In this document: positions 1-64,000 of the stretch, piece by piece | Numbering within the stretch: the stretch's first letter is position 1 | Layout of the letters: the number at the start of each line of letters is the position of its first letter | Source of the DNA: Nitrosopumilus sp. | Lineage (GTDB): Archaea; Thermoproteota; Nitrososphaeria; Nitrososphaerales; Nitrosopumilaceae | Direction: 5' to 3' | DNA length: 64,000 nucleotides | NCBI GenBank assembly: GCA_965218695.1 | Contig: OZ244651.1 | Location: 736,001-800,000, forward strand | Notes under the pieces: generated by a model | The model's input: only the letters and a program-made list of their open reading frames with translations | What the model was told of the DNA's origin: nothing | The model's database searches: none | Program-made: the position numbers and the translations under genes

Positions 1-1
1 C

Positions 2-1210
2 GTGTCGCAGCAGCTTGCCCCGTCAGACGAGACCGTGGGAACACACATCGACATGCCAGGGGCCGTCCATATTGGAGAGGAATTCCCATACGTAATACAC
101 GAGATAAACCGCAATGGCGTGCCATTGAGGCTGGCAGACGCGCCGGACGTCTCGTTCGGGGACGGCGTCATAGAAGGCAGTAAAGGCAGGTTTGTCGCGG
201 AAGGCACGGACGAGACGAAGACAATTACGGTGATTGGAGTCGGGGAACCGATAACCGAGACAATCGAGGTCGGCAAAAACAAGTTGGACTTTGAACCCAA
301 ACTCGAAGACGAAGATCACAGGGTGGGTGAGACGATTCTGCTGAGGCTGATATCTGACGTGGCAGGCGTGGATTACACCATAGCGTGGCCCTCGTGGCTA
401 GAGTACGAGGAGGTCGGCGACAACGAGTACGAAATCACGCCCACGCGCGAGATCAACGGCACCATAAGCATTTCAGGCGAAAAAAAGGGATATGAAACAG
501 AGCGTTATTCCGTAAACATATCTGCCATCCATGAAGTGAATCTTAGCGCCAGGGCGGAGGCAGGTGGCAGGTCGCTTGCGCTGGAGCCGGAGATAACCAA
601 CATAGGAAGCAACGACGAGGCAGTAGACCCGCCGTACACGGGCCCGCCGATATACGTGAGAGTGGCGTACCCGATGGAACACGTGACGACTGCCGGGGAC
701 GGGTACCTGTTTGCGGGCGTGGATGTTGACGGCGATCTCGAGCCAGTGCCGGAATTCGAGAAATACGTGGAAAGGGACATGCGCATAGTCGGACAGTACG
801 AGCGCCAGATATTCATCGATGTAGCCGATGCCCAAGGCAGCGGCGTGTTCAGGATGGGAGACGAGGTTCATATCCACGCGCCAGACAAGCCAAAACTACT
901 CTTTTTCATAACCGAGGTGTTCAGCCATTGGGAGGGGGATCTTTCAGGACGCGGGCCCGGACCCTTCGTGCTGGTCGCGGAAAAAGACCTGAATGCCAGG
1001 GCGGTGTATGTAGAGGACCACAGCGTCTGGATGGGAACCGTGTTCGTTGTGATGGCAGCAGTAGCCGTGCTTGCGGTGTTCCGCAGGTCGGACCGCCTGA
1101 AATGGATGTTTGGCGGCCTGTCCGGAATGGGCAAGACAAGGCCCGAGAGGAGAAAGAGGAGGCCCCTGGGGGGATCAGGTGCGACGGACGGGGCAAACGA
1201 TGGGTCATGA
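2..1210 (+). CDS. Secreted/surface protein with C-terminal TM anchor (5' partial), ICE-associated hypothetical
   Basis: 402-aa frame open from the window edge. Acidic, beta-rich sequence; C-terminal TM (VWMGTVFVVMAAVAVLAVF) plus basic tail. ATGA overlap with the next gene. Confidence 0.7.
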   Translation: MSQQLAPSDETVGTHIDMPGAVHIGEEFPYVIHEINRNGVPLRLADAPDVSFGDGVIEGSKGRFVAEGTDETKTITVIGVGEPITETIEVGKNKLDFEPKLEDEDHRVGETILLRLISDVAGVDYTIAWPSWLEYEEVGDNEYEITPTREINGTISISGEKKGYETERYSVNISAIHEVNLSARAEAGGRSLALEPEITNIGSNDEAVDPPYTGPPIYVRVAYPMEHVTTAGDGYLFAGVDVDGDLEPVPEFEKYVERDMRIVGQYERQIFIDVADAQGSGVFRMGDEVHIHAPDKPKLLFFITEVFSHWEGDLSGRGPGPFVLVAEKDLNARAVYVEDHSVWMGTVFVVMAAVAVLAVFRRSDRLKWMFGGLSGMGKTRPERRKRRPLGGSGATDGANDGS

Positions 1211-3203
1211 GGACCACACTTGGCATGATCTGCGTGCTTGCATGCGCGCTGGCAGCGCTTCCGCCTGACTCGTACGCCCAGCTCGAGAACCCGTCGATTT
1301 CCTGCAGCGTCAGCGTGCGGGCATATGCCGCGCCAGGCGTGCTGTTTGACGGCGGGGACCGACGCAACCCGGACAAGTCACTGTACCCGGGCGATGCTGC
1401 GCACTACCTGTTCGTGTACGGGGGCTCGGACGCCTGCCTCAGGTTCAAAGTCAACGAACTGAACTCGTACGGCGCCATAAAAGTGGTTGACCACGACGTG
1501 GCCCGGGCGGTAAGCGTGACGGGTTTGGAGCCAGGCGACCCGCCACCCGAACTGAGTCAGGGGACCCACAGCCACAGCGCGTTTGACGTCAGGGTTGAAT
1601 GGATTGAATCCGGCGATGATGGCGATGGTGAGGAACCGCACGCCGAGTGGAGCACGCCGTCGGCTGCGCACGGCGGCCACCATTATCCGGTGTACGAGGA
1701 CGACGAGTCCGCAGAGGCGTTCTTGGAGTTCGTAAAAGACAGGTGCACGTCAGAGCAGCGCTATGCGGGCTGCGCGTGGGGGCACATCGAGGTGGACACC
1801 GACGCCACAGACCGGGTCTGCCTGCACGAGCACATGAAGAGCGAGGGGATTGGCATTCCAGAGGATCTTCCAGACCAGTGCAGGAACCGCAACTACATCA
1901 CGATGTCAGTCGAGGGAGACGGGAAGAGGTGCAAAAGGAACCCCGAGGGCGGCTGGGAATGCGTCAGGTTCACCCGCACGAACACGGCGACTGTGAGGCT
2001 CGACGTGCTGGAGCCGAGCCTGGAACTTGAACTCTCCAAGCCGCCGTTGTATGACGCGTACGGCTTTGAGGCGCAGAACCTGGACGGCACGTACTACCTG
2101 CACGACCCGGTGCACGTCGTGCACCATCCCGTATTCCAGTGGAAGGACGACCGCGGCGGCACCATAAAATTCAAGGCGTACAGGCACTGGTGCCCTGATG
2201 ACGGGGGGTGCTCAGAGCATGAAAGGGGGACGCAGGTGCCGATAGTCAAGACCCTTGACTGCGCGTCTGACAGGTGCAACGAGGCATTTTCGATGCCAGG
2301 ACTTACCGACACGATATGGAGACTGGGAAACGGCGACGGCCAGACGGCGTACAACGCCACAGACTCCTCGTGGCTCGGCCTGCACCACCTGCAGTACAGG
2401 ATAGAGGTGTACAACATCGAGTACGATGAAGAGCGCATGCTGAACGTGACTGAAGGCAGCACCACCGCAAAAACAGTCGTGTTTGATCCGGTGTTCGAAT
2501 CTGCAACATACCCCGTGCTTGCAGACGACGGCAAGTTCGGCTACGAGAACAGGTTCGCCCTGGCTTTGCGCTACCTTGGTTCCTGGGGAGGCGGGCCCGA
2601 TGATGCCAACATGACCGAGCCGTACGAGTATCGCCGCGCCAGGATGGATGCAGCGTACGGGGCTGTCGGCGGGTATGACCCGGTGAATGTTACTGCCATG
2701 GCGTGGAATCTGACGTGGACCGAGGCCCCGCAGACGCCGCCGGGAGTGCTGGGGTACGGGGCGCAGGACCATCCGGGAGTGGCGTTTCATTCCACTTCTG
2801 AGCCGCTGCGCACCGGCATAGTGCCGCGGTATGGCGACGACGACGACGGCGGCGGCGGCGGCGATAACGACGAGGCTGCAATGTGGCCCAAAGCCGGATA
2901 CGGCAGGATATTCTTTGACTTTCCGGATCTTGCGCGGTACCGTCTTGGCAACGTCACGGCAAATTACCTCAACGCCACGGCGTACGTCTATACGGTGGCG
3001 CGCGACTTTGCAGGCGAAAGGGCGCGCGTGATGGATTCGGGGCTGTACACGTATCCTGATGCCCCGTTCCACCACAGGCTCGTGATAGAATCCGTTGGTG
3101 CAGACGGGAAGATCCGGCCGATCCCGCTGACGCTGAAGGCCGTGCAGCGCACTGACTTTGGCGCGACTACCCTTGCAGACTATGTGCATGAAAAGATGAT
3201 GCA

Positions 3204-4495
3204 TAGTCGGGGACATAATGTTTCGCTCTTTTTCCCGTCCAGACTGTAGCTACCGCCCATCTTAGAATTATACCAAGTTGGCAGGGTACAGGGATGTAAT
3301 CTGACTAAGTTTGTTGCAAGAATTTCCGGGAATGCCTTTACGGCGTAAGATATTTCATCATCTTGACCGGCTTCATCTCGCCTGAGTTGATTATTCTCTT
3401 GACGACATCCACGACTTCATCTGTTGTTTTGAACTGCCGCCCGGCAAGTGTTTTCTTGAGCACCCTCCACTGGACCTCGATGGGGTTGAGCTGTGGGGTG
3501 TACGGCGGGAGGAATATCAGCCGTATGTCCCCGTTGGTACCATTTACAAAATCCGTGACCGTGTCGGTCTTGTGGTATGACGCGTTGTCCAAGATCATGA
3601 CAAATTTCCCGTACGTCTGGCGCATGTCCGTCAGGAAATCCTTGAACGTCTCGGAATTTGTGTACTCTACGTCCTTTACGTGGATCCTCTCAGATGACAG
3701 CGCGCCAAACATCCGGGATGACTTTGTGCTGAACGCCGTGTCTACCGTATTGCCGCCTCCGATTGGCCTCCACCCGTACCCGGCGCTTGCCCCCAGCTGG
3801 ACTGCGACCTCGTCTCCTGCAAGTACCGTGCGTCCACTCGAAATCATGCCTAGGATAGACTCGGTCGTCTCCTCCTTGAACCGCTTTTGTTCTTCTGCCG
3901 TGGCAGACCTGCGGGGCACGGGTCTTGGTTTCGTGTATGAGAATCCGAGCCGGCGCAATACCCGTCGCAGCGTACGGGCGCTGGCGCCCATGCCGATCCA
4001 GTCCATGATTACACCAAGCAGCATCCTTGTGCTCCATGACGCGGACTCGAACCCGAATTTTGACGGCGCCTCCAGGAGCCAGGCCTTTATCATCCAAACC
4101 GAGCGTTCTCCCAGCATCCTCCTTCTTCCGGTAGACTTTTTGTCAAACCTGCCTGCCAGCCCGCGCCTGGTGACCCTTACCAGCCAGCCGCGTATGGTGG
4201 AATACGGCTTCATCATCGCACTCGATATGGCGTGCAGGCTCATCCCGGCTTTTCTCTTGTGGCATGCAACCAATATGTCCCGCGCCTTGCCGGACGGCGT
4301 CTGGTTAATCATCCGGAGGATCTCATCTTGGTTTGTATCCTGCAGGAATTCGTTGCCCTTGGGCAGCCTGTCTTTCCTGCACAGCGCCTTTGAAAATATC
4401 ATGCCAATTTTCAATATGTCCTAGGATCAAAGTTTTTCGGTTGTTTGCTCACAAATCCGCACCGTCAAATTAGCGAAACATTATGTCCCCGACTA
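3204..4495 (-). mobile_element. IS630-family insertion sequence
   Basis: Perfect inverted repeats TAGTCGGGGACATAATGTTTCGCT / AGCGAAACATTATGTCCCCGACTA, with TGCA on both flanks (3200-3203, 4496-4499). Confidence 0.93.
3338..4414 (-). CDS. IS630-family transposase (HTH + DDE_3)
   Basis: Motifs GDEVAV, ILDNASYH, LPPYTPQLNPIE. Confidence 0.93.
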   Translation of the reverse strand: MKIGMIFSKALCRKDRLPKGNEFLQDTNQDEILRMINQTPSGKARDILVACHKRKAGMSLHAISSAMMKPYSTIRGWLVRVTRRGLAGRFDKKSTGRRRMLGERSVWMIKAWLLEAPSKFGFESASWSTRMLLGVIMDWIGMGASARTLRRVLRRLGFSYTKPRPVPRRSATAEEQKRFKEETTESILGMISSGRTVLAGDEVAVQLGASAGYGWRPIGGGNTVDTAFSTKSSRMFGALSSERIHVKDVEYTNSETFKDFLTDMRQTYGKFVMILDNASYHKTDTVTDFVNGTNGDIRLIFLPPYTPQLNPIEVQWRVLKKTLAGRQFKTTDEVVDVVKRIINSGEMKPVKMMKYLTP

Positions 4496-5504
4496 TGCAT
4501 GATACGGATGATGCCGGGTTTGCCGACCTGGCCGTGCATGACACGTACCCGATGGAACTTGACATCCGAACCGACACGGGATACATTGACGCCAAGATAA
4601 GGCGCACGGCCTCGTGGTTTCCAAAGTTTACGCATGATGCGCACCAGGGGGACGAGGCGCCGGGCGGCCCGGGCAGGCTGCGCCCGTTCGAGTTTGCCGT
4701 GCCGGGACTAGGCGGGGCATCCGGCCTGCTGTTGCCCGGATTCGGGACATCGCCTGCGGGGGGATCGTTTCTTGGAATTGACGGCCTGCTGGGGATGGTG
4801 GCCGGAGAATCCCCGCCGTTTGGTGGCGGGGCATCAGGTGACGCCGTGGGGGGCGGGAATGCGGCATCGTACCGTCCGGACTTGGAGGCGCTGATGCGCC
4901 TGGAGGAGGCAACCATACAGCTTGGATACTCCGGGCCTGCAGAGAGATCGTTTGCGACGTACCTTGCGTTTCCGGACACGTCACGGCTGAACATTCCGCT
5001 GGCAACGGGCCTGGGCGTGGCATCCCCGCTAAACGTCACGTACGGGAATGACTTTTACACGCACCACCGGGAGCACACATATCCTGACTTTCACGGGGAC
5101 GCGACCGTACGGATTAACGCAGACCCCGGCAACGTCATGAACGCGACGCGGCACGGCAGCATACTGGTGATCGAGCCGGATGGAAACTTTGGCCCGATGC
5201 TCCACATAGGGATAAACGGGGACAGGTTTCCGTCTGCGATGGGCGTCATGGGCGACTGCACGTCTGGCTGCAAGTTCAATGTGGGATGGGGAGGCATCCA
5301 CGTGACAGGGTACAACCAGTGGGGCGGGCAGGCGCACTTTTATTCAGGGGAACAGGAGGAGCCGCCTCCGCCCCAGAGGCGACTGCAGTCGGACGAGGGA
5401 TCGCACTGGGATTGGCTGGTTGTTGCCGCGCTGGTGGCATTCGGGGTACTGGCGTACAGGTTGCTTGGAAACAGGATGCAGTACGGCGTCTGGTCGCTCG
5501 GGGG

Positions 5505-7448
5505 CTAAACCAGTCCGCCGATCATCTCCTTGATGTGTGGCAGTGCCACGCACAGCGCGGTTCCAAAGGTTGCCATCATGCAGACGTGCACGGTGTGCTT
5601 CATTGTAAAGTACGTTATCTTGGAGACAAGGAGCCCGATGAGTATGGTGCATTCGACTATGAGGAGGCTTGACTGTTTGGCCGTCTCTTCTGTCTGCTCC
5701 GGGGTGGGAAAGTTTATCGGCATTGCCTGGACGGCCTCCAGGTCGCCTGTGACGTTGCCGGTCATCTCCGAGGTTACAACCAGCATCGCCACCATGATTA
5801 TCGGTATGACGTATCCCATGACGACTGACCCGCGCAGCGACGCCATCATCTCACGCCTGGACTCGACATAGTCCTTGACAAAGTTTGTAAACGTCTGCAG
5901 GGAATGGGTGTCGCCGCCGCCGCTCTCCTGCACCTGCGAGAGTACAAAGAAGAGTACTCTTGAGAGCCATGACGTGGTGCGGGCCGACTCTGCAGCGGCT
6001 GCCAATGACTTGCCAAACATCATCTGCCTGGATATGTCGCGCAGTACGGGGCCGAGCGCGTCCCTTTGGCCGTTGCCTCTGGCCCGAGCCGTGACGGCCT
6101 CGTGTATCTCCATGCCCTCCAGCCTGCCGTCGGTGACAAACTGCGCAAACGCCGGCAGCGCGTCATCCATCCTTGATGTGCGAGAGAAGCGACTCCTTGC
6201 CATGAATGCGTTCGTGCCTGCCCATACTGCCGTCGCTGCCCCCAGGACTCCCCAGAGCGGCACGCCTGCAATCATGGCAACCGGAATCGACAGGAATGCC
6301 AGCACAAGCGGTGGGCGGTACAGCGGGACGGCATTGTGCGTCCGCGGCTGCTTGCCGTCGACTGCCACCAGCAGCACTATGATGATTATCGGGAGAAGTA
6401 TCATCACCATTATCGTCATGGACATGGCGTCTTTGCCGGTGGCCACAAACGTGGTAGCTATGGCCAGTATCGGCATGACTGCCATTACCAGCAGCACCAT
6501 CTGGGCGATTCCGTTTGCCTCGGCAGTATAGGACTTTACGCTGTTTCGCATAACGCGGAACGCAGATTCGGTGGCTGCAATCATCGTGTTTGCAGTGTTT
6601 GTGCCGCTCGTGTTGTATGCAGCCGAATAGTTCGTGACTATCTCCCTAAAGTCGTTGTTTGGGTGGGTCTCTGCCACCTTGCGCAGCGCCGTGGTGTGCG
6701 ACATCGCCATGTACCTGACGTTGCGCTGGAATATCAGGGCGTCTTGCCGCAGTATGGGAAAGAGCGCGGTACCGGACCTTGATATCCTTTCTATGAACTC
6801 GTAAAATGACACGCCGACCTTCTCCATTATGCTGGCGCACGCGATGAATACGGGCAGCTCGTGGCCTATTGCGGACTTGCGCTGCGACTTGGCGTTCTTC
6901 AGCTGGAGCAACCCGCTGAACAGTATGGCAACTGGAACGGCGCACAGCCCCAGAAAGCCGGGGTGGAAGAGCATGGCAAGTGCGGCCGCTGCTGCGACTG
7001 ACGGCGGCGCGGACAGCATGGCGTACATTATGCCGTGCCTGGCAATCCTCATGGAGTCGTTGGCGTGTCCGGACTCGAATATCGCCGTGCGCGTCTTTCC
7101 GACCAGGTACTCTTCCAGTCTGCGCACGGGGGCAATTGACATGAAGGGCTTTAGCATCGTCATGGCGCGGTCCGCCGTCACGGGTTGTGCCTCAAGGAGC
7201 GCGCCGAAGCGTCCGTGCCTGACTGCGATGCCAGAACCCGCCGCCTGTGGCTCTTCTTCCCCCTTGTGCGTCCTTGAGAACAACGGCCTGATCCTCTCAC
7301 GAAAGATGGCTGCAATGTCGGTCTGCGTGAGGACCATGAGCGTGATGAATACTGGTGTGGAGATGGCAAACAAGCCGGACTGGCCGAGTGCCATGAATGC
7401 GCCCATGATGCCGAGCATTCCAAGCAGCGAGGTTACGGGGAGGCGCAT
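5505..7448 (-). CDS. Type II secretion system F-family / TadC-ArlJ-like pilus assembly platform protein
   Basis: Polytopic membrane protein with two cytoplasmic domains (IGHELPVFIAC, MDDALPAFAQFVTD, ISRQMMFGKSLAAA). Divergent from a pilin. Start placed at ATG 7448, about 25 nt from a TATA-like TTTAAG. Confidence 0.8.
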   Translation of the reverse strand: MRLPVTSLLGMLGIMGAFMALGQSGLFAISTPVFITLMVLTQTDIAAIFRERIRPLFSRTHKGEEEPQAAGSGIAVRHGRFGALLEAQPVTADRAMTMLKPFMSIAPVRRLEEYLVGKTRTAIFESGHANDSMRIARHGIMYAMLSAPPSVAAAAALAMLFHPGFLGLCAVPVAILFSGLLQLKNAKSQRKSAIGHELPVFIACASIMEKVGVSFYEFIERISRSGTALFPILRQDALIFQRNVRYMAMSHTTALRKVAETHPNNDFREIVTNYSAAYNTSGTNTANTMIAATESAFRVMRNSVKSYTAEANGIAQMVLLVMAVMPILAIATTFVATGKDAMSMTIMVMILLPIIIIVLLVAVDGKQPRTHNAVPLYRPPLVLAFLSIPVAMIAGVPLWGVLGAATAVWAGTNAFMARSRFSRTSRMDDALPAFAQFVTDGRLEGMEIHEAVTARARGNGQRDALGPVLRDISRQMMFGKSLAAAAESARTTSWLSRVLFFVLSQVQESGGGDTHSLQTFTNFVKDYVESRREMMASLRGSVVMGYVIPIIMVAMLVVTSEMTGNVTGDLEAVQAMPINFPTPEQTEETAKQSSLLIVECTILIGLLVSKITYFTMKHTVHVCMMATFGTALCVALPHIKEMIGGLV

Positions 7449-7528
7449 AAATGCGAGGCTTGACGTGCTTAAAAACGGGGGTTCCGCGTGAAAGGCCGCC
7501 CTTATAAGCAAACCATTTTTGCAGTTTA
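7449..7528. promoter_or_regulatory. Divergent archaeal promoters (TadC-like / pilin)
   Basis: CTTATAAG at 7501, about 27 nt before the pilin ATG; TTTTTAAG on the minus strand, about 25 nt before ATG 7448. Leaderless spacing. Confidence 0.55.
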
Positions 7529-8152
7529 ATGAAGTCCACAATAACAAAGTCCACAACAACGAAGAGGGGGAGGAGGAGGGCCGTATCGGCAATCATCGGA
7601 ATCATGCTCGGCCTCGGCCTGACGGCAGTGGCTGCAGGCGGACTGTACGTGATGACCAGCGACCTTTCTGACAGCGCGGTGTCCATAAATTCCGTGGAGG
7701 TGCAAAATGTCAGGGCATACAATACAGGAAACGAGGCATACGTGTCACTGAGCGTCAAGAATACGGGCACGGATGCTGCAACAGACTTGAGTGCAGTTGT
7801 GCTGCTTGCATGCAATGGCGAGGCCAGCGCAGAGGCCACGCTCACCGATGCTGCCCTCAAGGCAGCAACCACGGACTGTGTTGCAGCCCAGTATGCCAAT
7901 CCTCCGACGGCAGCCGTGAATCCGGGAACGCTAGTATCGATGCCCGTGGGTGCGACCATATCCAACTTGGCACCGGGTGAAACCTCCAGCGTGTCAGGAG
8001 GGGTGGCAATCACAGATGCTGCCAGTACGACCGAGCGGGACCCGGGAGAAAATATCGCGTTTGCGGTAGGAAAAGAGTACCTCATAGAGATATCAGGCAC
8101 GACATCGTCAGGCGAGCCTATCGTCCAGACTGCCACAGTCCGCGTACGATAA
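7529..8152 (+). CDS. Archaeal type IV pilin (class III signal peptide)
   Basis: KRGRRRA|VSAIIGIMLGLGLTAVAAGGLYV N-terminus, then SVKNTG motif. Confidence 0.88.
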   Translation: MKSTITKSTTTKRGRRRAVSAIIGIMLGLGLTAVAAGGLYVMTSDLSDSAVSINSVEVQNVRAYNTGNEAYVSLSVKNTGTDAATDLSAVVLLACNGEASAEATLTDAALKAATTDCVAAQYANPPTAAVNPGTLVSMPVGATISNLAPGETSSVSGGVAITDAASTTERDPGENIAFAVGKEYLIEISGTTSSGEPIVQTATVRVR

Positions 8153-8159
8153 CCTCGAT

Positions 8160-8168
8160 CTTTTTTTT
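8160..8168 (+). terminator. Oligo-T archaeal terminator after the pilin
   Basis: T8 tract 8 nt after the stop codon. Confidence 0.55.
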
Positions 8169-8642
8169 GATTCGCAGGGGGCGGCCCCGGTTTTTGCCGC
8201 CGTACTTGCTGCACGTATCGTTAGCAGGGACGTCCCATTTGGTGTTGGCATGCGCAGGCCGAGTGAGGCGTCTTTGAATGTTTTTCCCCGCTTAAATAAC
8301 ACGATGAAAACCTGGATTTGATGAAATCCGTGCCGTCTGCGCTTGCCATGTCTGCAAGATCGAGGCTCAACGTCATTCGGCGATACTAATCGCCACTTTT
8401 TTGATATTGCAGACGCTCGCGGCATCAACCGGTGTTTGAAAGAGCGCCGAGGATCCCTAAAGGCGCCTGATGCGGGGAATCTTCATCCCGGCCGTGTCTA
8501 TGGAACTCTGGCACGTCCCGTGCATTTCAATGATGTTTGGTAGGGCAGGACATGCACGGCATGGATGCCGAATGCTTGGGAACGACTAGCTGGTCTGCAG
8601 GCCTGAATTCGTCCCCTTAAATGCCAAGTCAGTCTCCAAGAC

Positions 8643-10586
8643 ATGGCAGAGCGGCGCGGAGCCATATCGGCAATGTTGATGTTTCTCGTACTGTTGGCTG
8701 TGATTGCCGCAGTTATCGTAATCAGCCAGGGGATAGTAGTCAAGGTGGGGCTTGAGCTGCCCACCATCCTGACAGACATGCCGACGTTTTACGAGTACGA
8801 CGGCTCCGGCAGCCGCGCAATCGAGGCAAAGATATGCGACTACGACGGCAACGCGATTCTCCAATGCAGATGGGAGACTGACAGGTGCAACAACCCGTCA
8901 GATCTGTTGCACGACCCTAAAGACTGCCACATGAAGCCGAGCCATTACGTTGACTTCTATTGGCTGCTGGCAGGCATAGGCGTATCCATAATGTTGATCG
9001 TGCTGTCGGTGGCCGTCTTGCAGTACATCGCCGAAGGCACGGGCTTTGCTGACAAAAGCAGGGCAATCGAGAACGTCAAAAGGATCATTCCGTATATCGT
9101 CATCATACTGATCATTCCGACAATATGGGATCCGTTTGCCATAATGATTGAAAACGCCGCGCTCTTCCTCATGGCCCCGTTCCCGCCAGAAGCCGATTCC
9201 TTCATAGACGCAGGGCTAGTCGGGGTCTTTGTGGACGGGGAGACGATCCGCGGACAGGCGCAGCTGCGCAGCGCATGGCTTATGATGGAGGCAGGAAGCA
9301 TAATCCCGCCCAGTGTCTGGCAGCCAGAAACGCTGGCAGGGTTTATCTTTGATCCTGCAAAGGCGGTCAACAACGTGCTGACCGGCGCGTTTTTGGGAGT
9401 CTTCAAGGCGTACGTGGTCATCATGCTCGGCCTGGAGATGTGGGTGTCCGGAGTGGTGCGCGTCATGGCGACCATGATGACGGTGATGGCGATGCCGATA
9501 ATGCTCCCGCTGTCGCTGATTCCAAAGTTTGGCGAGACGACAAAAAAGATCACCGACGCCATATTTGGACTGTCCATAGCCCCGATATTTTCGGCGCTGG
9601 TCTTTACCATCGGCCTGGCGTATCTGTCGGCATCAAGGTCAGATGACGAGCTGCTGCGCTGGCTGCAGGCAGTATGCGTGTGCTTTTTGTGCTCGGCTGC
9701 CGTCACCACGCTGGCAGGCGGGTTCTTCATGAATGCCGAGTCCAAGGTGAGGGACGCGCTAAAGACTGCGCTGACGTCGGCCTCGATGACTGTTGCTGCT
9801 GTTGCCTCCGGCGGGGCGGGCGCGGCTGCCGGTCTTGGCGCTGCCGGTGCAGGAATCGGGGGGAATGTCGCAGGCATTGCCGCCAAGGGCGCAGCCGGAG
9901 TCGTGTCTGCCACGGTACAGACTGCGACCCAGACTGCGGCACTGTCTAGCGGCAAGTCCAGTCATTCCGGTCCGTCGTCAGGTGCGCCCAAAATAATGCC
10001 TGATGCAACGCAGGCAGGAACCACAACTGACGGCGGTTATGTACCGGGATCATTTGTAGCAGCAGGGGCCGGACGCGATACGGCACAGGCAGATATGCTT
10101 GGTGCCGCGCCAGATGCCGCGCCAGATGCCGCGCCAGGGACAAGGCAGAGGGGAGGCGATACTGTCGTTGCAGACGGCGGCATGGATGCTCTGCCCAAGG
10201 AGGCCAAGAACAGGCAGGGCAAGGCAGTAAAGAGGCCAGAGAGACTGCGCACGTCCGGACCGTCAAAGTGGGACTATGCCAAGGCGTTTCTCATGGGCGC
10301 GATATCTGGAGGGGTCGCACCAATGATGCAGGGTTCGATGCCGGGTGCGGCCGGCATGGACAAGATGGTCGCCCCGCTGTCAAAAAAGGCCACTGCCGTA
10401 AGCGCAGATCAGGTCAAAATGCAGAACAAGGAGTTTCGGGATTCGTCTGATTACTTTGAGGCACTAAAAGACCAGAATGAATCCGACAGGCTGGCCAATG
10501 CAGGCGAGAAGATGAACAAGGAAGGCATTAAGAGAGAAAACAAAGACGATGACTCCGACGGGAGAACGCCGGGATACATCGGATAA
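8643..10586 (+). CDS. VirB6/TrbL-like polytopic conjugation membrane protein with pilin-like N-terminus
   Basis: Multiple TM helices, then a Gly/Ala-rich (AVASGGAGAAAGLGAAGAG) low-complexity tail typical of TrbL/VirB6. N-terminus ERRGA|ISAMLMFLVLLAVI. Confidence 0.7.
   Translation: MAERRGAISAMLMFLVLLAVIAAVIVISQGIVVKVGLELPTILTDMPTFYEYDGSGSRAIEAKICDYDGNAILQCRWETDRCNNPSDLLHDPKDCHMKPSHYVDFYWLLAGIGVSIMLIVLSVAVLQYIAEGTGFADKSRAIENVKRIIPYIVIILIIPTIWDPFAIMIENAALFLMAPFPPEADSFIDAGLVGVFVDGETIRGQAQLRSAWLMMEAGSIIPPSVWQPETLAGFIFDPAKAVNNVLTGAFLGVFKAYVVIMLGLEMWVSGVVRVMATMMTVMAMPIMLPLSLIPKFGETTKKITDAIFGLSIAPIFSALVFTIGLAYLSASRSDDELLRWLQAVCVCFLCSAAVTTLAGGFFMNAESKVRDALKTALTSASMTVAAVASGGAGAAAGLGAAGAGIGGNVAGIAAKGAAGVVSATVQTATQTAALSSGKSSHSGPSSGAPKIMPDATQAGTTTDGGYVPGSFVAAGAGRDTAQADMLGAAPDAAPDAAPGTRQRGGDTVVADGGMDALPKEAKNRQGKAVKRPERLRTSGPSKWDYAKAFLMGAISGGVAPMMQGSMPGAAGMDKMVAPLSKKATAVSADQVKMQNKEFRDSSDYFEALKDQNESDRLANAGEKMNKEGIKRENKDDDSDGRTPGYIG
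10103..10137 (+). repeat. 12-bp tandem repeat x3 (AAPD peptide) in the VirB6-like tail
   Basis: TGCCGCGCCAGA repeated. Confidence 0.8.
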
Positions 10587-10785
10587 ACATGCCTGCCATT
10601 GCTTAATGCATGGATGCCTGCGATTTAACGCCGCCGCCTTCAAGACAGACCTGTTTTCAGATTTTGTCTACGGGTAACTCGGTTAGTGTCGAACCGGTAT
10701 CTGTCGGGCTAAATAGCCCGAGCCCAAGTTGGCAATTTGTTTGATCCGGGAAAATCACCCTCAAGGACAACAGATGGCATCAAGC

Positions 10786-11055
10786 CTATGGAAACGCTAC
10801 ATCTATCGGCCTGCTCATGAAATATCCGTCAGGCATTCTGTTCTTTTTTACTATGATGTCGTGCGACGTGTCGCGTATCATCCTCCTGATATCCTCGGCT
10901 GTCTCCGGCAGCAGGTTCTTCCAGTCTATGGTGGATTCCCACCTCTTGGCGTAACGCCTGGCGTTTTCTTTTCTGGACAGGTTCCTGCCGTGCTGAGTCG
11001 AGTTCCATTCCTCATCAGACATAAGATCCATGATAATAAAACTGCAGAATATCAT
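10786..11055 (-). CDS. Hypothetical protein
   Basis: 89-aa ORF with charged globular composition; no motif recognised. Confidence 0.35.
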   Translation of the reverse strand: MIFCSFIIMDLMSDEEWNSTQHGRNLSRKENARRYAKRWESTIDWKNLLPETAEDIRRMIRDTSHDIIVKKNRMPDGYFMSRPIDVAFP

Positions 11056-11073
11056 TTAAGCATTATTTAATTG

Positions 11074-11350
11074 GGTTCTGTTAACTTATCGGCACCTGCC
11101 CACGCACGGATTTTGTTGGTTGTCGGCACGCATGTCGGGGTGTTAACCGTCGGCACCTGCCCCGCTACATCGACGAATTCGCCGGAAAGCACAACATCAG
11201 GAACATGGATATGGCGGACATGATAGCAGCGCTGGCGCGTGGCATGGTCGGTAAGCGGCTCACGTACGGGGACTTGCTCGGCCAAGGAACGACAGTAGCG
11301 GTTCGGCACGCCTTAACTTGTCGTCTGGTTCAGCCGATAAATCCGTGCAC
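11074..11350 (+). mobile_element. IS1595 (ISXO2-like) family remnant
   Basis: Plus strand at about 11163-11280 encodes RYIDEFAGKHNIRNMDMADMIAALARGMVGKRLTYGDL, resembling an IS1595 transposase C-terminus. End-like sequence GGTTCTGTTAACTTATCGGCACC at 11074. Confidence 0.65.
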
Positions 11351-11518
11351 ACTGCCGTGCCTTCACACGCCATCCACCAGCTGGCACCCGTGCCCGGGGA
11401 CACAATGCAGTGGGAGATTGACAAGGCAGAACGCGGATGGATTGTCATGATGCAGAAGAAAAAGCATTGGGACAAAGAAGGGATTCCAAGAGGCATGAGG
11501 TCGGACCAAACGTGGTGA
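11318..11518 (+). pseudogene. AbrB/MazE/SpoVT-like DNA-binding protein fragment
   Basis: SVHTAVPSHAIHQLAPVPGDTMQWEIDK resembles the AbrB swapped-hairpin consensus; 5' end replaced by the IS remnant. Confidence 0.45.
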
Positions 11519-11972
11519 GTGGTCGGGTTTTGGTACATGTCGATGGAAAACACCAATTCGTCGTCGAAGCGATATTTGACCATCCGCATGCATTGAGTCA
11601 CTTTTTTGAACACCATCACAAGTGATAAGTTCTTGTCAACTCCCAGGTCCAACAGGGTAACTGCCATGATTACCGCTATAGCGGTAACACACGCGTCTTT
11701 TGATCTTCAACATAGACACTTCCAGAGAATTTCCACCCGGCTGCCCAGGAGAAGAATATCAACGAAGTCTTTGACAGCCTGCCGGAAGGCAAGAAGAACC
11801 ACATAAACGAGCGCGACGGCAAAACATGAGCCGTCCTGATGCGTACTGTTTGAGGCGTGGATACGTTGAGTATCACCACGCAAAGTACAATCTAGTGTAT
11901 CGTCTATCATGAGATTGCATCATGTTGCTTAGGACGGTGGCGCGCAGTTGGCCAACTCCGTAAATTAGCTAC

Positions 11973-12479
11973 CTACAGCTCGGCTAGATATGCAGTGTAA
12001 TCGCCATGGTTTAGGCGTTGTTTGGCCCGAACCAATTTTGTTTTCTCTAACTCAAAAATGCCACGTTTCTTAAGCTCGCCCATCTTCAAAATTAAAACAC
12101 GGTATGAAGTGTAAGGTATGGAATCAAGCATCTCATTTTCATCAAATTCACGCCCAAACGAAATCATCAGGCGAAAACTGCCACTCAAATCCATGTCTTT
12201 GGCGCATGCTGCGGGAAAGTTTGTAATGTCGAATTTGTCGTGCTTGTCCACGAAGTCAGCCAATTTTCTGCAAGCCTGCCAGCGTGCGGTAGTTGACGGG
12301 TTACCACTACCTCCCAGCACTGGCTTTACTTCTGCAATCAACGCATCGTATCCGTATTTCAAGGCATTGACATCGTTCCCGATGCTTATGCCACTTGCCT
12401 CAAAATCACCCAAATCCATGGACACCTCGGTGATTCCATCAATCCTGATTAGTTTCACGGATATCCTGTGTTGCGTCAT
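11973..12479 (-). CDS. Hypothetical protein, possibly DUF1016 N-terminal-like helical domain
   Basis: 12 nt downstream of the GHKL gene. Pattern ARWQACRKL...CAKDM...FRLMISFGREF...IPYTSYRVL resembles YhcG/DUF1016_N. Confidence 0.55.
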   Translation of the reverse strand: MTQHRISVKLIRIDGITEVSMDLGDFEASGISIGNDVNALKYGYDALIAEVKPVLGGSGNPSTTARWQACRKLADFVDKHDKFDITNFPAACAKDMDLSGSFRLMISFGREFDENEMLDSIPYTSYRVLILKMGELKKRGIFELEKTKLVRAKQRLNHGDYTAYLAEL

Positions 12480-12491
12480 GCATTCACCACA

Positions 12492-13886
12492 TCAGACCAC
12501 TTTAAGATCTTTGGCTTCTGTCATCAAGTCCCTGTGTATGTCTAGTGCTTCTGCGGGAGTCATTAATTTCTTTTTTGTTCCATGCTTGATCAGCGAACTA
12601 AAAATGACGGATTTGACGCGCTGGTTTCTCGCGTCTTCATTCCTCTCATATTGGCGGTATAGCGGATGTTGCCGGTTACAAACAAAGTTGTTGGTTTCTG
12701 GATCAAGCCAGCCGTCACGAGGATCGCCGTACCGGTCTACCAACGTGATGTTGAGGTCGCTTCCGCCGCGACTGTCGTTCTTGTTATTTTTTCGTTCTTT
12801 GTCGGTTGATTGTCTAGGCGGTTCTTCAGGGGGGAGTTTTGCATTTCCCGCTCCGGCGCCCTTGCCAGGCCCAATTTCGTTCGTTACGCTTGGATTTAGC
12901 CATTCATATTCCGGCTTTTTAAATAATTTTTGAAAAAACCTTGACAGTTTGGCGTTGCGCTGGATTTCCCCAACCGGTTTTTCCACGTATCCATGCTTGC
13001 GAAGCGTCTCATGCGCCCAGCGTTCAACTCCCTTGTACATGTCCCCTACGGGACCCTGTCCGCTCTTGAAACTGCTCTTGTTTAGCTTGAGATATTTGGA
13101 ACACTTTTCCGCGTCAATCATCACGTGTACGCGGTTCTTGTAAGGCTCCGTGATCTCTGCCGCCCATTCAAGCTTCTTGGTTGTTATGTTCTTTCCCCAT
13201 ACCTGGTATTGTAGATAGCGCCATTTTGCAGGAATGTCTTCGCACATTACAGTCAGAGTGACCGGAAACACGAGATGTCTGACCTTTACAGTATCGCTTG
13301 TCTGAAATTCATGCGGCGGCTTCCACGCTTCTAATTTGTCGTCGTTGATTGTGACTGTCAGGCCATTGAGCAGGGCGGGATTAAACTCGTTAAGCAAGAT
13401 CTCGTGTAGCTTTGTTTGCAATGACTTGTAATCATTCTCGCGAAGTTTCACTCCATACGACGTGCCACGGATCCTCAGCGCCGTCGCAATATTACACTCG
13501 TTCCATTTTGGCGTTCCGTGCTTGACATACATGTCCGACACGAATGGGCCTTCATCACCGTATGTTTCCGTGCGTATTACCGTGTTTTTCCATATGGCAA
13601 GGTAAACCTTTGCCCCAACACCCGCAAAGCCAATTCCGCGTCCTTTCGTCTTGGTGGATCCGGATATCTTGTGGTATGCCCTGAACTGCTTCCGGTTCAT
13701 TCCCGGGCCGTTGTCCTTGAACGTTATCGATTGGTCTTTGAGTGTTATGTCGACCATGTTTGCCTTGGCATCAAGCGCGTTTGCCATTGCCTCCAGCACG
13801 ACCACCGATGTCTCGTCGTCATACGCGTCACGAAAGTTTTCAAGCGTATGCATTACGTTGATTTCTATGTCGTGTTGTCTTGTCAC
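12492..13886 (-). CDS. GHKL (MORC/Hsp90-like, HATPase_c_3) ATPase
   Basis: N box VLEAMANALDA, G1 box FKDNGPGM, G2 box GIGFAGVGAK. Confidence 0.85.
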   Translation of the reverse strand: MTRQHDIEINVMHTLENFRDAYDDETSVVVLEAMANALDAKANMVDITLKDQSITFKDNGPGMNRKQFRAYHKISGSTKTKGRGIGFAGVGAKVYLAIWKNTVIRTETYGDEGPFVSDMYVKHGTPKWNECNIATALRIRGTSYGVKLRENDYKSLQTKLHEILLNEFNPALLNGLTVTINDDKLEAWKPPHEFQTSDTVKVRHLVFPVTLTVMCEDIPAKWRYLQYQVWGKNITTKKLEWAAEITEPYKNRVHVMIDAEKCSKYLKLNKSSFKSGQGPVGDMYKGVERWAHETLRKHGYVEKPVGEIQRNAKLSRFFQKLFKKPEYEWLNPSVTNEIGPGKGAGAGNAKLPPEEPPRQSTDKERKNNKNDSRGGSDLNITLVDRYGDPRDGWLDPETNNFVCNRQHPLYRQYERNEDARNQRVKSVIFSSLIKHGTKKKLMTPAEALDIHRDLMTEAKDLKVV

Positions 13887-14092
13887 ATCGCAGTAATATC
13901 ATAAACAGTATAAATGAATATGTATCATTTGACAGGAGCATAGCACCAAATTACATGGTTATGGGAATTGTAACGCGTAGTCTGCTCGTATTCATAAAGA
14001 CTCATTATAACTTATTATCGGACATTTTCAGACATGTGCTGGGCCATCTCTACCTATTATCGAACGGCGCGGTTCCATTTGGAATTGAACAA

Positions 14093-14362
14093 TTATGTGA
14101 ACAAAAAAAACCGTGCTGATCCACACGAACTTATGATCTTGGCTATAAGTGCCCAGCCGGGATCTTGTCTGGCGTGTTGTACCGGTTCGACAGAGTGTTC
14201 TTCAAATGTGCCGCTAAACTGGTCCTTGCACATATTGCACAATACGTACCTTAGTGGCATCCCGTACATTTTCTTTGTGTCCTTGTATCTTATACCTCGG
14301 TAAAATAGTCCGATCTGGTCGGCGTCGTCTTTCGCGTTTATGTCGTTGGGCGTAATCTCCAT
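14093..14362 (-). pseudogene. Probable N-terminal fragment of a thaumarchaeal integrase
   Basis: MEITPNDI...IGLFYRGIR..DTKKMY...LRYVLC..GTFEE...ARQDPGW resembles my recollection of Nitrosopumilus integrase N-termini; truncated. Confidence 0.4.
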
Positions 14363-14616
14363 AAAGTCTGCGTAACCGTTTTACTTCAGTACTTTTTGAC
14401 GGCATGAACAATCTATTATGCACGATACGGCTGCCATAATCTTGTGGCCTTGGGAAATCACGGGATGGTCATGTATGCCTAAAATGTGCACATGTCCCGT
14501 TCCTGTATGGGTACGGCCTGACAGCGTCTATTAGTCGCGTACGGGGGCGGGTGGGAAAATCGTCCAAAAATTAAAACAACGCTAAAATCGTCTCTAATGC
14601 GTTTATCGCGATTTTG

Positions 14617-15829
14617 GGGTGTGTCCTAGAGGCATATACCCCCGGATGACAAAAGATATGGATCGGCGGATCACGGCATCGCCTAATGACTACAAAGAAA
14701 CGCGACCAACGACAGTACGATTTGGTTCAGCAGTACCTGTCGGGCCTCATGCTGAATACCGTGCTGGGAATAATCAAGAATCTTGGGGATCCGTACGCCG
14801 TCAGGCCCGGCCTGGGCGGCATGACGGCATACCCGCCTGGCGCCATGGCAGCTGTCTGCATCATGCTTGAGGCACAGCGCACGACCTACCGTAAGATGGT
14901 CGGCATCCTCCGAAACAATAGCGCCATGGCAGCCAAGATGGGCCTAGAGAAAATTCCCTCCAAGAGCACGATAGCACGCGCCTACGGCCTGATCCCGGAA
15001 TGGTACCTGGCAGAGGCACACCGGATTGCCATCAGGGAGGTGGAGGCAGGCTCCCTGGCAGCAGACGGTACCGGATACTCGTACCTGCGGTTTGTCAGGT
15101 GGTTTGACGTCAGGACCGACAGTTTTCGTACCAGAAAGGGATGGGTCAAACTGCACGCAATCGTGGATATCCGCACCAGGGTGATAATCGACTGCATGGT
15201 GACTGACAGCGCAGTGGCAGACATAAACGGGCTGTACGCGATGCTCGGCAGGTTAGGCCGGGGCACCGGCGACTTTTGCCTGGATTCTGCATACCTGGCA
15301 AGGCTCATGTGCAACATGATATCTGCGATGGGAATGGTGCCCCGCATCAAGCCAAAATCCAACACCATACGCAACGCCAGGGGAAGCCAGTCGTGGCGCG
15401 AGATGGTAAGCCTGTACATGGATGAACGGGACAGGTTTGACTCGGAATACCACCAGCGCAGCATCATCGAGGCAGTCTTTGCCGCCCTCAAGAAGATGTA
15501 CGGGGACAGCACCAGGTGCCGAAAACACGAGAACCGGACAAGGGAGACTGCGATCCGTGTCATGTGCTACAACATCGAGCTCGTGGCCAGATTGCAGGCA
15601 AAAGACGGCAGGCTCACACAGGATCAAATCGCGACACTTGCAGCATAGCTGGCGCGTTTCACCACGCGCTTCCTAGCGGAGCCTCCGCACCGTGTCTTGG
15701 ATTTGGGGGATTTTATGGGTTGTGGAGGATCGATGGTGCGGCACTGTTGGCGTCGACGGGTTCTGGCACCAATCATGTCTTTGGCATCTTGGCACATGAA
15801 ATGGCATTTTTTATTACTAGGACACACCC
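14617..15829 (+). mobile_element. IS5-like insertion sequence, copy 1
   Basis: IR GGGTGTGTCCTAG / CTAGGACACACCC; 9-bp TSD GCGATTTTG (14608-14616, 15830-15838). Confidence 0.95.
14686..15648 (+). CDS. IS5-like DDE transposase (DDE_Tnp_1)
   Basis: AADGTG, WVKLHAIVD, CLDSAY, YHQRSIIEAVF. Confidence 0.92.
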   Translation: MTTKKRDQRQYDLVQQYLSGLMLNTVLGIIKNLGDPYAVRPGLGGMTAYPPGAMAAVCIMLEAQRTTYRKMVGILRNNSAMAAKMGLEKIPSKSTIARAYGLIPEWYLAEAHRIAIREVEAGSLAADGTGYSYLRFVRWFDVRTDSFRTRKGWVKLHAIVDIRTRVIIDCMVTDSAVADINGLYAMLGRLGRGTGDFCLDSAYLARLMCNMISAMGMVPRIKPKSNTIRNARGSQSWREMVSLYMDERDRFDSEYHQRSIIEAVFAALKKMYGDSTRCRKHENRTRETAIRVMCYNIELVARLQAKDGRLTQDQIATLAA

Positions 15830-15918
15830 GCGATTTTGCTATATCTTTTAAATGATCAGAGCACAAAATAAACATGACTGGAAAGACGGCCCTTTTAAGC
15901 CGGGTGGGCGTGTAGGGC

Positions 15919-17025
15919 ATGTTCGGCAGGAAGAAGAAAAAGCAGCAGCAGGAAGAAGAGCCCGGCGCGCGCTCGCACGAGTCCGGCTACATCATGCGCA
16001 AGGGCGAGCACATGGTACTTGCACAAGAGGTCGCTTCCCCGGAGGGCAGCGGCTGGCTCATGGTCACAAACATGGAGTTCTTCTTCATCCACCGCAGCCG
16101 TGGAATATACCTGCACCTGGACCACGACATGATTGAATCGATAAAAAATGACAAGGACAAGATCACGGTAAAGTGGACAGAAGGCGGCGCGGGGTTTGAT
16201 TTTCAGATGCGCCTCAGGGAGGGATTCTACACGGCCAAGGAGATAATCAGGATGTTGGATGCGCGGTTCCGGTACGCCGGGCAGGTCTTTGAGCACGTCG
16301 GGTTGGACGACAACGACATCGAGCGCGCCAGGCATGTCAGGGTGCGCCATTTTGAATCAGAGCTGGAAAAGACGCAGGGGGCCATAAGGGGGATAGAGGC
16401 CGGCGAAATTGAGGATGACGGCATTGGCGGCTGGAGGTTATTGGAGGAGACAGAAAAGATGAATCTGGAATGCGCCAAGGCGATGCCGTTTGTGCGCTCG
16501 GCCAGGGTTCCGGCCCACATACAGCTCGCACACGTCTGGAACGACTGCTACTACGACGAGAAGAGGAAGATGTTTGTCACTTTCCGCAGGTTCCCTAACG
16601 GCGTGGGCCGTGAGACGCGCGCCAAGCAGGACGGGCTTGGCTATGTCGGAGAAGGGATGGCGTTTGGCTGGAAGGATGTAAGGTTCAGATACGGTTATCC
16701 GACGGTGACGGCAAAGGACAAAAACGGCCTTTATTGCAGCAGCCTGCTGTGCACAATGTCTGAGGAGATGATAACCGAGGATCTTGTGATATCGTTGTTT
16801 AGGATTCACGATGATTTGGGCAGATCTGATTTGGATACGGTCTACTATGAGACCGAGGCAAAGCGATGGATCGGCGGCAGGTTCTTCAAGATCACAGACG
16901 CAGAACGCAGGATCGGCCTAAAGCATTTGGCGTGGCTCCGGGCCACGAACAATCCGGACATCCCGTGGATCAGGCCAATGGAGTTCATCCGGCTTGAAGA
17001 AAAAGAAGATACGGTCGTGGCATAA
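15919..17025 (+). CDS. Hypothetical protein with PH-like N-terminal domain
   Basis: TTTTAAG TATA at about -26. GWLMVTNMEFFF...IESIK...ITVKW is a bacterial-PH-like strand pattern (inferred). Confidence 0.65.
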   Translation: MFGRKKKKQQQEEEPGARSHESGYIMRKGEHMVLAQEVASPEGSGWLMVTNMEFFFIHRSRGIYLHLDHDMIESIKNDKDKITVKWTEGGAGFDFQMRLREGFYTAKEIIRMLDARFRYAGQVFEHVGLDDNDIERARHVRVRHFESELEKTQGAIRGIEAGEIEDDGIGGWRLLEETEKMNLECAKAMPFVRSARVPAHIQLAHVWNDCYYDEKRKMFVTFRRFPNGVGRETRAKQDGLGYVGEGMAFGWKDVRFRYGYPTVTAKDKNGLYCSSLLCTMSEEMITEDLVISLFRIHDDLGRSDLDTVYYETEAKRWIGGRFFKITDAERRIGLKHLAWLRATNNPDIPWIRPMEFIRLEEKEDTVVA

Positions 17026-17446
17026 AGCAGAATGCACACGCCGGTTTGGCACGTCATCTCAAAAGTCTGTCCGGCTCATGCACGCCCCCGGCTGCCGCCC
17101 TGAATTCGTTTGCGAGTTCAAGCAGTCCTTTTTTGTCGGGACGGCCCGCTTCGCCTACAAACCCGAACATGCAAAATATCTTATCTCGTTATGAGGGCAG
17201 TTTGAATAAAATTTTGTAATAAATTCGATTTTCGGTCACGGGTTTACGTTTCGTGGTATGCGTGGATGCCCAAATGGTTGGAAGATGTCCTTTGAATATA
17301 GGATATTGTGTACGTTTGAAGTGTTGCGCATAACACACACGCGCTAGATGTTATCCCGCATAGTTTACAGATGGTTCCGTACAGGGAATTTTCAACGACC
17401 GGGTTCGGTTTTACATGTAACGGCGGTCTCTTTATTTTAATTTGTT

Positions 17447-17782
17447 TTAAATGTATTTTTCTCCCTTTTTCTTGGTGGTGATGTCGACTACACCATCCAT
17501 TGCAGAGATGAAAATCTTGCCATCGCCCGGTGATCCTGTATGCACGGCATCTGTAATTATCGACACTGCCTCGTCTTCCTTGGCATCCTCAATTGCAACA
17601 AAAAATGTCACAACATCATTGTATCGTTCTATGTAACGCCCTAGTCCCGGTTTGATCTTTCTGGGTCCCTTTCCGCGACCCTTTGCAGAGGTTACGGTAA
17701 GGCCGCCAATCCCTGCCTTTTGCAGGGCGTCCACGACGTCTTTTTCCTTAGATGCGGGGACTACCGCGTCAATTCTTTTCAT
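17447..17782 (-). CDS. glnB: P-II family nitrogen regulatory protein
   Basis: MKRIDAVV, GLTVTSAKGRG, HTGSPGDGKIFIS; 111 aa. Confidence 0.93.
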   Translation of the reverse strand: MKRIDAVVPASKEKDVVDALQKAGIGGLTVTSAKGRGKGPRKIKPGLGRYIERYNDVVTFFVAIEDAKEDEAVSIITDAVHTGSPGDGKIFISAMDGVVDITTKKKGEKYI

Positions 17783-18113
17783 GCATTCTTACAAGGACGG
17801 GTTAAAAAGTTTATTTTGTACAGGGTTTGCAGGCTGGTTTTAAAGAAAACTCCATTCCAAGCCAACCACGGCTATCTGGCAATTCCATTGCATCGTCCAT
17901 ACCTCGCTGCAAGGAGTTGGATCTTGAAACTTTTCGGTTGGCTAAGATGATGCTTGTTCGGGGACTTTGGCGTGTCAGTATAGATCCTGTATCGACCGGG
18001 CGATTTCCTGCGGGGCGTACTCGCCGTGCGCCGCCCCGCATCAACCGGCCTTGACAAGAATCCGCAACGGATTAGACGCGGCGCCGTAAATATCTGCCTT
18101 GGGAACGTGCGAC

Positions 18114-18350
18114 ATGGACAGGCTGAATGCGCTTTTGGATGATGCGGCGATGCATGCGTCCACCGCGATAAAGTTCGATAGCCTCGGCACACGGAGCCTC
18201 TCGATTGATGAATACCGGATGGGCATCAAGATCCTGGGTCGCGTCATGAAAGAGTATTCTACCCAAGCGCCGGTCGTCGTGCTGCGGGCAAGGTGCGGCA
18301 GGTACGCGTACAGGATCAAGGTCTTGGAGCGCGCAGAAGGGAGTCAATAA
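18114..18350 (+). CDS. Stand-alone MIT domain protein (Vps4/CdvC N-terminal-like)
   Basis: 78 aa. AAMHASTAIKFDSLG..SIDEY...IKIL....Y....RC.RY..RIKVL three-helix MIT pattern. TAAATAT at about -25. Confidence 0.7.
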   Translation: MDRLNALLDDAAMHASTAIKFDSLGTRSLSIDEYRMGIKILGRVMKEYSTQAPVVVLRARCGRYAYRIKVLERAEGSQ

Positions 18351-18415
18351 ATGCCGGAGGCAGAATGGTGTCAATCGGGAGACCGAATTTGGTGCGGTCT
18401 CTTGGATGCGAGTGT

Positions 18416-18721
18416 TTAATCCATGTGGAGCAGAAACGTCTGCGGTCCGCTGATGCAGATGTCGCCCAGAATGGTGACCTGGCCCGCCGGATGGGCAGCT
18501 GAGCCGACGGCCCCTATCACTACCAGATGCCACCACCTTATCATCCCCATTCGGCGCATCTTGAACGTGACGATCCGCAGGCTCCGATGGACGCTGCCAT
18601 CGGGCCCCAGCGACAAGCACCCTGTTCCAAAGGTCAACAGCGAAAGCAAGACCTCATTAATCTGGTTGCTTGCGACGATGCCGGCGACTGCCAGCAGGGC
18701 GTACCATGCTGGCCGGGACAT
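18416..18721 (-). CDS. Possible small membrane protein
   Basis: Hydrophobic N-terminus; same strand as, and downstream of, the prepilin peptidase. Confidence 0.25.
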   Translation of the reverse strand: MSRPAWYALLAVAGIVASNQINEVLLSLLTFGTGCLSLGPDGSVHRSLRIVTFKMRRMGMIRWWHLVVIGAVGSAAHPAGQVTILGDICISGPQTFLLHMD

Positions 18722-19060
18722 GACTTGGCGGGCTGGCTGGCCGGCGGCAACAAAAGCATACGCGCCGGTTGTGTGTATGAGGTCACCATGTCAGGCCCAG
18801 CCTCATGCCTTGCGGCACCCGTCACTCGTCACAAGGCCGCCGCTTCCGGATTGTGGCCATTCCCCTCCTTTGCAGTGTATCGGATTTGGCCAGCGGAAAT
18901 CCCGCATTCACCGTCAAAACGGTATTTGGCTTTCCGCATGCCCCGAGTCCCTCTTTGGCATGCCATCATAAGTGGCAAATTCGTGTCGACTCTCAGATCC
19001 AACAGGAGTGCGCAGAGCGGTCCCGCACGCAAATATCCGTTCTGGCCTTGACATGTCCAG

Positions 19061-19735
19061 TCAGACAGGCAGAATGGCCCCAACCGGGGAGAGGAGGGCC
19101 AAAGCAACCAGGACAGACGCAGGCACGGCAGCAACGGTAAGAAACGGCACGGCATACTCTACATACTGCGTGTCTGAGGGCTCGGCAAACGCCTGGCCCA
19201 CAGGCTTGTGCCCCAGCTTGAACCTGCGCCTGCCGTCCACGACGTTTTCTGCAAGGAAGGCATGCCTGTCAAACACCCTCTGCCGATGCACCATGAAGAA
19301 CGCCAGACATTTGCGCCACCATTCCTCAGAGACGTCGCCAAACACCCCGCCACGCCTCATGGCATCAGAGGCGTTCAGCAGCGCGTTTCCCGCCACCACC
19401 GACACTGCTGACAGCGCCGTCGCAAATACAAACAATGCCAGCATCGTGGGTATTATGCCCAGATGCACCGGGTGTATCACGGCGCCCGTAATGATGGCAA
19501 GCGCGTCTGCGGTTCCTGCAAGCCTGAGCCTCCACAGCATGACTGCGCCGCCGGCCGAGCACAGCATGACCAGCACCTCGTAGCCGTTTGTGGCCTGCCA
19601 GTCAAGCAGGTATAGCGCGGCTCCTGCGGCGCCGAATGCAAGAAATATCCTGTCGCTTATCATGCGGGTACGGAAATCACACCAGGCAAGCACAAAAAAC
19701 ATGGCCAAAAACAGCACCATGCGGATCTCGTCCAT
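19061..19735 (-). CDS. Prepilin peptidase (A24, PibD/FlaK-like)
   Basis: AWCDFRTRMISD (first Asp), LAGTADALAI (GxGD-like second Asp), C-terminal VPFLT. Confidence 0.85.
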   Translation of the reverse strand: MDEIRMVLFLAMFFVLAWCDFRTRMISDRIFLAFGAAGAALYLLDWQATNGYEVLVMLCSAGGAVMLWRLRLAGTADALAIITGAVIHPVHLGIIPTMLALFVFATALSAVSVVAGNALLNASDAMRRGGVFGDVSEEWWRKCLAFFMVHRQRVFDRHAFLAENVVDGRRRFKLGHKPVGQAFAEPSDTQYVEYAVPFLTVAAVPASVLVALALLSPVGAILPV

Positions 19736-20242
19736 GGAATGGAGCCACGGGGGGCATAAAAGGCATGTCTTTTTGATTGCGGCAGTACCTGGCAGTGCAG
19801 GCGGCATCAGCAAGGGCGTGCTTTGTCTTCAAGGTATGGTCTGATACGTTCCGGCCGTGTTGCCGCACGATGTCGGCAGCCTGCCTCCGCGGTACCGGGT
19901 GCGGCTTGCGACGTGTCTGGTAAAACTAATGTTCACGGTATGGTGTTACCGCCTTTTTGTATGCTTGATCTGGATGTGTCGCAGGCAAGAGTGTTTCCAG
20001 GAGGTCTTTTGTTCCTTAGATTGCTAGCCCGAACAGCAGCGATGCCATGAATCTGCGTGCGGCCTCCTGGTTTTGATCCTGCCATAGGATGTAGCATATC
20101 AGGCCGGTTATTACCCAAAAGAACACGTGACCGGCATACCATAGTTTTGACGGCGTTGCCGGCTTTGGCGGTGGTGGTGGCGCCTCCATGTCATGGCGGA
20201 ACGCTCAGCGTAAAAACCCCTTTTATCTGCCATGATTTCACG

Positions 20243-21499
20243 TATACCAAAAGTGAAAAGTTGATGCGATTGTCACATATTTTACCGCATCTAGAGTTAT
20301 ACCAATTTCACGTCCCACAGTCAATGAAGATCAAGACGATGTTGAAAAGATACACCGCTGAGACAGACTGCGATACCAAGGACCGCATGATGCTGATCAT
20401 CAGAGTCAAACGTGATGGAATAACCATGAGGGATTCTGCAAAATCCCTGGGAAAGTCAGCCTCGTGGGGCTACAAGTGGCATGAGCGCTACCTGGAAGTC
20501 GGATTTGACAGGCTGGGAAACATGCCGCGCTCCGGCAGGCCGACCAAGGCGAGCAAGGCAGACATGAAGAAGATCAGAAAGGCCGCATGCAGTAAACCGG
20601 TCTGGACGGGCAGGGAGATGCAGCAATACATCCAACAGAAGACCGGAGTAAAGTACGAACTCGGATATGTGCGCCAGATACTGCGCGGGTGGGGCTATTC
20701 CCAAAAGGTTCCCGTAGGAAAACATGCAAGAAGGGCACCTGACGAGGAGATCAGGAAATTCCAAAAAGAGATGCCAGAGATTATAAAAAAAGAACAGTGA
20801 AGGAACAGTCGTAGCGATACAGGACGAGTCCATAGTAATCTCCGATGCGCGGCCGCGAAGACGCGGCTACACCAGGAAGGGAATACGGGCGTTTTTCACG
20901 TACACCGGCTCACACTCCAAGACGATAATCCATGGACTAATCACCACGGACGGCAGGGGCATGTTCCGGCAGTACGATGCGTTTACCAAGGACACCTTTG
21001 AGGACTTTCTAAGGCAGGCGATGTACAGGTTCAAGAAGATCTGCCTGATCATGGACAAGGCCTCCCAGCACAGGGCATCAAACATACGCAAACTGCTTGA
21101 TGGCACAGACGGCCTGGAGATAATCTTCCTGCCAACTGCAACCCCGGACCTGAGCGCCATAGAGACGTACTGGAGGGATCTCAAACGGGCAGTGCTTGAC
21201 GTGCCGTACACCAGCCTGAGCATGCTCCGCGAGGCGATCACCCGGTACACGAGGTACAAAAAACCGAATCTGGTAGTCGAGAATTTTCTGTACAGGGCCA
21301 TCTAGAACGACATCAAACCGCACCGGATCCACGCCGCCTAGCGTGTGCCATGCACGGCGCACCAGAGCATGCAATGTCTAATGTTTGGAGCGTCTTTTCT
21401 CGTCATTTGGGAATTCAACGCACCTCGTAATTTCCAGAGACGGCTGTTGCATCAAAAATTTATGAGCGATTTTGATATGAATTTTTCATTGCTGGTATA
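20243..21499 (+). mobile_element. IS630-family element (TA target) inserted after codon 4 of the PrgI-like gene
   Basis: Imperfect IR TATACCAAAAGTGAAAAGTT vs TATACCAGCAATGAAAAATT; TA at both ends. Confidence 0.75.
20323..21305 (+). CDS. IS630 transposase split in two frames at an A7 run (20785-20791)
   Basis: OrfA has HTH and PRSGRP. The +1 frame continues VAIQDES...IMDKASQH...LPTATPDLSAIE. Confidence 0.85.
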
Positions 21500-22175
21500 G
21501 TGTGATTCAAAAGCTGGTCTTCTTTAGGAACACGTCGACGATTAATGAGACGCTGTACAGCAATCCGGTCGGGCAGCTTTCGGTCCGCCAGACGCTGATC
21601 CTCGGGGTCGGGTGCGGTATCATCCTGCTGGGTGCCATGATGACATACAACGCGGAATCAAGGATCATGGACGCTGTATACTATCTTCCTTTACTGATAA
21701 TTCCGCTCGTGCTGGGCCTGTACAAGCCCAAGGTGCTGACGATGGACGAACTGCTCTGCTCCATCATCACCTTTGCGATAAGCGGCTCGTCGGTCAGGCG
21801 GATCTCCAGATCAAGGCCCAAGAGAACCGGCAAGGCAAGAGGCGTCGGCAATTCCAGCAGCCGCATGGGGTACAACACTCTGGAGTGCCAATACGTTCCA
21901 AAGGAGAACATGCGCGCCGTCACGGTGGCAGACCTGACAAAGCCGACGCGCCTAAAGCTGGTGATACAGAGGCCCGACGGCGGAGCGTTCGTAAACCATT
22001 TTGTATCCGTATACCTGGACGGCATCCGCGTCACTGCAATGACTACTGACAGTGCAGGCGAGGTCGAGGCCCTCGTGACGCCGGGAACAGAAGGGGTGCA
22101 TTCGTTGAGGGTCGTGGCAAAGGGGTATGACGAACCTGTCATGGATGGCAAGGTAAAGTTTCAGCGTGGGTGAGT

Positions 22176-22226
22176 GGCACTGGCAATTTATCGGCAGGCG
22201 GCACCTGCCGACAAGTTACCAGTATC
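22176..22226. repeat. 51-bp palindromic mini-element with IS1595-like ends
   Basis: Arms GGCACTGGCAATTTATCGGCAGG and the reverse complement GATACTGGTAACTTGTCGGCAGG (18/23), with a 5-nt spacer. Confidence 0.6.
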
Positions 22227-22325
22227 CTGTGTTTCCAGGGCTCGAGACGATACCATTCCCAGACGGCCCATCGGACATCATGCCGCAATAATCTGCCCCT
22301 TTTAATCAGACCGGCCACACCATAC

Positions 22326-22589
22326 ATGACAAAAGATTTTGGGGCAAGATACAACGGGCACGACGTGGTGCTCAGCGTCGGGGAATCAGTCGCGTGCAGG
22401 AGCGACGGCGGTCATGTGTTTTTCAACATTCCAATCATGGACATACGGCTGGCAGTGCTTGCCGGCAGGACATCGTTCAGGCTCAACTGGCAGGATGGAA
22501 GGAAGGTGATAAACGCGCTTGTCAAGTCAGGGCATTCTGCCCGGATAGTCCAAGAGATACGCCTGACAGGGACAGAGGCAAATGAGTAA
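22326..22589 (+). CDS. Small hypothetical protein (PH-like)
   Basis: MTKDFGARYNG..., TTTTAAT at about -25, overlaps the start of the next gene. Confidence 0.55.
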   Translation: MTKDFGARYNGHDVVLSVGESVACRSDGGHVFFNIPIMDIRLAVLAGRTSFRLNWQDGRKVINALVKSGHSARIVQEIRLTGTEANE

Positions 22590-23898
22590 AGACGGGCAGG
22601 CTGCATGCAATGACGCGCCGCGCTCAGGCGCACAGGGGCCGTGCCCAAAATCAGGCAAGAAAGAGTACGCATCGACGGTCGAAAAGGGCACCGAGTTTGA
22701 GATTCAGGTGGCAGAACTGTTCAGATCATACGGCTACAAGGTCACGCACGACATCACACTTGTCGGAAAGTCTGGCGCGCCGCACCAGATCGACGTGCTT
22801 GCAGAATATGCGGCACCGCTGCATGCCACCAGGATAGCAGTCGAGGCAAAGGCGTACTCGCACAACGTCGTCAAGGACGTCATAATGAAACTTGCAAACA
22901 TACGCGATGATCTTGGCGTTGAGAGGGCCGTACTGGCTACCACCAAGGAGTTCACGTCAGGCGCGCTGACGACGGCGGCCCAGTACGGTTTTCTGGACAT
23001 GTGGAACGGTGACAAAGTAAACGAACTGATGGCAGACAGGGGAATCGACACCAGCGGCATGGGTCTGATGGGAGCTGCCAAGCGATTCATACCGGACAAG
23101 GCCCGTGCCAAGCGCGTCAGGCGCAACGCCGCAAAGTCGGCCAGGAGGAGATCCGGCGGCATGCTGTTTCGAAGGGGGATGCCCAAAGAGCGCATGGCAG
23201 GCGTTAGCCTAGTATCCTATCCGTACCTTGACGTGGCCGTCCAGACACGCATGGCCAGGGTTGAAAAGACCGGGTGGTGGTGGAGGAGGAAGGAATCGGT
23301 GATGCGCACGGTCGTGGATCACGTCACGCTGGACGGTCGCACGGGGGCGCTGGTGGATTTTGCCAAAAACGAGATGTCGTACCAGTACTCTTATCTCGGA
23401 TCTGTCGGCAGGGACGAGATGGCCATGCTCAAGCAGGCAGCAGGCAGACCGACATTCGGAAGAAACGAGATAATTCTCTCCGAGTTGTCGCCGGGCGCTG
23501 CAAACGCCGTGCTGTTGAGACTTGCCAGCCGCGGAATCATAAAACAGGTAAACGAGAAACCTGCAAGGTACGCGCTGAGGGTGCCTGTCCCGACGAGGCC
23601 AAGCAGCGTAACCGGCATAGACAGGCCGTACGGCAGCAGAATGGGGTATGAGAATCCGGGTAATCGCATGATAGGCCTCCGCGTTCCAGTCGGCAGCATA
23701 GAGGAGGGGCTTGGAAAGATCTGGACCGGGTGCAAGGTGGTGTCTGCAGAGCAGGTGTATTATCCATACTACGACGTGCGGTACGAGTCGTCTGACGGCG
23801 GCAGGAGAAACGAGATGGTAGACGGAGTAACCGGCAGGCCGCAGAAATACCTGGCCGAAGCCATGGCAGAAGACGACCAGTCCTTACCTGCAGTGTGA
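22582..23898 (+). CDS. Mrr-like PD-(D/E)XK restriction endonuclease domain protein
   Basis: KGTEFEIQVAELF, GKSGAPHQIDVLA, IAVEAKAY, FTSGA. Confidence 0.82.
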   Translation: MSKDGQAACNDAPRSGAQGPCPKSGKKEYASTVEKGTEFEIQVAELFRSYGYKVTHDITLVGKSGAPHQIDVLAEYAAPLHATRIAVEAKAYSHNVVKDVIMKLANIRDDLGVERAVLATTKEFTSGALTTAAQYGFLDMWNGDKVNELMADRGIDTSGMGLMGAAKRFIPDKARAKRVRRNAAKSARRRSGGMLFRRGMPKERMAGVSLVSYPYLDVAVQTRMARVEKTGWWWRRKESVMRTVVDHVTLDGRTGALVDFAKNEMSYQYSYLGSVGRDEMAMLKQAAGRPTFGRNEIILSELSPGAANAVLLRLASRGIIKQVNEKPARYALRVPVPTRPSSVTGIDRPYGSRMGYENPGNRMIGLRVPVGSIEEGLGKIWTGCKVVSAEQVYYPYYDVRYESSDGGRRNEMVDGVTGRPQKYLAEAMAEDDQSLPAV

Positions 23899-24217
23899 TT
23901 CAACTTGGGGGTCGGCCCGCCGATTGCATTTGCAGGGAAAAAAATTCCCCGCAAGCGTTATCTCGATTGAATTCAGGGAAAACCGGCATCGCCAGACGCT
24001 CCATGCCGGGTACGGCGGACCAAGCAGTCAGGATCCGTGATGCGCCGGACATGCCCGTGCTTGCCGGATCCTTGCATGCCCAATGCATGATTAATCCCGT
24101 CTTGACTGCAACATGACGGGTTCCCTGGTTACCTGGATGCTGTACGCGCCATTCAGGCGTGCTGTCGGGTACCGCAGATGCGCCTCGTCTGTCTACATGT
24201 AGTGGTGGCCTGCCAGG

Positions 24218-24526
24218 CTAGCAAGCAGAATTGGACTGGTTGTATCTGAGTATCCTGCACTCTACCCCGCAATACTTTGCCCCGTGCCTGCGGCCGGTTA
24301 TCCTGTCGCCACACCGGAAGCAACGCGTCGGTGCCTCTCCGTGTCCGTACTTGCCCACAGTGTGGCGGGCGTAGCAAAGCCCATTGCAGTATTTGGCATC
24401 GGCCCTCCTTCCCACGAGTTCCTCCCCGCAGTACGCGCATCTTGTCTTCATGCCGCGCCTGAGTTCCTCTATGAACGCCTCGGTGTCATTGGTTATCATG
24501 CCGCTTGTGCTGTACATCTGGCTCAT
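24218..24526 (-). CDS. Small protein with two treble-clef Zn-finger repeats
   Basis: CAYCG..GRRADAKYCNGLC and CFRCG..GRRHGAKYCGVEC; AT-rich promoter region 24548-24600. Confidence 0.7.
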   Translation of the reverse strand: MSQMYSTSGMITNDTEAFIEELRRGMKTRCAYCGEELVGRRADAKYCNGLCYARHTVGKYGHGEAPTRCFRCGDRITGRRHGAKYCGVECRILRYNQSNSAC

Positions 24527-24721
24527 TGTCGGTTCTCCATACGTATCCTTTATACACATATATGATATATAAATATAATACTTAAAAATACTGTATATGT
24601 GTGATGTGGTACAGGCACCATGACGTCTTGCGCTTTCAGGCATGGACTCTGACGTGCCGACAGGACTCTTGCGTTGGTTGCCGCATCACAGTACCTTATA
24701 CGCAAAATCCACCTTCTCCCC

Positions 24722-24874
24722 ATGAAGTGTTACATATGCAGCAGCAGCAACGACGACGGCGGCGGCGACTGCACGGAATGCGAATCCTGCGGGGCAGTCG
24801 CGTGCAAAGACCACAGCATGACCGGCAACGGCGGCAAAACATACTGCGGTACGTGCATCGCCATACACGGGTAA
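24722..24874 (+). CDS. 50-aa Cys-rich Zn-binding protein
   Basis: CYIC, CTECESC, CKDH, CGTC; CTTATAC at about -26. Confidence 0.6.
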   Translation: MKCYICSSSNDDGGGDCTECESCGAVACKDHSMTGNGGKTYCGTCIAIHG

Positions 24875-24946
24875 GGCGTGCCTGCTTTGCCAACCCCTTT
24901 TTTCCAACTTTTACGGGGAGGGGCAGTGGTAACCTGTAGGCAGGCA

Positions 24947-26436
24947 TAGTATTTTGATTAATGATCCGGACAAATGAGTCCACAAACCCGATCCGCTTCT
25001 TGAGGAAACTGAAAGATTCAGATCACCCGATCCCCTCCGGCCTTCATGCCGCATGCAGAAAGGGTAAGACGTGGGGACGGGTTCCTTCCAGGCTTCAGCC
25101 TGCAGGATCTGCAGGAGATGCGGGACGGGGAACGGGACCCCAAGGCAAGGACGATCCTGCAGGCCGCCATCCATCGTAAGACGGGGCTCTCCCTAGACCG
25201 CATAGTCGATGCGATCGGATTCGTTCGCAGTACGGTGTACGGCTGGCTGGCGCGTCTCGCGGCGGGCGGGGTCGGACGCAGGCACGACCGCAAAAGCCCC
25301 GGCAGGCCGTGCCGGCTGGACGAGAGGCAGAGGGTGCAGCTGGACGGAATCATCCGCGAGAGCCCGGAGAGGTCAGGCTTCCACTCCGACATGTGGATCT
25401 CCCGCATGGTCGCAGGCTGCATATGGAAGGTCTTCGGCGTGCGGTACAGCCCCTCCGGAGCCCTCAGGCTGACGGGCAGGATGGGCTTTTCCGTCAGGAA
25501 ACGCAGGCCCGTGCCGCAGAACACCGCCGGCCGGGATGAGATCGAAAGGTACGTGAAGGAGGCTGCCAGGAAGATCGTGTCCTTCCACCGGAGGGGGCAC
25601 ACGCTCTTCTGCCTGGACGCGTGCACAATCGTCAACTCCCCCGCGCCCAGATACGGGATACTGCCAAGGGGGGAGAGGGACACGACATGCATAAGCCGTT
25701 CGAGGAAGGGGGTTCACGTCCTCGGGGCGCTGGGCAGCGAGTCGGTCGAGCTTGACTATCCGGAGAGCCTGAAGTCGGAGGGGGTCATCGCGTTTCTGAG
25801 GCGCCTGCACGGAAAACACGGCAGGATCCTCGTGATACTGGACAACGCGGGGGCTCACAAGAGCCGGGCCATGGGGAAGTACCTGGAAAGCACGGACGGC
25901 GAAGTGGCGCTGCTCTTCCTGCCGCCGCGCACCCCACAGCACAATCCCATCGAGATGCTGTGGAGGGAGATCAAGAAGGCGATATCGAACACGTATTTTG
26001 ACGGGGAGGACGAAATGAAAGAGAGGATCGCGCGGCTGGTGGGGGAAGGCGGAATTCCCAGAATCCGGCTCCTCTGGTACATGCGTGAGGCCGTCTGCCC
26101 GGCCGAAGGGGCAAGGCCTGCCTCCCTTCCGGCTCCCGTTCCTTCCCACAACCGGGCTCCCGTGGAACCTCCCTGCAGGAAGGGGCGCCCGAGATGCCGC
26201 CTGGCCCTACAGAACCGGGCCCCGGTAGCGTTCTAGCCCCCCGTCTTCCACACGGTCCGGCTGAAAGAGGTCGCCGTCCCCACGCCAGGAAGAGAAAAGA
26301 TGTTCCGAACCGTCTCCGCCTAGGCGGAATGCTGCGAAAATCCTTTCATATGCATCATGATAAATCAATTTGCCAATAGAAAGCACGATTGCCGCAGAAT
26401 TATGACCCGTTGTCCGAATCATTAGTCAAAATACTA
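24947..26436 (+). mobile_element. IS630-family insertion sequence
   Basis: 27-bp IR TAGTATTTTGATTAATGATCCGGACAA (2 mismatches); GGCA on both flanks. Confidence 0.92.
25046..26236 (+). CDS. IS630-family transposase
   Basis: KSPGRP, CLDAC, ILDNAGAH, LPPRTPQHNPIE. Confidence 0.9.
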   Translation: MPHAERVRRGDGFLPGFSLQDLQEMRDGERDPKARTILQAAIHRKTGLSLDRIVDAIGFVRSTVYGWLARLAAGGVGRRHDRKSPGRPCRLDERQRVQLDGIIRESPERSGFHSDMWISRMVAGCIWKVFGVRYSPSGALRLTGRMGFSVRKRRPVPQNTAGRDEIERYVKEAARKIVSFHRRGHTLFCLDACTIVNSPAPRYGILPRGERDTTCISRSRKGVHVLGALGSESVELDYPESLKSEGVIAFLRRLHGKHGRILVILDNAGAHKSRAMGKYLESTDGEVALLFLPPRTPQHNPIEMLWREIKKAISNTYFDGEDEMKERIARLVGEGGIPRIRLLWYMREAVCPAEGARPASLPAPVPSHNRAPVEPPCRKGRPRCRLALQNRAPVAF

Positions 26437-26537
26437 GGCACACCGGACGTGCGACGGCATGTTTGGTTATTTGTAGGCACTGCCAGACGGCATGGACGTG
26501 TAAAGGGAACCTGGACTGACGCTGTGTGCGGGAACCC

Positions 26538-28244
26538 CTACCTGATCTCCGGCCGCCTGCCAATCCTAGACAGAATCCAGTCTATCTGCCTCTGCATGGC
26601 CTCTATTTTTTTGTCATACGTGCCAAGCAGCGCGTCATCCCTGTAGGAGATGGCCTGCCTGCGTGCAAGTTCCTCCATCAGGCTCTTTATCTCGGCGTCC
26701 ATCTCGCCGAGCCTGGCCTCTGAGCCAACGGGACTCTCGCCGCCCAGCATGCTCTCCGTCTTGCTTATGACGTTGATCTTGCCGGATGCCTTTGCGTACT
26801 CCCGGCGCAGCGTATCGGGATACATGGCAGGCTTTTCATAGGAGTCCCTTGGCTTGTGCCCGAGAATAAAGTCGGCCACATACTGCGCACACCCGCAGTC
26901 CATGAGCGTGGTCTTTAACAGATCACGAAGCTCGTGCGCGCGTATCTTGTACATTCTGTTTCCAATCTTCTTCTGCAGCCCGGCATTGACTGCCAGTTTG
27001 CCCATCTCCATCGATATCCAGATGCTTTTGAGGGGCCGGCCGGACCTGACAAACAGCGGACCGTCGGGATCAAAACCCCCACACTCCCCGATGCGCCAGT
27101 CCAGATAATTCTGTATGGCAGTAATGGCATCAGCATCCAGAAAGGTTATGAACCGCACCCCGGTCTTCATCCTGACGAGCCGGATTGGGACAGGGCACCG
27201 GGCCGTCTCCCATGCGGCGTGGTTGTTTGTCCCGAAGTATTTGGCAATCTGGGAATACGCCTCAAAGTTGAATCGGTCTGCAAGCGTGGACGAGTCCAGT
27301 CCGGCCTGAAACTTTACCAGCAGGACTGCCGTCAGCAGTGCAGACGGCTTTCCCTCAGTCAGCATCCGATGCCACTCGTCCAGCGTCAGTCCGCCCTCGT
27401 CTCTCATCTCCTGCGTGTCATGATCCCGCGGGTCGTACTTCATTCCAACAGGGGACTCGTTTTTTGCAAAATATGACATGATTGCAGAAAACGTGGTACT
27501 CATGCTGCTGGGACCGACATCTCTGTGCATCGGGTCTATGAGGTATGTCCTGATGATCCTTGTGACGTCCTTTTTGGATATGGCAGAATCATCAAACATG
27601 GTCAGGAGCTGCTCAACGTTTTCGAACCGGGTCTCAAGGATTCGCTCCTCCAGGGTGTGGTTCCCAACCCGGACGTTCTGCTTGATCGTAAAGGACCTGG
27701 CAGTCAGCCACCTGTCAAAACTGGCAAGACGGCGCACGTACATGGAGCGGGTGGTGTTGCTGCTGTTGTATGATGCAGACGCGTTCCTGTATCGGCTTCC
27801 ACGCAGCTGCCTTTCCCAGTATTGCACGCTTTGGAGGCAGTTTATGTGGGTTCTCTTTGGGGACATGGTCTTTTTGATTATGCCCCGTTTCTGCGCAATG
27901 CTGAGCGCCTGGTAGTGGTAGTTGATGAACGTCGCCTTTGAGCATGATTTGGGCCTGTCAGGCATGTCCCTTTGGATTATCTCGTCGGCAGAGAACCGCG
28001 TCCCGGTGTCTCCAAACCTGTAGACTATCTGTGTGAACCTTTTGGGCATCCTGTCCAGTCTGTCCGGCGTGGGATGCTGGCATACCTCGTATTGTGTGCC
28101 CCATTGTGGAGTCCCGATGGGCTGCTGCTGTTGCCCGTCTCCCGGGATTGGGGATTGCGGCGTGCGGGGTGTTGTCGGTTGCTCCATGATTGCCTTGCGC
28201 AGTTTCTGCGTTCCTTCGTGATGGGCCGTTTTGGCCTTTTTCAT
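26538..28244 (-). CDS. Tyrosine recombinase/integrase
   Basis: RMKTG, RAHELRDLLKT, FILGH, DSYEK. Sits at the boundary between ICE-like and core genes. Start uncertain. Confidence 0.85.
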   Translation of the reverse strand: MKKAKTAHHEGTQKLRKAIMEQPTTPRTPQSPIPGDGQQQQPIGTPQWGTQYEVCQHPTPDRLDRMPKRFTQIVYRFGDTGTRFSADEIIQRDMPDRPKSCSKATFINYHYQALSIAQKRGIIKKTMSPKRTHINCLQSVQYWERQLRGSRYRNASASYNSSNTTRSMYVRRLASFDRWLTARSFTIKQNVRVGNHTLEERILETRFENVEQLLTMFDDSAISKKDVTRIIRTYLIDPMHRDVGPSSMSTTFSAIMSYFAKNESPVGMKYDPRDHDTQEMRDEGGLTLDEWHRMLTEGKPSALLTAVLLVKFQAGLDSSTLADRFNFEAYSQIAKYFGTNNHAAWETARCPVPIRLVRMKTGVRFITFLDADAITAIQNYLDWRIGECGGFDPDGPLFVRSGRPLKSIWISMEMGKLAVNAGLQKKIGNRMYKIRAHELRDLLKTTLMDCGCAQYVADFILGHKPRDSYEKPAMYPDTLRREYAKASGKINVISKTESMLGGESPVGSEARLGEMDAEIKSLMEELARRQAISYRDDALLGTYDKKIEAMQRQIDWILSRIGRRPEIR

Positions 28245-28566
28245 TGTTCTTCCTCTCCATTTCCCTATATGAGGTCGTACTATGGAGCGCCATCGGCATG
28301 CGGCGGCAGGCGGATGGCATTTCCAAGGGATCTGGCACGCCGCGATGCAGAAAGCGCCTGTCATGGCGTCGTCTGTCCGCTCCCGATACCAGCATCATGC
28401 AAGGGACGGGCAACTTTTGGAATAATTCGCTTTGGGACCAAGCAGCAGACAGATTTCGTAACTGGTTAGGTTCACGACTGGATTTTGAGGTCAACAGACA
28501 GCGAACCTAACCTTTTACACAGATTTCTCCCTCAGACTTTATCTATTACCGGAACACCACACCATC

Positions 28567-28818
28567 ATGGAGAGTTGCGACCGGCGCGTCCGGGCATACA
28601 AGAACGGAAGGACCCTTGAGCAGTGCCGCGACATTGCCGAATCAATGAATCCCGGATTCAAGGCACAGATAGAGCAGAACGGCCGCGTCCTGTGGAGCGA
28701 GATACTTGCGCAGGCGGATCATGACGAGCTTGTCTACAAGTTTACGCTAAAGTTTCTCAGGCGCGACGGCTACGACATTGGCAACTACAAGACTCCCGAG
28801 GTAAAGCGGTTTGCCTAG
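28567..28818 (+). CDS. Conserved thaumarchaeal hypothetical protein
   Basis: DHDELVYKFTLKFLRRDGYDIGN; TTTATC TATA at about -28. Confidence 0.75.
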   Translation: MESCDRRVRAYKNGRTLEQCRDIAESMNPGFKAQIEQNGRVLWSEILAQADHDELVYKFTLKFLRRDGYDIGNYKTPEVKRFA

Positions 28819-29630
28819 TCGCATCTGCTGCTGCTGTTGCTCCTGCTCTGCTGCAGCCTTCTTGCCATGACGTATGGCGTGGCAAGCAGTATGGGGATTG
28901 ACACTGCTATGAAGAGCGTCTGCATCTGGGCCAGCGCAATGGAGAGCGCGATTCCGCTTGCAGTTCCCACAAAGACAGACAGGAACGTTCCGGCGCACGT
29001 GGGGCATGCGATGAAGAGTCCGGTCGCCGCGCCTACTGCGCCCATCCCCCTGCCCTTTTTGGATATCTGGTAGGCGTTTGCAGCGACTGCGGCGTTGAGC
29101 CCCACCAGATACGAGACTGTCACCTGCAGCACCAGGTTGACTGGAATGACCTGCAGCCCAACGTGCTCTGTGAGGTACAGTATTATCTTTGGCATGTATC
29201 CCGGGGCATCGCAGCACGGGGATACAAATCCGGATGGAATCTCAGCGCCGTAGTGGATTGCAAAGTTTACCTCCGGCTGGTACACGAGCGTTCCTGACGC
29301 AAGCGAGAAGAATATCCCATAGCATACAAACGTGGCGACAAAGATTTTGCGTGATCTGTGATTCCATGTAATCCGGGCAATGACTGAAGAGAGGTCCTGT
29401 CCCGTTCCGCCTGCCTTCCATGCGTGGTACCTGTACATGCCTACTGCAACTGCCCCAAGGGATGCGGCCAGTGCGACATAGAACCCGTATGCTATCCTCT
29501 GTATCGGCTCTATTGCCTCAGGCGTAAGGAGTTCCGAATCCTGGTACCTTCCATACAGCACAAACAGCACCATGATCGCCCCGAATCCCAAAAGTATCAT
29601 GGGCTTTCCTGTGCCCGGCGAGAGGTTCAT
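28815..29630 (-). CDS. Conserved membrane protein (CC and CPTC motifs)
   Basis: Multiple TM helices, GLFIACPTCAG. Confidence 0.75.
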   Translation of the reverse strand: MNLSPGTGKPMILLGFGAIMVLFVLYGRYQDSELLTPEAIEPIQRIAYGFYVALAASLGAVAVGMYRYHAWKAGGTGQDLSSVIARITWNHRSRKIFVATFVCYGIFFSLASGTLVYQPEVNFAIHYGAEIPSGFVSPCCDAPGYMPKIILYLTEHVGLQVIPVNLVLQVTVSYLVGLNAAVAANAYQISKKGRGMGAVGAATGLFIACPTCAGTFLSVFVGTASGIALSIALAQMQTLFIAVSIPILLATPYVMARRLQQSRSNSSSRCD

Positions 29631-29673
29631 GGTTTGTACACTGCTCCGGTCTGATTAAATCCTATCTTGCATG

Positions 29674-31011
29674 GGAACTGTAAAGTTACAGTGACCCACT
29701 CATGCCGGCACACGAACACGGATATGCGGATATCGTGTGTTCGGCCGCCCTTAAAAGCCGCGCCGGCCAACATAATACGTTAAACACACCGAATGCGTCT
29801 GGCAGTTCCACGACCGCCACGACGAGCTCAAAGAAACGTTTGAGAATTTCAGGCACGGCACCAACGAGGCCATCAGGCTCGGAATACTCCACAACATCAC
29901 GTCAACCAAAAAGTTCCAAGAACTCGCGTATCCTGGGATGAGGCGGAAAGGACACTATGCCACCCACACGCAGGAGGCAATCAAGACCGGAAAATCTCTG
30001 TTAAAAGCATGGCGTACCGCGCTCCGCAAGGCCGCAAGGAAGGCCAAGGACAAAAAGAAAGGCAACGCCAAGACAAGAAAATCCAACCCTGCCAAGAAGC
30101 CCAAAAAAACCACGCGGCCGTACGTCAGAAAAGACGTGCTCAAGATAAACAACCAGAACTACAAGATCATTGACGGTTCCATTGTTATTCCCGCGATGCT
30201 CGGAGACCATGTCCGAATCAGGCTCGCATCCTACGTGTCAGAGAAGATCCAAGGTGGAAAACTTGGCGGCATCACGCTTACCAAGGACAGGCTGATCGTG
30301 TCATATTCGGAGACAGTCGAACAAGCAGTCCCAGACGGATGGCTCGGAATGGACCTGAATTTGGACAACATCACCACGTATGACAGCCAATGCAACGTAA
30401 AAGTCATGGACATTGCCAAAGTCAGGCATATCAGGGAGAAATGCAGGGGTAAAGTCAGTCGTTTCAAGCGGAATGACCACCGTGTAAGGAAGAAGATTGC
30501 CTCAAAGTACGGCAAGAAAGAAAAAGACAGGACCACGCCCATCATGCACGCGGCGGCAGGCGAGATCGTCTCGCGGAACCGGGGAATCGTCATGGAAGAC
30601 CTGACGGACATGAAAGGCAAGTGGAAGAAGGGTTGCGGGACGTCAAAAAAGACCAGAACCAAACTGAACAGTTGGGGATATCATATTTTGCAATTCATGG
30701 TTGAATACAAGGCTAGAAGGCTCGGCCTTCCGACCAAGAAAATATCGGCGGCAGGCACGTCATCAAGGTGCGCGGAATGTGGAGGTAAGATGAACCCCGA
30801 AGCGCACCGCATGGTAACGTGCACACGCTGCCACGTGTCCATAGACAGGGACAAGAATGCAGGTAAAAACATACTTGCACGTGGGCTGTGGTTCGGCCCA
30901 GTCGGGTCCGCAGATGAAGCGATGGTGAGGGCTAGATCCGGGAAGCCGGATTCGAATACTTCAGTCGATGCGGATCAGTCAAGTCGCGGGTCACCGTAAC
31001 TTTACAGAACC
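29674..31011 (+). mobile_element. Non-autonomous TIR element carrying tnpB
   Basis: TIRs GGAACTGTAAAGTTACAGTGACCC and reverse complement GGTTCTGTAAAGTTACGGTGACCC (21/24); 8-bp TSD CTTGCATG (29666-29673, 31012-31019). Confidence 0.9.
29776..30999 (+). CDS. tnpB: RNA-guided endonuclease TnpB
   Basis: RuvC I GMDLN, RuvC II VMEDL, Zn finger TSSRCAEC..CTRC, RuvC III DRDKNAGKNI. Frame is open from 29776; first ATG is at 29938. Confidence 0.92.
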   Translation, partial: YVKHTECVWQFHDRHDELKETFENFRHGTNEAIRLGILHNITSTKKFQELAYPGMRRKGHYATHTQEAIKTGKSLLKAWRTALRKAARKAKDKKKGNAKTRKSNPAKKPKKTTRPYVRKDVLKINNQNYKIIDGSIVIPAMLGDHVRIRLASYVSEKIQGGKLGGITLTKDRLIVSYSETVEQAVPDGWLGMDLNLDNITTYDSQCNVKVMDIAKVRHIREKCRGKVSRFKRNDHRVRKKIASKYGKKEKDRTTPIMHAAAGEIVSRNRGIVMEDLTDMKGKWKKGCGTSKKTRTKLNSWGYHILQFMVEYKARRLGLPTKKISAAGTSSRCAECGGKMNPEAHRMVTCTRCHVSIDRDKNAGKNILARGLWFGPVGSADEAMVRARSGKPDSNTSVDADQSSRGSP

Positions 31012-31024
31012 CTTGCATGACTCC

Positions 31025-32896
31025 TCAGCTCAGCCGCGGGACAAAGATGTAGATGATTGCAATGATCTCCAGCCTCCCAAAGATCATCAGGAATCCCAGG
31101 TATATCTTGGTTGCCGGATCCGTCTCCGAGTCGATGACTCCTGCCGAGAGTCCGCCCGTGGTGATGACCCCCACTGCCTCAAGGAACGCGTCCTGGTACG
31201 GCACGTCCCCTATGGCTGCAAGGTGTGCCCCCGTGACTGCCGAGATTATCAGAAAGAGCCCCAGTATGATGCTGCTGGATATGATCTCCTTTCTTGTCTG
31301 GTCATCAAGGCTGCTCCATCCGGATTTCGTAAGCACCCTGACTGCATCCCTAAAATGAAAGAGCCTGAATATCTTCAGTCCCCCGGCAGTGGAGAACCCG
31401 CAGCCTCCTATAATCATGAGGGTGACAAGTATCGACTGCGCCGACCCCCCCAGTCCTGCAAGGCTCTCCAACTGCAGGCCTGCAGTGGTGCTTGCAGATA
31501 CTGTTAGAAACGCGCCGTTCAGCGGGTCGGTGCCGGAGATGGCTATGAACAGGAGCAGTGCGCCGCACAGTATTGCAAAGTACGTCAGGACCTCCTTGCC
31601 AAGTTTTGGGGCAAGGAACTTTTTTCTTACAAATGCATAGTGGAATGTAAACGGCAGTGCGCCCAGGATCATCGCACCCATCAGCACCACGTACTCCTGC
31701 CACAGCAGGCCGTCAAGGATCGTCGATGACGGGACAAACCCCCCGGTGGCAAGCGTGCTCATTGCCAGCGAAAAGTAGTCAAGAAGGTCTCCCCTGCCAA
31801 GTACAAACAGCAAAAGTGCCACTATCACTATGTAAAGGGCAAAGATGACCGTGATGGTAAGGAAGAGCTCCTTCATGTGAAGCGTCTTTCCGGATATGAA
31901 CCCGCGCATGGACTGCAGCTTGGACTCGGGATAAAACGCAGTGATTACCAGGTATATGAAACTCATGCCCCCGACTAGCTGCGTGTAACTTCGATAGAAG
32001 GTAAAGCTCTGTTGGAGTTCCTCCGGATTCTCAAAGAGCGATATTCCTCCGGTGGTAAACCCTGCAGCGCTTGAAAAGAACGCGTTTCCAAACGTCTCCA
32101 CGGTGGTGGCGTCGTCGGGAAAGACGTACAGGTACGGCACGGTTCCAAAAAGCGACAGAAGAAAGAGGCTTGCAAAGACCAGGATGGATGCCTGCTGCAG
32201 GTTCAGGCTTGACTTTTCGCCATACGAGTTCAGAAAGAATCCCGTGACAAGCAAGAGTACAGTGGTCAGGTATATTCCGGCGGCAATGGTGGTATCCTCA
32301 AGCAGGGTTGCGACGATTGCAGGAACGAGCAGCAGGACGCCTGCAAACTGCAGCACAAAGCCAAGGTTGCCAAGCACCGCCTTGACCGGGGGGCTCAGGA
32401 GCCTTGGCGGGATTCCAATTGCATCCCTTATAGCATTTGCAATGGTTGCCTCAAAGATCATCCCGACGATCTCGTTCTTCTTTGAGAGGACCGGCAGTTT
32501 TTTGATATTGTTCTCCTTCATCTTGTCCAGTGCATCCTTGAGTGTGGATTTTTCATCGATTGTGATTAGCGGGGTGCTCATGAGCTCCTGCAGGACGGTG
32601 GTCTCGGCATAGACTGTCGCGTCGCTCACCTTGTTGAGGATGTCCTCGTCGGTGACGATTCCAATGGGTGTGCCCTGCTTGTCTGTGACTATGATGTCGT
32701 CCCTTTCATAACTGCCCAGCAGCCTGGTAGCCGTCCTTGTCAGCGTCCCCGAGGGCAACTTTAGTACGTCCTTGTCCATGTACTCCCTCACATGCTTGTT
32801 TCGGACATACGATATGGCCCGTTCCGGATTTGTAGACAACAGGGTATTCACAGTCGCGGATTTTAAATAATTTTGGGTTGGGGTGGCGTTGTCCAA
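31025..32896 (-). CDS. trkH: CBS-domain TrkH-family K+ uptake protein; native 5' end displaced by an IS
   Basis: Tandem CBS domains, pore motifs FTTGG, LATGGF, STTAG, ITTGG, and FGRLEI. Confidence 0.9.
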   Translation of the reverse strand: MDNATPTQNYLKSATVNTLLSTNPERAISYVRNKHVREYMDKDVLKLPSGTLTRTATRLLGSYERDDIIVTDKQGTPIGIVTDEDILNKVSDATVYAETTVLQELMSTPLITIDEKSTLKDALDKMKENNIKKLPVLSKKNEIVGMIFEATIANAIRDAIGIPPRLLSPPVKAVLGNLGFVLQFAGVLLLVPAIVATLLEDTTIAAGIYLTTVLLLVTGFFLNSYGEKSSLNLQQASILVFASLFLLSLFGTVPYLYVFPDDATTVETFGNAFFSSAAGFTTGGISLFENPEELQQSFTFYRSYTQLVGGMSFIYLVITAFYPESKLQSMRGFISGKTLHMKELFLTITVIFALYIVIVALLLFVLGRGDLLDYFSLAMSTLATGGFVPSSTILDGLLWQEYVVLMGAMILGALPFTFHYAFVRKKFLAPKLGKEVLTYFAILCGALLLFIAISGTDPLNGAFLTVSASTTAGLQLESLAGLGGSAQSILVTLMIIGGCGFSTAGGLKIFRLFHFRDAVRVLTKSGWSSLDDQTRKEIISSSIILGLFLIISAVTGAHLAAIGDVPYQDAFLEAVGVITTGGLSAGVIDSETDPATKIYLGFLMIFGRLEIIAIIYIFVPRLS

Positions 32897-34103
32897 ATCT
32901 TAGTTCTACAGACCCGTTTGCTGTCCATTTACACGTGCTTTATTGGTTCTGATTCTGCCAATTTGATGGAATTTTCCTGCGGCCGGAGCATGACGGGCGC
33001 ATTTTGTGTCAAAACCGTACCGTGGCGCATAGCACGCGCTAGGCACACGACGCGTATTTTTTGCACCATTCTGTCACGACAGCAGGTTGTAGCAGACGCA
33101 CCTGAGCAGCAGCTGCAGCCTTTGGGCCGGCAGCATCTTGGCGCGGACCACGGCAGTGAACCTGCACTTGAACGACGAGAACACCGATTCCACTATGCTG
33201 CGCCTGTGGTACGTCCTTTCAAACTCTTCGGGGTTGTTTTCCTGCCACCTGATCATCTCCGCCCTCGGACCGAATCCGCGCGCGACGTGATTCTTGCGGG
33301 TGCAGATCACGGGCTTCCTGCCCGAGTCGCGGATCATCTCGTAGTTCTTGACCGCGTCATACCCTGCATCAAGCATCACGCACCCTGTGCCGTCCGGAAC
33401 ATTCCCGAACATCTCCCGGAACACCGGCGAGTCGTGTGTGCGCCCCCTGGTGACTGCGCACGAGACGATCTTCCTTCCCCCGGCGTCAACTACCACGTGC
33501 AGCTTGACGAATTCGCGCCTGGAGATGAGCCCCCTCTTGGCGTCCTCCCAGTCTGCGTACTGGTTTATGGCGATCCCCGTGGAGTCGCCCAGAAGGGAGC
33601 CGCGCGCGTGGGATCCTGCCTGCCTTTCAATTATTTCGTGCAGCCCGTCGTAACCTGATATTATGGTGGCCGCATGGTGCAGGCAGGATTTTGATGGAAC
33701 GGTTTTTAATCCGTACATGCGCAGTGTTCCCTGATGTGTCTGCAGATACGAGACATGTCTACGGTATGAATGGCAGCGGAACTCCCGGTCTGCAAGGCAT
33801 ACCATGTATGGGATCATGCGCGCCATGCCGGGGACGGCAGGCGAACAGATCTCAGACAGCAGGGCGGCGAGGGCCTTGATTCGTAATCTCGTTACGCGGC
33901 CCTCACCCCTTCTCCTCGTCTCGTATTCCTTGTAGTATCCGGCAGGACGTTCCCATTTCTTATCCTCGACACTCTTGCTTTTGCAGCGTTTCTTGCCTTT
34001 GCCGTATTTCGTGTTTGTATCGCGTTTTTTGTTCATTAAGCGGCGCGCGATCCGCGATCTTTAAGCTTTTCGTCGATTTTCTACCCCGGATTTGGACAAC
34101 GCC
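32885..34103 (-). mobile_element. IS5-like insertion sequence in the 5' end of trkH
   Basis: IR GGCGTTGTCCAAATC; 9-bp TSD GGTTGGGGT (32876-32884, 34104-34112). Confidence 0.93.
33074..34036 (-). CDS. IS5-like DDE transposase
   Basis: GDSTG, FVKLHVVVD, LDAGYD, YHRRSIVESVFS. Confidence 0.92.
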   Translation of the reverse strand: MNKKRDTNTKYGKGKKRCKSKSVEDKKWERPAGYYKEYETRRRGEGRVTRLRIKALAALLSEICSPAVPGMARMIPYMVCLADREFRCHSYRRHVSYLQTHQGTLRMYGLKTVPSKSCLHHAATIISGYDGLHEIIERQAGSHARGSLLGDSTGIAINQYADWEDAKRGLISRREFVKLHVVVDAGGRKIVSCAVTRGRTHDSPVFREMFGNVPDGTGCVMLDAGYDAVKNYEMIRDSGRKPVICTRKNHVARGFGPRAEMIRWQENNPEEFERTYHRRSIVESVFSSFKCRFTAVVRAKMLPAQRLQLLLRCVCYNLLS

Positions 34104-34580
34104 GGTTGGGGTAGTTTGTTGTGCAACTCGACAACGTAGACCCAACACGCCTGGTTCTTCGATGCGATCTAGGCACGAATGGATGCCGTCCTCCGGTGGA
34201 TCTGTGGGTAATTCGTGCTGCTCAGGCGATGCCGGCCGCCCTACCTCAAAGGAATACTAGCGGCTGAATACGGTGCCGTATCTTGATCTTGCAGATGCCG
34301 CGACTATCAGTCCCGTCGCAGCGACCAAGACCACGATCGCTATCGCGCCAAACTCCGGAATCACAAAGGTCCCAATCACCTCGATCTCCCCTGTGCCGGA
34401 CGGAAATTCAACGGTAAGCAATCTCGTTGTTGGGGATGCGGTCTCGTCAAAGCCTGTCTCTTCGCCGTCGACTAGAACGATGTAATCGCCGTCCCGGACT
34501 TCGGAGCCGATCCTGCCGAATTGGAGCATGCCCTCGGGAATTCTAAAGTCCCCTGCCTCGTCTACCGTCTTGGAATCTGC

Positions 34581-36106
34581 GTAAGTGTTCACGTCGTGCC
34601 TAATTCAGTTCACTCTTGGGTAAATTTTGTGCAAACCACAGATCCAAATAGGATGGTAATCCAAACCCGATGTGAAAAGCCAGGCTGAACTCAAAAAGAT
34701 GTACACGGATCTCAAGACTGAGAACATCAAGCTCAAGCAGACGATTGAGATGCAAGGGCAGATAATTGAGGAATTGAATCTGGCAGTTGCTGATCTTAAG
34801 CGCAGGCTGGTGCGGCATGACAATTACAACACCCCGTCATCACAAAAAAGGGGGCCCGGATGGCCTGACACAAAGGGAAAAGGCGACGAAAAGAATGCCT
34901 ACAATAAATCCACAAAAGCCTCCCGGGATCAAAAGGACCGCGTGGATGCGGCCGGCAGCGGGAAGTCGCGCGGGGGGCAAAAAGGCCACATGGGCCGCAC
35001 CCGCAAGCCAAAACCCACCGAGTTTGAGGAACACACCCCGGAGGCCTGCCCCGAATGCGGCTCGGGTAGCCTTTCCATAGTGCAGTCAGAAAAACGCGAC
35101 ATTACCAAGGTGGAGCGCACGATAAAGGTCATCACCACGCGCCACACCATAAACACGTGTCGCTGCTCCTGCGGTCTGGTGGACATCAAGCCCGAGACCG
35201 GCCTTCCAGACAAGGGCAGCTACGATCCGAGCATAACGACTGATGTTGCAGACGATTACGTGTGTCGCATGCCGTTTAGGATGATCGCAGACCGCATGTC
35301 GCGGTACGGAATTACACTCTCCTCGGGCACGGCGCACAACATAATGCGCAGGCTGGGAACGTCGCTGGGCGCCCCTGCGGCAGCCATTGCCGCCATGATA
35401 CGCAAGGCCAAGATACTGCACGCCGACGAGACATCGATTCACCTAAACGGCCGCAACGTCTGGGTGTGGATACTGCACGATCCGCTGACCGGGCACGCGC
35501 TGTACGTGATACGGGACAGCCGGGGGGCAAAGGTTCTGAAAGAAGCGCTTGGGGGTTGGGACGGCACGTTAGTGTGCGACGGCTGGACGGCGTACGGAAA
35601 ATACCGCGTCCAGCGCTGCTGGTCGCACATAATACGCGAGGCCAGGGACATCTGCAACCGCAATCCGGACTGCCCAGGCGCGCGCAACGTCCTGAAGCAC
35701 CTGCGCATAATCTATGATTATGCCAGAAGGGCAAGCAGGAAACGCTCGCGCTCTCTCCGGGACAACGCGTCTGCCATGCTGACGTCATGCATCGAAAAGA
35801 TCGTTGCAAGGTACGCCGACGATCCAATATTGGAAAAATTCATGGTCAAGATCAGCAATGCTGGCAGCGACCTGTTCCGGTTCGTGCTGAACCCAAAGAT
35901 CCCGCCTACAAACAATGCTGCAGAACGCGGGTTGCGCGAGATAGTCGTGCACAGAAAAATACGGGGCAGCATAAGGGCAGAGGAGACGATGACGTGGATG
36001 GCGAATTTCTTTTCATGTGTAATGACATGGAAAAACAAGAAATTGGATTACTTGGCGGAGATTGCAAAATACGCCTAAAAATGAGTTAAACCACGTGAAC
36101 ACTTAC
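34581..36106 (+). mobile_element. IS66-family insertion sequence
   Basis: IR GTAAGTGTTCACGT; 8-bp TSD GAATCTGC (34573-34580, 36107-36114). Confidence 0.95.
34672..36078 (+). CDS. IS66-family transposase (TnpC)
   Basis: Coiled coil, GGQKGH, CPECG, HADETS, VCDGW, QRCWSH, PTNNAAERGLR. Confidence 0.95.
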   Translation: MKSQAELKKMYTDLKTENIKLKQTIEMQGQIIEELNLAVADLKRRLVRHDNYNTPSSQKRGPGWPDTKGKGDEKNAYNKSTKASRDQKDRVDAAGSGKSRGGQKGHMGRTRKPKPTEFEEHTPEACPECGSGSLSIVQSEKRDITKVERTIKVITTRHTINTCRCSCGLVDIKPETGLPDKGSYDPSITTDVADDYVCRMPFRMIADRMSRYGITLSSGTAHNIMRRLGTSLGAPAAAIAAMIRKAKILHADETSIHLNGRNVWVWILHDPLTGHALYVIRDSRGAKVLKEALGGWDGTLVCDGWTAYGKYRVQRCWSHIIREARDICNRNPDCPGARNVLKHLRIIYDYARRASRKRSRSLRDNASAMLTSCIEKIVARYADDPILEKFMVKISNAGSDLFRFVLNPKIPPTNNAAERGLREIVVHRKIRGSIRAEETMTWMANFFSCVMTWKNKKLDYLAEIAKYA

Positions 36107-38083
36107 GAATCTGCCACCGTTCTAGGTATGGCAAGCGTCAGCGACCCGCCTTCCCCTGCGGCGATCCTTGCGATCAGCGAGTTGGAGTCCATGTCGGGCG
36201 TGACGCTTAGCAGCTCGCCGCCTGTAATCTCGTACCTGACGGCGGTTTTTGTGTCTCCCGCCTCGATGACGCCGTCTGGCATGTAAACCTCCGGCACCGA
36301 CACAGCCGTGGTGCCGCTTGGATCGCCTGACAGCGGAACGATCCGGATGATTCTGTCGTCGGTGGGAATCGCAGGGCCCCTGCCGTCGCGGTTACTTGTA
36401 AGGAGGTACAGGAACCCATCAGGTCCAGTCTGCACATCCCGCAGCCTCCCAAACTCGTCTTGGAAGAGTTTGCCGTGGGATACGACCTCGTTGTTTGACA
36501 GATCAAAATCAATGACGTGCAGGTGGCTTCCCCTCAGAGTGCCGACAAAGTACTTTCCGGTCCATTCCGGGATCTTGTCCCCGTCGTAGAATTCTGCTCC
36601 CGACGGCGCCCACGTGTCGTTTCCACTGTGGATGACAGCCTTCTGCATGCCTTCTGCAGTCTCGTCTCCTATGATGATGGGCCAGCCGTAGTTTGCGCCT
36701 GGCATGATGAGGTTGACCTCGTCGTGCGCCACCCCCCTCCATCCGGACGGCCCGTGCTCGGTTGCAACCAGATTGCCCGACGCGTCCCAGTCCATTCCCT
36801 GCGGGTTCCTGTGCCCCAGCGACCAGACCGGGGAGCCGGCAAACGGGTTGTCTTCTGGTATCGATCCGTCGGAATTTATTCTGAGGATCTTTCCGGCAAG
36901 GGAGTCTAGATCCTGTGCCTGTTCCGACACTCCGCCGTCGCCGGTAGCTATGTAGAGTCTTCCGTCGGGTCCAAACTGCATCCTTCCGCCATCGTGGAAC
37001 GCCCCGCCCGGAACCTCGTCAAGCAGCACCTTGTCCTCTGTGACCACGCCGTCAATAAACTGGTAGCGTACCGCCTTGTTTGCGTTGGAAGTGGAGCCGG
37101 ACGAGTCGTAGGTGTAGTACAGGTAGATGTAGTTGTTCTCGTTGAAGTCGGGATCAACTGCAAGTCCCAGCAGTCCGCCCTCTATCGTATTGGCGCGGAT
37201 CGAAAGCAGCGGCTCGGGCAGAAGCATCCCGTCCTGGACTGCCCTGAGGTCTCCTCCCCTCTCGGTAAACAGGAGTGTTCCGTCCGGGGTCCAGTCAACG
37301 CTCCATGGAACGACAAGGTTCTCTGCTACGATCTCCGCTCTGACGCCAAGATCTGGGTACAGCGAAGACAGGAGGGCTTCGGGGAGTGGCTCTCCGAAGG
37401 ATGACGTCTCAGGGGTCGTCTGCAGGCGAACGGGTTCTGGCAGATCAAGAAGATCGTGAATTTGAGAGCGGTCAACTGCCGCGGCGCTTATGATTCTTGC
37501 CTGATCCGGATCGAGCGGTATCGCCCTGGCCCCGATGGGGGTGGATGCAATACGGTCCAAGGTCTGGAAGCTCCCTTCTGTTGCGAGCCTTCCAAACACG
37601 GTATACTGCCCGTTAAGGAAGTTTGACTCCCTATCCAGGATGAAGAATTGGGAACTGGCACTGCCAGGATCCGCGGATCTTGTCATGGAGACTATTCCGC
37701 GGTGGTGCCTAATGTCATTAAATTCTCCGGCAATCTTTTTGTCGGCACCGCCTGCTCCCCAAGTGCTCGGATCGCCGTCAACCGTGTTTGGGTCTCCGCC
37801 CTAAATCAGAAAGTTGGATATGACCCTGTGAAAGACTGTACCGTCATAGAACCCAGAGTTGGCCAGCTCGATAAAATTGTCGACATGGTTTGGCGCGTCT
37901 TCATAGAATAGCTCGATTACGATGTTGCCCTGGCTGGTTTCTAATACGACCACCTTTTCGTCAGTGTCGGCGGCTGCATGGCCCACGGCAGCTGGGAGAA
38001 ACAGAATCGTGCGCAGCGCTATCCATTGTGTTCGGCGCACGCATTATAGGGAGTGAAGAACTATTAAAATAAGAGGGTCAAGT

Positions 38084-39383
38084 CAGTAGTCGGAAATTTA
38101 CCCCTTAGGCAGGTCCCCCGACATCATACGGTTGACCCACAATCCTACATAATTCCAATGCAGCCATGGCCGCAGCATATGCGACAAGCGCCAGAGTCAC
38201 CCGATCATAACTCGAATCCGCACGGTACTGCTCCACTGCCCACGTGTTGTACATGAACAGCGAGACGTAAAACATGATTGCCCTAAACGACGCATTGCGG
38301 CTTGTCGTCCTCGGACGCACCTGCTCTACCTGCTTGTATCCTGTCTCTATCCCCCACCTTCTCCTGTACTCCTCTGGAAGCGTCTCAATCTCGTCTAGCG
38401 CCCTGGCAGGGGAAAGGTTGGTGGCAAAGACATGGTATCTTTCCGTGGCATCGGCATCAGGATCGTCTATCTTTTTTGAGGGCGTGATTATCAACGTGAA
38501 TGTAACAGACTGGCCTGCTGCGTTTCTGAGGGTGTACCGTGAGACTGCCCTGCGTGATTTATCGTGGTGCTCCCGTATCGCCCTCTTCATCCCCACGTTC
38601 TTGACTGCCGGCATCAGGAACTTGCGCCTTTGTTCGGATACAAGCCTGATTATCTCAGTCGAGTAAAACTCGCGGTCCATCAGCAGCAGCCGGGCCCGTA
38701 TCCTGTAATCCCTGAGTTTTTGCATGAATTTACGCACAAAATCGGCGTTGTCCACGCTGCGCGTGACCTGCATGCACTCCAAAATGGCCGGAACCTGCTC
38801 TGCTACCACGTGCATTGTCGCATAGCACTCGAACCTGCCTGTACCGCCCTTTGGTTTGGACCATATCAGGTGTGACATGTTGTCCTTGTCGTGCCTTGGT
38901 ATCAGGTGCTTGTCTATTGCCACCAGTACGCCTCCCTTGTACCGGCACGTATTCTTGGCAAGCCTTGCGGTGCGTGTGAGCATGTCCCTGCAGAGTTCGT
39001 CTGCACCGTCTGATTCTAGCGAGTTTACCATGTTGCGAAACCACTTGGGTGACGGCATCTTCTTTTTGGCATGCTTGAGCAGCCTGATTGCCTCCTCGGA
39101 GGCTATGTTGGATTCAGACATCTTCATCAGTATGGCTGCAAACTCGCCCACCCCGTATTGGGCATTGTTCCCAGTAGGGAATCCTATGGGTGCAGACCAC
39201 AGTATTCCTGACAAGGTATTAAGCATCCTTTCTCCGATCTTGTTACGGTGTACCTGCCCACCTTTTTGCGCAAACACTAGGGTGGGCAAGGACGCCGTAG
39301 ATAATAGATCCGTATGCTCGAAAAATGTTAACACGTCTGCGAACATCTGTTGGATGGCTTAGAGGGTAAATTTCCGACTACTG
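38084..39383 (-). mobile_element. ISH3-family (IS4-like) insertion sequence
   Basis: 20-bp IR CAGTAGTCGGAAATTTACCC; 5-bp TSD CAAGT. Confidence 0.92.
38105..39346 (-). CDS. ISH3-family transposase
   Basis: VAIDKH, LMDREFY, YRRRWGIETGY. Confidence 0.9.
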   Translation of the reverse strand: MFADVLTFFEHTDLLSTASLPTLVFAQKGGQVHRNKIGERMLNTLSGILWSAPIGFPTGNNAQYGVGEFAAILMKMSESNIASEEAIRLLKHAKKKMPSPKWFRNMVNSLESDGADELCRDMLTRTARLAKNTCRYKGGVLVAIDKHLIPRHDKDNMSHLIWSKPKGGTGRFECYATMHVVAEQVPAILECMQVTRSVDNADFVRKFMQKLRDYRIRARLLLMDREFYSTEIIRLVSEQRRKFLMPAVKNVGMKRAIREHHDKSRRAVSRYTLRNAAGQSVTFTLIITPSKKIDDPDADATERYHVFATNLSPARALDEIETLPEEYRRRWGIETGYKQVEQVRPRTTSRNASFRAIMFYVSLFMYNTWAVEQYRADSSYDRVTLALVAYAAAMAALELCRIVGQPYDVGGPA

Positions 39384-39489
39384 CAAGTAGCCTGCTGCAC
39401 AATCCCGCCTGCCATGTTACAGTGAACAGTACCCCTCAACACACATCCAGACCGAAAAAGCTAAAGATCATGAGAACCAAGGCATCTTG

Positions 39490-40472
39490 GTGAAGACCGA
39501 CAATGAAAAATACATCAGGCGCGGTCAGGCATTAATTATTCACGATGACCCGGAGAGGCGCACCTAGGTCAAAGAGGCCAACCGCCACAAGGTCGGGGCT
39601 CCTTTCCGGTATGCCGACTCGCTCTTTGCATCCCTGGCGGCAGTAAAATCGATGATCCACATCCCCTACAGGAACCTGATGGGCATGATCCTGGAGTTAT
39701 TCCAAGATGGGGAGGAGGTGCCCCACTACACCGCCATCTTCAGAAGGATCCAGTCCCTGGACGTCCAGAGGAGCGGCGGGATCATCACAGTTGCCGGCAG
39801 CAACGGTGCCAGAATCCGGTTTGCAGTGGATTCCACGGGCCTCAAGCAGCACAACAGGGGGGAGTGGATACTGCAAAAGTGGAAGGTAAGACGCGGATTC
39901 GTAAAGATGCATGTTCTGGTGGACGTGGATACAAGAAGGATGCTGGCAGTCAGGATTACTGATGACCGGACAGGGGACTCGCCCATGTTCGTTCCGCTGC
40001 TTGATGACGCCCTGGAGAATTGCGTACAGGAAGACCCGCCGCCAGAGCCCACCCGTGCGGACGGTTCTGCGGAACGCTGCATCTATGGGGATGGCGCTTA
40101 CGCCTCCAGGGACAACCTAAAGGCATGCAGGGAGCGCAACGTGACCCCGCTCATCAAACTCAAGGCAAGCTCCACCCCGAATGGAAAAGGCGCAGGTGAC
40201 GTGTGGGGCACGTCGGTCCGGGAGCAGTTTGGCGGCCCTGATCCCAATCGGGTGAAATGGTTGCCCGATGATGAAAAGAAGAGTAATCAAAAAGAGTGGA
40301 AGGAGAGGGTCGGATATTGCAAGGGTGGATAGTGGAGATTGTGTTTTCTGCATTCAAGAGGATGTTCGGGGAGCACCTGTACTCGTTGAAATGGAAGAAC
40401 ATGATCCAGGAGGTCAACCTCAAGGTGGCCGCCTACAACAAACTGATAGACATGGGGGCGGGGGCAACGTAG
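39490..40472 (+). pseudogene. Degenerate IS5-family (IS903-like) transposase
   Basis: VDSTGLK, FVKMHVLVD, GDGAY. In-frame TAG at 39565 and a frameshift near 40325. Paralog of 50683-51840. Confidence 0.85.
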
Positions 40473-40799
40473 AGTCTGGCGAATCCTGTACAAGTCTTGG
40501 CTGGCCAAGTTGAATTATGCATCTATGTAACCCATCCCCGGACTTATCCAGGTTTTGCGTCCAGCTTGTCATTTTGGGTGTGTTTTTTGTCTTCTTAAGC
40601 GTTACCTGCATGCAGAATCCTGCCAGATCCACAGAAAACGTGGCTTGTTGCCCCGCGGAGTGACATGCATAATCCCTTCCGGGGGGTCTGGGGGGCTGGC
40701 CCCCCAGCATTCATGTAGAAACATCCCACAATTCCCACAATTCGTACACAGCATCCGCTAGGGCCGGCACTGCATTTACTGACACCGCCGGTTCCGCGT

Positions 40800-41879
40800 C
40801 TACGCCTCCTTCATGACTTGTCTGATCTTGGCGCGGTACAGCTTTTCGTTTCTGTCCTCGTACAGGTTGTCTTCTGTCAGCATGTGCCAGATGATCGTCA
40901 GCATCTTGTTTGCGACGTGCGTTATGGCGATGTTGTGCCTGTGCCTCTTCATGAGGCGCTCGTAGTATGCCTTCATCCTCGGGTCGTGCCTCACTGCCAC
41001 CAGCGCGCACTGGACCATGACCCAGTTGACCTTCCGGTTCGAATCCTTCTTCATCCTGCCGTGGTATGACGTGTCGCCTGACTGGTGGAGCGTCGGGCAC
41101 ATGCCCGCCCAGGACACGAACTTTTTCGGGTTCCCGAACCTTGCGATGGTGTCAATCTCTGCTGCCAGTAGTGCTGCAGAAAACGCGTCCATCCCGGTAA
41201 TGCTCATCAGTATCTTCGGGCTGTGGGCGTCGCGGACGTAGCGCCTGATCTCGTTTTCGGTCTTTTTTATCTCGTCGTTGTAGTGCCGTATCTTGGCTAT
41301 GCAGCGGTCCAGGACGAACCTGTCATGGGGACTCTCCACGTCGGCTTCTTCAAGGTACGCCAGGACCCTTTTGGTCCAGACGTTTTTCCCGCCGTCCTTC
41401 GGGTTCACGTCATACTTGTCAGTCAGCGTGTGCACGAAGTTTATCGCCCTGGTCCTGTCCTGCACCAGGCGGATCTGGTACCTGAGGATCTGTTTTATCC
41501 CCCTGGATTCGGCCGAACCAATATGGCAGGCGGGAATCAGGTTGGATCTTAGCAGGTGGGCAAGCGTTCTTGCGTCGATGGTGTCGTTTTTTATGCTGGC
41601 AGACGCGATTGCCTTGATCTTGAACGGGTTTGCAAGGTCGATGGGGATTCCCACGCGTTCAAAGGCATCGATGGTCTTTATCCAGTGGTTCCCTGTGGAC
41701 TCGCAGACTGCCCTGCATCCACCGTGTCTGGCCCTTGCGGACGTGGCAAACTCTAGCGCGTCCTTGGCCGTGTTGTCATACGATGACTCTTCGAGGATCA
41801 CCCCGTCGTGTTCCATCACGCATGCCACGCATTTCCTTTTTCCTATGTCGATTCCAATACTCTTTTCTATTTCTCTCAC
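40800..41879 (-). CDS. IS110-family DEDD recombinase/transposase
   Basis: IGIDIGK, VCESTG, KNDTIDA, AEIDTIARF, WAGMCPTLHQSG. Start placed at GTG 41879 (uncertain). Confidence 0.93.
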   Translation of the reverse strand: MREIEKSIGIDIGKRKCVACVMEHDGVILEESSYDNTAKDALEFATSARARHGGCRAVCESTGNHWIKTIDAFERVGIPIDLANPFKIKAIASASIKNDTIDARTLAHLLRSNLIPACHIGSAESRGIKQILRYQIRLVQDRTRAINFVHTLTDKYDVNPKDGGKNVWTKRVLAYLEEADVESPHDRFVLDRCIAKIRHYNDEIKKTENEIRRYVRDAHSPKILMSITGMDAFSAALLAAEIDTIARFGNPKKFVSWAGMCPTLHQSGDTSYHGRMKKDSNRKVNWVMVQCALVAVRHDPRMKAYYERLMKRHRHNIAITHVANKMLTIIWHMLTEDNLYEDRNEKLYRAKIRQVMKEA

Positions 41880-42043
41880 CTCCTTTCCGTGTGTGACAGG
41901 CTGGAAGCTGCATGCATCTATCAGGACTCGAAGTCCAGTAACCCAGCAGCTCGGATAGCCCCATTCAACAGGAAGGCCTTGACGACCATGCATAATTAGG
42001 GGTCAGCCCGTCACACACGGTGAGTGGGTCGGGTTATCATGTA
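41880..42043 (-). ncRNA. Candidate IS110 bridge/seek-type RNA in the 5' non-coding end
   Basis: 16/17-bp stem (41887-41903 with 42004-42020) enclosing about 100 nt directly upstream of the recombinase. Confidence 0.5.
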
Positions 42044-42158
42044 TTCAACGGGCTAGGTTGGGACAGTCCGTGGCGCCATGCAGTGCATGGGTTTGTGTCT
42101 GGACTGGATGTTTCTGGGCATGAATTATGCTTATAAGCATTGGAGATGGAATTCTGTC

Positions 42159-42584
42159 ATGGATATCGACCAGATCCAGGAGCCTGACTACGAGTCTGTG
42201 CGGATTGAATACGTTGGGTTTGTCGATCCGTATGCAGTGGAGGGACTGATCATCCTCAAGACCGATGACGGGAGAGAGTTTCACATGAGGGCATTTTCAG
42301 GCGAGGTTGCAAGGCACATATCGGGTTTTGGCGGTACCGAAGGCGAGTCCGTCCCGTCGGTGTACCAGATGATAGAGGAGATCTGCGAGGAGAACGAGCT
42401 GGTGCTGGTAAAAGTAAAGATTTACGAGAGCGGTCAGGTGCTGCGGGCAAGCCTTTACTTTACAGGCAGAAAGGACATGGTGCTGCGCAACTATCGCGCC
42501 TCAGACGCAGTCGCGCTGGGGGCATTTTACAACATTCCGATACTGCTCAGAAAGAACCTCCTCAGGATCAGTACGGACGCATGA
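42159..42584 (+). CDS. Bifunctional nuclease family (DUF151) protein
   Basis: YRASDAVALG motif; TTATAAG TATA at about -28. Confidence 0.8.
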   Translation: MDIDQIQEPDYESVRIEYVGFVDPYAVEGLIILKTDDGREFHMRAFSGEVARHISGFGGTEGESVPSVYQMIEEICEENELVLVKVKIYESGQVLRASLYFTGRKDMVLRNYRASDAVALGAFYNIPILLRKNLLRISTDA

Positions 42585-42864
42585 CGCCCTCCCTACTGCC
42601 GGGTTCAGGAAAGTGTGCCGGACTTTTGGCAGATTGGCAACACGTCACCACGCCAAAATCCATTGCCGCCGTCAGGTTCTATTGCTTTTTATGACAATTG
42701 CCACCGCCACTGCGGCCTGAATTGCAGGCATCTGCAAAAGACCACAACACGGATGCAAAAGACCACATGATTTATCAAACTCGCGTATATTGCGTGGAAA
42801 ATATTACCATCCATTGGTATCTGCCTCCATCTGCAGACACAGACACGGGCAGAGGCACTCCTGG

Positions 42865-42916
42865 CAGAATCGCATCACAGAATCGCATCACAGAATCGCA
42901 TCACACAAACGCATCA
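42865..42916 (+). repeat. 13-bp tandem repeat (3 perfect + 1 degenerate)
   Basis: CAGAATCGCATCA x3, then CACAAACGCATCA; intergenic. Confidence 0.85.
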
Positions 42917-43131
42917 TTTTGTGTCCATCTCCGATGTATTCCTGGACTGCCATTGCATGCCCTGCAGATTAACAGGTTTGTCAAGATACTATTTTGCACC
43001 ACACTTAACAATGGACATATCTGATTTTCCTGCAAGGGCGATCATCCTGTATCCATTTGAATATTATCAGCGCAAACAATTAACCTAGGAAAATAAATCA
43101 GGTATAAATACTGAATGTGCGTAATTCTAAT

Positions 43132-43272
43132 GTGGCAAGAAGAGTTACGATCATGATTCAAGATGATCTGGATAGAAAAGTACGCCAATACCAAGCCAAG
43201 ATGATACAAAGCAGCAACAAATCATACAGTTATTCCAGGGCTGTCAACGACATACTAAAGAAAAATATCTAA
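43132..43272 (+). CDS. 46-aa ribbon-helix-helix-like protein (not in ORF track)
   Basis: MARRVTIMIQDDLDRKVRQYQAKMIQSSNKSYSYSRAVNDILKKNI; TATAAATA at 43103. Confidence 0.7.
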   Translation: MARRVTIMIQDDLDRKVRQYQAKMIQSSNKSYSYSRAVNDILKKNI

Positions 43273-43327
43273 AATAATCCAGCATCAGATTGCGTTGTGG
43301 TGATTAAAAGACCGTGCCAGACAGATT

Positions 43328-43545
43328 GGTCTTCTGACGGTAAATTTGGGAATCTCGGTGCCGAGTCCGGGAAACCCACGATGCCCCGGGTGGAGACTGC
43401 GCATGTGCATGCCGCCTCAAAGGGTTGCAGAGCCTGCATGGAGTTGGGTCTGGCAAGCTCAGTTTTGCGCATGTTCCCGTGGAAGACAGAACGATGTGAC
43501 CGATTTGGTTCGGTCTTGTGTGCTGCGGATACAAACTCTTTTTTT
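43328..43545 (+). ncRNA. Candidate structured non-coding RNA
   Basis: Closing helix GTCTTCTGACGG / CCGTGGAAGAC, several internal hairpins, T7 tract at the 3' end. Confidence 0.3.
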
Positions 43546-43594
43546 GAGCCCGCCGTCTCGTATCTGTGTGGGCAGGACAATATTCATCAAGGAG

Positions 43595-43825
43595 ATAATC
43601 GCAGTACTCAAAAAACCCGAGTTCTGTCCCAGGTGTACAAAGAGTGACAGGCTAGAGGAGGGCACCGTCCGGGAGGAGAGAACCGGTGGCAGTACCCTTT
43701 TGTGCACCAGGTGCGAGGCACTGACTGTGGTTACAAACCAGAACATCAGGCGCGTGGAGCTCTCGTCAAGCCGGGGGGACGTGATAATGCTCAAGGAGCC
43801 GCATCTCATCAGAAGGGTGGGCTAA
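43595..43825 (+). CDS. Small Zn-ribbon protein (start uncertain)
   Basis: CPRC...CTRC in the 3' part of ORF 43346-43825. Confidence 0.55.
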   Translation: MIAVLKKPEFCPRCTKSDRLEEGTVREERTGGSTLLCTRCEALTVVTNQNIRRVELSSSRGDVIMLKEPHLIRRVG

Positions 43826-44382
43826 ACTTTCAGGATGCAGTAATATAGGATAATGCCCGGATGGCAGGTGCTGATGATTATCTGACAACCTGCTGATGCG
43901 TGATGAGTTTGCCGAATTATGAAGCACGGGATTTCAATTGTGTCATTGCGCCTGTCATGGATTAGTGCCAAGTCGGTTTGGCTGTATTGTGCAACCGACG
44001 GATGGTTGTATTGTGTCCAGTCAATGCGTGTTGTGGTCTGGCACTATGTTGTTGGTTGGGGTTGCCGCAGCCGTAATCATCAATCTTGCCATCCCGTACA
44101 CCCGGCGGGGATGCGTAGACGACGACGATGGTGGTGGTGGTGGTACCGTGGCATGTCCTGTATGCGGCAACCGACACCCCGGGGAGAGGGGGGCCGTGTT
44201 CCAGGTGCGGCGTGGGCGGCAGACGGGGGCCGGATGCGTCCCGCTGTGCGCGGTGGCTTGGGTTCTTCCCCACGCAGGGATGTGTTACGCACCCCGACTG
44301 CGGAGCGCACACATGGGATTTCATGCAGATGTGGTGTAAATCTGGAACAACATTTTAAAGCAAAAAACGCAGTTTGTTTGGT

Positions 44383-45117
44383 ATGGCAGAGATTACCCTT
44401 GCAGTCGCCGCGCTTGCGGGTCTGGGATCCTTTGTGGCGCCGTGCATCCTGCCCATGATTCCTGCATTTATTGCATATATCTCTGGAACCACCCTTACGG
44501 ATCTGAACCGGACCGGGGGCTCTGGAACAATCACGATAAACAGGGCAAACATCATACTAAACTCAGTCTTTTTCGTGCTTGGATTCTCAGTCGTGTTCTC
44601 GACGCTGGGCGTGCTGATCAACAGCGTCCTTTCAGGGTACACCGGGGAGGTCGTAGAGAGCCTCAACCAGGTAGGCGGCGTCATAATAGTGGGGTTTGGC
44701 TTGTTCCTGCTTTTGTCAACCAAGATCAACAAGCTCAACATGGAAAAGAAGTTCTTTCCAAAGAGATCCAAGGCAAGCTATCCGATGTCCTTTGTATTCG
44801 GGCTTGCATTTGCAGTGGGCTGGACCCCGTGCGTGGGACCCATACTGGGCACCATACTGACCCTTGCTGCAACCACTCCTTCTGTCGCATTCAACTTACT
44901 GCTGGTTTATTCGCTGGGACTTGGAATACCATTCATACTGATAGGCGTGTTCTATTCCAGGGCAAGCAGGCTGATCCGCTCAATGAGCAAGCACCTAAAG
45001 TACTACAACGTGATTCTGGGGGCATTCATAGTGCTGCTTGGAGTATTGGTGTTTACAAACCAGCTTGCATACATTGCAAACTTCCCACTTCTCAACGAGC
45101 TGTTGTTCCTAGGGTGA
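44383..45117 (+). CDS. ccdA: Cytochrome c biogenesis / disulfide transport protein CcdA
   Basis: SFVAPCILPM and GWTPCVGP motifs. Confidence 0.9.
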   Translation: MAEITLAVAALAGLGSFVAPCILPMIPAFIAYISGTTLTDLNRTGGSGTITINRANIILNSVFFVLGFSVVFSTLGVLINSVLSGYTGEVVESLNQVGGVIIVGFGLFLLLSTKINKLNMEKKFFPKRSKASYPMSFVFGLAFAVGWTPCVGPILGTILTLAATTPSVAFNLLLVYSLGLGIPFILIGVFYSRASRLIRSMSKHLKYYNVILGAFIVLLGVLVFTNQLAYIANFPLLNELLFLG

Positions 45118-45121
45118 TGAT

Positions 45122-46228
45122 ATGAGACCAGAACTTAGAACCCCGTTGATACTTGGAATAGTCATTGTGGCTGGGATAGGCGCCATGAGCCTCATCTTTT
45201 CTGCCTACGACGAGTCTGCTACTGATGCAAGCCTGACCGGAGGCAGTGCCGTTTCAGTGATTGACAAGTCTGGGCTCAAGACGGCACCGGAGATAATCGG
45301 GATTGCAGAATATATCAACACGACTCCCGAGGCCCTAGCACAGGAGATGGAAGACAAGGTGGTGCTGTATGACATATGGACGTACAGCTGCATCAACTGT
45401 ATCAGGACCCTTCCGCACATTACGGCATGGGATGACAAGTATGCAGAGCAGGGACTGCTGATAGTGGGGATTCATAGTCCAGAATTTGAGTTTGAAAAGG
45501 ATCTGAACAACGTGCAGATGGCAGTGTCCAAGCACGGGATAAACTATCCGGTGGTGCTGGATAACGACAAGGAGACGTGGAAGGCATTCGAGAACCGCTA
45601 CTGGCCAAGAAAGTACATTGCAGACCACGAGGGGTTCATCAGGTATGATCACATAGGCGAGGGGGCCTACCAGGAGACTGAAAGGGTCATACAGCAGCTA
45701 CTAAGGGAGAGGTCAGCGTCGCTCGGAGTCCAGACTGCCTCGGCCACGGATCTGGTCGATGTTGACGAGTTTGAGCATACGCTGTTTCGCACTCCCGAGC
45801 TGTACTTTGGGTACCACTTTGCGCAGGGCAGGAGCCAGATTGGAAGTCCGGAGGGATTCAGTCCCGGAAATACCGTAACGTACTCTGAGCCGGATGCAGT
45901 AGACCTGCACAAGTTTTATCCCGTGGGCGACTGGACAAACCTCTCAGACAGCATGGAACTGGAATCTGAGACAGGCTCCATCAAGCTTCGGTACAACGCC
46001 AAGGAGGTAAACATTGTCACTGAGAGCAGTGCAGAACTCGAGATATTTCTGGACGGCAAGCCAATCCCGCCAGAGCTTGCAGGGGCAGACATCACATCTG
46101 GGAATATCCTGAATGTGAACGAGCCGGACCTGTACAATATCGTGACCGGCGAGTCAAGTTCGGAGCACCTCTTGGACATCCGGATCCGCGGCCAAGGATT
46201 CCAGATATTTACGTTCACGTTTGGATGA
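45122..46228 (+). CDS. DipZ-like redoxin (thioredoxin fold)
   Basis: DIWTYSCINCIRT, GIHSPEFEFEK, NRYWP, FTFTFG. Confidence 0.88.
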   Translation: MRPELRTPLILGIVIVAGIGAMSLIFSAYDESATDASLTGGSAVSVIDKSGLKTAPEIIGIAEYINTTPEALAQEMEDKVVLYDIWTYSCINCIRTLPHITAWDDKYAEQGLLIVGIHSPEFEFEKDLNNVQMAVSKHGINYPVVLDNDKETWKAFENRYWPRKYIADHEGFIRYDHIGEGAYQETERVIQQLLRERSASLGVQTASATDLVDVDEFEHTLFRTPELYFGYHFAQGRSQIGSPEGFSPGNTVTYSEPDAVDLHKFYPVGDWTNLSDSMELESETGSIKLRYNAKEVNIVTESSAELEIFLDGKPIPPELAGADITSGNILNVNEPDLYNIVTGESSSEHLLDIRIRGQGFQIFTFTFG

Positions 46229-46462
46229 TGATGATGATGATGATGACGTGTACGGGATGGCATCCTTGCCGTCTTGCGCTATGGTTGCAGCAGGTATTGT
46301 GGCCGGGGTGCATCCAGACTGCAGCGCGGGGCGCGGGACTTTTGGCCGTATGCGCGCCTGCCTGCGGGGCGTAACTGCACCCTACCGTAACTGCAGTTAC
46401 ACGATGCACGGTAACACATCGGTTTAAAGCAAACATTTCAAGCTAACCTGAGGAAACCAAGA

Positions 46463-47119
46463 TTGTTAAGCAATTCCTGGAACAGGACAGAAAGAGAGAG
46501 CATCTCCCAGAAAATGATGGGCAGGGTAAAACCTGAGGAACCATTAAAGAACAAGATAGATGTCGCGCAGAAAAAGCTGCAATTCCAGATCTCCAAGCTT
46601 GAGAAGATCGGTGAAAAGTTGCAAATGAAACATGATGTGATCTTCGAAAAGATCGTCCAAGCGCAGAAAAGCAACAGAAACCGGTATGCTCATGCTTATG
46701 CAGGAGAGCTGGCGCAGATACGCAAGATGAAGAACATGATCGGCGGCGCAAAATTGTCCATGGAGCAGATCAAGCTCAGACTGGATACTGTTTCGGAGTT
46801 GGGCGACGTAGTAGTAACTCTCAGCCCATGCATGTCGATCATCAAGGGCCTCAGTCCGTCGTTGAGCGGGATTATGCCAGACGCAAATGCATCCATGCAG
46901 GGTCTGTCCCAGATTCTCGGCGATGTGATGGCTGGCTCCTCGATGAATCTCGGAAGTGACATAAGTGTGGATACTGGGGGCAACGCAGATACGCTTGCAA
47001 TCTTGGAAGAGGCACATGACGTGATTGCAGGTCAGACAAAGTCTGCAATTCCCGATGTCCCCGACAGCCTCAAAGAGCAGCGTGTTGACAGGACGCGCGG
47101 CTCGGTACAAGAGGCCTGA
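46463..47119 (+). CDS. cdvB: ESCRT-III / Snf7-family cell division protein (CdvB paralog)
   Basis: ELAQIRKMK, MEQIKLRLDTVSELGDVVVTLSP. Confidence 0.88.
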   Translation: MLSNSWNRTERESISQKMMGRVKPEEPLKNKIDVAQKKLQFQISKLEKIGEKLQMKHDVIFEKIVQAQKSNRNRYAHAYAGELAQIRKMKNMIGGAKLSMEQIKLRLDTVSELGDVVVTLSPCMSIIKGLSPSLSGIMPDANASMQGLSQILGDVMAGSSMNLGSDISVDTGGNADTLAILEEAHDVIAGQTKSAIPDVPDSLKEQRVDRTRGSVQEA

Positions 47120-47122
47120 ATG

Positions 47123-47464
47123 TCAGGGAGGCGGTGGATCCCCGCTTCTCTGGATCAGGGCTTTTTTTATTCTAAATATGGTGGGATAGCTGTATCCGCG
47201 TCTGCGATAGTTTGCAATCATGATCTTCCAGTTCTTCAGCCTCCATCGGGCCTGCTCGGCAGTGACTGAGTGGACCTCCTTTTGGATTATGCTCTTCCGT
47301 CCCACCTTTAGGGTCCCTGCATCTTTTGCAGACCACCTGTTTCTTGCAAACTTGAGTCCTGCCAGGATCTCGTCTATTGGCATCTCCCCAAAGTATCTTT
47401 GCAGATCCCTCACCTGGGAGTCCGTGGGCTTTTCGGCTACCGGAAGCCGTATGGTGTCCTTCAC
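47123..47464 (-). CDS. Conserved hypothetical protein
   Basis: Plausible basic globular C-terminal half of ORF 47123-47947; GTG start inferred. Confidence 0.6.
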   Translation of the reverse strand: MKDTIRLPVAEKPTDSQVRDLQRYFGEMPIDEILAGLKFARNRWSAKDAGTLKVGRKSIIQKEVHSVTAEQARWRLKNWKIMIANYRRRGYSYPTIFRIKKALIQRSGDPPPP

Positions 47465-47695
47465 AGGATTATCTGAGTCATGCCTACTTAATAGAATCAC
47501 GTTCCCCTGTGTGGTGTCCTGATGGGATGCCTCCTGGTGTGGCTGTACCCGAATGCCAGAGTGTGGGCCGTCCGGGCCCATGCCGGTGGTGTGTGAATGC
47601 AGATTCCTCCAGGAACAGGGCTTACAGAGACTCAGATTCGCATCCAGGCAGATGGGACATGCGACAATTTTATAGGGTTCTGTGAAATTCATTGC

Positions 47696-47815
47696 ATGGG
47701 TCGGCTTACCAAACTTCTTGTGTTGGTTCCCCTGACTGCCTTTGGGGTTGTGATACTGGGGCTTGGGATGTATCTGACACTGTGCAAAAACTCCAACATC
47801 CCGTTTGACTGCTGA
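47696..47815 (+). CDS. 39-aa single-TM protein
   Basis: MGRLTKLLVLVPLTAFGVVILGLGMYLTLCK; TTTTATAG at about -25. Confidence 0.5.
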   Translation: MGRLTKLLVLVPLTAFGVVILGLGMYLTLCKNSNIPFDC

Positions 47816-47947
47816 TGTCAGCCCGCAGACAGACAGTTGGGTACTGCCATATGGCCGCATGGCCAAAAACGCGCGGTCTGGCCACATCAGCGTGTCCGGA
47901 TGCAGGCATGTGGCGGATTCCCCCCACCCACCCATCCACCCACCCAC

Positions 47948-48385
47948 TTAATCTGCAGCGTCCTGAACGGTGACGGTAAATGTCCCCCGGACGTTCGGGT
48001 TCTGCAGGTTTCGTATCATCTTCCTTGGAATGGCATCTGACGCCTCGTCACAGCGTATGGCAAGCGTCCTTGGACACGTGAAACTGCTGGTCCTGATCAC
48101 AATGTCATGCTCGTCAGACAGTTCAAGGTCGGGATGTCCATGCCCGTTCACGACAAACTCCGAGTCCCCGACCCGGATGGAGACGGCAACGCGCGCGCCA
48201 GTACTTCTGAGCATGGCCTTCATCTCACCAGGCAGGCCGGCGCATCCCGATGCGGCCCCGACCCCGACGATGCAGTCGCCCTGCAGGGTCAGGTGCGGCT
48301 CCCGTGTAATCTCAATGGTCCTGCCGTGCAGTGATCTGATGTTTGGGTGCCCAAAGAACGGTATCTCAAAGTGCATGTAAGTCAA
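47948..48385 (-). CDS. DUF371 family protein
   Basis: GHPNI..H..TIEIT, LTLQGDCIVGV, DIVIRTS. Confidence 0.88.
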   Translation of the reverse strand: MTYMHFEIPFFGHPNIRSLHGRTIEITREPHLTLQGDCIVGVGAASGCAGLPGEMKAMLRSTGARVAVSIRVGDSEFVVNGHGHPDLELSDEHDIVIRTSSFTCPRTLAIRCDEASDAIPRKMIRNLQNPNVRGTFTVTVQDAAD

Positions 48386-48525
48386 ACCGGCCAGACTTAA
48401 ATTAAACTAACAGTGGGGGATTTTGCCATTCGGTAACCATGTTTGATGTTTGGCGGCGCCTCTTCTAGGCATTTGCGCGGATTGTTACGTGAATGGGCCG
48501 CCTGCAGGCCGCAGACAATCCCGGG

Positions 48526-50448
48526 TTACCCTAGTGAATGGCGTGATCTTGCGTACTCGCGGATCTTGAATCCTGCCAAGGCAGGTGCTGCCACATACAT
48601 TCCCAGGTTGAGCGCGATGACTGCCGCGCCGAGTCCCAAAACCCCCGCTTCGGAGCCCTCGTCTGCGAGTGTCATGACAGACAGCGTGACCAGCATCGGC
48701 GTGATGAATGCCCTGACGGCCTCGCGGAACATCTGGTTTTCCCGTTCTGCGTCTGCTATTACAGGTGAAAACGAGTAGTATATCTGGTTGAATCCTGACA
48801 TGAATGATGCTCCTGCAGCGGTGCTCATTACCGTGCCGTCGCGGATCTCCCTTAGCATCTGGACTTGCGGCGCAAGCTCGCTGCCGTATGCTGCAGTTGC
48901 AATGAGGCATCCGCCGCCGTCGCCGTCATCACCGCCGCCACCGGCATCTGTGATGCATATGCCATCTTGCATGACGGTTCCGGGATCACACTCCTGTTCG
49001 GCTTCGGTGTCCGGAGCCACTGCCACAGGCACCAGGCCCAAATCCGAAACGTACGTTCCTATGCGCTCCCATCCCGTGGATTTTATTCCCCACACGGCAT
49101 AGCTGGTCTCAGCAGAGTCGCCTGCGTCGTTTAGCATTATGTTGCCCAACGCGCCGTCATATCCTGAGACTGCCAACGGGATCTGCCTTTTAATCTCCTC
49201 AAAGCCCCCGTCCCCGGCAGCCTCTATTGCAAGGCCAAGTGTCCATATTGAGTCATAGGAGGCGTACGTGTAGACGTTTGGGGTGCTGCCTGCAACCCTC
49301 GGATCTGCAGACAGGCGCGCGTTTAGCTGCTGGTATCTCTGGCTTGTCAGGTCTTCTGCAAATATGCACGAGGTAAAGTTGACATCCTGCATGAACTGAA
49401 ATATCGCCGGATCATCCACAAGGGAACTGCTCAGTATGTTGGCATCGGATCCTACCCAATTCACGGTGTGCAGCACCGGATGGGCAGCCGCCCTCTGCAT
49501 AAAGTCAGCAGTCTCAGCAGCTCCAATGTACAGTACTGCCACCTCCTCGCTGCCGTGGCTGTCCACGTACATCTGCACCTTCTCGCGCAGTTGCTCTGTC
49601 AGGGCATCAAAGGCAGCGTCGTGACAGTTATCCTCATCACACAACGGATAGCTTCCCAGATCATCCACCGTGCCTCCAAGTTCCTCAAACTTTGCCGCCG
49701 TACTGTCATGAAGTCCGTTGCCGAACGGTCCGTCCCTCCAGACAGAGATCAGCACCGTCTTCCCGTTATCCCACAACAGGTTGGAGATTACCGGTCCGTG
49801 AAGGGCGTCGTCGGGAGCCATGCGGAACACGTTGTCGCCCTCAAATGCAAGCGAGGGGGCAGTAGAGCAGCAGCTGACAACCAGCATGTCGTTGGCATCG
49901 ACATAGTCTTTTATCATGCTGACCTTGGAGCTTGCAGAGGGTCCGGATATGAACCGGATGCCCTCACCATGAAGCGACTTTGCCAAATCCAACGGGTCTG
50001 CCGAAGGCGCAGCAGTGTCTCTGATATCCACGTCCAGCCTCCATGATGCGCCGCTTGCCTCAAGATACCTGTTAAAGTCTTCGATGGCAAGCTCTGTGGC
50101 GACCTGCCTGTGGATGCCTGCCCCGTCGGGCCTGCTCACGGGTACAAGCGCCCCTATGGTGATGATCTCGGTCTGCTTTCCGTTTATCATCTCGGATGTG
50201 GCGTCGTGCTTGTCGTCGTCCAGATCATCTGCCACGCCAGGTTCTGTATCTCCTGCCGCATCAGCATAGGGTACGGGGTCATGGTGGATATCAAGAGTGC
50301 CTCTTTGCAGTTCATCCGGCGGGATTCCATCAGGTGGGTGCCGGTCAAAGGTCATGGCATCGACGTTCGTGTCCTGGCCTGCAAAATAGTAACCGACGCC
50401 AAAAAGGACGGCCACAGACATCATGACAAAAAGGACGTTTAATTTCAT
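48526..50448 (-). CDS. Type 1 periplasmic (branched-chain amino acid-type) substrate-binding protein with CFI-box-CTERM
   Basis: STAPSL, VFRMAPDD, SYDSIW; GGGCLIATAAYGSELAPQVQMLREIRD. Confidence 0.88.
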   Translation of the reverse strand: MKLNVLFVMMSVAVLFGVGYYFAGQDTNVDAMTFDRHPPDGIPPDELQRGTLDIHHDPVPYADAAGDTEPGVADDLDDDKHDATSEMINGKQTEIITIGALVPVSRPDGAGIHRQVATELAIEDFNRYLEASGASWRLDVDIRDTAAPSADPLDLAKSLHGEGIRFISGPSASSKVSMIKDYVDANDMLVVSCCSTAPSLAFEGDNVFRMAPDDALHGPVISNLLWDNGKTVLISVWRDGPFGNGLHDSTAAKFEELGGTVDDLGSYPLCDEDNCHDAAFDALTEQLREKVQMYVDSHGSEEVAVLYIGAAETADFMQRAAAHPVLHTVNWVGSDANILSSSLVDDPAIFQFMQDVNFTSCIFAEDLTSQRYQQLNARLSADPRVAGSTPNVYTYASYDSIWTLGLAIEAAGDGGFEEIKRQIPLAVSGYDGALGNIMLNDAGDSAETSYAVWGIKSTGWERIGTYVSDLGLVPVAVAPDTEAEQECDPGTVMQDGICITDAGGGGDDGDGGGCLIATAAYGSELAPQVQMLREIRDGTVMSTAAGASFMSGFNQIYYSFSPVIADAERENQMFREAVRAFITPMLVTLSVMTLADEGSEAGVLGLGAAVIALNLGMYVAAPALAGFKIREYARSRHSLG

Positions 50449-50541
50449 GCAGATTCTTAAGCATAGTGTAAGAATAAGGCGTTGTCCACACCTTCGTCAA
50501 AAAACCGTCGATAAGCTTAAAGATCATCAGCGTCAGGCATC

Positions 50542-51897
50542 AACTTTGTTTCCTAATTATTCCCAACCACGCCCAACATGTCCAGAATTAGGCCAGATCA
50601 GCTGAATTTGAACATAATATCAAACATTTTCAATAGAAAACTGCATTGATCAGAGAGGTGTGCAGACAGTCAGGTTACAGCCATGACTGAAAACACATCC
50701 TCTCCAGACAAAACGGGCACGCATGAGGCTAAAAAATCTTTCAAATCCGGAAAACGCCGGTTCCAATACGATGACCGCAGGTACATAGACCGCGGCCAGC
50801 TGTGGACGCTCCAGATAAGCCCGGAGATCCTGACTCAGGGAGTCGAGAAGCTAAACTGCGGGAAGGTCGGCCGCCCGTACGTATTTTCAAACGCGTGCTT
50901 TGCAGCAGCATCCCTGTTCAGAAACGCCACCGGCATAAGGTACAGGCAGCTCCAGGGCGTGGCAGAGACGATAGTCGGCAGGGAAGACGCGCCCACGTAT
51001 TCGGTGTTCCAGAAGAGGATGACCAGGTTGGGCTGCACTGTTGCAGATAATGATGATGGCAGCGGCACGGCTTCTGCGTGGTTCTCAGACGGCAACACCA
51101 GAGCAGAGATCAAGCTGTTTGCCTTCGACTCCACTGGACTCAAGCCCACAAACCGCGGCGACTGGATGACAAAAAAGTGGGGGACCAGGCGGGGCTTCAT
51201 AAAGCTGCACGTCGGGGTGGATGCCAAAACCAAAAAGATCTACGCCGTGGCCATAACCGACGACAAGTGCGGGGACTCTCCGCAGTTTGAGGAACTGGTG
51301 GGGCAGGCCCTTGCAAATGCAAAAAAATCCCCAAACGTAGAGACTTCTGCAAGCACCAAGACGGCAGCCGACGGCGCGTACGACACCAAGAAGATCCGCA
51401 GGTACTGCGACGAACAGGGAATCGAGCCGCTGATTCCCGTCCGCATTGACTTTGCCGGAAAGGCAGACGGGTGCATGCCCCGCAAGGAGGCAGGATTCAG
51501 GCAGCTGGGTGGCATGGACTGCATGGACAAGACGGCAGGACTCAAGTTTGCAGGCCTCACGCGCGAACAAAAGAGGGAATTCCAGAAGGCGTGGCGCAGG
51601 GAGTCCGGGTACAACGACCGGTGGTCAGTCGAGATTGTATTTTCCACGTTCAAGCGGGTGTTGGGCGAGTGCATAAGCGCGCGCAAGTGGGAGAACGTCA
51701 AGGCCGAGATATACGGAAAAGTGCAGCTGTACAACCAGATGATCGATACTGCGATCGACGGCGGGTACGGCACGCCAAGGATCGTGCAAGTCTACAAGCC
51801 CGGTCCAAAAACTGCAAGGGATGAGGGGGCAAGACGATGACATAGACAGAATTGCACAGACTGGTATCTGTGTCGAGAGTAATTAGGAAACAAAGTT
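50542..51897 (+). mobile_element. IS5-family (IS903-like) insertion sequence
   Basis: IR AACTTTGTTTCCTAATTA; 9-bp TSD TCAGGCATC (50533-50541, 51898-51906). Confidence 0.93.
50683..51840 (+). CDS. IS5-family transposase
   Basis: FDSTGLK, FIKLHVGVD, ADGAYD, YNDRWSVEIVFS. Confidence 0.92.
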   Translation: MTENTSSPDKTGTHEAKKSFKSGKRRFQYDDRRYIDRGQLWTLQISPEILTQGVEKLNCGKVGRPYVFSNACFAAASLFRNATGIRYRQLQGVAETIVGREDAPTYSVFQKRMTRLGCTVADNDDGSGTASAWFSDGNTRAEIKLFAFDSTGLKPTNRGDWMTKKWGTRRGFIKLHVGVDAKTKKIYAVAITDDKCGDSPQFEELVGQALANAKKSPNVETSASTKTAADGAYDTKKIRRYCDEQGIEPLIPVRIDFAGKADGCMPRKEAGFRQLGGMDCMDKTAGLKFAGLTREQKREFQKAWRRESGYNDRWSVEIVFSTFKRVLGECISARKWENVKAEIYGKVQLYNQMIDTAIDGGYGTPRIVQVYKPGPKTARDEGARR

Positions 51898-51942
51898 TCA
51901 GGCATCAGAAAAGTTTTGGATCACCGATCCCGTCCACAATTA

Positions 51943-52074
51943 ATGAATTCCAACAGGAAAAAGAGGAAGGCAAAGAACAGAGACAAGAAAAACAGAGACA
52001 AGAAAAACAAGAAGAAATGGGTACGGCCGAAAGGCTACAGCAAGGAATACGAGATACGAAGGAGTGGAGAGGGG
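51943..52074 (+). pseudogene. N-terminal fragment of an IS5-like transposase
   Basis: KKWVRPKGYSKEYEIRRSGEG parallels KKWERPAGYYKEYETRRRGEG of the 33074 transposase; cognate end GGCGTTGTCCA at 50478. Confidence 0.7.
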
Positions 52075-52609
52075 GTACGCGTTCACCTCCCCCCTCCATT
52101 TGGTGCGACACTGTTGAGCCTTTTGGCACATATGACAATTGGATGGGTCAGAATTTACAAACAAAATTAGATTTTTTAGATTAGGTGATTAAAACGGCTG
52201 CACGTGAGATGTGAATTACCATGACCCACACGCACGTGCGCCAATATACACACGCAGAATCCGTATTTAAGAATGCAAACTGCACGGCGTCGCGGCGGAT
52301 GCAGGTGCAGTCCTGAATGGTTGTCCCGAAATCCGAAAGGATCATACTGCAGGCAGAGCTGCGCCGCGTGTGGGGAATCGTGGAGATCCTGCTGGGCCTG
52401 GTCGCAGCCTCTCTGGGAACCACCGGAAAGACGCTGGCTGTCGTTATCGAGGAGACGGCGCACCAGGCAGAGGAGATCCGGACCCTGAAGGCAGAGAAGA
52501 AGCAGCTGGCCCGGGAACTTTCAGTCCACGAGAGTTGGAACCATTCATCCAGGGGCGCCGTGCTGTTTACCCGGAAGCGAAGAGCCTTCAAAAGTGATCC
52601 GCAGGTAAG

Positions 52610-53822
52610 GGGTGTGTCCTAGTAATAAAAAATGCCATCCCATGTACCAGAATGCCAAAGACACGATTGGTGCCAGAACCCGTCGACGCCAACAGTGCCG
52701 CACCATCGATCCTCCACAACCCATAAAATCCCCCAAATCCAAGACACTGTGCGGAGGCTCCGCTAGGAGGCGCGTGTCAAGACGCGCCGGTTACGCTGCA
52801 AGTGTCGCGATTTGATCCTGTGTGAGCCTGCCGTCTTTTGCCTGCAATCTGGCCACGAGCTCGATGTTGTAGCACATGACACGGATCGCAGTCTCCCTTG
52901 TCCGGTTCTCGTGTTTTCGGCACCTGGTGCTGTCCCCGTACATCTTCTTGAGGGCGGCAAAGACTGCCTCGATGATGCTGCGCTGGTGGTATTCCGAGTC
53001 AAACCTGTCCTTGTCATCCATGTACAGGCTTACCATCTCGCGCCACGACTGGCTTCCCCTGGCGTTGCGTATGGTGTTGGATTTTGGCTTGATGCGGGGT
53101 ACCATTCCCATCGCAGATATCATGTTGCACATTAGCCTTGCCAGATATGCAGAATCCAGGCAAAAGTCGCCGGTGCCCCGGCCTAACCTGCCGAGCATCG
53201 CGTACAGCCCGTTTATGTCTGCCACTGCGCTGTCAGTTGCCATGCAGTCGATTATCACCCTGGTGCGTATGTCCACGATTGCGTGCAGCTTGACCCATCC
53301 CTTTCTGGTACGAAAACTGTCGGTCCTGACGTCAAACCACCTGACAAACCGCAGGTACGAGTACCCGGTACCGTCTGCTGCCAGGGAGCCTGCCTCCACC
53401 TCCCTGATGGCAATCCGGTGTGCCTCTGCCAGGTACCATTCCGGGATCAGGCCGTAGGCGCGTGCTATCGTGCTCTTGGAGGGAATTTTCTCTAGGCCCA
53501 TCTTGGCTGCCATGGCGCTATTGTTTCGGAGGATGCCGACCATCTTACGGTAGGTCGTGCGCTGTGCCTCAAGCATGATGCAGACAGCTGCCATGGCGCC
53601 AGGCGGGTATGCCGTCATGCCGCCCAGGCCGGGCCTGACGGCGTACGGATCCCCAAGATTCTTGATTATTCCCAGCACGGTATTCAGCATGAGGCCCGAC
53701 AGGTACTGCTGAACCAAATCGTACTGTCGTTGGTCGCGTTTCTTTGTAGTCATTAGGCGATGCCGTGATCCGCCGATCCATATCTTTTGTCATCCGGGGG
53801 TATATGCCTCTAGGACACACCC
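52610..53822 (-). mobile_element. IS5-like insertion sequence, copy 2 (near identical to 14617-15829)
   Basis: Same IRs and 1213-bp length; 9-bp TSD GCAGGTAAG. Confidence 0.95.
52791..53753 (-). CDS. IS5-like DDE transposase
   Basis: 320 aa; differs from copy 1 at only about 3 residues. Confidence 0.92.
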   Translation of the reverse strand: MTTKKRDQRQYDLVQQYLSGLMLNTVLGIIKNLGDPYAVRPGLGGMTAYPPGAMAAVCIMLEAQRTTYRKMVGILRNNSAMAAKMGLEKIPSKSTIARAYGLIPEWYLAEAHRIAIREVEAGSLAADGTGYSYLRFVRWFDVRTDSFRTRKGWVKLHAIVDIRTRVIIDCMATDSAVADINGLYAMLGRLGRGTGDFCLDSAYLARLMCNMISAMGMVPRIKPKSNTIRNARGSQSWREMVSLYMDDKDRFDSEYHQRSIIEAVFAALKKMYGDSTRCRKHENRTRETAIRVMCYNIELVARLQAKDGRLTQDQIATLAA

Positions 53823-55549
53823 GCAGGTAAGGGCAGACACGGGCGATGCCCCAGATACGGGCAAAAAGCCCGGACACCGGCCGGGTCAGCCGGGAGTCTC
53901 CCACGGCCGCAGGCCGGCTGACATCAGGATGTGCAGTGCGCCCATGTGCAAAAACTGCGGCGGCACCTACATGCTGCCCGAGGATGCCTTTTGGAAGACG
54001 GTGATAGATGTCACCGAATCCGGCAAGCCAGTCTGTTATGCCGAGATGATCGCGCCCGGGTACTGCCTCACGTGCCAGGCAGTCACGTATCCTGACGCGG
54101 ACTCGATTCCCGGAACGTGGTTTGGCCCCAACCTGAGAAAGAAGATTGCCAACATGCACAGGGTATCGGTTTCGCTCAGAAGCATGCAGTACCTGCTGGC
54201 ATCAAACCACGGCATCAGGGCATCACTGGGGTGCATATCCCACGCCCTAGAGGCAATAGCAACGCGCGGCAGCCTCGGAGACGCCCCGAGGCTGCCGGAG
54301 CCAAAGGAGGACATGCCGTCTCCCTTGTTCGGGGCGCCGTTCCCCACGCCTGCGCGCCCCGAACCCGACGCCGGCGGCCATACCGCATGGAACGGCCTGA
54401 TGAGGCGGCCGCTCATCACGCAGATAACAGAAAAGATGAGCATGGCGCCAAGCGTGTCCGAAGACGAGTCCGGCGAAAAGGTCGCAGGAAAGAACGTGCA
54501 GGCCATACTACTGATCTCAAAATACTGCGTGCTGGTATGCATCAGGCCTGACAAGACCAAGGAGACCATGAGGGACGTGCTTTGGATGGTGCTGAACAGG
54601 CCGTTCGTGGCAGACATGTACCGTGCCGGCAACGCCCTTGAGGGGGACTTTCAGACGTGCTTTGTCCACGTGGTTCGCAAGTGCGAGGGCCTGGCCATAC
54701 GCCACGGAGTCAATTCCTTCGAGTATGCGTGGTACGTGACGCTGCTCAAGATATATCGGGACGCCAAGACCGCCGCAAGGAATGCACTCGAGATGGCCGG
54801 CAGGGCAGAAGAGTCGGCCTGCGACGCAGGCCGACTCGTCAAAAACACCCCGGGACTGGAAGAATACGTCAAATCAAGCCAGGATTCCCTGCAAAAACGC
54901 ATCCTGACGCTCGTCGATGCCTGCCGCAACGGATGCGTCTCAGACGAGAAGAGCCGCGATTTTGCAGGCTCGCTTGAACGCGCCGCGCCATACCTTACAG
55001 AGTTTATCAGGCATCCTGGAATGGACGGCAACAACAACGCGTGCGAGAGGGCCGTACGAACGCACATCGTAAGGCCGCGCGACATACACCACGCGTTTCC
55101 CAACTGGAAGGCAGCCGACACTTTTGCCAAACTCCAGACGATTCACGCCACGGCAGAAAAGCTTGGAATGTTCTCGGGGGACGCGGTGACTGCCGATGCC
55201 TCGCAGGACATGTTCGGGTCCGGAATACCGCCCCCGATATTTCCGAATCTCAAATAACCGTGCCACGACATCCCGCAGATCCGGATCGTTGCCGCACCAT
55301 TTGGCTTAGGCAGGATGCATCGCAGATCATGCCGCAAAAAGCCTCAGGCCTGCCTGCAGGATGGCATTGCCATACATTTTCACACCGACGTGTCTTCTGG
55401 TGGATGATTCCATGATGGAGTCAATCACATGCCCATGTATGACATCCCGACTAGCGTGGAATTGGCAAGGGGGGAGGTGAACGCGTACGAGAGGGGGCGT
55501 TGTCCACATTACCAAAACATAAATTAAACTTTCAAGGAGTCACACCCAT

Positions 55550-56287
55550 ATGCTTCCCGCACAGCAAGGTTATGACAGAGCCATTACGGTATTTTCCCCC
55601 GACGGAAGGCTCTACCAGGTAGAGTATGCAATAGAGACTGTGCGGAGGGGAGCCATCGCAATCGGCATAAAATGCAGCGAGGGGATAGTCATTGCAGTCG
55701 AGGAGAGGCCGCGAAAGCTCCAGATATCCAAGATAGCCCAGAAGATATTCCAGATTGATGATCATGTAGGCGTGGCAGCTGCCGGATACATTCCGGATGC
55801 GCGCAGCCAGGTGGACAATGCGCGGTTCTTCTCGCAGAGCAACAAGATGATCTATGACGAGCCAGTCGAGGTGGAGACCATAGTCAAGCACCTGGCAGAC
55901 CAGTCACAGCAGTACACCCAGTATGCCGGAGTGCGTCCGTTTGGGGTGGCACTGATTCTTGGCGGGGTGGTGGCAGGCAAGCCGCAGCTATTCCTGACTG
56001 ATCCCAGCGGGACATACATATCGTACAATGCAATTGCCATAGGATCAGGCTCTGACAGGGTGACTGACTTTTTGGAAGGTGCCTACGGCGAGGATCTGAC
56101 CCTAGAGTCTGCATCCGTCCTGGCAGCTGCTGGAATATACCTCTCAAGCGAGGACCGCGAGGGGACAGACCACATCAGGATGGCGCACGTCAGCACCAAG
56201 ACCGGCCTGTACGAGCTCGTCGCTGACGAAGAGATTGCCAAATACGCGCAGCAGGCCAAGGAAAAGTATCCGCATGATCAGAACTGA
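55550..56287 (+). CDS. psmA: Proteasome subunit alpha
   Basis: GYDRAITVFSPDGRLYQVEYA. Confidence 0.98.
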   Translation: MLPAQQGYDRAITVFSPDGRLYQVEYAIETVRRGAIAIGIKCSEGIVIAVEERPRKLQISKIAQKIFQIDDHVGVAAAGYIPDARSQVDNARFFSQSNKMIYDEPVEVETIVKHLADQSQQYTQYAGVRPFGVALILGGVVAGKPQLFLTDPSGTYISYNAIAIGSGSDRVTDFLEGAYGEDLTLESASVLAAAGIYLSSEDREGTDHIRMAHVSTKTGLYELVADEEIAKYAQQAKEKYPHDQN

Positions 56288-56308
56288 CTGCGGAGATGTC
56301 CATAGACA

Positions 56309-57127
56309 TTGAACCTGTCTGTCGCAATTCCCGAATCGGCGCTGTCTGACGAGTCCCTCAAGATAGACAAGACGCGGAAGGCATCACTGATTGCAAGGGC
56401 GTGCGCCATATTCCGTGTCCGCACCATATACGTGTACAGGGACGGGGCAGACGGCGACGGGGCCCTTCTTTCCACCATACTCCGGTACCTTGAGACGCCG
56501 CAGTTTCTCCGAAGGAGGATGTTTCCCATGGTAAACGACCTGAAATTTGCCGGAGTGCTCCAGCCGCTGAAGATACCAAGCCACGTCACCCCGGCAGACC
56601 CCAAAAAGATCCAGACGGGCGATATCAGGGAGGGAATAACGGTGTCTGCAAAGGGCAGGAGCTTTGTGGATGTGGGTATTAACCGCCTGATACCGCTGCC
56701 GGGAAAGATGCCCACGGGCAAAAGGATGACTGTCAAGTTCAAGGAGGGATATCCGGGCCTGGTCGCAAAGGGGATTGGCAGGGACGAGACGGGCCAGTAC
56801 TGGGGGTATTCCGTGCACAGGAGGGCCGGCCTGTACCAGCTGCTTGCAGAGTGGAAGGGCAGCATCATAATAACATCAAGGAAGGGCAAGACGGCTGCTG
56901 CAGGCTCAGGCATTCTGGCAGGAGGAGGAGGGGAGGCGCCTGTCCTGGTAGTCTTTGGATCCCCCGCGAGGGGGGTGCACGAGATCCTTGGAGGCAGCAT
57001 GAAGAGGGTGCAGAATGCGCGGGTGCTTGACTTTTTTCCCGGCCAGGCGACCCAGACGGTACGGCTTGAGGAGGCGATGCTCGGGGTGCTTGCGATACTG
57101 AACATGCAGGGGAACGGCAATGCCTGA
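56309..57127 (+). CDS. SPOUT RNA methyltransferase (DUF171)
   Basis: IARACAIFRV, YLETPQFLR, PGQATQTVRLEEA. Confidence 0.9.
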   Translation: MNLSVAIPESALSDESLKIDKTRKASLIARACAIFRVRTIYVYRDGADGDGALLSTILRYLETPQFLRRRMFPMVNDLKFAGVLQPLKIPSHVTPADPKKIQTGDIREGITVSAKGRSFVDVGINRLIPLPGKMPTGKRMTVKFKEGYPGLVAKGIGRDETGQYWGYSVHRRAGLYQLLAEWKGSIIITSRKGKTAAAGSGILAGGGGEAPVLVVFGSPARGVHEILGGSMKRVQNARVLDFFPGQATQTVRLEEAMLGVLAILNMQGNGNA

Positions 57128-57236
57128 GCAGAAGACATTTCTGCTCCTGGCACTGGGGATGGGGGCTGCAGGCATCATTATTGGCGCAATTACCATCATG
57201 GATATCATTGCAGGAATCAACACAACAGCCCCGTGA
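57120..57236 (+). CDS. 38-aa single-TM protein
   Basis: MPEQKTFLLLALGMGAAGIIIGAITIMDII; overlaps the upstream stop codon. Confidence 0.4.
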   Translation: MPEQKTFLLLALGMGAAGIIIGAITIMDIIAGINTTAP

Positions 57237-57361
57237 ACAAAAACTAGATCATCCCAAGACGTGCCTGCGTAATCCGGGACTGCGGCAGCAACTCTTGTTC
57301 GGATCGGATTTGTGTAACGGCCTTGATTATCCCGCAGATGGAATGTGAACGGATACTGCTA

Positions 57362-58264
57362 TTATCCTGCAGCATCAAGCAGCGACTCGAACACCGAGTA
57401 CGGCTGCGGCCCTGCCACCCTCTCCTCCTGTCCGTCAGACGAGATTATCAGGAATGAAGGGGTGGCGCTCACGCCATATGCCTGTGCATCTGCAGTATTG
57501 GTGTTCACCCGCTCCTGGTACTTGCCAGAGTCCAGGCACTCGCCAAAGAGTTCAGTGTCAAGTCCCAAGTCGGATGCAAATCCATTGAGATTCTCCACCG
57601 AGGCCCAGCCACCATTATATCTAGCCTGGGACGTGTACAGCATGTCGTGGTACTGCCAGTACATCCCCTGGTCCTCAGCACAGTACGACGCCTGGGCGGC
57701 GCTGTTGGAGTCTTTCCCGATGAATGCAATGTCGACAAATACCAGGTTGGCCTTTCCTGTCTGGATATAGTTTTCAGATATTGAGGGCTTGGTGTTGGTG
57801 AACCAGCTCTTGCATTTGGGGCACTGGTAGTCACCAAACTCCACTATCGTTATTCCGGCATCGGGACTTCCCTGTACGGGTGATTCAGTCTCAGAAAATG
57901 CCTGAATGTGCACATTCTCCACGAGGGCGCTGCCGTCCTGCTGCGCTCCGCCATCCCTCAGATTGGCGTTCTCTGCCTTCAGGGCCGCGTTCTCCTGCTG
58001 CAGGTCCTCGACTGTCTGCTCCAGCTCTGCGATTCTGCTTGACTGGTCGGTCTGGATGATCCCCTCACCGACCAAAAACTCGATGGCAGTCAGTAGCTCT
58101 GCGTCGCCTACCTGTTCGTCTGTCCATAACTGGAATAATCCCTTTATCCAGTCTGGTATGCCGGCATCCTGGGAGTATGCCATGCCAGCTACGCCGCCAA
58201 GTGCCAGGATCCCCGCAAGTCCAAGGAGCAGTGCGCCCCTCTTAGTCCCGTACACATTCATCAC
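57362..58264 (-). CDS. DsbA-family thiol-disulfide oxidoreductase
   Basis: Signal peptide, IPDWIK domain, EFGDYQCPKC, GVSATPSF. Confidence 0.88.
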   Translation of the reverse strand: MMNVYGTKRGALLLGLAGILALGGVAGMAYSQDAGIPDWIKGLFQLWTDEQVGDAELLTAIEFLVGEGIIQTDQSSRIAELEQTVEDLQQENAALKAENANLRDGGAQQDGSALVENVHIQAFSETESPVQGSPDAGITIVEFGDYQCPKCKSWFTNTKPSISENYIQTGKANLVFVDIAFIGKDSNSAAQASYCAEDQGMYWQYHDMLYTSQARYNGGWASVENLNGFASDLGLDTELFGECLDSGKYQERVNTNTADAQAYGVSATPSFLIISSDGQEERVAGPQPYSVFESLLDAAG

Positions 58265-58503
58265 AGAGTAATTAGCATGCGTGTTTTTATGTTTGACTGA
58301 TTGGCCAGGCAGCCCAACTTGTCACTCGATGTGTTCTTGCAGTCCAGGGCATGCCAGTGGACAGAATTCTGCCAAATCCGTGGAAGAGCGTGGTCTTGCA
58401 GTATTTGATCGCACGGTATGACAGAGTATGTTAACCCTGAAAAATATTACAGTTAACGATGTTCCGCGATGGTTTAATAGTAGGGTGCCAAGTGCGTCAT
58501 GTC

Positions 58504-59496
58504 ATGGGTGCAAGAAAGAACCACCAGCCGCGCAGGGGAAGCCTTGCGTATTCGCCGCGCGGACGCGCAAAGAGCATGGAGGCCCGGATAAGGGCGTGGC
58601 CTGATGCAGGCTCGGACAAGCCGCAGATCCTTGCACACTGCGGATTCAAGGCCGGATGCGTGCAGGTGGTGAGTATTGATGATCGTGAAAAGACCCCCAA
58701 CGCCGGAAAGCAGCTTGTCAGTCTTGGAACGGTCCTGGTCACCCCTCCGGTGGCCATACTGGGAATAAGGGGGTACTCCAAGGGGCACGAGGGACGGCAC
58801 GCAGAGTTTGACGTGTTTGCCAAGGACATCCCCAAGGAGCTGGACAAGAGCATGGAGAGGCGCACTGCAGGAAGCGCCGCAGACGAGGCAGCAGCCAGGC
58901 TCGGGAGGATCCACGAGATATTTGCCATACTTGCAGTCTCCCCAAGGGCCGCAGGCATGGAGCAGAAGAAGCCGTACATATTTGAGGCGCTCGTCAGCGG
59001 CGGCACCATACAGGAGCAGTTTGACTACCTGCAGGAACTTTTAGGCAAGGAGATCAGGATTGACCAGGTATTTGAGACAGGCGCCAGCGTGGACGTTGCA
59101 GCCATTACCAAGGGCAAGGGATGGCAGGGCGTCATACAGCGGTGGGGGGCAAAGAAGAAGCAGCACAAGTCTCGCAAGACCGTAAGGGAGATCGGCTCGC
59201 TGGGGCCGATATCGCCGCAGAGCGTCATGTATACTGTGCCCAGGGCAGGCCAGATGGGATTCCACCAGAGGACCGAATATGACAAGAGGATAATGATTAT
59301 GGGAAACTCGGAGGAGGACGCCATACGAATCAATCCCGACGGGGGCTACAAGCACTTTGGCCTGGTAAGGGGCGACTTTGTCGTGCTAAAGGGGTCTGTC
59401 CCGGGGACGTACCGCAGGCTGATAAAGCTCAGGCGCCAGATCAGGAACGCGCCTGCCCGGGCAAGCAAGCCGCGCATTCTGGAGGTAGTGGTATGA
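58504..59496 (+). CDS. rpl3: 50S ribosomal protein L3
   Basis: PRRGSLAYSPR, TKGKGWQG, GQMGFHQRTE. Confidence 0.97.
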   Translation: MGARKNHQPRRGSLAYSPRGRAKSMEARIRAWPDAGSDKPQILAHCGFKAGCVQVVSIDDREKTPNAGKQLVSLGTVLVTPPVAILGIRGYSKGHEGRHAEFDVFAKDIPKELDKSMERRTAGSAADEAAARLGRIHEIFAILAVSPRAAGMEQKKPYIFEALVSGGTIQEQFDYLQELLGKEIRIDQVFETGASVDVAAITKGKGWQGVIQRWGAKKKQHKSRKTVREIGSLGPISPQSVMYTVPRAGQMGFHQRTEYDKRIMIMGNSEEDAIRINPDGGYKHFGLVRGDFVVLKGSVPGTYRRLIKLRRQIRNAPARASKPRILEVVV

Positions 59497-60305
59497 AGGG
59501 GATCGTATACAGGATTAACGGGGAGAAGGACAAGGAGATGGATCTTCCGCTTGTCTTTGAGACGCCGTTCAGGCGCGAACTCATACACAAGGCGTACGTG
59601 AACCTTGACTCGCACAGGTTCCAGCCCCAGGGGAGGCATCCCACTGCGGGAATGGACGTGGTGGCAGACACCAACAATCCGCCGACAGGGCGCGGCATCT
59701 CCCGCGTGGCAAGGGCCCGAGGGGGCGGAGGCGGAAGACAGGGCCAGGGCGCAGAGGTGGCATCCACCCGCGGAGGGCGGCAGGCACACCCGCCAATAGT
59801 GGAGAAGGTAATATACAAGAGGCTCAACAAAAAGGAGAACAGGCTGGCACTGTGCTCGGCAATCGCAGTTACTGCATCCAGGGACATGGTAGAGTCCCGC
59901 GGCCACAAGGTAGGCGGGGTAGTCTCGTTTCCGGTAATCGTGTCTGACAAGATAGAGGCAGTCTCCAAGGCCTCTGAGGCAGTCAAGGTACTCGAGGCGC
60001 TGAACCTGTATCCGGACGTACAGAGACTGGAGACGCGAAGGGCAAGATCCGGCAAGTCATCCCTGAGGGGAAGGGTCAAGAAGGTGGGAAGAAGCGTCCT
60101 GTTTGTGGCAGCAGACGCATCAAGCATCTCAAGGGCCGTAGGCGCCCTGCCGGGGGTGGAGGCAAGAAGCGTCGAGGGCCTGAGCGTGCTTGATCTGGCG
60201 CCGGGCTCTGATCCGGGACGGCTCGTAGTGTATTCTGAGTCTGCGATTAACCGCATTGGAAGGATACAGTCAACGCATCTTGAGGTAATGGTGAGGATGG
60301 CATGA
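59493..60305 (+). CDS. rpl4: 50S ribosomal protein L4
   Basis: TGRGISRV, RGGRQAHPP, LAPG..PGRL. Confidence 0.97.
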   Translation: MKGIVYRINGEKDKEMDLPLVFETPFRRELIHKAYVNLDSHRFQPQGRHPTAGMDVVADTNNPPTGRGISRVARARGGGGGRQGQGAEVASTRGGRQAHPPIVEKVIYKRLNKKENRLALCSAIAVTASRDMVESRGHKVGGVVSFPVIVSDKIEAVSKASEAVKVLEALNLYPDVQRLETRRARSGKSSLRGRVKKVGRSVLFVAADASSISRAVGALPGVEARSVEGLSVLDLAPGSDPGRLVVYSESAINRIGRIQSTHLEVMVRMA

Positions 60306-60568
60306 ACGTGGATCAGGCAGTCAGGACTATAATAAAACCGCACATCACAGAAAAGACCTTCGAGATGGTCCAGCGCGACGGCAAGATATGCTTTATCGTC
60401 GACAGGGCAGCAACCAAGCCGCAGATAGCAGAGGCCATAAACGTACTGTACAAGCAGAATGTGGTGGATGTAAACACTGCAAGGACCATATACGGAAAGA
60501 AGGCTTTTGTAAAGTTTGAAAATATTGAAAAGGCAACGCACCTTGCCACGGACATAGGAATGCTATAA
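60302..60568 (+). CDS. rpl23: 50S ribosomal protein L23
   Basis: PHITEK, VNT, KKAFVK. Confidence 0.96.
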   Translation: MNVDQAVRTIIKPHITEKTFEMVQRDGKICFIVDRAATKPQIAEAINVLYKQNVVDVNTARTIYGKKAFVKFENIEKATHLATDIGML

Positions 60569-60606
60569 TATGGAACGCAAAGATCGTAGGGTTGGAGGCA
60601 TTTGAG

Positions 60607-61002
60607 ATGGTAAAGGAGTTCTTGTACAGGGGCATTCCCAGGGAGGAACTGGAAAAGGTCCCACTGGACAGGCTCTTCCAGCTGTTCAATGCCAGGCAGA
60701 GAAGATCCCTTACCAGGGGCATTACAGACGGCAAGCGAAAGCTGATAGGCGAGATAAAGGCTGCAAAGGCAGGCACCCTAAAGGGCCCAATCAAGACACA
60801 CCTGCGGGATCTCATAGTATTGCCAAGCATGGTGGATGTTACAGTAAACGTATTTTCAGGAAAGGAGTTTGTCCCGGTACTGATAAAAACCGAGATGATA
60901 GGACACTATCTCGGGGAGTACGTGATAACCAACAAGAAGGTATCCCATGGGGCCCCAGGTGTGGGTGCCTCAAGATCAAGCCTCTACGTCCCGTTGAAGT
61001 GA
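60607..61002 (+). CDS. rps19: 30S ribosomal protein S19
   Basis: IKTHLRD, MIGHYLGEY, HGAPGVGASRSS. Confidence 0.97.
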   Translation: MVKEFLYRGIPREELEKVPLDRLFQLFNARQRRSLTRGITDGKRKLIGEIKAAKAGTLKGPIKTHLRDLIVLPSMVDVTVNVFSGKEFVPVLIKTEMIGHYLGEYVITNKKVSHGAPGVGASRSSLYVPLK

Positions 61003-61007
61003 TTGTG

Positions 61008-61466
61008 ATGGGAAGGTTCGAGTATGCGTTTCAGGGTTACGATCCTACGAGGCATGTCCGCGCCTCCATAAGGGAGAGGCCCATATCGCACAAGCACGCC
61101 CGGGAGATTGCAGTGGCCCTGAAGGGAATGACTGTAGATTCTGCACGGGACTATCTGCATGACGTGCAGAACCACAAGAGGGCAGTCGCGTTCAGAAGAT
61201 TCAAGAACCAGGTGGGCCACAGGTCGGATCCAGGTATGATGTCCGGACGGTATCCTGAAAAGGCGGCAGGCGAGATCCTGTTGCTGCTTGACAATTTAGA
61301 GTCAAACGCCGAGTACAGGGGGATGGACCTTGACAGACTCAAGATAATAAACGCGACTGCCCACAAGGGCGTAACCGTAAAGAGATTCATACAAAGGGCC
61401 ATGGGACGGGCGACGCCAAAAAACAACGTAATGACCCACGTGGAACTGGTGGCACAGGAGGTGTAG
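61008..61466 (+). CDS. rpl22: 50S ribosomal protein L22
   Basis: [23 protein letters not shown]. Confidence 0.96.
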
Positions 61467-61468
61467 GG

Positions 61469-62218
61469 ATGTCGGCGATCAAGAATGTGATACGGGACAA
61501 CTACAACATGATGCTGCTCAGGGGGTATCTCAGGGATGCAATCAAGGATGCAGGATTCTCACATGCAGAGATATCAAAGACCCCCATGGGGACCCGCGTC
61601 TCGCTGCATGTTACAAGGCCGGGAATAGTCATAGGCAGAAAGGGATCCGGAATCAGGGAACTCACAGAGAAGCTTGGAAAGGACTTTGGGCTGAAGAATC
61701 CGCAGATATCGGTAGTGGAGATTGAAAAGCCGGAACTCTCCCCTAGCGTGATGTGCAACAGGATGGCCTCGCACCTTGAGCGCGGAACAGCATTCAGGAG
61801 GGCCACCATGTGGACACTCAAGCAGATAATGGAGAGCGGCGCGATGGGCGTGCAGATAACCATATCCGGAAAGCTCCGCGGGGACCGCTCCGCATTTGAA
61901 AAGCACACCGCAGGCGTCCTGCCAAGGGCGGGACACCATGCAGAGGTCATAGTCGACGAGGACGTGGCACACGTAGGCACGGCGATGGGGCTTATCGGCA
62001 TCAGGATAAGGATAGCCAGAAAGGAGAAGATGATACCGGAGTTTGAGATGAGGCCGGACGGGAGCACAAAGCAGGTCATGGACAAGGACACCGGAAAGAT
62101 GCGTGATGAGACGGTAGCAGAAAAGAAGGCAAGGACCGAATCAGAGCAGATTGCACGGGAGGCAGAAAAGATGAAGGAGATCGAGACGCACGAGGACAAG
62201 GAGGCAGAGCTGAAGTGA
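61469..62218 (+). CDS. rps3: 30S ribosomal protein S3
   Basis: [12 protein letters not shown] motif, ISGKLRG. Confidence 0.97.
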
Positions 62219-62415
62219 CCAGAATCAGCATGAAGACCGTACGGCAGCTAAACGAAAAGGATCTCAGATCCAAGATTCAGGAGGCCCGGGGGGAGCTTGC
62301 AAAGCTCAGGACAGAGTCTGCAAAGGGCACATTGAGAAAGAAGAGCGGGAAGATAAAGCCCTTGAGGAGGGACATCGCAAGGATGCTGACGCACAGGAAC
62401 GGGATGAAGCAGTGA
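62215..62415 (+). CDS. rpl29: 50S ribosomal protein L29
   Basis: [10 protein letters not shown]; operon position. Confidence 0.93.
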
Positions 62416-62678
62416 TCACGCCTGACAATATAATGTCACACGAACTTATCGGCCTTGATGTGACGGTAACGGGGTCTGCAAACAGGCAACTCATAGGATT
62501 AAATGGAAGGGTAGTCTACGAAACAAAGTCAATGCTTGAGATAATGACCGGCAACCGGATCAAATCAATACCAAAGGGACTGTGTACCCTCGGGTTTGTT
62601 CTGGGCAACCGGCGAGTCTGTGTTGACGGTGCGCGAATCTCCAAGAGACCGTACGATAGGATAGGGGCCAAATCATGA
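62412..62678 (+). CDS. rnp1: Ribonuclease P protein component 1 (Rpp29)
   Basis: HELIGL, GRVVYETK, RPYDR. Confidence 0.92.
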   Translation: MITPDNIMSHELIGLDVTVTGSANRQLIGLNGRVVYETKSMLEIMTGNRIKSIPKGLCTLGFVLGNRRVCVDGARISKRPYDRIGAKS

Positions 62679-62998
62679 CGCGCAGTATAGGGATTAACGT
62701 GGAGGCGCCAAAGAGGGAGTGCAGCGATGTTCACTGTCCGTTCCATGGCAGTCTGGCAGTACGCGGCAAGCTGTTTGATGGAAAGGTGACAGGCGACAAG
62801 GCAAGGCAGACCATCACGCTGCAAAAAGATGCCCCGATATACTTTAGCAAGTTCAAGAGGTATGCACGCGGCAAGAGCACCATTCATGCGCACGTCCCAG
62901 GATGCATCGATGTGGAGTCAGGCGACCGCGTCCTTACCGCAGAGTGCAGGCCGATATCAAAGTCAGTATCATACGTGGTAGTGGAGGTAAGAAAGTAA
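62675..62998 (+). CDS. rps17: 30S ribosomal protein S17
   Basis: CPFHG, ECRPISK. Confidence 0.96.
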   Translation: MTRSIGINVEAPKRECSDVHCPFHGSLAVRGKLFDGKVTGDKARQTITLQKDAPIYFSKFKRYARGKSTIHAHVPGCIDVESGDRVLTAECRPISKSVSYVVVEVRK

Positions 62999-63420
62999 TG
63001 GCAAAGCAGGCAGGCAAGGGCGTAGAGGAGTTCAGGCCGTACGTTACCCGATCCATACCAATAGGCGCACGAATAGTGTGTGCAGACAACTCGGGGGCCA
63101 AGATTCTGGAGATCATCAACGTTCCAAGGCACAAGACCAGGGTGTCCAGGCTTCCGGCTGCGGCAGTCGGCGACTTTTGCAACGTGGTGGTAAAGAAGGG
63201 CCCTGCCGAGCTCAGAAAGCAGGTGTACGGGGCAGTCATAATCAGGCAAAAGTATGCCGTAAGAAGGCTTAATGGCGTAAGGGTATGTTTTGAGGATAAT
63301 GCGGCAGTACTGATTACCCCCGAGGGCGAGACCAAGGGGACTGACATCAAGGGACCGGTGGCTGCAGAGGCCTCCGAGAAATGGCCAAGGGTAGCCAACC
63401 TGGCATCAATGGTGGTATGA
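62998..63420 (+). CDS. rpl14: 50S ribosomal protein L14
   Basis: [21 protein letters not shown]. Confidence 0.97.
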
Positions 63421-63421
63421 G

Positions 63422-64000
63422 ATGAAGCCGACAAAGATGCGCAACAGGCTCATTTACAACGCATCACACGTGGTGCAGAGCAGCCAGCTTGGCTCCACAC
63501 TGTCCGACGACCTTCGCAAGAGGTACGGCAAGAGGAGCGTCAGGGTGACAAAGGGGGACCACGTCTCCATACAGAGGGGCGAGTACAAGGGCGTCGACGG
63601 CAAGGTGAATGTGGTGCTTTCGGACAAGCGGTGCGTCGCCATAGAGGGCATAAAGAAGGAGAAGACAAAGGGGGACAAGTTTGATGTTCATATTCACACC
63701 TCGAATCTCATGGTGACATCGCTAAACACGGATGACAAGTGGAGGATGAAGGTACTGCAAAGGGGTCAGGGCAAGACATCTGTCAATATGGATGATGAGT
63801 ATGTCGTACCCGAATCCGACAATGCAGCAGATGTCCCGGCAGAGGTTGCAAAGCCAAAAGAGGCCGTAAAGCTGGAGGAGGAGGCTGTAACGGCACCACC
63901 ACCACCTGCAAAACCAAAGGCTGCAAAACCAAAGGCTGCAAAACTAGAAGAGGCCGCAACGGCACCACCACCTGCAGAGAAATCAGGCAAGGATGCAGAG
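63422..64000 (+). CDS. rpl24: 50S ribosomal protein L24 (3' partial) with Pro/Ala/Lys/Glu-rich extension
   Basis: [25 protein letters not shown] motif; open to the window end. Confidence 0.94.

What the first reader, a model, noticed from the sequence alone, without database searches (positions are those of the whole stretch)
18114..18350. Mobile element encodes a stand-alone Vps4/CdvC-type MIT domain, a candidate ESCRT-III decoy or adaptor
Seen: a 78-aa gene with its own TATA box, lying among ICE genes, with no AAA domain. Its pattern A..AIKFDS.G.R...I..Y...I..L...RC..Y..RI..L matches my recollection of the thaumarchaeal CdvC N-terminal MIT domain. Established: MIT domains bind ESCRT-III (CdvB) MIM tails, and ESCRT drives archaeal division and vesicle release. 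Inference: the element may block CdvC or recruit host ESCRT-III for membrane remodelling during transfer, division arrest or vesicle export. A host cdvB paralog lies at 46463-47119.
Basis: partly seen in the sequence, partly recalled or inferred. Interest (0 to 1): 0.75.

Follow-up and report, generated by a model that had tools for sequence, protein, structure and literature searches.

The report
Stand-alone MIT domain on archaeal ICE
A mobile element in an ammonia-oxidising archaeon carries a tiny gene that is a fast-evolving copy of the part of the cell-division ATPase CdvC that grips ESCRT-III, so the element may interfere with the host's division machinery, although binding has not been shown.

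Summary
Window 18114-18350(+) encodes a 78-aa protein that is an MIT three-helix bundle and nothing else. It is 38% identical to the MIT domain of the host's CdvC. AlphaFold2 gives pLDDT 93, and the best fold matches are the Sulfolobus CdvC MIT structures. No AAA-ATPase remnant lies nearby.

It is not an orphan. A profile search found 65 short relatives, 42 of them 76-78 aa long. On a tree these solo proteins form one clade nested among CdvC MIT domains of the same archaeal family, on branches several times longer.

The gene lies in a roughly 50-kb, IS-riddled integrative-conjugative island with VirB4-like, FlaI/PilT-like, TadC-like, ArdC-N, TFIIB and integrase genes. A related species carries a homologous island with its own solo MIT, 31% identical.

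Fourteen CdvC-conserved residues survive in all three solo types. They sit mostly on helices 1 and 3, where MIM2 tails bind. Host CdvB tails carry a conserved MIM2-like motif.

The decoy or adaptor function remains inference: the complex prediction gave no verdict, no RNA data exist, and one relative holds only broken copies.

Verdict: a real, apparently undescribed mobile-element-borne derivative of Vps4/CdvC, of moderate to high interest.

The parts
18114..18350 (+). Solo MIT gene (78 aa, 'type A'): a three-helix MIT domain with no other domain.
   Evidence: ORF. Pfam MIT E 1.7e-4, full length. 38% identical to host CdvC MIT, E 2e-14. AF2 pLDDT 93.4 with helices 2-24, 27-47, 54-76. Foldseek top hits 2w2u and 2v6y, TM 0.86-0.92.
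18087..18093 (+). TATA-like box TAAATAT, 20 nt upstream of the ATG. The spacing fits a leaderless or near-leaderless archaeal transcript (inference).
   Evidence: Sequence. One of only two A/T-only heptamers in 17851-20000.
17856..28518 (.). Segment absent from the orthologous site of the nearest species G002. It runs from just right of the P-II gene to the integrase. The solo MIT lies at its left edge.
   Evidence: G002 aligns to 16334-17855 (83-87%) and again from 28519 (94%). Between these, G002 holds about 2 kb with another integrase remnant and an IS.
26538..28364 (-). Tyrosine-recombinase-like integrase (608 aa) at the right end of the island.
   Evidence: Pfam Phage_integr_3 and Phage_integrase, E 2e-3 and 3e-3, both below cut-off. 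PHROG 1 integrase, E 3.9e-5. 65% identical homologue in the G002 island.
19061..19813 (-). Polytopic membrane protein, weakly prepilin-peptidase-like (A24).
   Evidence: Pfam Peptidase_A24, E 5e-3, 17.6 bits against a cut-off of 26.5.
21502..22173 (+). PrgI/VirB3-like membrane protein.
   Evidence: Pfam PrgI, E 3.8e-5, 24.6 bits against a cut-off of 27.
22582..23898 (+). Mrr_cat restriction-endonuclease-fold protein (island cargo).
   Evidence: Pfam Mrr_cat, E 1.1e-15. A 72% identical fragment lies in the G002 island.
5505..7592 (-). TadC/PilC-like (T2SSF) membrane protein of the conjugation/pilus module.
   Evidence: Pfam T2SSF, E 9.6e-11. 80% identical homologue in the G002 island.
20057..21499 (+). 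IS630-family insertion sequence. Its transposase is split into HTH and DDE_3 ORFs. It is multi-copy in G002.
   Evidence: Pfam. At least 12 copies at 81-98% identity in G002.
25046..26236 (+). Second IS630-family transposase (396 aa).
   Evidence: Pfam DDE_3, E 1.3e-19. Very high contig depth in public runs.
14617..15829 (+). IS with a DDE_Tnp_1 transposase, multi-copy in relatives.
   Evidence: Pfam. At least 10 copies in G002.
46463..47119 (+). Host CdvB (ESCRT-III) paralog, outside the island. It is a candidate ligand through its C-terminal tail.
   Evidence: Pfam Snf7, 27.7 bits. Relatives named Snf7/CdvB.
47048..47074 (+). MIM2-like motif IPDVPDSLK (residues 196-204) in the CdvB tail. I, P, D, P, L and K are invariant in 14 of 14 aligned orthologues.
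   Evidence: Alignment A6. MIM2 core defined as phi-P-x-phi-P in PMC8970359 (passages) and PMC5840170 (passages).

Best explanation
Shown:
- The gene encodes a free-standing MIT domain.
- It belongs to a monophyletic family of 76-78-aa proteins that arose once from the N-terminal MIT domain of a Nitrosopumilaceae cdvC (Vps4).
- The family has since evolved several times faster than the cdvC MIT domain.
- In this genome, and in the nearest species, it is carried by homologous IS-riddled integrative-conjugative islands.

Inferred:
- The protein keeps the helix-1/helix-3 groove that archaeal CdvC uses to hold proline-rich MIM2 tails.
- It therefore binds the MIM2-like tails of the host ESCRT-III proteins (the CdvB paralogs, and in Thaumarchaeota probably also CdvA).
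- It has no ATPase and no second domain, so once bound it would occupy the sites through which CdvC is recruited.
- It would then act as a competitive decoy that slows CdvC-driven ESCRT-III turnover. This would delay division or change membrane scission while the element is active.

The benefit to the element is speculation. It could be more time or more copies for transfer, or interference with a rival that buds from the cell.
For: MIT identity. Pfam match over the full length. PDB sequence hits to CdvC MIT domains. 38% identity to the host CdvC MIT with no gap, E 2e-14. AF2 three-helix bundle at pLDDT 93.4. Foldseek ranks 1-3 are archaeal CdvC MIT structures, rmsd 1.2-1.4 A.

Not a stump. 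No AAA remnant. The stop-to-stop frame is 86 aa. Codon-position GC is typical of genes.

A maintained family. 65 short relatives at E <= 1e-3 among 104 candidates, 42 of them 76-78 aa long. The 38 'type C' members aligned are 73-90% identical to their first member.

Single origin. The solos form one clade with support 95/92, found in 94% of 200 bootstrap trees. The clade sits inside the family's CdvC MIT radiation (100/97 and 99/91) but outside the genus CdvC clade (97/89). Path lengths are 1.9-3.8 changes per site, against about 0.3-0.5 for CdvC (the earlier tree agrees on monophyly at 90/88).

Groove retention. Of 40 positions at least 90% conserved in 44 CdvC MIT sequences, 14 are kept in all three solo types. 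These are L7, A11 and A15 on helix 1, D22 and G25 at the turn, I31, Y34, I38 and L41 on helix 2, and R60, Y64, R67, I68 and L71 on helix 3. Eleven positions differ from the CdvC consensus in all three types; two of them carry the same new residue in every type (Y14 to H, A37 to G). MIM2 binds between helices 1 and 3 (PMC5840170, passages).

Ligands exist. All three CdvB paralogs, and the Snf7-like ORF next to cdvC, end in phi-P-x-phi-P-type motifs. The motif of the window's CdvB is conserved across the genus.

Mobile context. VirB4-like AAA_10/DUF87, a pilin, a T2SSE ATPase, ArdC-N and TFIIB lie 18-40 kb upstream. TadC-like, PrgI-like and A24-like genes and an integrase lie in the window. An alternative occupancy of the site is seen in G002.

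Replicate. G002 has a homologous island. Its proteins are 47-80% identical to those of this island, and it holds its own solo MIT.
Against: - No binding evidence of any kind. No expression evidence.
- Type A is a singleton: only itself at more than 40% identity in two very large protein libraries.
- Solo genes are rare among species representatives: 3 of 151 genomes of the genus. Type C was found in 1 of 401 genomes of the class. No short-frame MIT other than the window's own appeared in 61 genomes of the family at E <= 1e-8 with the CdvC MIT as query (the sample did not include G002 or G018).
- In G018 both copies are broken, one by a frameshift and one by truncation. So the gene can be lost without obvious penalty.
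- Fast evolution fits relaxed constraint as well as conflict.
- Pfam scores are below the curated cut-off (22.1 and 26.9 against 30).
- The AF2 alignment contained CdvC MIT domains, so the fold result is not fully independent.
- The groove argument rests on helix spacing, not on a mapped structure.
Confidence: 0.42

Rival explanations
1. Hitch-hiking relic. A fragment of cdvC was captured by a mobile element or IS and is carried along, or slowly decays, with no function of its own.
For: - Both G018 copies are broken.
- All loci examined are IS graveyards.
- Branches are very long.
- Solo genes are rare among species representatives.
- Type A is a singleton.
Against: - A neutral fragment that had diverged to 31-38% identity should not keep an open frame trimmed exactly to the domain.
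- It should not keep a confident three-helix fold, gene-like codon-position GC, or 14 conserved CdvC positions in all three types.
- 42 of 65 relatives share the 76-78-aa length, and type C members stay 73-90% identical.
- The solos form a single old clade rather than repeated recent stumps.
Confidence: 0.2
2. Adaptor or regulator with another partner. The solo MIT binds an element-encoded protein, or links ESCRT-III to the element's transfer or vesicle machinery (for example as a dimer), rather than simply blocking CdvC. The substitutions shared by all solo types would retune its specificity.
For: - Two substitutions are shared by all solo types at positions conserved in CdvC (Y14 to H, A37 to G), and nine further CdvC-conserved positions have changed in all three types.
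- ESCRT-dependent vesicles carry plasmid DNA in Sulfolobus (bioRxiv 10.1101/2021.02.09.430445, abstract seen in the listing).
- A scan of island ORFs for phi-P-x-phi-P found 2 hits: in the ArdC-N protein, and in a 1660-aa ORF with no Pfam match.
Against: - 78 aa leave no second domain.
- The two island motif hits are internal rather than C-terminal, and are what chance would give.
- No conserved neighbour gene accompanies the solo MIT in both islands. It lies next to P-II and an A24-like gene in G000, and next to a RING-like 85-aa ORF in G002.
Confidence: 0.2
3. Defence or exclusion cargo. The island expresses the MIT decoy to block ESCRT-dependent budding of a virus or vesicle-borne rival, which would benefit the host and the island together.
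For: - The gene sits among typical conflict cargo: an Mrr-type nuclease, a GHKL ATPase pair and ArdC-N.
- Fast evolution fits an arms race.
Against: - No known defence family was tested or matched for this gene.
- No evidence here that viruses of these archaea use ESCRT.
- tblastn found no relative in 50,697 phage or 72,556 plasmid records.
Confidence: 0.1

Closest known systems
N-terminal MIT domain of archaeal CdvC/Vps4 (structures 2w2u and 2v6y; host gene G000:C1:2343353-2344543)
   Same: Same fold (TM 0.86-0.92, rmsd 1.2-1.4 A). Clear homology: 38% identity with no gaps. The conserved helix-1 and helix-3 residues are shared. The solos nest inside the family's CdvC MIT tree.
   Different: There is no linker, AAA ATPase or Vps4_C domain, so it cannot unfold or recycle ESCRT-III. 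It is encoded on a mobile island. It evolves several times faster. It carries Y14H and A37G, substitutions shared by all solo types.
Eukaryotic MIT-domain cofactors that read ESCRT-III tails (MITD1, spastin, Vta1 and others)
   Same: An MIT domain used away from Vps4 to dock on ESCRT-III tails. MITD1 and Spartin structures are among the fold hits. MITD1 recruitment by ESCRT-III: abstract of PMC3496609, seen in the listing.
   Different: Those proteins join the MIT domain to an effector or dimerisation domain, and they are host genes. This one is the bare domain on a mobile element, so a blocking role is more natural than a recruiting one.
Virus-encoded homologues of the host cell-cycle regulator aCcr1 in Sulfolobales
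   Same: A mobile element carries a small copy of a host division-control component. Overexpression affects division (abstracts of PMC9976878 and PMC9976892, seen in the listing).
   Different: aCcr1 is a DNA-binding RHH repressor that acts on cdv transcription. The solo MIT would act on the ESCRT-III protein polymer itself. No experiment exists for it.
Thaumarchaeal integrative-conjugative elements (Krupovic et al. 2019, PMC6563490)
   Same: The gene set matches: VirB4-like ATPase, VirB3-like and TadC-like membrane proteins, FlaI/PilT-type ATPase, prepilin-peptidase-like protein, pilin, TFIIB homologue and integrase. The size is about 50 kb (section 12 of the paper read).
   Different: No ParB and no separate VirD4 were found in the island. 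It is heavily invaded by IS elements. The words MIT, Vps4, ESCRT and Cdv do not occur in that paper's main text. Its supplementary annotation could not be seen.

Membership tests
MIT domain (Pfam PF04212) | Sequence match to the family profile at the curated threshold. | tested here: not met
   22.1 bits against a cut-off of 30, but E 1.7e-4 over profile positions 1-65 of 66. Type C P0002 scores 26.9 bits. The host's genuine CdvC reaches only 33.6. About half of the type C clusters carry a precomputed PF04212 label.
MIT domain (Pfam PF04212) | Asymmetric three-helix bundle of about 70-80 residues. | tested here: met
   AF2 pLDDT 93.4, pTM 0.82, three helices. Foldseek ranks 1-10 are all MIT domains, and the top three are archaeal CdvC MIT structures. 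Caveat: the alignment used for folding included CdvC MIT sequences.
MIT domain (Pfam PF04212) | Binds MIM motifs of ESCRT-III tails. | not testable with these tools
   Needs a binding experiment. Only indirect support: conserved helix-1 and helix-3 residues and MIM2-like host tails.
CdvC/Vps4 AAA ATPase | AAA+ ATPase and Vps4_C domains following the MIT domain. | tested here: not met
   The frame is 86 aa stop to stop. There is no AAA similarity in the window (best E 1.6) or next to the gene (best E 0.43). It is a derivative of CdvC, not a member.
Thaumarchaeal ICE | VirB4/TrbE-type ATPase. | tested here: met
   G000:C1:717975-719480, 501 aa: AAA_10 63.7 bits, DUF87 50.6 bits, P-loop_TraG 46.7 bits. 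It lies 35 kb from the MIT gene, with IS elements between.
Thaumarchaeal ICE | VirD4/TraG-type coupling ATPase as a second signature gene. | tested here: not met
   The TraG-D_C family hits lie elsewhere in the genome (C1:1820775 and a weak one at 529753), not in the island. Only that one family was searched.
Thaumarchaeal ICE | Membrane and pilus components: TadC, VirB3, prepilin peptidase, pilin, FlaI/PilT ATPase. | tested here: met
   T2SSF 42.2 bits. T2SSE 80.6 bits. PrgI 24.6 bits, Peptidase_A24 17.6 bits and Pilin_N 20.5 bits are all below their cut-offs.
Thaumarchaeal ICE | TFIIB homologue, usually with ParB. | tested here: inconclusive
   TFIIB hit of 26 bits (over the cut-off) at C1:714829-714999, 3 kb from the VirB4-like gene. 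The ParB_N hits lie outside the island.
Thaumarchaeal ICE | Integrase at an end, and a site that is empty or differently filled in a relative. | tested here: met
   Integrase-like gene at 26538-28364, next to the point where 94% identity with G002 resumes at 28519. G002 lacks 17856-28518 at that site. No att repeats and no excision joint were found.

The most novel reading that the evidence does not exclude
Mobile elements of ammonia-oxidising archaea carry a fast-evolving family of ESCRT-III decoys. These are bare MIT domains stolen once from the host's Vps4/CdvC. They cap the MIM2 tails of CdvB/CdvA and so hold back division or membrane scission for the element's benefit. This would be the first natural protein antagonist of a prokaryotic ESCRT machine. 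It would also be a ready-made genetic tool for archaea that cannot yet be manipulated.
Probability: 0.27. Interest if true: 0.82.

Novelty: new variant of a known kind. Interest (0 to 1): 0.62.

Why it matters
ESCRT-III and Vps4 divide these abundant nitrifying archaea, and the same system is the ancestor of the eukaryotic machinery. No natural inhibitor or mobile-element manipulation of the protein machine itself turned up in my five literature searches or in the four papers I read in part.

A 78-aa domain that competes with CdvC would do three things. It would show that conjugative elements target archaeal cytokinesis. It would give an arms-race data set of about fifty variants for mapping MIT-MIM2 specificity. 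It would offer a simple dominant-negative probe for organisms without genetics.

If instead it proves inert, it is still a clean, datable case of domain capture from an essential host gene by a mobile element.

Tried and rejected
Complex prediction. Solo MIT (alignment A4) was folded with CdvB residues 165-218 (alignment A6). The verdict was 'no answer', scores 0.01 and 0.02 against a mark of 0.32, and the controls were not run. This is neither support nor evidence against binding.

Expression. No listed run that holds the locus is on record as RNA.

Public runs. Contigs of X1 and X3 cover 15803-20269 with 0 differing letters, but they may come from the window's own source sample. X5 and X6 hold only parts. 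The listed joints have short sides (21-48 letters) or fall at IS elements. None is a credible empty site or excision joint.

cdvC pseudogene idea. Rejected: no AAA remnant.

'Derived within the genus'. My first tree suggested this. It was withdrawn after I added CdvC from 21 other genera of the family. The genus CdvC then forms its own clade, 97/89, without the solos.

Searches that found no relatives:
- The search for related loci with A2 in genome contigs.
- The search for related loci with A5 in viral contigs and in metagenome contigs.
- The search for related loci with A5 in genome contigs found only the two broken G018 copies.
- tblastn of P0001 and P0002 against the plasmid and phage collections: no match.

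Other blanks. Rfam: no family in the window. No tRNA in the window. PHROGs matched only the integrase among 10 island proteins. Pfam gave nothing for the 773-, 353-, 341-, 647-, 368- and 1660-aa island ORFs. The protein atlas returned MIT/katanin-MIT clusters at 0.93, a lead only.

Short frames. Five further short frames (118-203 aa; G020, G024, G107, G119, G137) score like CdvC. I took them to be cdvC genes cut by contig ends and did not check each one. One further match in that call was not listed. G061 shows two pieces at contig ends, and G136 shows two full copies.

Rows left out of the trees:
- One search used 16 type C proteins, picked across the hit list from the 40-odd type C proteins, plus 9 genus and 14 order-level CdvC.
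- One search used the same 16, 10 genus, 26 family and 8 of the 14 order-level CdvC. L030, L031, L034, L036, L041 and L042 were dropped to limit size and long branches.

Unpublished genome. The tally (60 of 61) includes one unpublished genome, G478. No other claim rests on it.

Supplements. The supplementary annotation tables of PMC6563490 and PMC8970359 could not be seen. They might list such a gene.

Full report
WHAT IS THERE

Window 18114-18350(+) is an ATG-started ORF of 78 codons. The frame is open for only 86 codons from stop to stop, so nothing can be fused to it. GC at codon positions 1/2/3 is 0.54/0.43/0.72, the pattern of Pfam-supported genes in the window. TAAATAT lies at 18087-18093, 20 nt before the ATG. 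It is one of only two A/T-only heptamers in 17851-20000. The position suits an archaeal TATA box for a leaderless message, but chance would give this about 6% of the time. Public-run contigs reproduce 15803-20269 without a single difference. They may come from the source sample, so this rules out only a private assembly error.

IT IS AN MIT DOMAIN AND NOTHING ELSE

- Pfam MIT matches end to end (profile positions 1-65 of 66) at E 1.7e-4. The score of 22.1 bits is below the curated 30. The host's genuine CdvC reaches only 33.6.
- The best solved-structure sequence hits are the Sulfolobus CdvC MIT domains 2w2u and 2v6y.
- The own genome holds two MIT domains: this gene, and CdvC at C1:2343353-2344543, a 397-aa MIT+AAA+Vps4_C protein.
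- The two align without a gap, 27 of 72 identical, E 2e-14.
- AlphaFold2 gives three helices (2-24, 27-47, 54-76), pLDDT 93.4 and pTM 0.82.
- Foldseek ranks the archaeal CdvC MIT structures first (TM 0.86-0.92, rmsd 1.2-1.4 A), followed by eukaryotic Vps4, MITD1 and Spartin MIT domains. The folding alignment included CdvC MIT sequences, so this is corroboration, not independent proof.
tblastn with the AAA part of CdvC finds nothing in the window (best E 1.6) or beside the gene (best E 0.43, inside the P-II gene).

IT HAS A FAMILY

Single-sequence searches found almost nothing. The word-indexed library returned only the protein itself. The exhaustive phmmer search of 1.8 billion representatives found two other proteins: a 78-aa one (P0002) and a frameshifted cdvC (P0003).

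A genus-wide six-frame search showed a second solo gene of 76 aa in G002, and two extra hits in G018. A profile of the three solo proteins then recovered 65 short proteins among 104 candidates. Forty-two of them are 76-78 aa long.

They fall into three types:
- Type A is the window protein, a singleton.
- Type B is G002's protein and P0004.
- Type C has about fifty 90%-identity clusters. The 38 members aligned are 73-90% identical to the first.

The three types are 30-40% identical to one another and to CdvC MIT.

ORIGIN

The tree had 62 rows: 18 solos, 10 CdvC of the genus, 26 of other genera of the family and 8 of other families.
- The solos form one clade, support 95/92, found in 94% of 200 bootstrap trees.
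- This clade lies inside the family's CdvC MIT radiation (100/97 and 99/91).
- It lies outside the clade of the genus's own CdvC (97/89).
- Types A and B are sisters (92/88).
- Path lengths from the shared node are about 1.9 (type C) to 3.8 (type A) changes per site, against roughly 0.3-0.5 for CdvC.

I read this as one capture of a Nitrosopumilaceae cdvC N-terminus, followed by long, fast evolution as a free domain. The caveats are 82 columns, long branches that may attract each other, and a bootstrap that had not fully settled.

The genus is Nitrosopumilus according to the titles and names that sources give to relatives.

WHAT IS KEPT AND WHAT IS CHANGED

Forty positions are at least 90% conserved in 44 CdvC MIT sequences.
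- Kept in all three solo types (14): L7, A11 and A15 on helix 1; D22 and G25 at the turn; I31, Y34, I38 and L41 on helix 2; R60, Y64, R67, I68 and L71 on helix 3.
- Different from the CdvC consensus in all three types (11). Two of them carry the same new residue in every type: Y14 to H and A37 to G.

The i/i+4/i+7 stripes on helices 1 and 3 are what one expects if the helix-1/helix-3 groove is preserved. That groove is where archaeal CdvB MIM2 binds CdvC (PMC5840170, passages). From memory only: in human VPS4A the residue equivalent to A15 is the one whose mutation abolishes MIM2 binding. I did not map the residues on a structure.

LIGANDS ARE AVAILABLE

The genome has three CdvB paralogs and a weaker Snf7-like ORF next to cdvC. 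All end in phi-P-x-phi-P-type motifs. Published analyses treat this as the MIM2 core, and assign it to most thaumarchaeal CdvB homologues and to CdvA (PMC8970359, passages). In the window's CdvB (46463-47119), the residues I, P, D, P, L and K of the motif IPDVPDSLK are invariant in 14 of 14 orthologues.

MOBILE CONTEXT

G002 is the nearest species: CdvC 97.5% identical, and flanking core proteins 92-93%.
- G002 aligns with window 16334-17855 and again from 28519 at 94% identity. The 10.7 kb between is missing there. In its place are an integrase remnant and an IS.
- The G000-only segment starts with the solo MIT and ends with an integrase-like gene. In between lie an A24-like membrane protein, a PrgI/VirB3-like protein, an Mrr-type nuclease and two IS630 elements.
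- To the left, in the window, are a TadC-like gene and several unknown ORFs. Further upstream in the genome are ArdC-N, a T2SSE ATPase, a VirB4-like ATPase, a pilin-like gene and a TFIIB homologue.

This is the gene set described for thaumarchaeal ICEs (PMC6563490, section 12 read). ParB and a separate VirD4 were not found in the island. The whole runs to about 50 kb, C1:714-764 kb, and IS elements riddle it.

G002 has a homologous island at 1.06-1.18 Mb. Protein identities to this island are integrase 65%, Mrr fragment 72%, the 368-aa ORF 68%, the 647-aa ORF 52%, the 113-aa ORF 47% and TadC 80%. The type B solo MIT lies between the integrase and the Mrr fragment. So two related islands each carry a solo MIT, and that gene (31% identical) is their most diverged shared gene.

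EVIDENCE THAT CUTS THE OTHER WAY

- In G018 both type C copies are dead. One is frameshifted beside an IS, and one is truncated after 29 codons.
- Solo genes occur in 3 of 151 genomes of the genus. Type C occurs in 1 of 401 of the class. No short-frame MIT other than the window's own was found in 61 genomes of the family, a sample that did not include G002 or G018.
- None occurs in the phage or plasmid collections.
- I could not read the context of the many type C proteins. I could not compute dN/dS. I found no RNA evidence. The one complex prediction gave no verdict.

READING

A neutral stump would not stay open, domain-sized, well folded and conserved at the same fourteen positions across three lineages that have diverged to about 35% identity. 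I therefore take the family as functional, or as recently functional (about 0.8). The most economical mechanism for a bare MIT domain is occupation of MIM2 tails in competition with CdvC (0.42). Rivals are an inert relic (0.2), an adaptor with another partner (0.2) and defence or exclusion cargo (0.1).

NOVELTY

Five full-text searches turned up no stand-alone or mobile-element-borne MIT protein in archaea. Partial reading of four papers gave the same result: the thaumarchaeal mobile-element survey, the 2024 ESCRT diversity survey, the Cdv review and the Cdv domain-architecture study. The nearest concept in print is the viral copy of the division regulator aCcr1 in Sulfolobales (abstracts seen in the listing).

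I rate this a new variant of a known kind, with interest 0.62.

Noticed in passing
window 11545-11720 and 18890-19006: A repeat of about 120-175 nt, with two copies in the window. The second lies 540 nt downstream of the solo MIT. Three more copies occur in G000, all in the same orientation, and at least 9 occur in G002, where two copies flank its solo MIT gene. There is no Rfam hit, and the RNA fold z-score is only -2.1. It could be a MITE, an IS end or a small RNA.
   Followed up: partly
window 14013-14147: Another short repeat of about 135 nt, with several copies at 80-90% identity in G002 and G018.
   Followed up: no
L019 (G018:C1:720927-721103) and L020 (G018:C1:230464-230553): Two broken type C solo MIT genes in one genome. 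One is frameshifted next to a 413-aa DDE transposase, the same IS as window 38105-39346. The other is cut off after 29 codons by low-GC DNA.
   Followed up: yes
window 17447-17782 (-): A P-II nitrogen-regulator gene sits inside the variable region. It is 87% identical to G002 at the DNA level, against 94% for the flanking core, so it may be island cargo rather than a core gene.
   Followed up: partly
window 11973-13886 (-): A 464-aa GHKL (HATPase_c_3) protein with a 168-aa partner is inserted, together with repeats and an IS, between two genes that are adjacent in the G002 island. This may be a defence cassette.
   Followed up: no
G000:C1:2342278-2345752 (L001/L047): The host cdvC is flanked by a ParB_N-domain gene on one side. 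On the other side is a roughly 210-aa weakly Snf7-like ORF that ends in a proline-rich YPNVDPSVPY tail.
   Followed up: partly
G000:C1:732228-737210 (window up to 1210, +): A 1660-aa ORF spans the start of the window. It has no Pfam match and contains an internal VPELP motif.
   Followed up: partly
G235, G258, G262 (genus g30): These genomes carry a second full-length (about 400-aa) CdvC-like gene. Its MIT domain is only 51-52% identical to the query. This is a cellular paralog, unlike the solos.
   Followed up: no
whole genome G000: Genome GC is 52.8%, although sources name its relatives Nitrosopumilus. From memory, that genus is usually AT-rich.
   Followed up: no
L018 10132-10389 (-), G002: An 85-aa cysteine-rich ORF overlaps the end of G002's solo MIT gene on the opposite strand. 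It matches RING-variant and zinc-finger families weakly, at E about 1e-3.
   Followed up: no

Follow-up and report, generated by a model that had tools for sequence, protein, structure and literature searches.

The usual view of TnpB on IS200/IS605 and IS607 elements is that the nuclease earns its keep by cutting the scarless empty site again. Within IS200/IS605, the IS1341 group, which relies on a Y1 TnpA acting in trans, typically comprises elements of about 1.3 kb with tnpB as the only gene (PMC13565253), and a structured RNA runs over the tnpB 3′ end to the right end, the adjoining flank being the presumptive guide. In the excerpts of the same source, IS200/IS605 elements lack both terminal inverted repeats (TIRs) and target site duplications (TSDs), and they insert 3′ of an invariable sequence of four or five nucleotides.

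TnpB on prokaryotic DDE transposons has already been published. Altae-Tran et al. (2023, PNAS; PMC10691335) distinguish branches DDE-1 to DDE-6, whose TnpBs, according to the available parts of that paper, lie inside inverted-repeat transposons with the tnpB 3′ end less than 250 bp from the transposon end, while solo TnpBs with the same ends were inferred to be moved in trans. In these branches, a transposase is encoded beside tnpB. The families named for them in the available text are IS630 (PMC10691335) and ISL2, IS630, and IS1031 (PMC13565253), not IS6; this comparison is one of family names, and the TnpBs described here may overlap with one of the branches. Fanzor, a further nuclease of the TnpB family, is likewise carried on DDE transposons with TIRs and TSDs (PMC3627910 and PMC13565253, both in excerpt).

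The IS6/IS26 family, including the ISCpe7 long zinc-finger clade, the archaeal “IS6” clades, and MITEs, combines an 8-bp TSD with short TIRs, GG tips, and CTGT (PMC7986276 and PMC6807381, in the parts available), and its transposase is of the DDE_Tnp_IS240 type. The available part of the IS6 review gives 8-bp repeats, GG tips, and a cTGTt motif as the signature, lists just one member carrying a passenger gene, and contains no occurrence of TnpB (PMC7986276). Harmer and Hall, in the available part of their article, do not count archaeal and long “IS6” elements as true family members (PMC6807381). A link between TnpB and IS6 was not found in print in the literature searched.

The window analyzed here, a 64,000-nucleotide stretch of Nitrosopumilus DNA, contains a 1338-bp element at 29674–31011 whose sole gene is tnpB. 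We consider it, with a probability of roughly 0.78, a non-autonomous archaeal IS6-like transposon (IS6/IS26 sensu lato) that carries tnpB and a predicted omegaRNA and is mobilized in trans by an IS6-like DDE transposase. The element shares with the IS1341 group its size, its gene content, and an RNA structure reaching from the tnpB 3′ end to the right end, but differs from IS200/IS605 in having TIRs and a variable 8-bp TSD. With DDE-1 to DDE-6, it shares the inverted-repeat ends, the short distance from the tnpB 3′ end to the transposon end, and the probable mobilization in trans, whereas a transposase beside tnpB is found in none of 80 loci. Fanzors, in contrast, are eukaryotic or viral, larger, and carried by different transposon superfamilies. 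The features, in window coordinates, are as follows.

28815–29630, minus strand: neighboring host gene, start codon at 29630–29628, TATA-like box ATTTAAT (minus strand) at 29653–29659
29663–29665: candidate TAM, trinucleotide TAT, just outside the left TSD
29666–29673, no strand: left TSD copy, 8 bp, CTTGCATG; read from the sequence, one copy remaining where contigs of runs X2 and X6 span the empty site
29674–29697, plus strand: left TIR, 24 nt, GGAACTGTAAAGTTACAGTGACCC, IS6-type (GG tip, CTGT); read from the sequence, motif compared with the available part of the IS6 review (PMC7986276)
29750–29757, plus strand: TATA-like box CTTAAAAG, ~26 nt upstream of where tnpB starts; kept in copies A, B, and C
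29779–30999, plus strand: tnpB reading frame, 406 codons and stop; catalytic D/E/D, zinc finger, GTT at the start
30881–31005, plus strand: predicted omegaRNA scaffold; fold of the single sequence and RNAalifold covariation
30988–31011, minus strand: right TIR, 24 nt, read inward GGTTCTGTAAAGTTACGGTGACCC, with the tnpB stop codon inside; read from the sequence
31012–31019, no strand: right TSD copy, 8 bp, CTTGCATG; read from the sequence, empty-site joint
31012–31031: presumptive omegaRNA guide, the right TSD copy plus roughly 12 nt beyond it, ending near 31031; placed by the IS200/IS605 TnpB paradigm

The initial annotation had claimed a 1338-bp tnpB-only unit with 24-bp TIRs matching at 21/24 positions, a perfect 8-bp TSD, and a stop codon inside the right TIR, and every one of these values was reproduced when the segment 29666–31019 was re-measured, the TIR match being that of the left arm to the reverse complement of the right arm and the stop a TAA at 30997–30999. 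The 24-nt TIR pair is the longest inverted repeat of the region (I1), and the TIR itself is partly palindromic (CTGTAA/TTACAG). The element is inserted 5 nt past the TATA-like box of the host gene at 28815–29630, while CTTAAAAG, near the left end, is a candidate promoter from which tnpB would be transcribed as a leaderless mRNA.

The element is real and mobile. Contigs from two other public runs (X2 and X6), with flanks about 94% identical and sides 86 and 255 letters long, place 31012 immediately after 29665, so that 1346 bp are skipped and the 8 letters fitting either side amount to a single CTTGCATG; the unoccupied locus thus holds one copy and not both repeats, as anticipated from the annotated anatomy. 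In run X2, the empty form has a depth of 27.8 vs 2.7 for the filled form. The genome itself contains three full copies, namely this element (copy A), copy B, whose TSD matches at only 6/8 positions, and copy C, flanked by a perfect 8-bp TSD, TTTTGATA, that differs from that of copy A. Because of the empty site, the differing TSD of copy C, and the same anatomy in relatives, the element is more than a chance arrangement.

The proposed search for further tnpB copies with 8-bp TSDs was successful in the same genome, in relatives, and in metagenomes: perfect duplications flank 21 tnpB elements, the 8-mer being different in each, with 7/9 paired elements at loci in relatives' genomes (one from an unpublished genome) and 12 metagenome elements among them. 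Where the TIRs of metagenome elements match at 17/22 positions or more (n = 17), the TSD is perfect in 10, 7/8 in one, and 4/8 or lower in six. The missing match in those 6 of 17 well-paired copies is compatible with replicative cointegrate transposition, although it is no evidence for it. An IS6-type tip lies at most 160 nt from the gene in 54 of the 72 evaluable metagenomic tnpB relatives, as opposed to 3/72 in the reverse-strand control. The scan of genome contigs with a 16-mer returned at least 121 loci, mostly bacterial and taken for chance matches, from which 24 archaeal loci picked by title were analyzed; a pattern search with GGNNCTGTMAAGTYA over 251 genomes was confounded by a single-copy GGTTCTGTAAAGTCA in a conserved 504-aa ORF (L057). 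TIR-like pairs at two loci of another genome (L058 and L059 of G105) were set aside, as they show no matching duplications and their repeats extend past the TIRs.

These duplications bear directly on whether the locus is an ordinary IS1341-group element moved by a Y1 enzyme, whose apparent TIRs would be subterminal hairpins and whose 8-mer would be a fixed target or cleavage sequence. The length and tnpB-only content typical of that group (PMC13565253, in excerpt) fit such an origin, as does the partly palindromic TIR. Against it, the 21 perfect TSDs are all different 8-mers and contradict a fixed target, the empty site retains exactly one copy of the 8-mer, and the ends mirror one another as inverted copies instead of being asymmetric. 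The element shows none of the IS200/IS605 hallmarks (no TIR or TSD, asymmetric hairpins, a fixed target), and we give this explanation almost no credence. More generally, its TIR and TSD anatomy is incompatible with transposition by Y1 (IS200/IS605) or serine (IS607) enzymes.

The assignment to an IS6-like transposon derives from the ends and from the transposases found between such ends. The tips GGTTCTGT..AAGTT, together with the direct repeats of 8 bp at the target, correspond to the IS6/IS26 signature; the GG tips and cTGTt/caaa pattern appear as GGTTCTGTAAAGTT here and as GGTTCTGTCAAGTT or GGTTCTGTTAACTT in relatives, the caaa block being only approximate. Unlike IS6/IS26 members, the element carries tnpB and a guide RNA and encodes no transposase, and is hence non-autonomous. 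One element with this TIR in a relative (L136) measures 3980 bp, is flanked by the TSD CCCAAGCG, and encodes a 386-aa PF13610 protein. Within the same genome as copy A, a 2699-bp IS (C1:1109206-1111904) has TIRs matching at 25/26 positions and the TSD CTGTGGCA, and encodes an intact transposase of 379 aa that is 44% identical to that of L136. The transposases of TIR-sharing elements, of the DDE_Tnp_IS240 type seen in IS6/IS26, score 62–73 bits with PF13610, and all five that were tested find their best NCBIfam match in NF033587 (“IS6 family transposase”). At about 380 aa, they are borderline to this model (cut-off 125), L141 scoring above it at 132.6, and L136 and the same-genome enzyme just below it at 119.3 and 116. 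Transposase genes or remnants adjoin such TIRs at L141, L055, L125, L053/L123, and L060, and L087 and L134 are MITEs, a form also present in IS6/IS26, that share this TIR and are flanked by 8-bp TSDs. At the level of sequence, one end type is common to MITEs, to elements with tnpB alone, and to those bearing a transposase.

A transposase gene is absent from every tnpB locus examined, and tblastn detected no IS6-like transposase in the flanks, up to 4 kb, of the 80 metagenome tnpB loci, which fits mobilization in trans. Past the terminal 8 nt, no transposase-bearing element of the same genome agrees in its ends with copies A, B, and C; the ends of the three copies are identical to those of the IS at 13/23 positions, and an internal site in that IS matches at 18/24. 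For the transposase-bearing element L141, the second end was not found, as the contig stops there, and among the ORFs that adjoin solo TIR-like sites of G105, G366, and G176, Pfam identified no transposase.

IS1595 elements use a DDE enzyme, duplicate 8 bp of their target, and in some cases begin with GG. An IS1595-family (ISXO2-like) transposase acting in trans had been proposed in the initial annotation, and within this archaeal family such transposases are present in 30 of 251 genomes. The part of that proposal describing a non-autonomous element with TIRs and a TSD, most likely served by a DDE enzyme in trans, stands, but the IS1595 assignment is not supported. PF12762 has no match in the element's own genome, which is 99.99% complete; none of nine IS1595 loci examined in relatives shows the tnpB-type TIR when up to 3 mismatches are allowed; and the three in which a pair of inverted repeats is clear have other TIRs (GGGGAATTATCG.., GGGGGAATTATCG.., and AGGTGATTATCAAT..). 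Where autonomous elements pairing this TIR with an IS1595 transposase had been expected, such ends instead flank the IS6-like PF13610/NF033587 transposases, and we regard mobilization by an IS1595 enzyme as very unlikely.

The cargo is assigned to TnpB, from its sequence, by curated models, a RuvC triad with a C4 zinc finger, and the predicted omegaRNA. The protein scores 120.8 bits with NCBIfam NF040570, guided_TnpB (cut-off 100), and 57.4 bits with Pfam PF07282 (cut-off 26.3), and it is matched by TnpB/Cas12f chains in the PDB. D193, E274, D357/D359, and C332/C335/C349/C352 (numbering of P0001) are invariant across 10 aligned homologues that are 28–97% identical to P0001, and from motif shape we take the corresponding columns to be the RuvC motifs. 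The gene had been annotated as intact, which holds for the invariant D/E/D and CxxC..CxxC residues but not for its start, since position 29779–29781 reads GTT in copy A where copies B and C have GTG. The first canonical in-frame start of copy A is the ATG at 29938, and the copy is not a translatable intact gene; tnpB of copy C is frameshifted. Copies A and B differ at 33 nt and 12 aa with a dN/dS of 0.21, a substitution pattern that shows purifying selection on tnpB, and copy A probably relies on protein made from copy B, to which it is 97% identical. For annotation, this serves as a warning that genes labeled “IS605 OrfB” in archaea, ammonia oxidizers included, frequently do not represent IS605 elements.

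The final ~125 nt contain a conserved RNA structure with strong covariation that ends just inside the right end. Its parts are a hairpin at 30881–30899, a long-range helix pairing 30905–30912 with 30969–30976, and a terminal hairpin at 30978–31005 that takes in the right TIR's inner half. Applied to 15 diverse copies, RNAalifold yielded 17 pairs, 11 of them with compensatory changes, and 95.7% of pairing cells were satisfied vs 75.4% in shuffles, a value reached by 0/500 shuffles, with slid controls at 28–37%. The single-sequence fold is unexceptional (z = −1.73), and an Rfam search of 29600–31100 at E up to 1 matched no family. As the initial annotation had it, an omegaRNA would extend through the right TIR with a guide starting at the TSD; in silico, the covarying structure does run into the right TIR, and the flank is the presumptive guide. 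The structure is as expected for an omegaRNA whose guide begins at the TSD, a position suggested by analogy with IS200/IS605 TnpBs (PMC13565253, in excerpt).

The alignment of 5′ flanks that had been proposed to find a TAM revealed a conserved, one-sided motif just 5′ of the left TSD, with T at −2 in 19/19 clade-II elements, GC-rich TATA-less sites included. It reads WTR in the clade with GGTTCTGTTAAC ends and TAY in the clade of this genome, and may represent a TAM or a target preference of the transposase. A tentative scenario, to which we give somewhat less than even odds, is that a large archaeal TnpB clade moved from Y1 or serine carriers to IS6-like DDE transposons and kept homing, with a guide that starts with the TSD and a TAM formed by the 2–4 nt that adjoin the left TSD on its outer side. 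If so, only insertions landing beside a TAM would be protected or spread by TnpB, which would answer how a TAM persists under DDE target choice and account for the one-sided motif, which symmetric DDE target preference does not predict.

Mechanistically, an IS6-like DDE transposase encoded elsewhere would bind the GGTTCTGT..AAGTT ends and make an 8-bp staggered cut at insertion, giving rise to the TSD; candidate enzymes are the ~380-aa proteins with zinc-finger N-termini matching Pfam DDE_Tnp_IS240. The element's own TATA box at the left end would drive tnpB transcription, the omegaRNA scaffold would fold from the final ~125 nt of tnpB up to the right tip, and read-through into the right flank would add a guide beginning with the duplicated 8-mer. 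An unoccupied allele, in which the 8-mer lies between the left and right flanks, would match this guide and could be cut, favoring either the element's being copied to that site or the elimination of empty chromosomes, whereas the occupied allele would be spared, the element tip (..AACC) filling the TAM position. The nuclease and guide module would here ride a different chemistry, namely a DDE reaction with an 8-bp duplication, probably replicative, by a transposase encoded elsewhere. If the flank motif is a TAM, the clade would offer a natural test of RNA-guided homing with a duplicated target and reveal how the TAM is brought into line with the transposase's choice of target. The clade is also a source of compact archaeal TnpBs (~400 aa) for which the scaffold end is defined and a short TAM is a candidate.

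It is also conceivable, although improbable, that the element moves as described while tnpB is inert, decaying cargo, the flank signal and orientation resulting only from transposase insertion next to promoters. The absent start codon of copy A and the frameshift of copy C are in keeping with decay, and a tnpB-less IS of this genome has a similar layout to copies A and B, which lie 35–36 nt upstream of leaderless host genes and 5–6 nt past a TATA-like box. Inert cargo is, however, at odds with the dN/dS of 0.21, with catalytic residues that stay invariant down to 28% identity, and with the strong RNA covariation. As for the left-flank motif, its explanation as merely a neighboring promoter is true of copies A and B but fails at GC-rich sites: a TATA-like hexamer 3–9 nt beyond the left TSD is found in just 9/30 elements (4/30 on the right side), yet the T at −2 is present throughout the clade-II elements.

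The tnpB element under study, copy A, is a 1338-bp unit lying between two identical 8-bp sequences, with the following parts.

29666-29673, left target-site duplication (TSD) copy, CTTGCATG, read from the sequence
29674-29697, left terminal inverted repeat (TIR), GGAACTGTAAAGTTACAGTGACCC
29776-30999, TnpB, the sole long reading frame
31011 and inward, right TIR, GGTTCTGTAAAGTTACGGTGACCC, matching the left TIR at 21/24 positions
31012-31019, right copy of the TSD, CTTGCATG, read from the sequence

The sequence confirmed what the initial annotation had described, namely a tnpB-only unit with 24-nt TIRs, a perfect 8-bp TSD and the tnpB stop codon (TAA) inside the right TIR, and a repeat search placed this TIR pair (I1) first by length among the inverted repeats found there. 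The encoded protein matches Pfam PF07282, NCBIfam guided_TnpB with a score above the cut-off, and TnpB/Cas12f chains in the PDB. The RuvC D/E/D and Zn finger had been called intact, and their three acidic residues and four cysteines are unchanged across ten aligned homologues (28-97% identity to the TnpB protein P0001). A correction concerns the start: because GTT replaces at position 29779 the GTG found in copies B and C, the two other full copies of this genome, and the next canonical in-frame start lies 53 codons further downstream, full-length TnpB is probably no longer translated from copy A. Purifying selection on tnpB is indicated by a dN/dS of 0.21 between copies A and B.

Mobility of the element is shown most directly by public contigs aligned to window positions 28900-31800. 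Contigs from sequencing runs X2 and X6 join 29665 to 31012 with flanks about 94% identical, omitting 1346 bp and leaving 8 letters assignable to either side; this joint is an empty site holding a single CTTGCATG, the allele that the initial annotation had proposed to look for. The empty form has a depth of 27.8 in X2 vs 2.7 for a contig that crosses the left junction in filled state, and the filled form is present in X1 and X3. Both other full copies belong to the same genome (2.63 Mb, 9 contigs). Copy B, with 97% identity to copy A, has a 2-bp deletion in its left TIR and flanking 8-mers (TGAAAAGG / TGGAATGG) that agree at 6/8 positions, and copy C is 85% identical, with a perfect TSD (TTTTGATA) and a tnpB frameshifted close to the zinc finger. 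Two 183-bp right-end remnants lie inside a 2.3-kb composite IS of a different family with ends GAGACATAATCCGTAATTAG (C1:1734837-1737133 and C1:292230-296004), whose cargo comprises a 361-aa DDE transposase, the remnant and a 284-aa ORF terminating in a CPCGSGKKYKKCC motif, which we take to be SEC-C-like; in the second composite copy, the gene for this ORF is split by another IS with a 422-aa transposase.

The same anatomy accompanies TnpB homologues (28-47% identity) from metagenomes and from further genomes of this archaeal family, where the elements measure about 1.2-1.3 kb, have ends GGTTCTGTCAAGTT.. or GGTTCTGTTAACTT.. and carry 8-bp TSDs. Among nine genome loci with both ends found, the TSD was perfect in seven (one of them in the unpublished genome G231), 7/8 in one and 3/8 in one; 17 metagenome loci with TIRs of at least 17/22 yielded ten perfect TSDs, one of 7/8 and six of 4/8 or less, and two further metagenome loci with weaker TIRs had perfect TSDs. 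The additional TSD-flanked tnpB copies looked for were thereby found, with 21 perfect TSDs including those of copies A and C, and no 8-mer recurs. An IS6-type tip occurs within 160 nt past the gene end in 54 of the 72 metagenomic tnpB relatives with sufficient downstream DNA, compared with 3/72 in the opposite-strand control of the same windows. A 337-aa ORF at L054:3060-4070 (genome G105, same genus) encodes an HNH endonuclease domain and stops 144 bp short of an IS6-type right tip, in tnpB's usual place within such elements; it may represent an alternative nuclease carried by transposons of the same kind.

As for the enzyme responsible, the proposal of a non-autonomous nuclease element moved by a DDE transposase stood as to kind but not as to family, which appears to be IS6-like instead of IS1595. 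The IS1595 transposase domain, PF12762, has zero matches in the genome, being matched in 30/251 related genomes, and a tnpB-type TIR (at most 3 mismatches) was found in none of nine IS1595 loci examined from relatives, three of which have a clear inverted-repeat pair with other TIRs (GGGGAATTATCG.., GGGGGAATTATCG.. and AGGTGATTATCAAT..); an IS1595 carrier was rejected on both grounds. The ends of the tnpB elements fit the 8-bp repeats, G dinucleotide tips and cTGTt motif that an IS6 review gives for that family (PMC7986276).

A 16-mer scan of public genomes returned at least 121 loci, mostly bacterial records taken for chance matches, and 24 archaeal loci chosen by record title were analysed. 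Among the matches listed are two MITEs (L087, 497 bp; L134, 344 bp) that share these ends and have 8-bp TSDs, a tnpB element of 1328 bp (L157) and, in a Nitrosarchaeum MAG, a 3980-bp element with TSD CCCAAGCG (L136) encoding a 386-aa protein that matches DDE_Tnp_IS240. In a Methanocrinis locus (L141), the same end is followed by a 384-aa homologue, the other end lying past the contig, and transposase remnants stand immediately inside such ends at L055, L125, L053/L123 and L060. 'IS6 family transposase' is the best NCBIfam match for 5/5 such proteins, one scoring above the IS6 cut-off and two just under it; archaeal and long-transposase 'IS6' elements are, as Harmer and Hall argue, a family apart (PMC6807381). 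In 80/80 metagenome tnpB loci, with up to 4 kb of flank covered, no such transposase gene was found, which marks the tnpB elements as relatives of IS6-like transposons that are not autonomous.

Altae-Tran et al. 2023 describe prokaryotic TnpBs carried by DDE transposons with inverted ends, and also solo TnpBs that share those ends and are moved in trans (PMC10691335), and a 2026 review names ISL2, IS630 and IS1031 as DDE carrier families (PMC13565253). IS6 as a TnpB carrier was not found: the main text of PMC10691335 contains 'IS6' only within IS605, IS607, IS608 and IS630, the IS6 review mentions TnpB nowhere (PMC7986276), and a full-text literature search for TnpB with 'IS6 family' returned other topics only, judged by title and abstract; further literature searches brought up no nearer match. 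The present TnpB clade may sit unlabelled in the tree of Altae-Tran et al. 2023.

The genome also holds IS6-like elements of its own, including one with an 8-bp TSD.

C1:1109206-1111904, IS6-like element of 2699 bp, ends GGTTCTGTGTAATCTTCGGGAGGTA (25/26), perfect TSD CTGTGGCA

This element, probably a recent import, has 39.7% GC vs 52.8% for the genome and an open 379-aa transposase with 44% identity to that of L136. About ten AGGTTAT repeats upstream of the transposase gene resemble an iteron array, and the element contains a tRNA-like fragment and, at 1109599, an extra internal end-like site, GGTTCTGTCGAGTTAATG. Its ends agree with those of copies A, B and C in no more than the terminal 8 nt (13/23). 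Further IS6-like families of the genome produce 9-bp duplications, among them a six-copy family with ends GGTTCTCCTGCATCATCGGTTGG and copies 99.8-99.9% identical; at C1:1556793-1558418, the 9-bp duplication of one copy overlaps a tnpB-type right end at its tip (..GATAACTTAGCAGAACC). As L136 likewise abuts an end, insertion may be targeted to existing ends.

The right end of the element is also where an omegaRNA, the guide RNA of TnpB, had been placed. Overall divergence between copies A and C is 15%, with almost none of it in the final ~180 nt, and copies A and B show zero differences across the last ~100 nt of the gene. Aligning the 3' ends of 15 diverse copies gave an RNA consensus with 17 base pairs, and compensatory changes occur in 11 of these. 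Pairing cells were 95.7% observed vs 75.4% in column shuffles, 0/500 shuffles reached any of five measures, and displacing partners by 1-3 columns lowered pairing to 28-37%. Rfam gave no match. In copy A the predicted helices are as follows.

30881-30899, helix
30905-30912 with 30969-30976, helix
30978-31005, helix taking in the inner half of the right TIR

The predicted fold leaves AGAACC single-stranded at the tip. The predicted RNA runs into the right end, as the initial annotation had proposed, and the modelled layout would be that of an omegaRNA whose guide starts at 31012 and has the duplicated 8-mer as its first letters.

Of most interest is a one-sided motif in the element flanks, whose comparison the initial annotation had advised with a target-adjacent motif (TAM) in mind. 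In 30 elements oriented by tnpB, the left flank outside the TSD has A/T at -2 in 97% and at -3 in 90%, and the right flank has A/T at +3, mirroring -3, in 90% and at +2 in just 43%. T occupies -2 in 19/19 elements of one clade, whose ends are of the GGTTCTGTTAAC type or related to it (background 0.31, binomial p 1.7e-10, in a post hoc test on clades that we defined), the mirrored right position fitting in 3/19, and TAT or TAC precedes the left TSD in 6/10 elements of the clade of this genome (copies A, B and C, G213a, G106a and L244). We consider it possible, at somewhat less than even odds, that this motif is the TAM of TnpB. The empty allele would then read TAM, 8-mer, right flank and so match the guide, and the occupied allele would present ..AACC in the TAM position.

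Site choice by the transposase remains the rival account of the motif. Copies A and B each neighbour a divergent host gene (271- and 324-aa ORFs), standing 35-36 nt from its ATG and past a TATA-like box by 5-6 nt, and a comparable layout is seen at the genome's tnpB-less IS; however, a TATA-like hexamer occupies the left position in only 9/30 elements vs 4/30 on the right, and GC-rich sites with ATG or TTG ahead of the TSD have none. T at -2 is missing in either orientation from 2/4 tnpB-less elements.

Repeats crowd the genome: in a self-BLAST, 468 repeated intervals reached 300 bp or more, many of them resembling IS families, for each of which roughly 4-39 HSPs matched; among 29 repeat representatives checked for ends and duplications, one pair, with ends GTAAGAGGTC.., had an 8-bp duplication. 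The 15-mer GGTTCTGTAAAGTCA, which has a single occurrence per genome in many family genomes searched and lies within a 504-aa ORF at L057, the one site inspected, is a chance look-alike of the transposon tip that swells pattern-search counts. Two neighbours of copy A also lie in the window (C1:736001-800000).

26538-28364, 608-aa ORF, 1.3 kb left of copy A, weakly matching tyrosine integrases (Phage_integr_3 and Phage_integrase, each under its cut-off)
32885-34103, separate 1219-bp IS, 1.9 kb to the right, with ends GGCGTTGTCCAAATC.. and a 9-bp duplication
33074-34036, minus strand, 320-aa DDE_Tnp_1 transposase encoded by that IS
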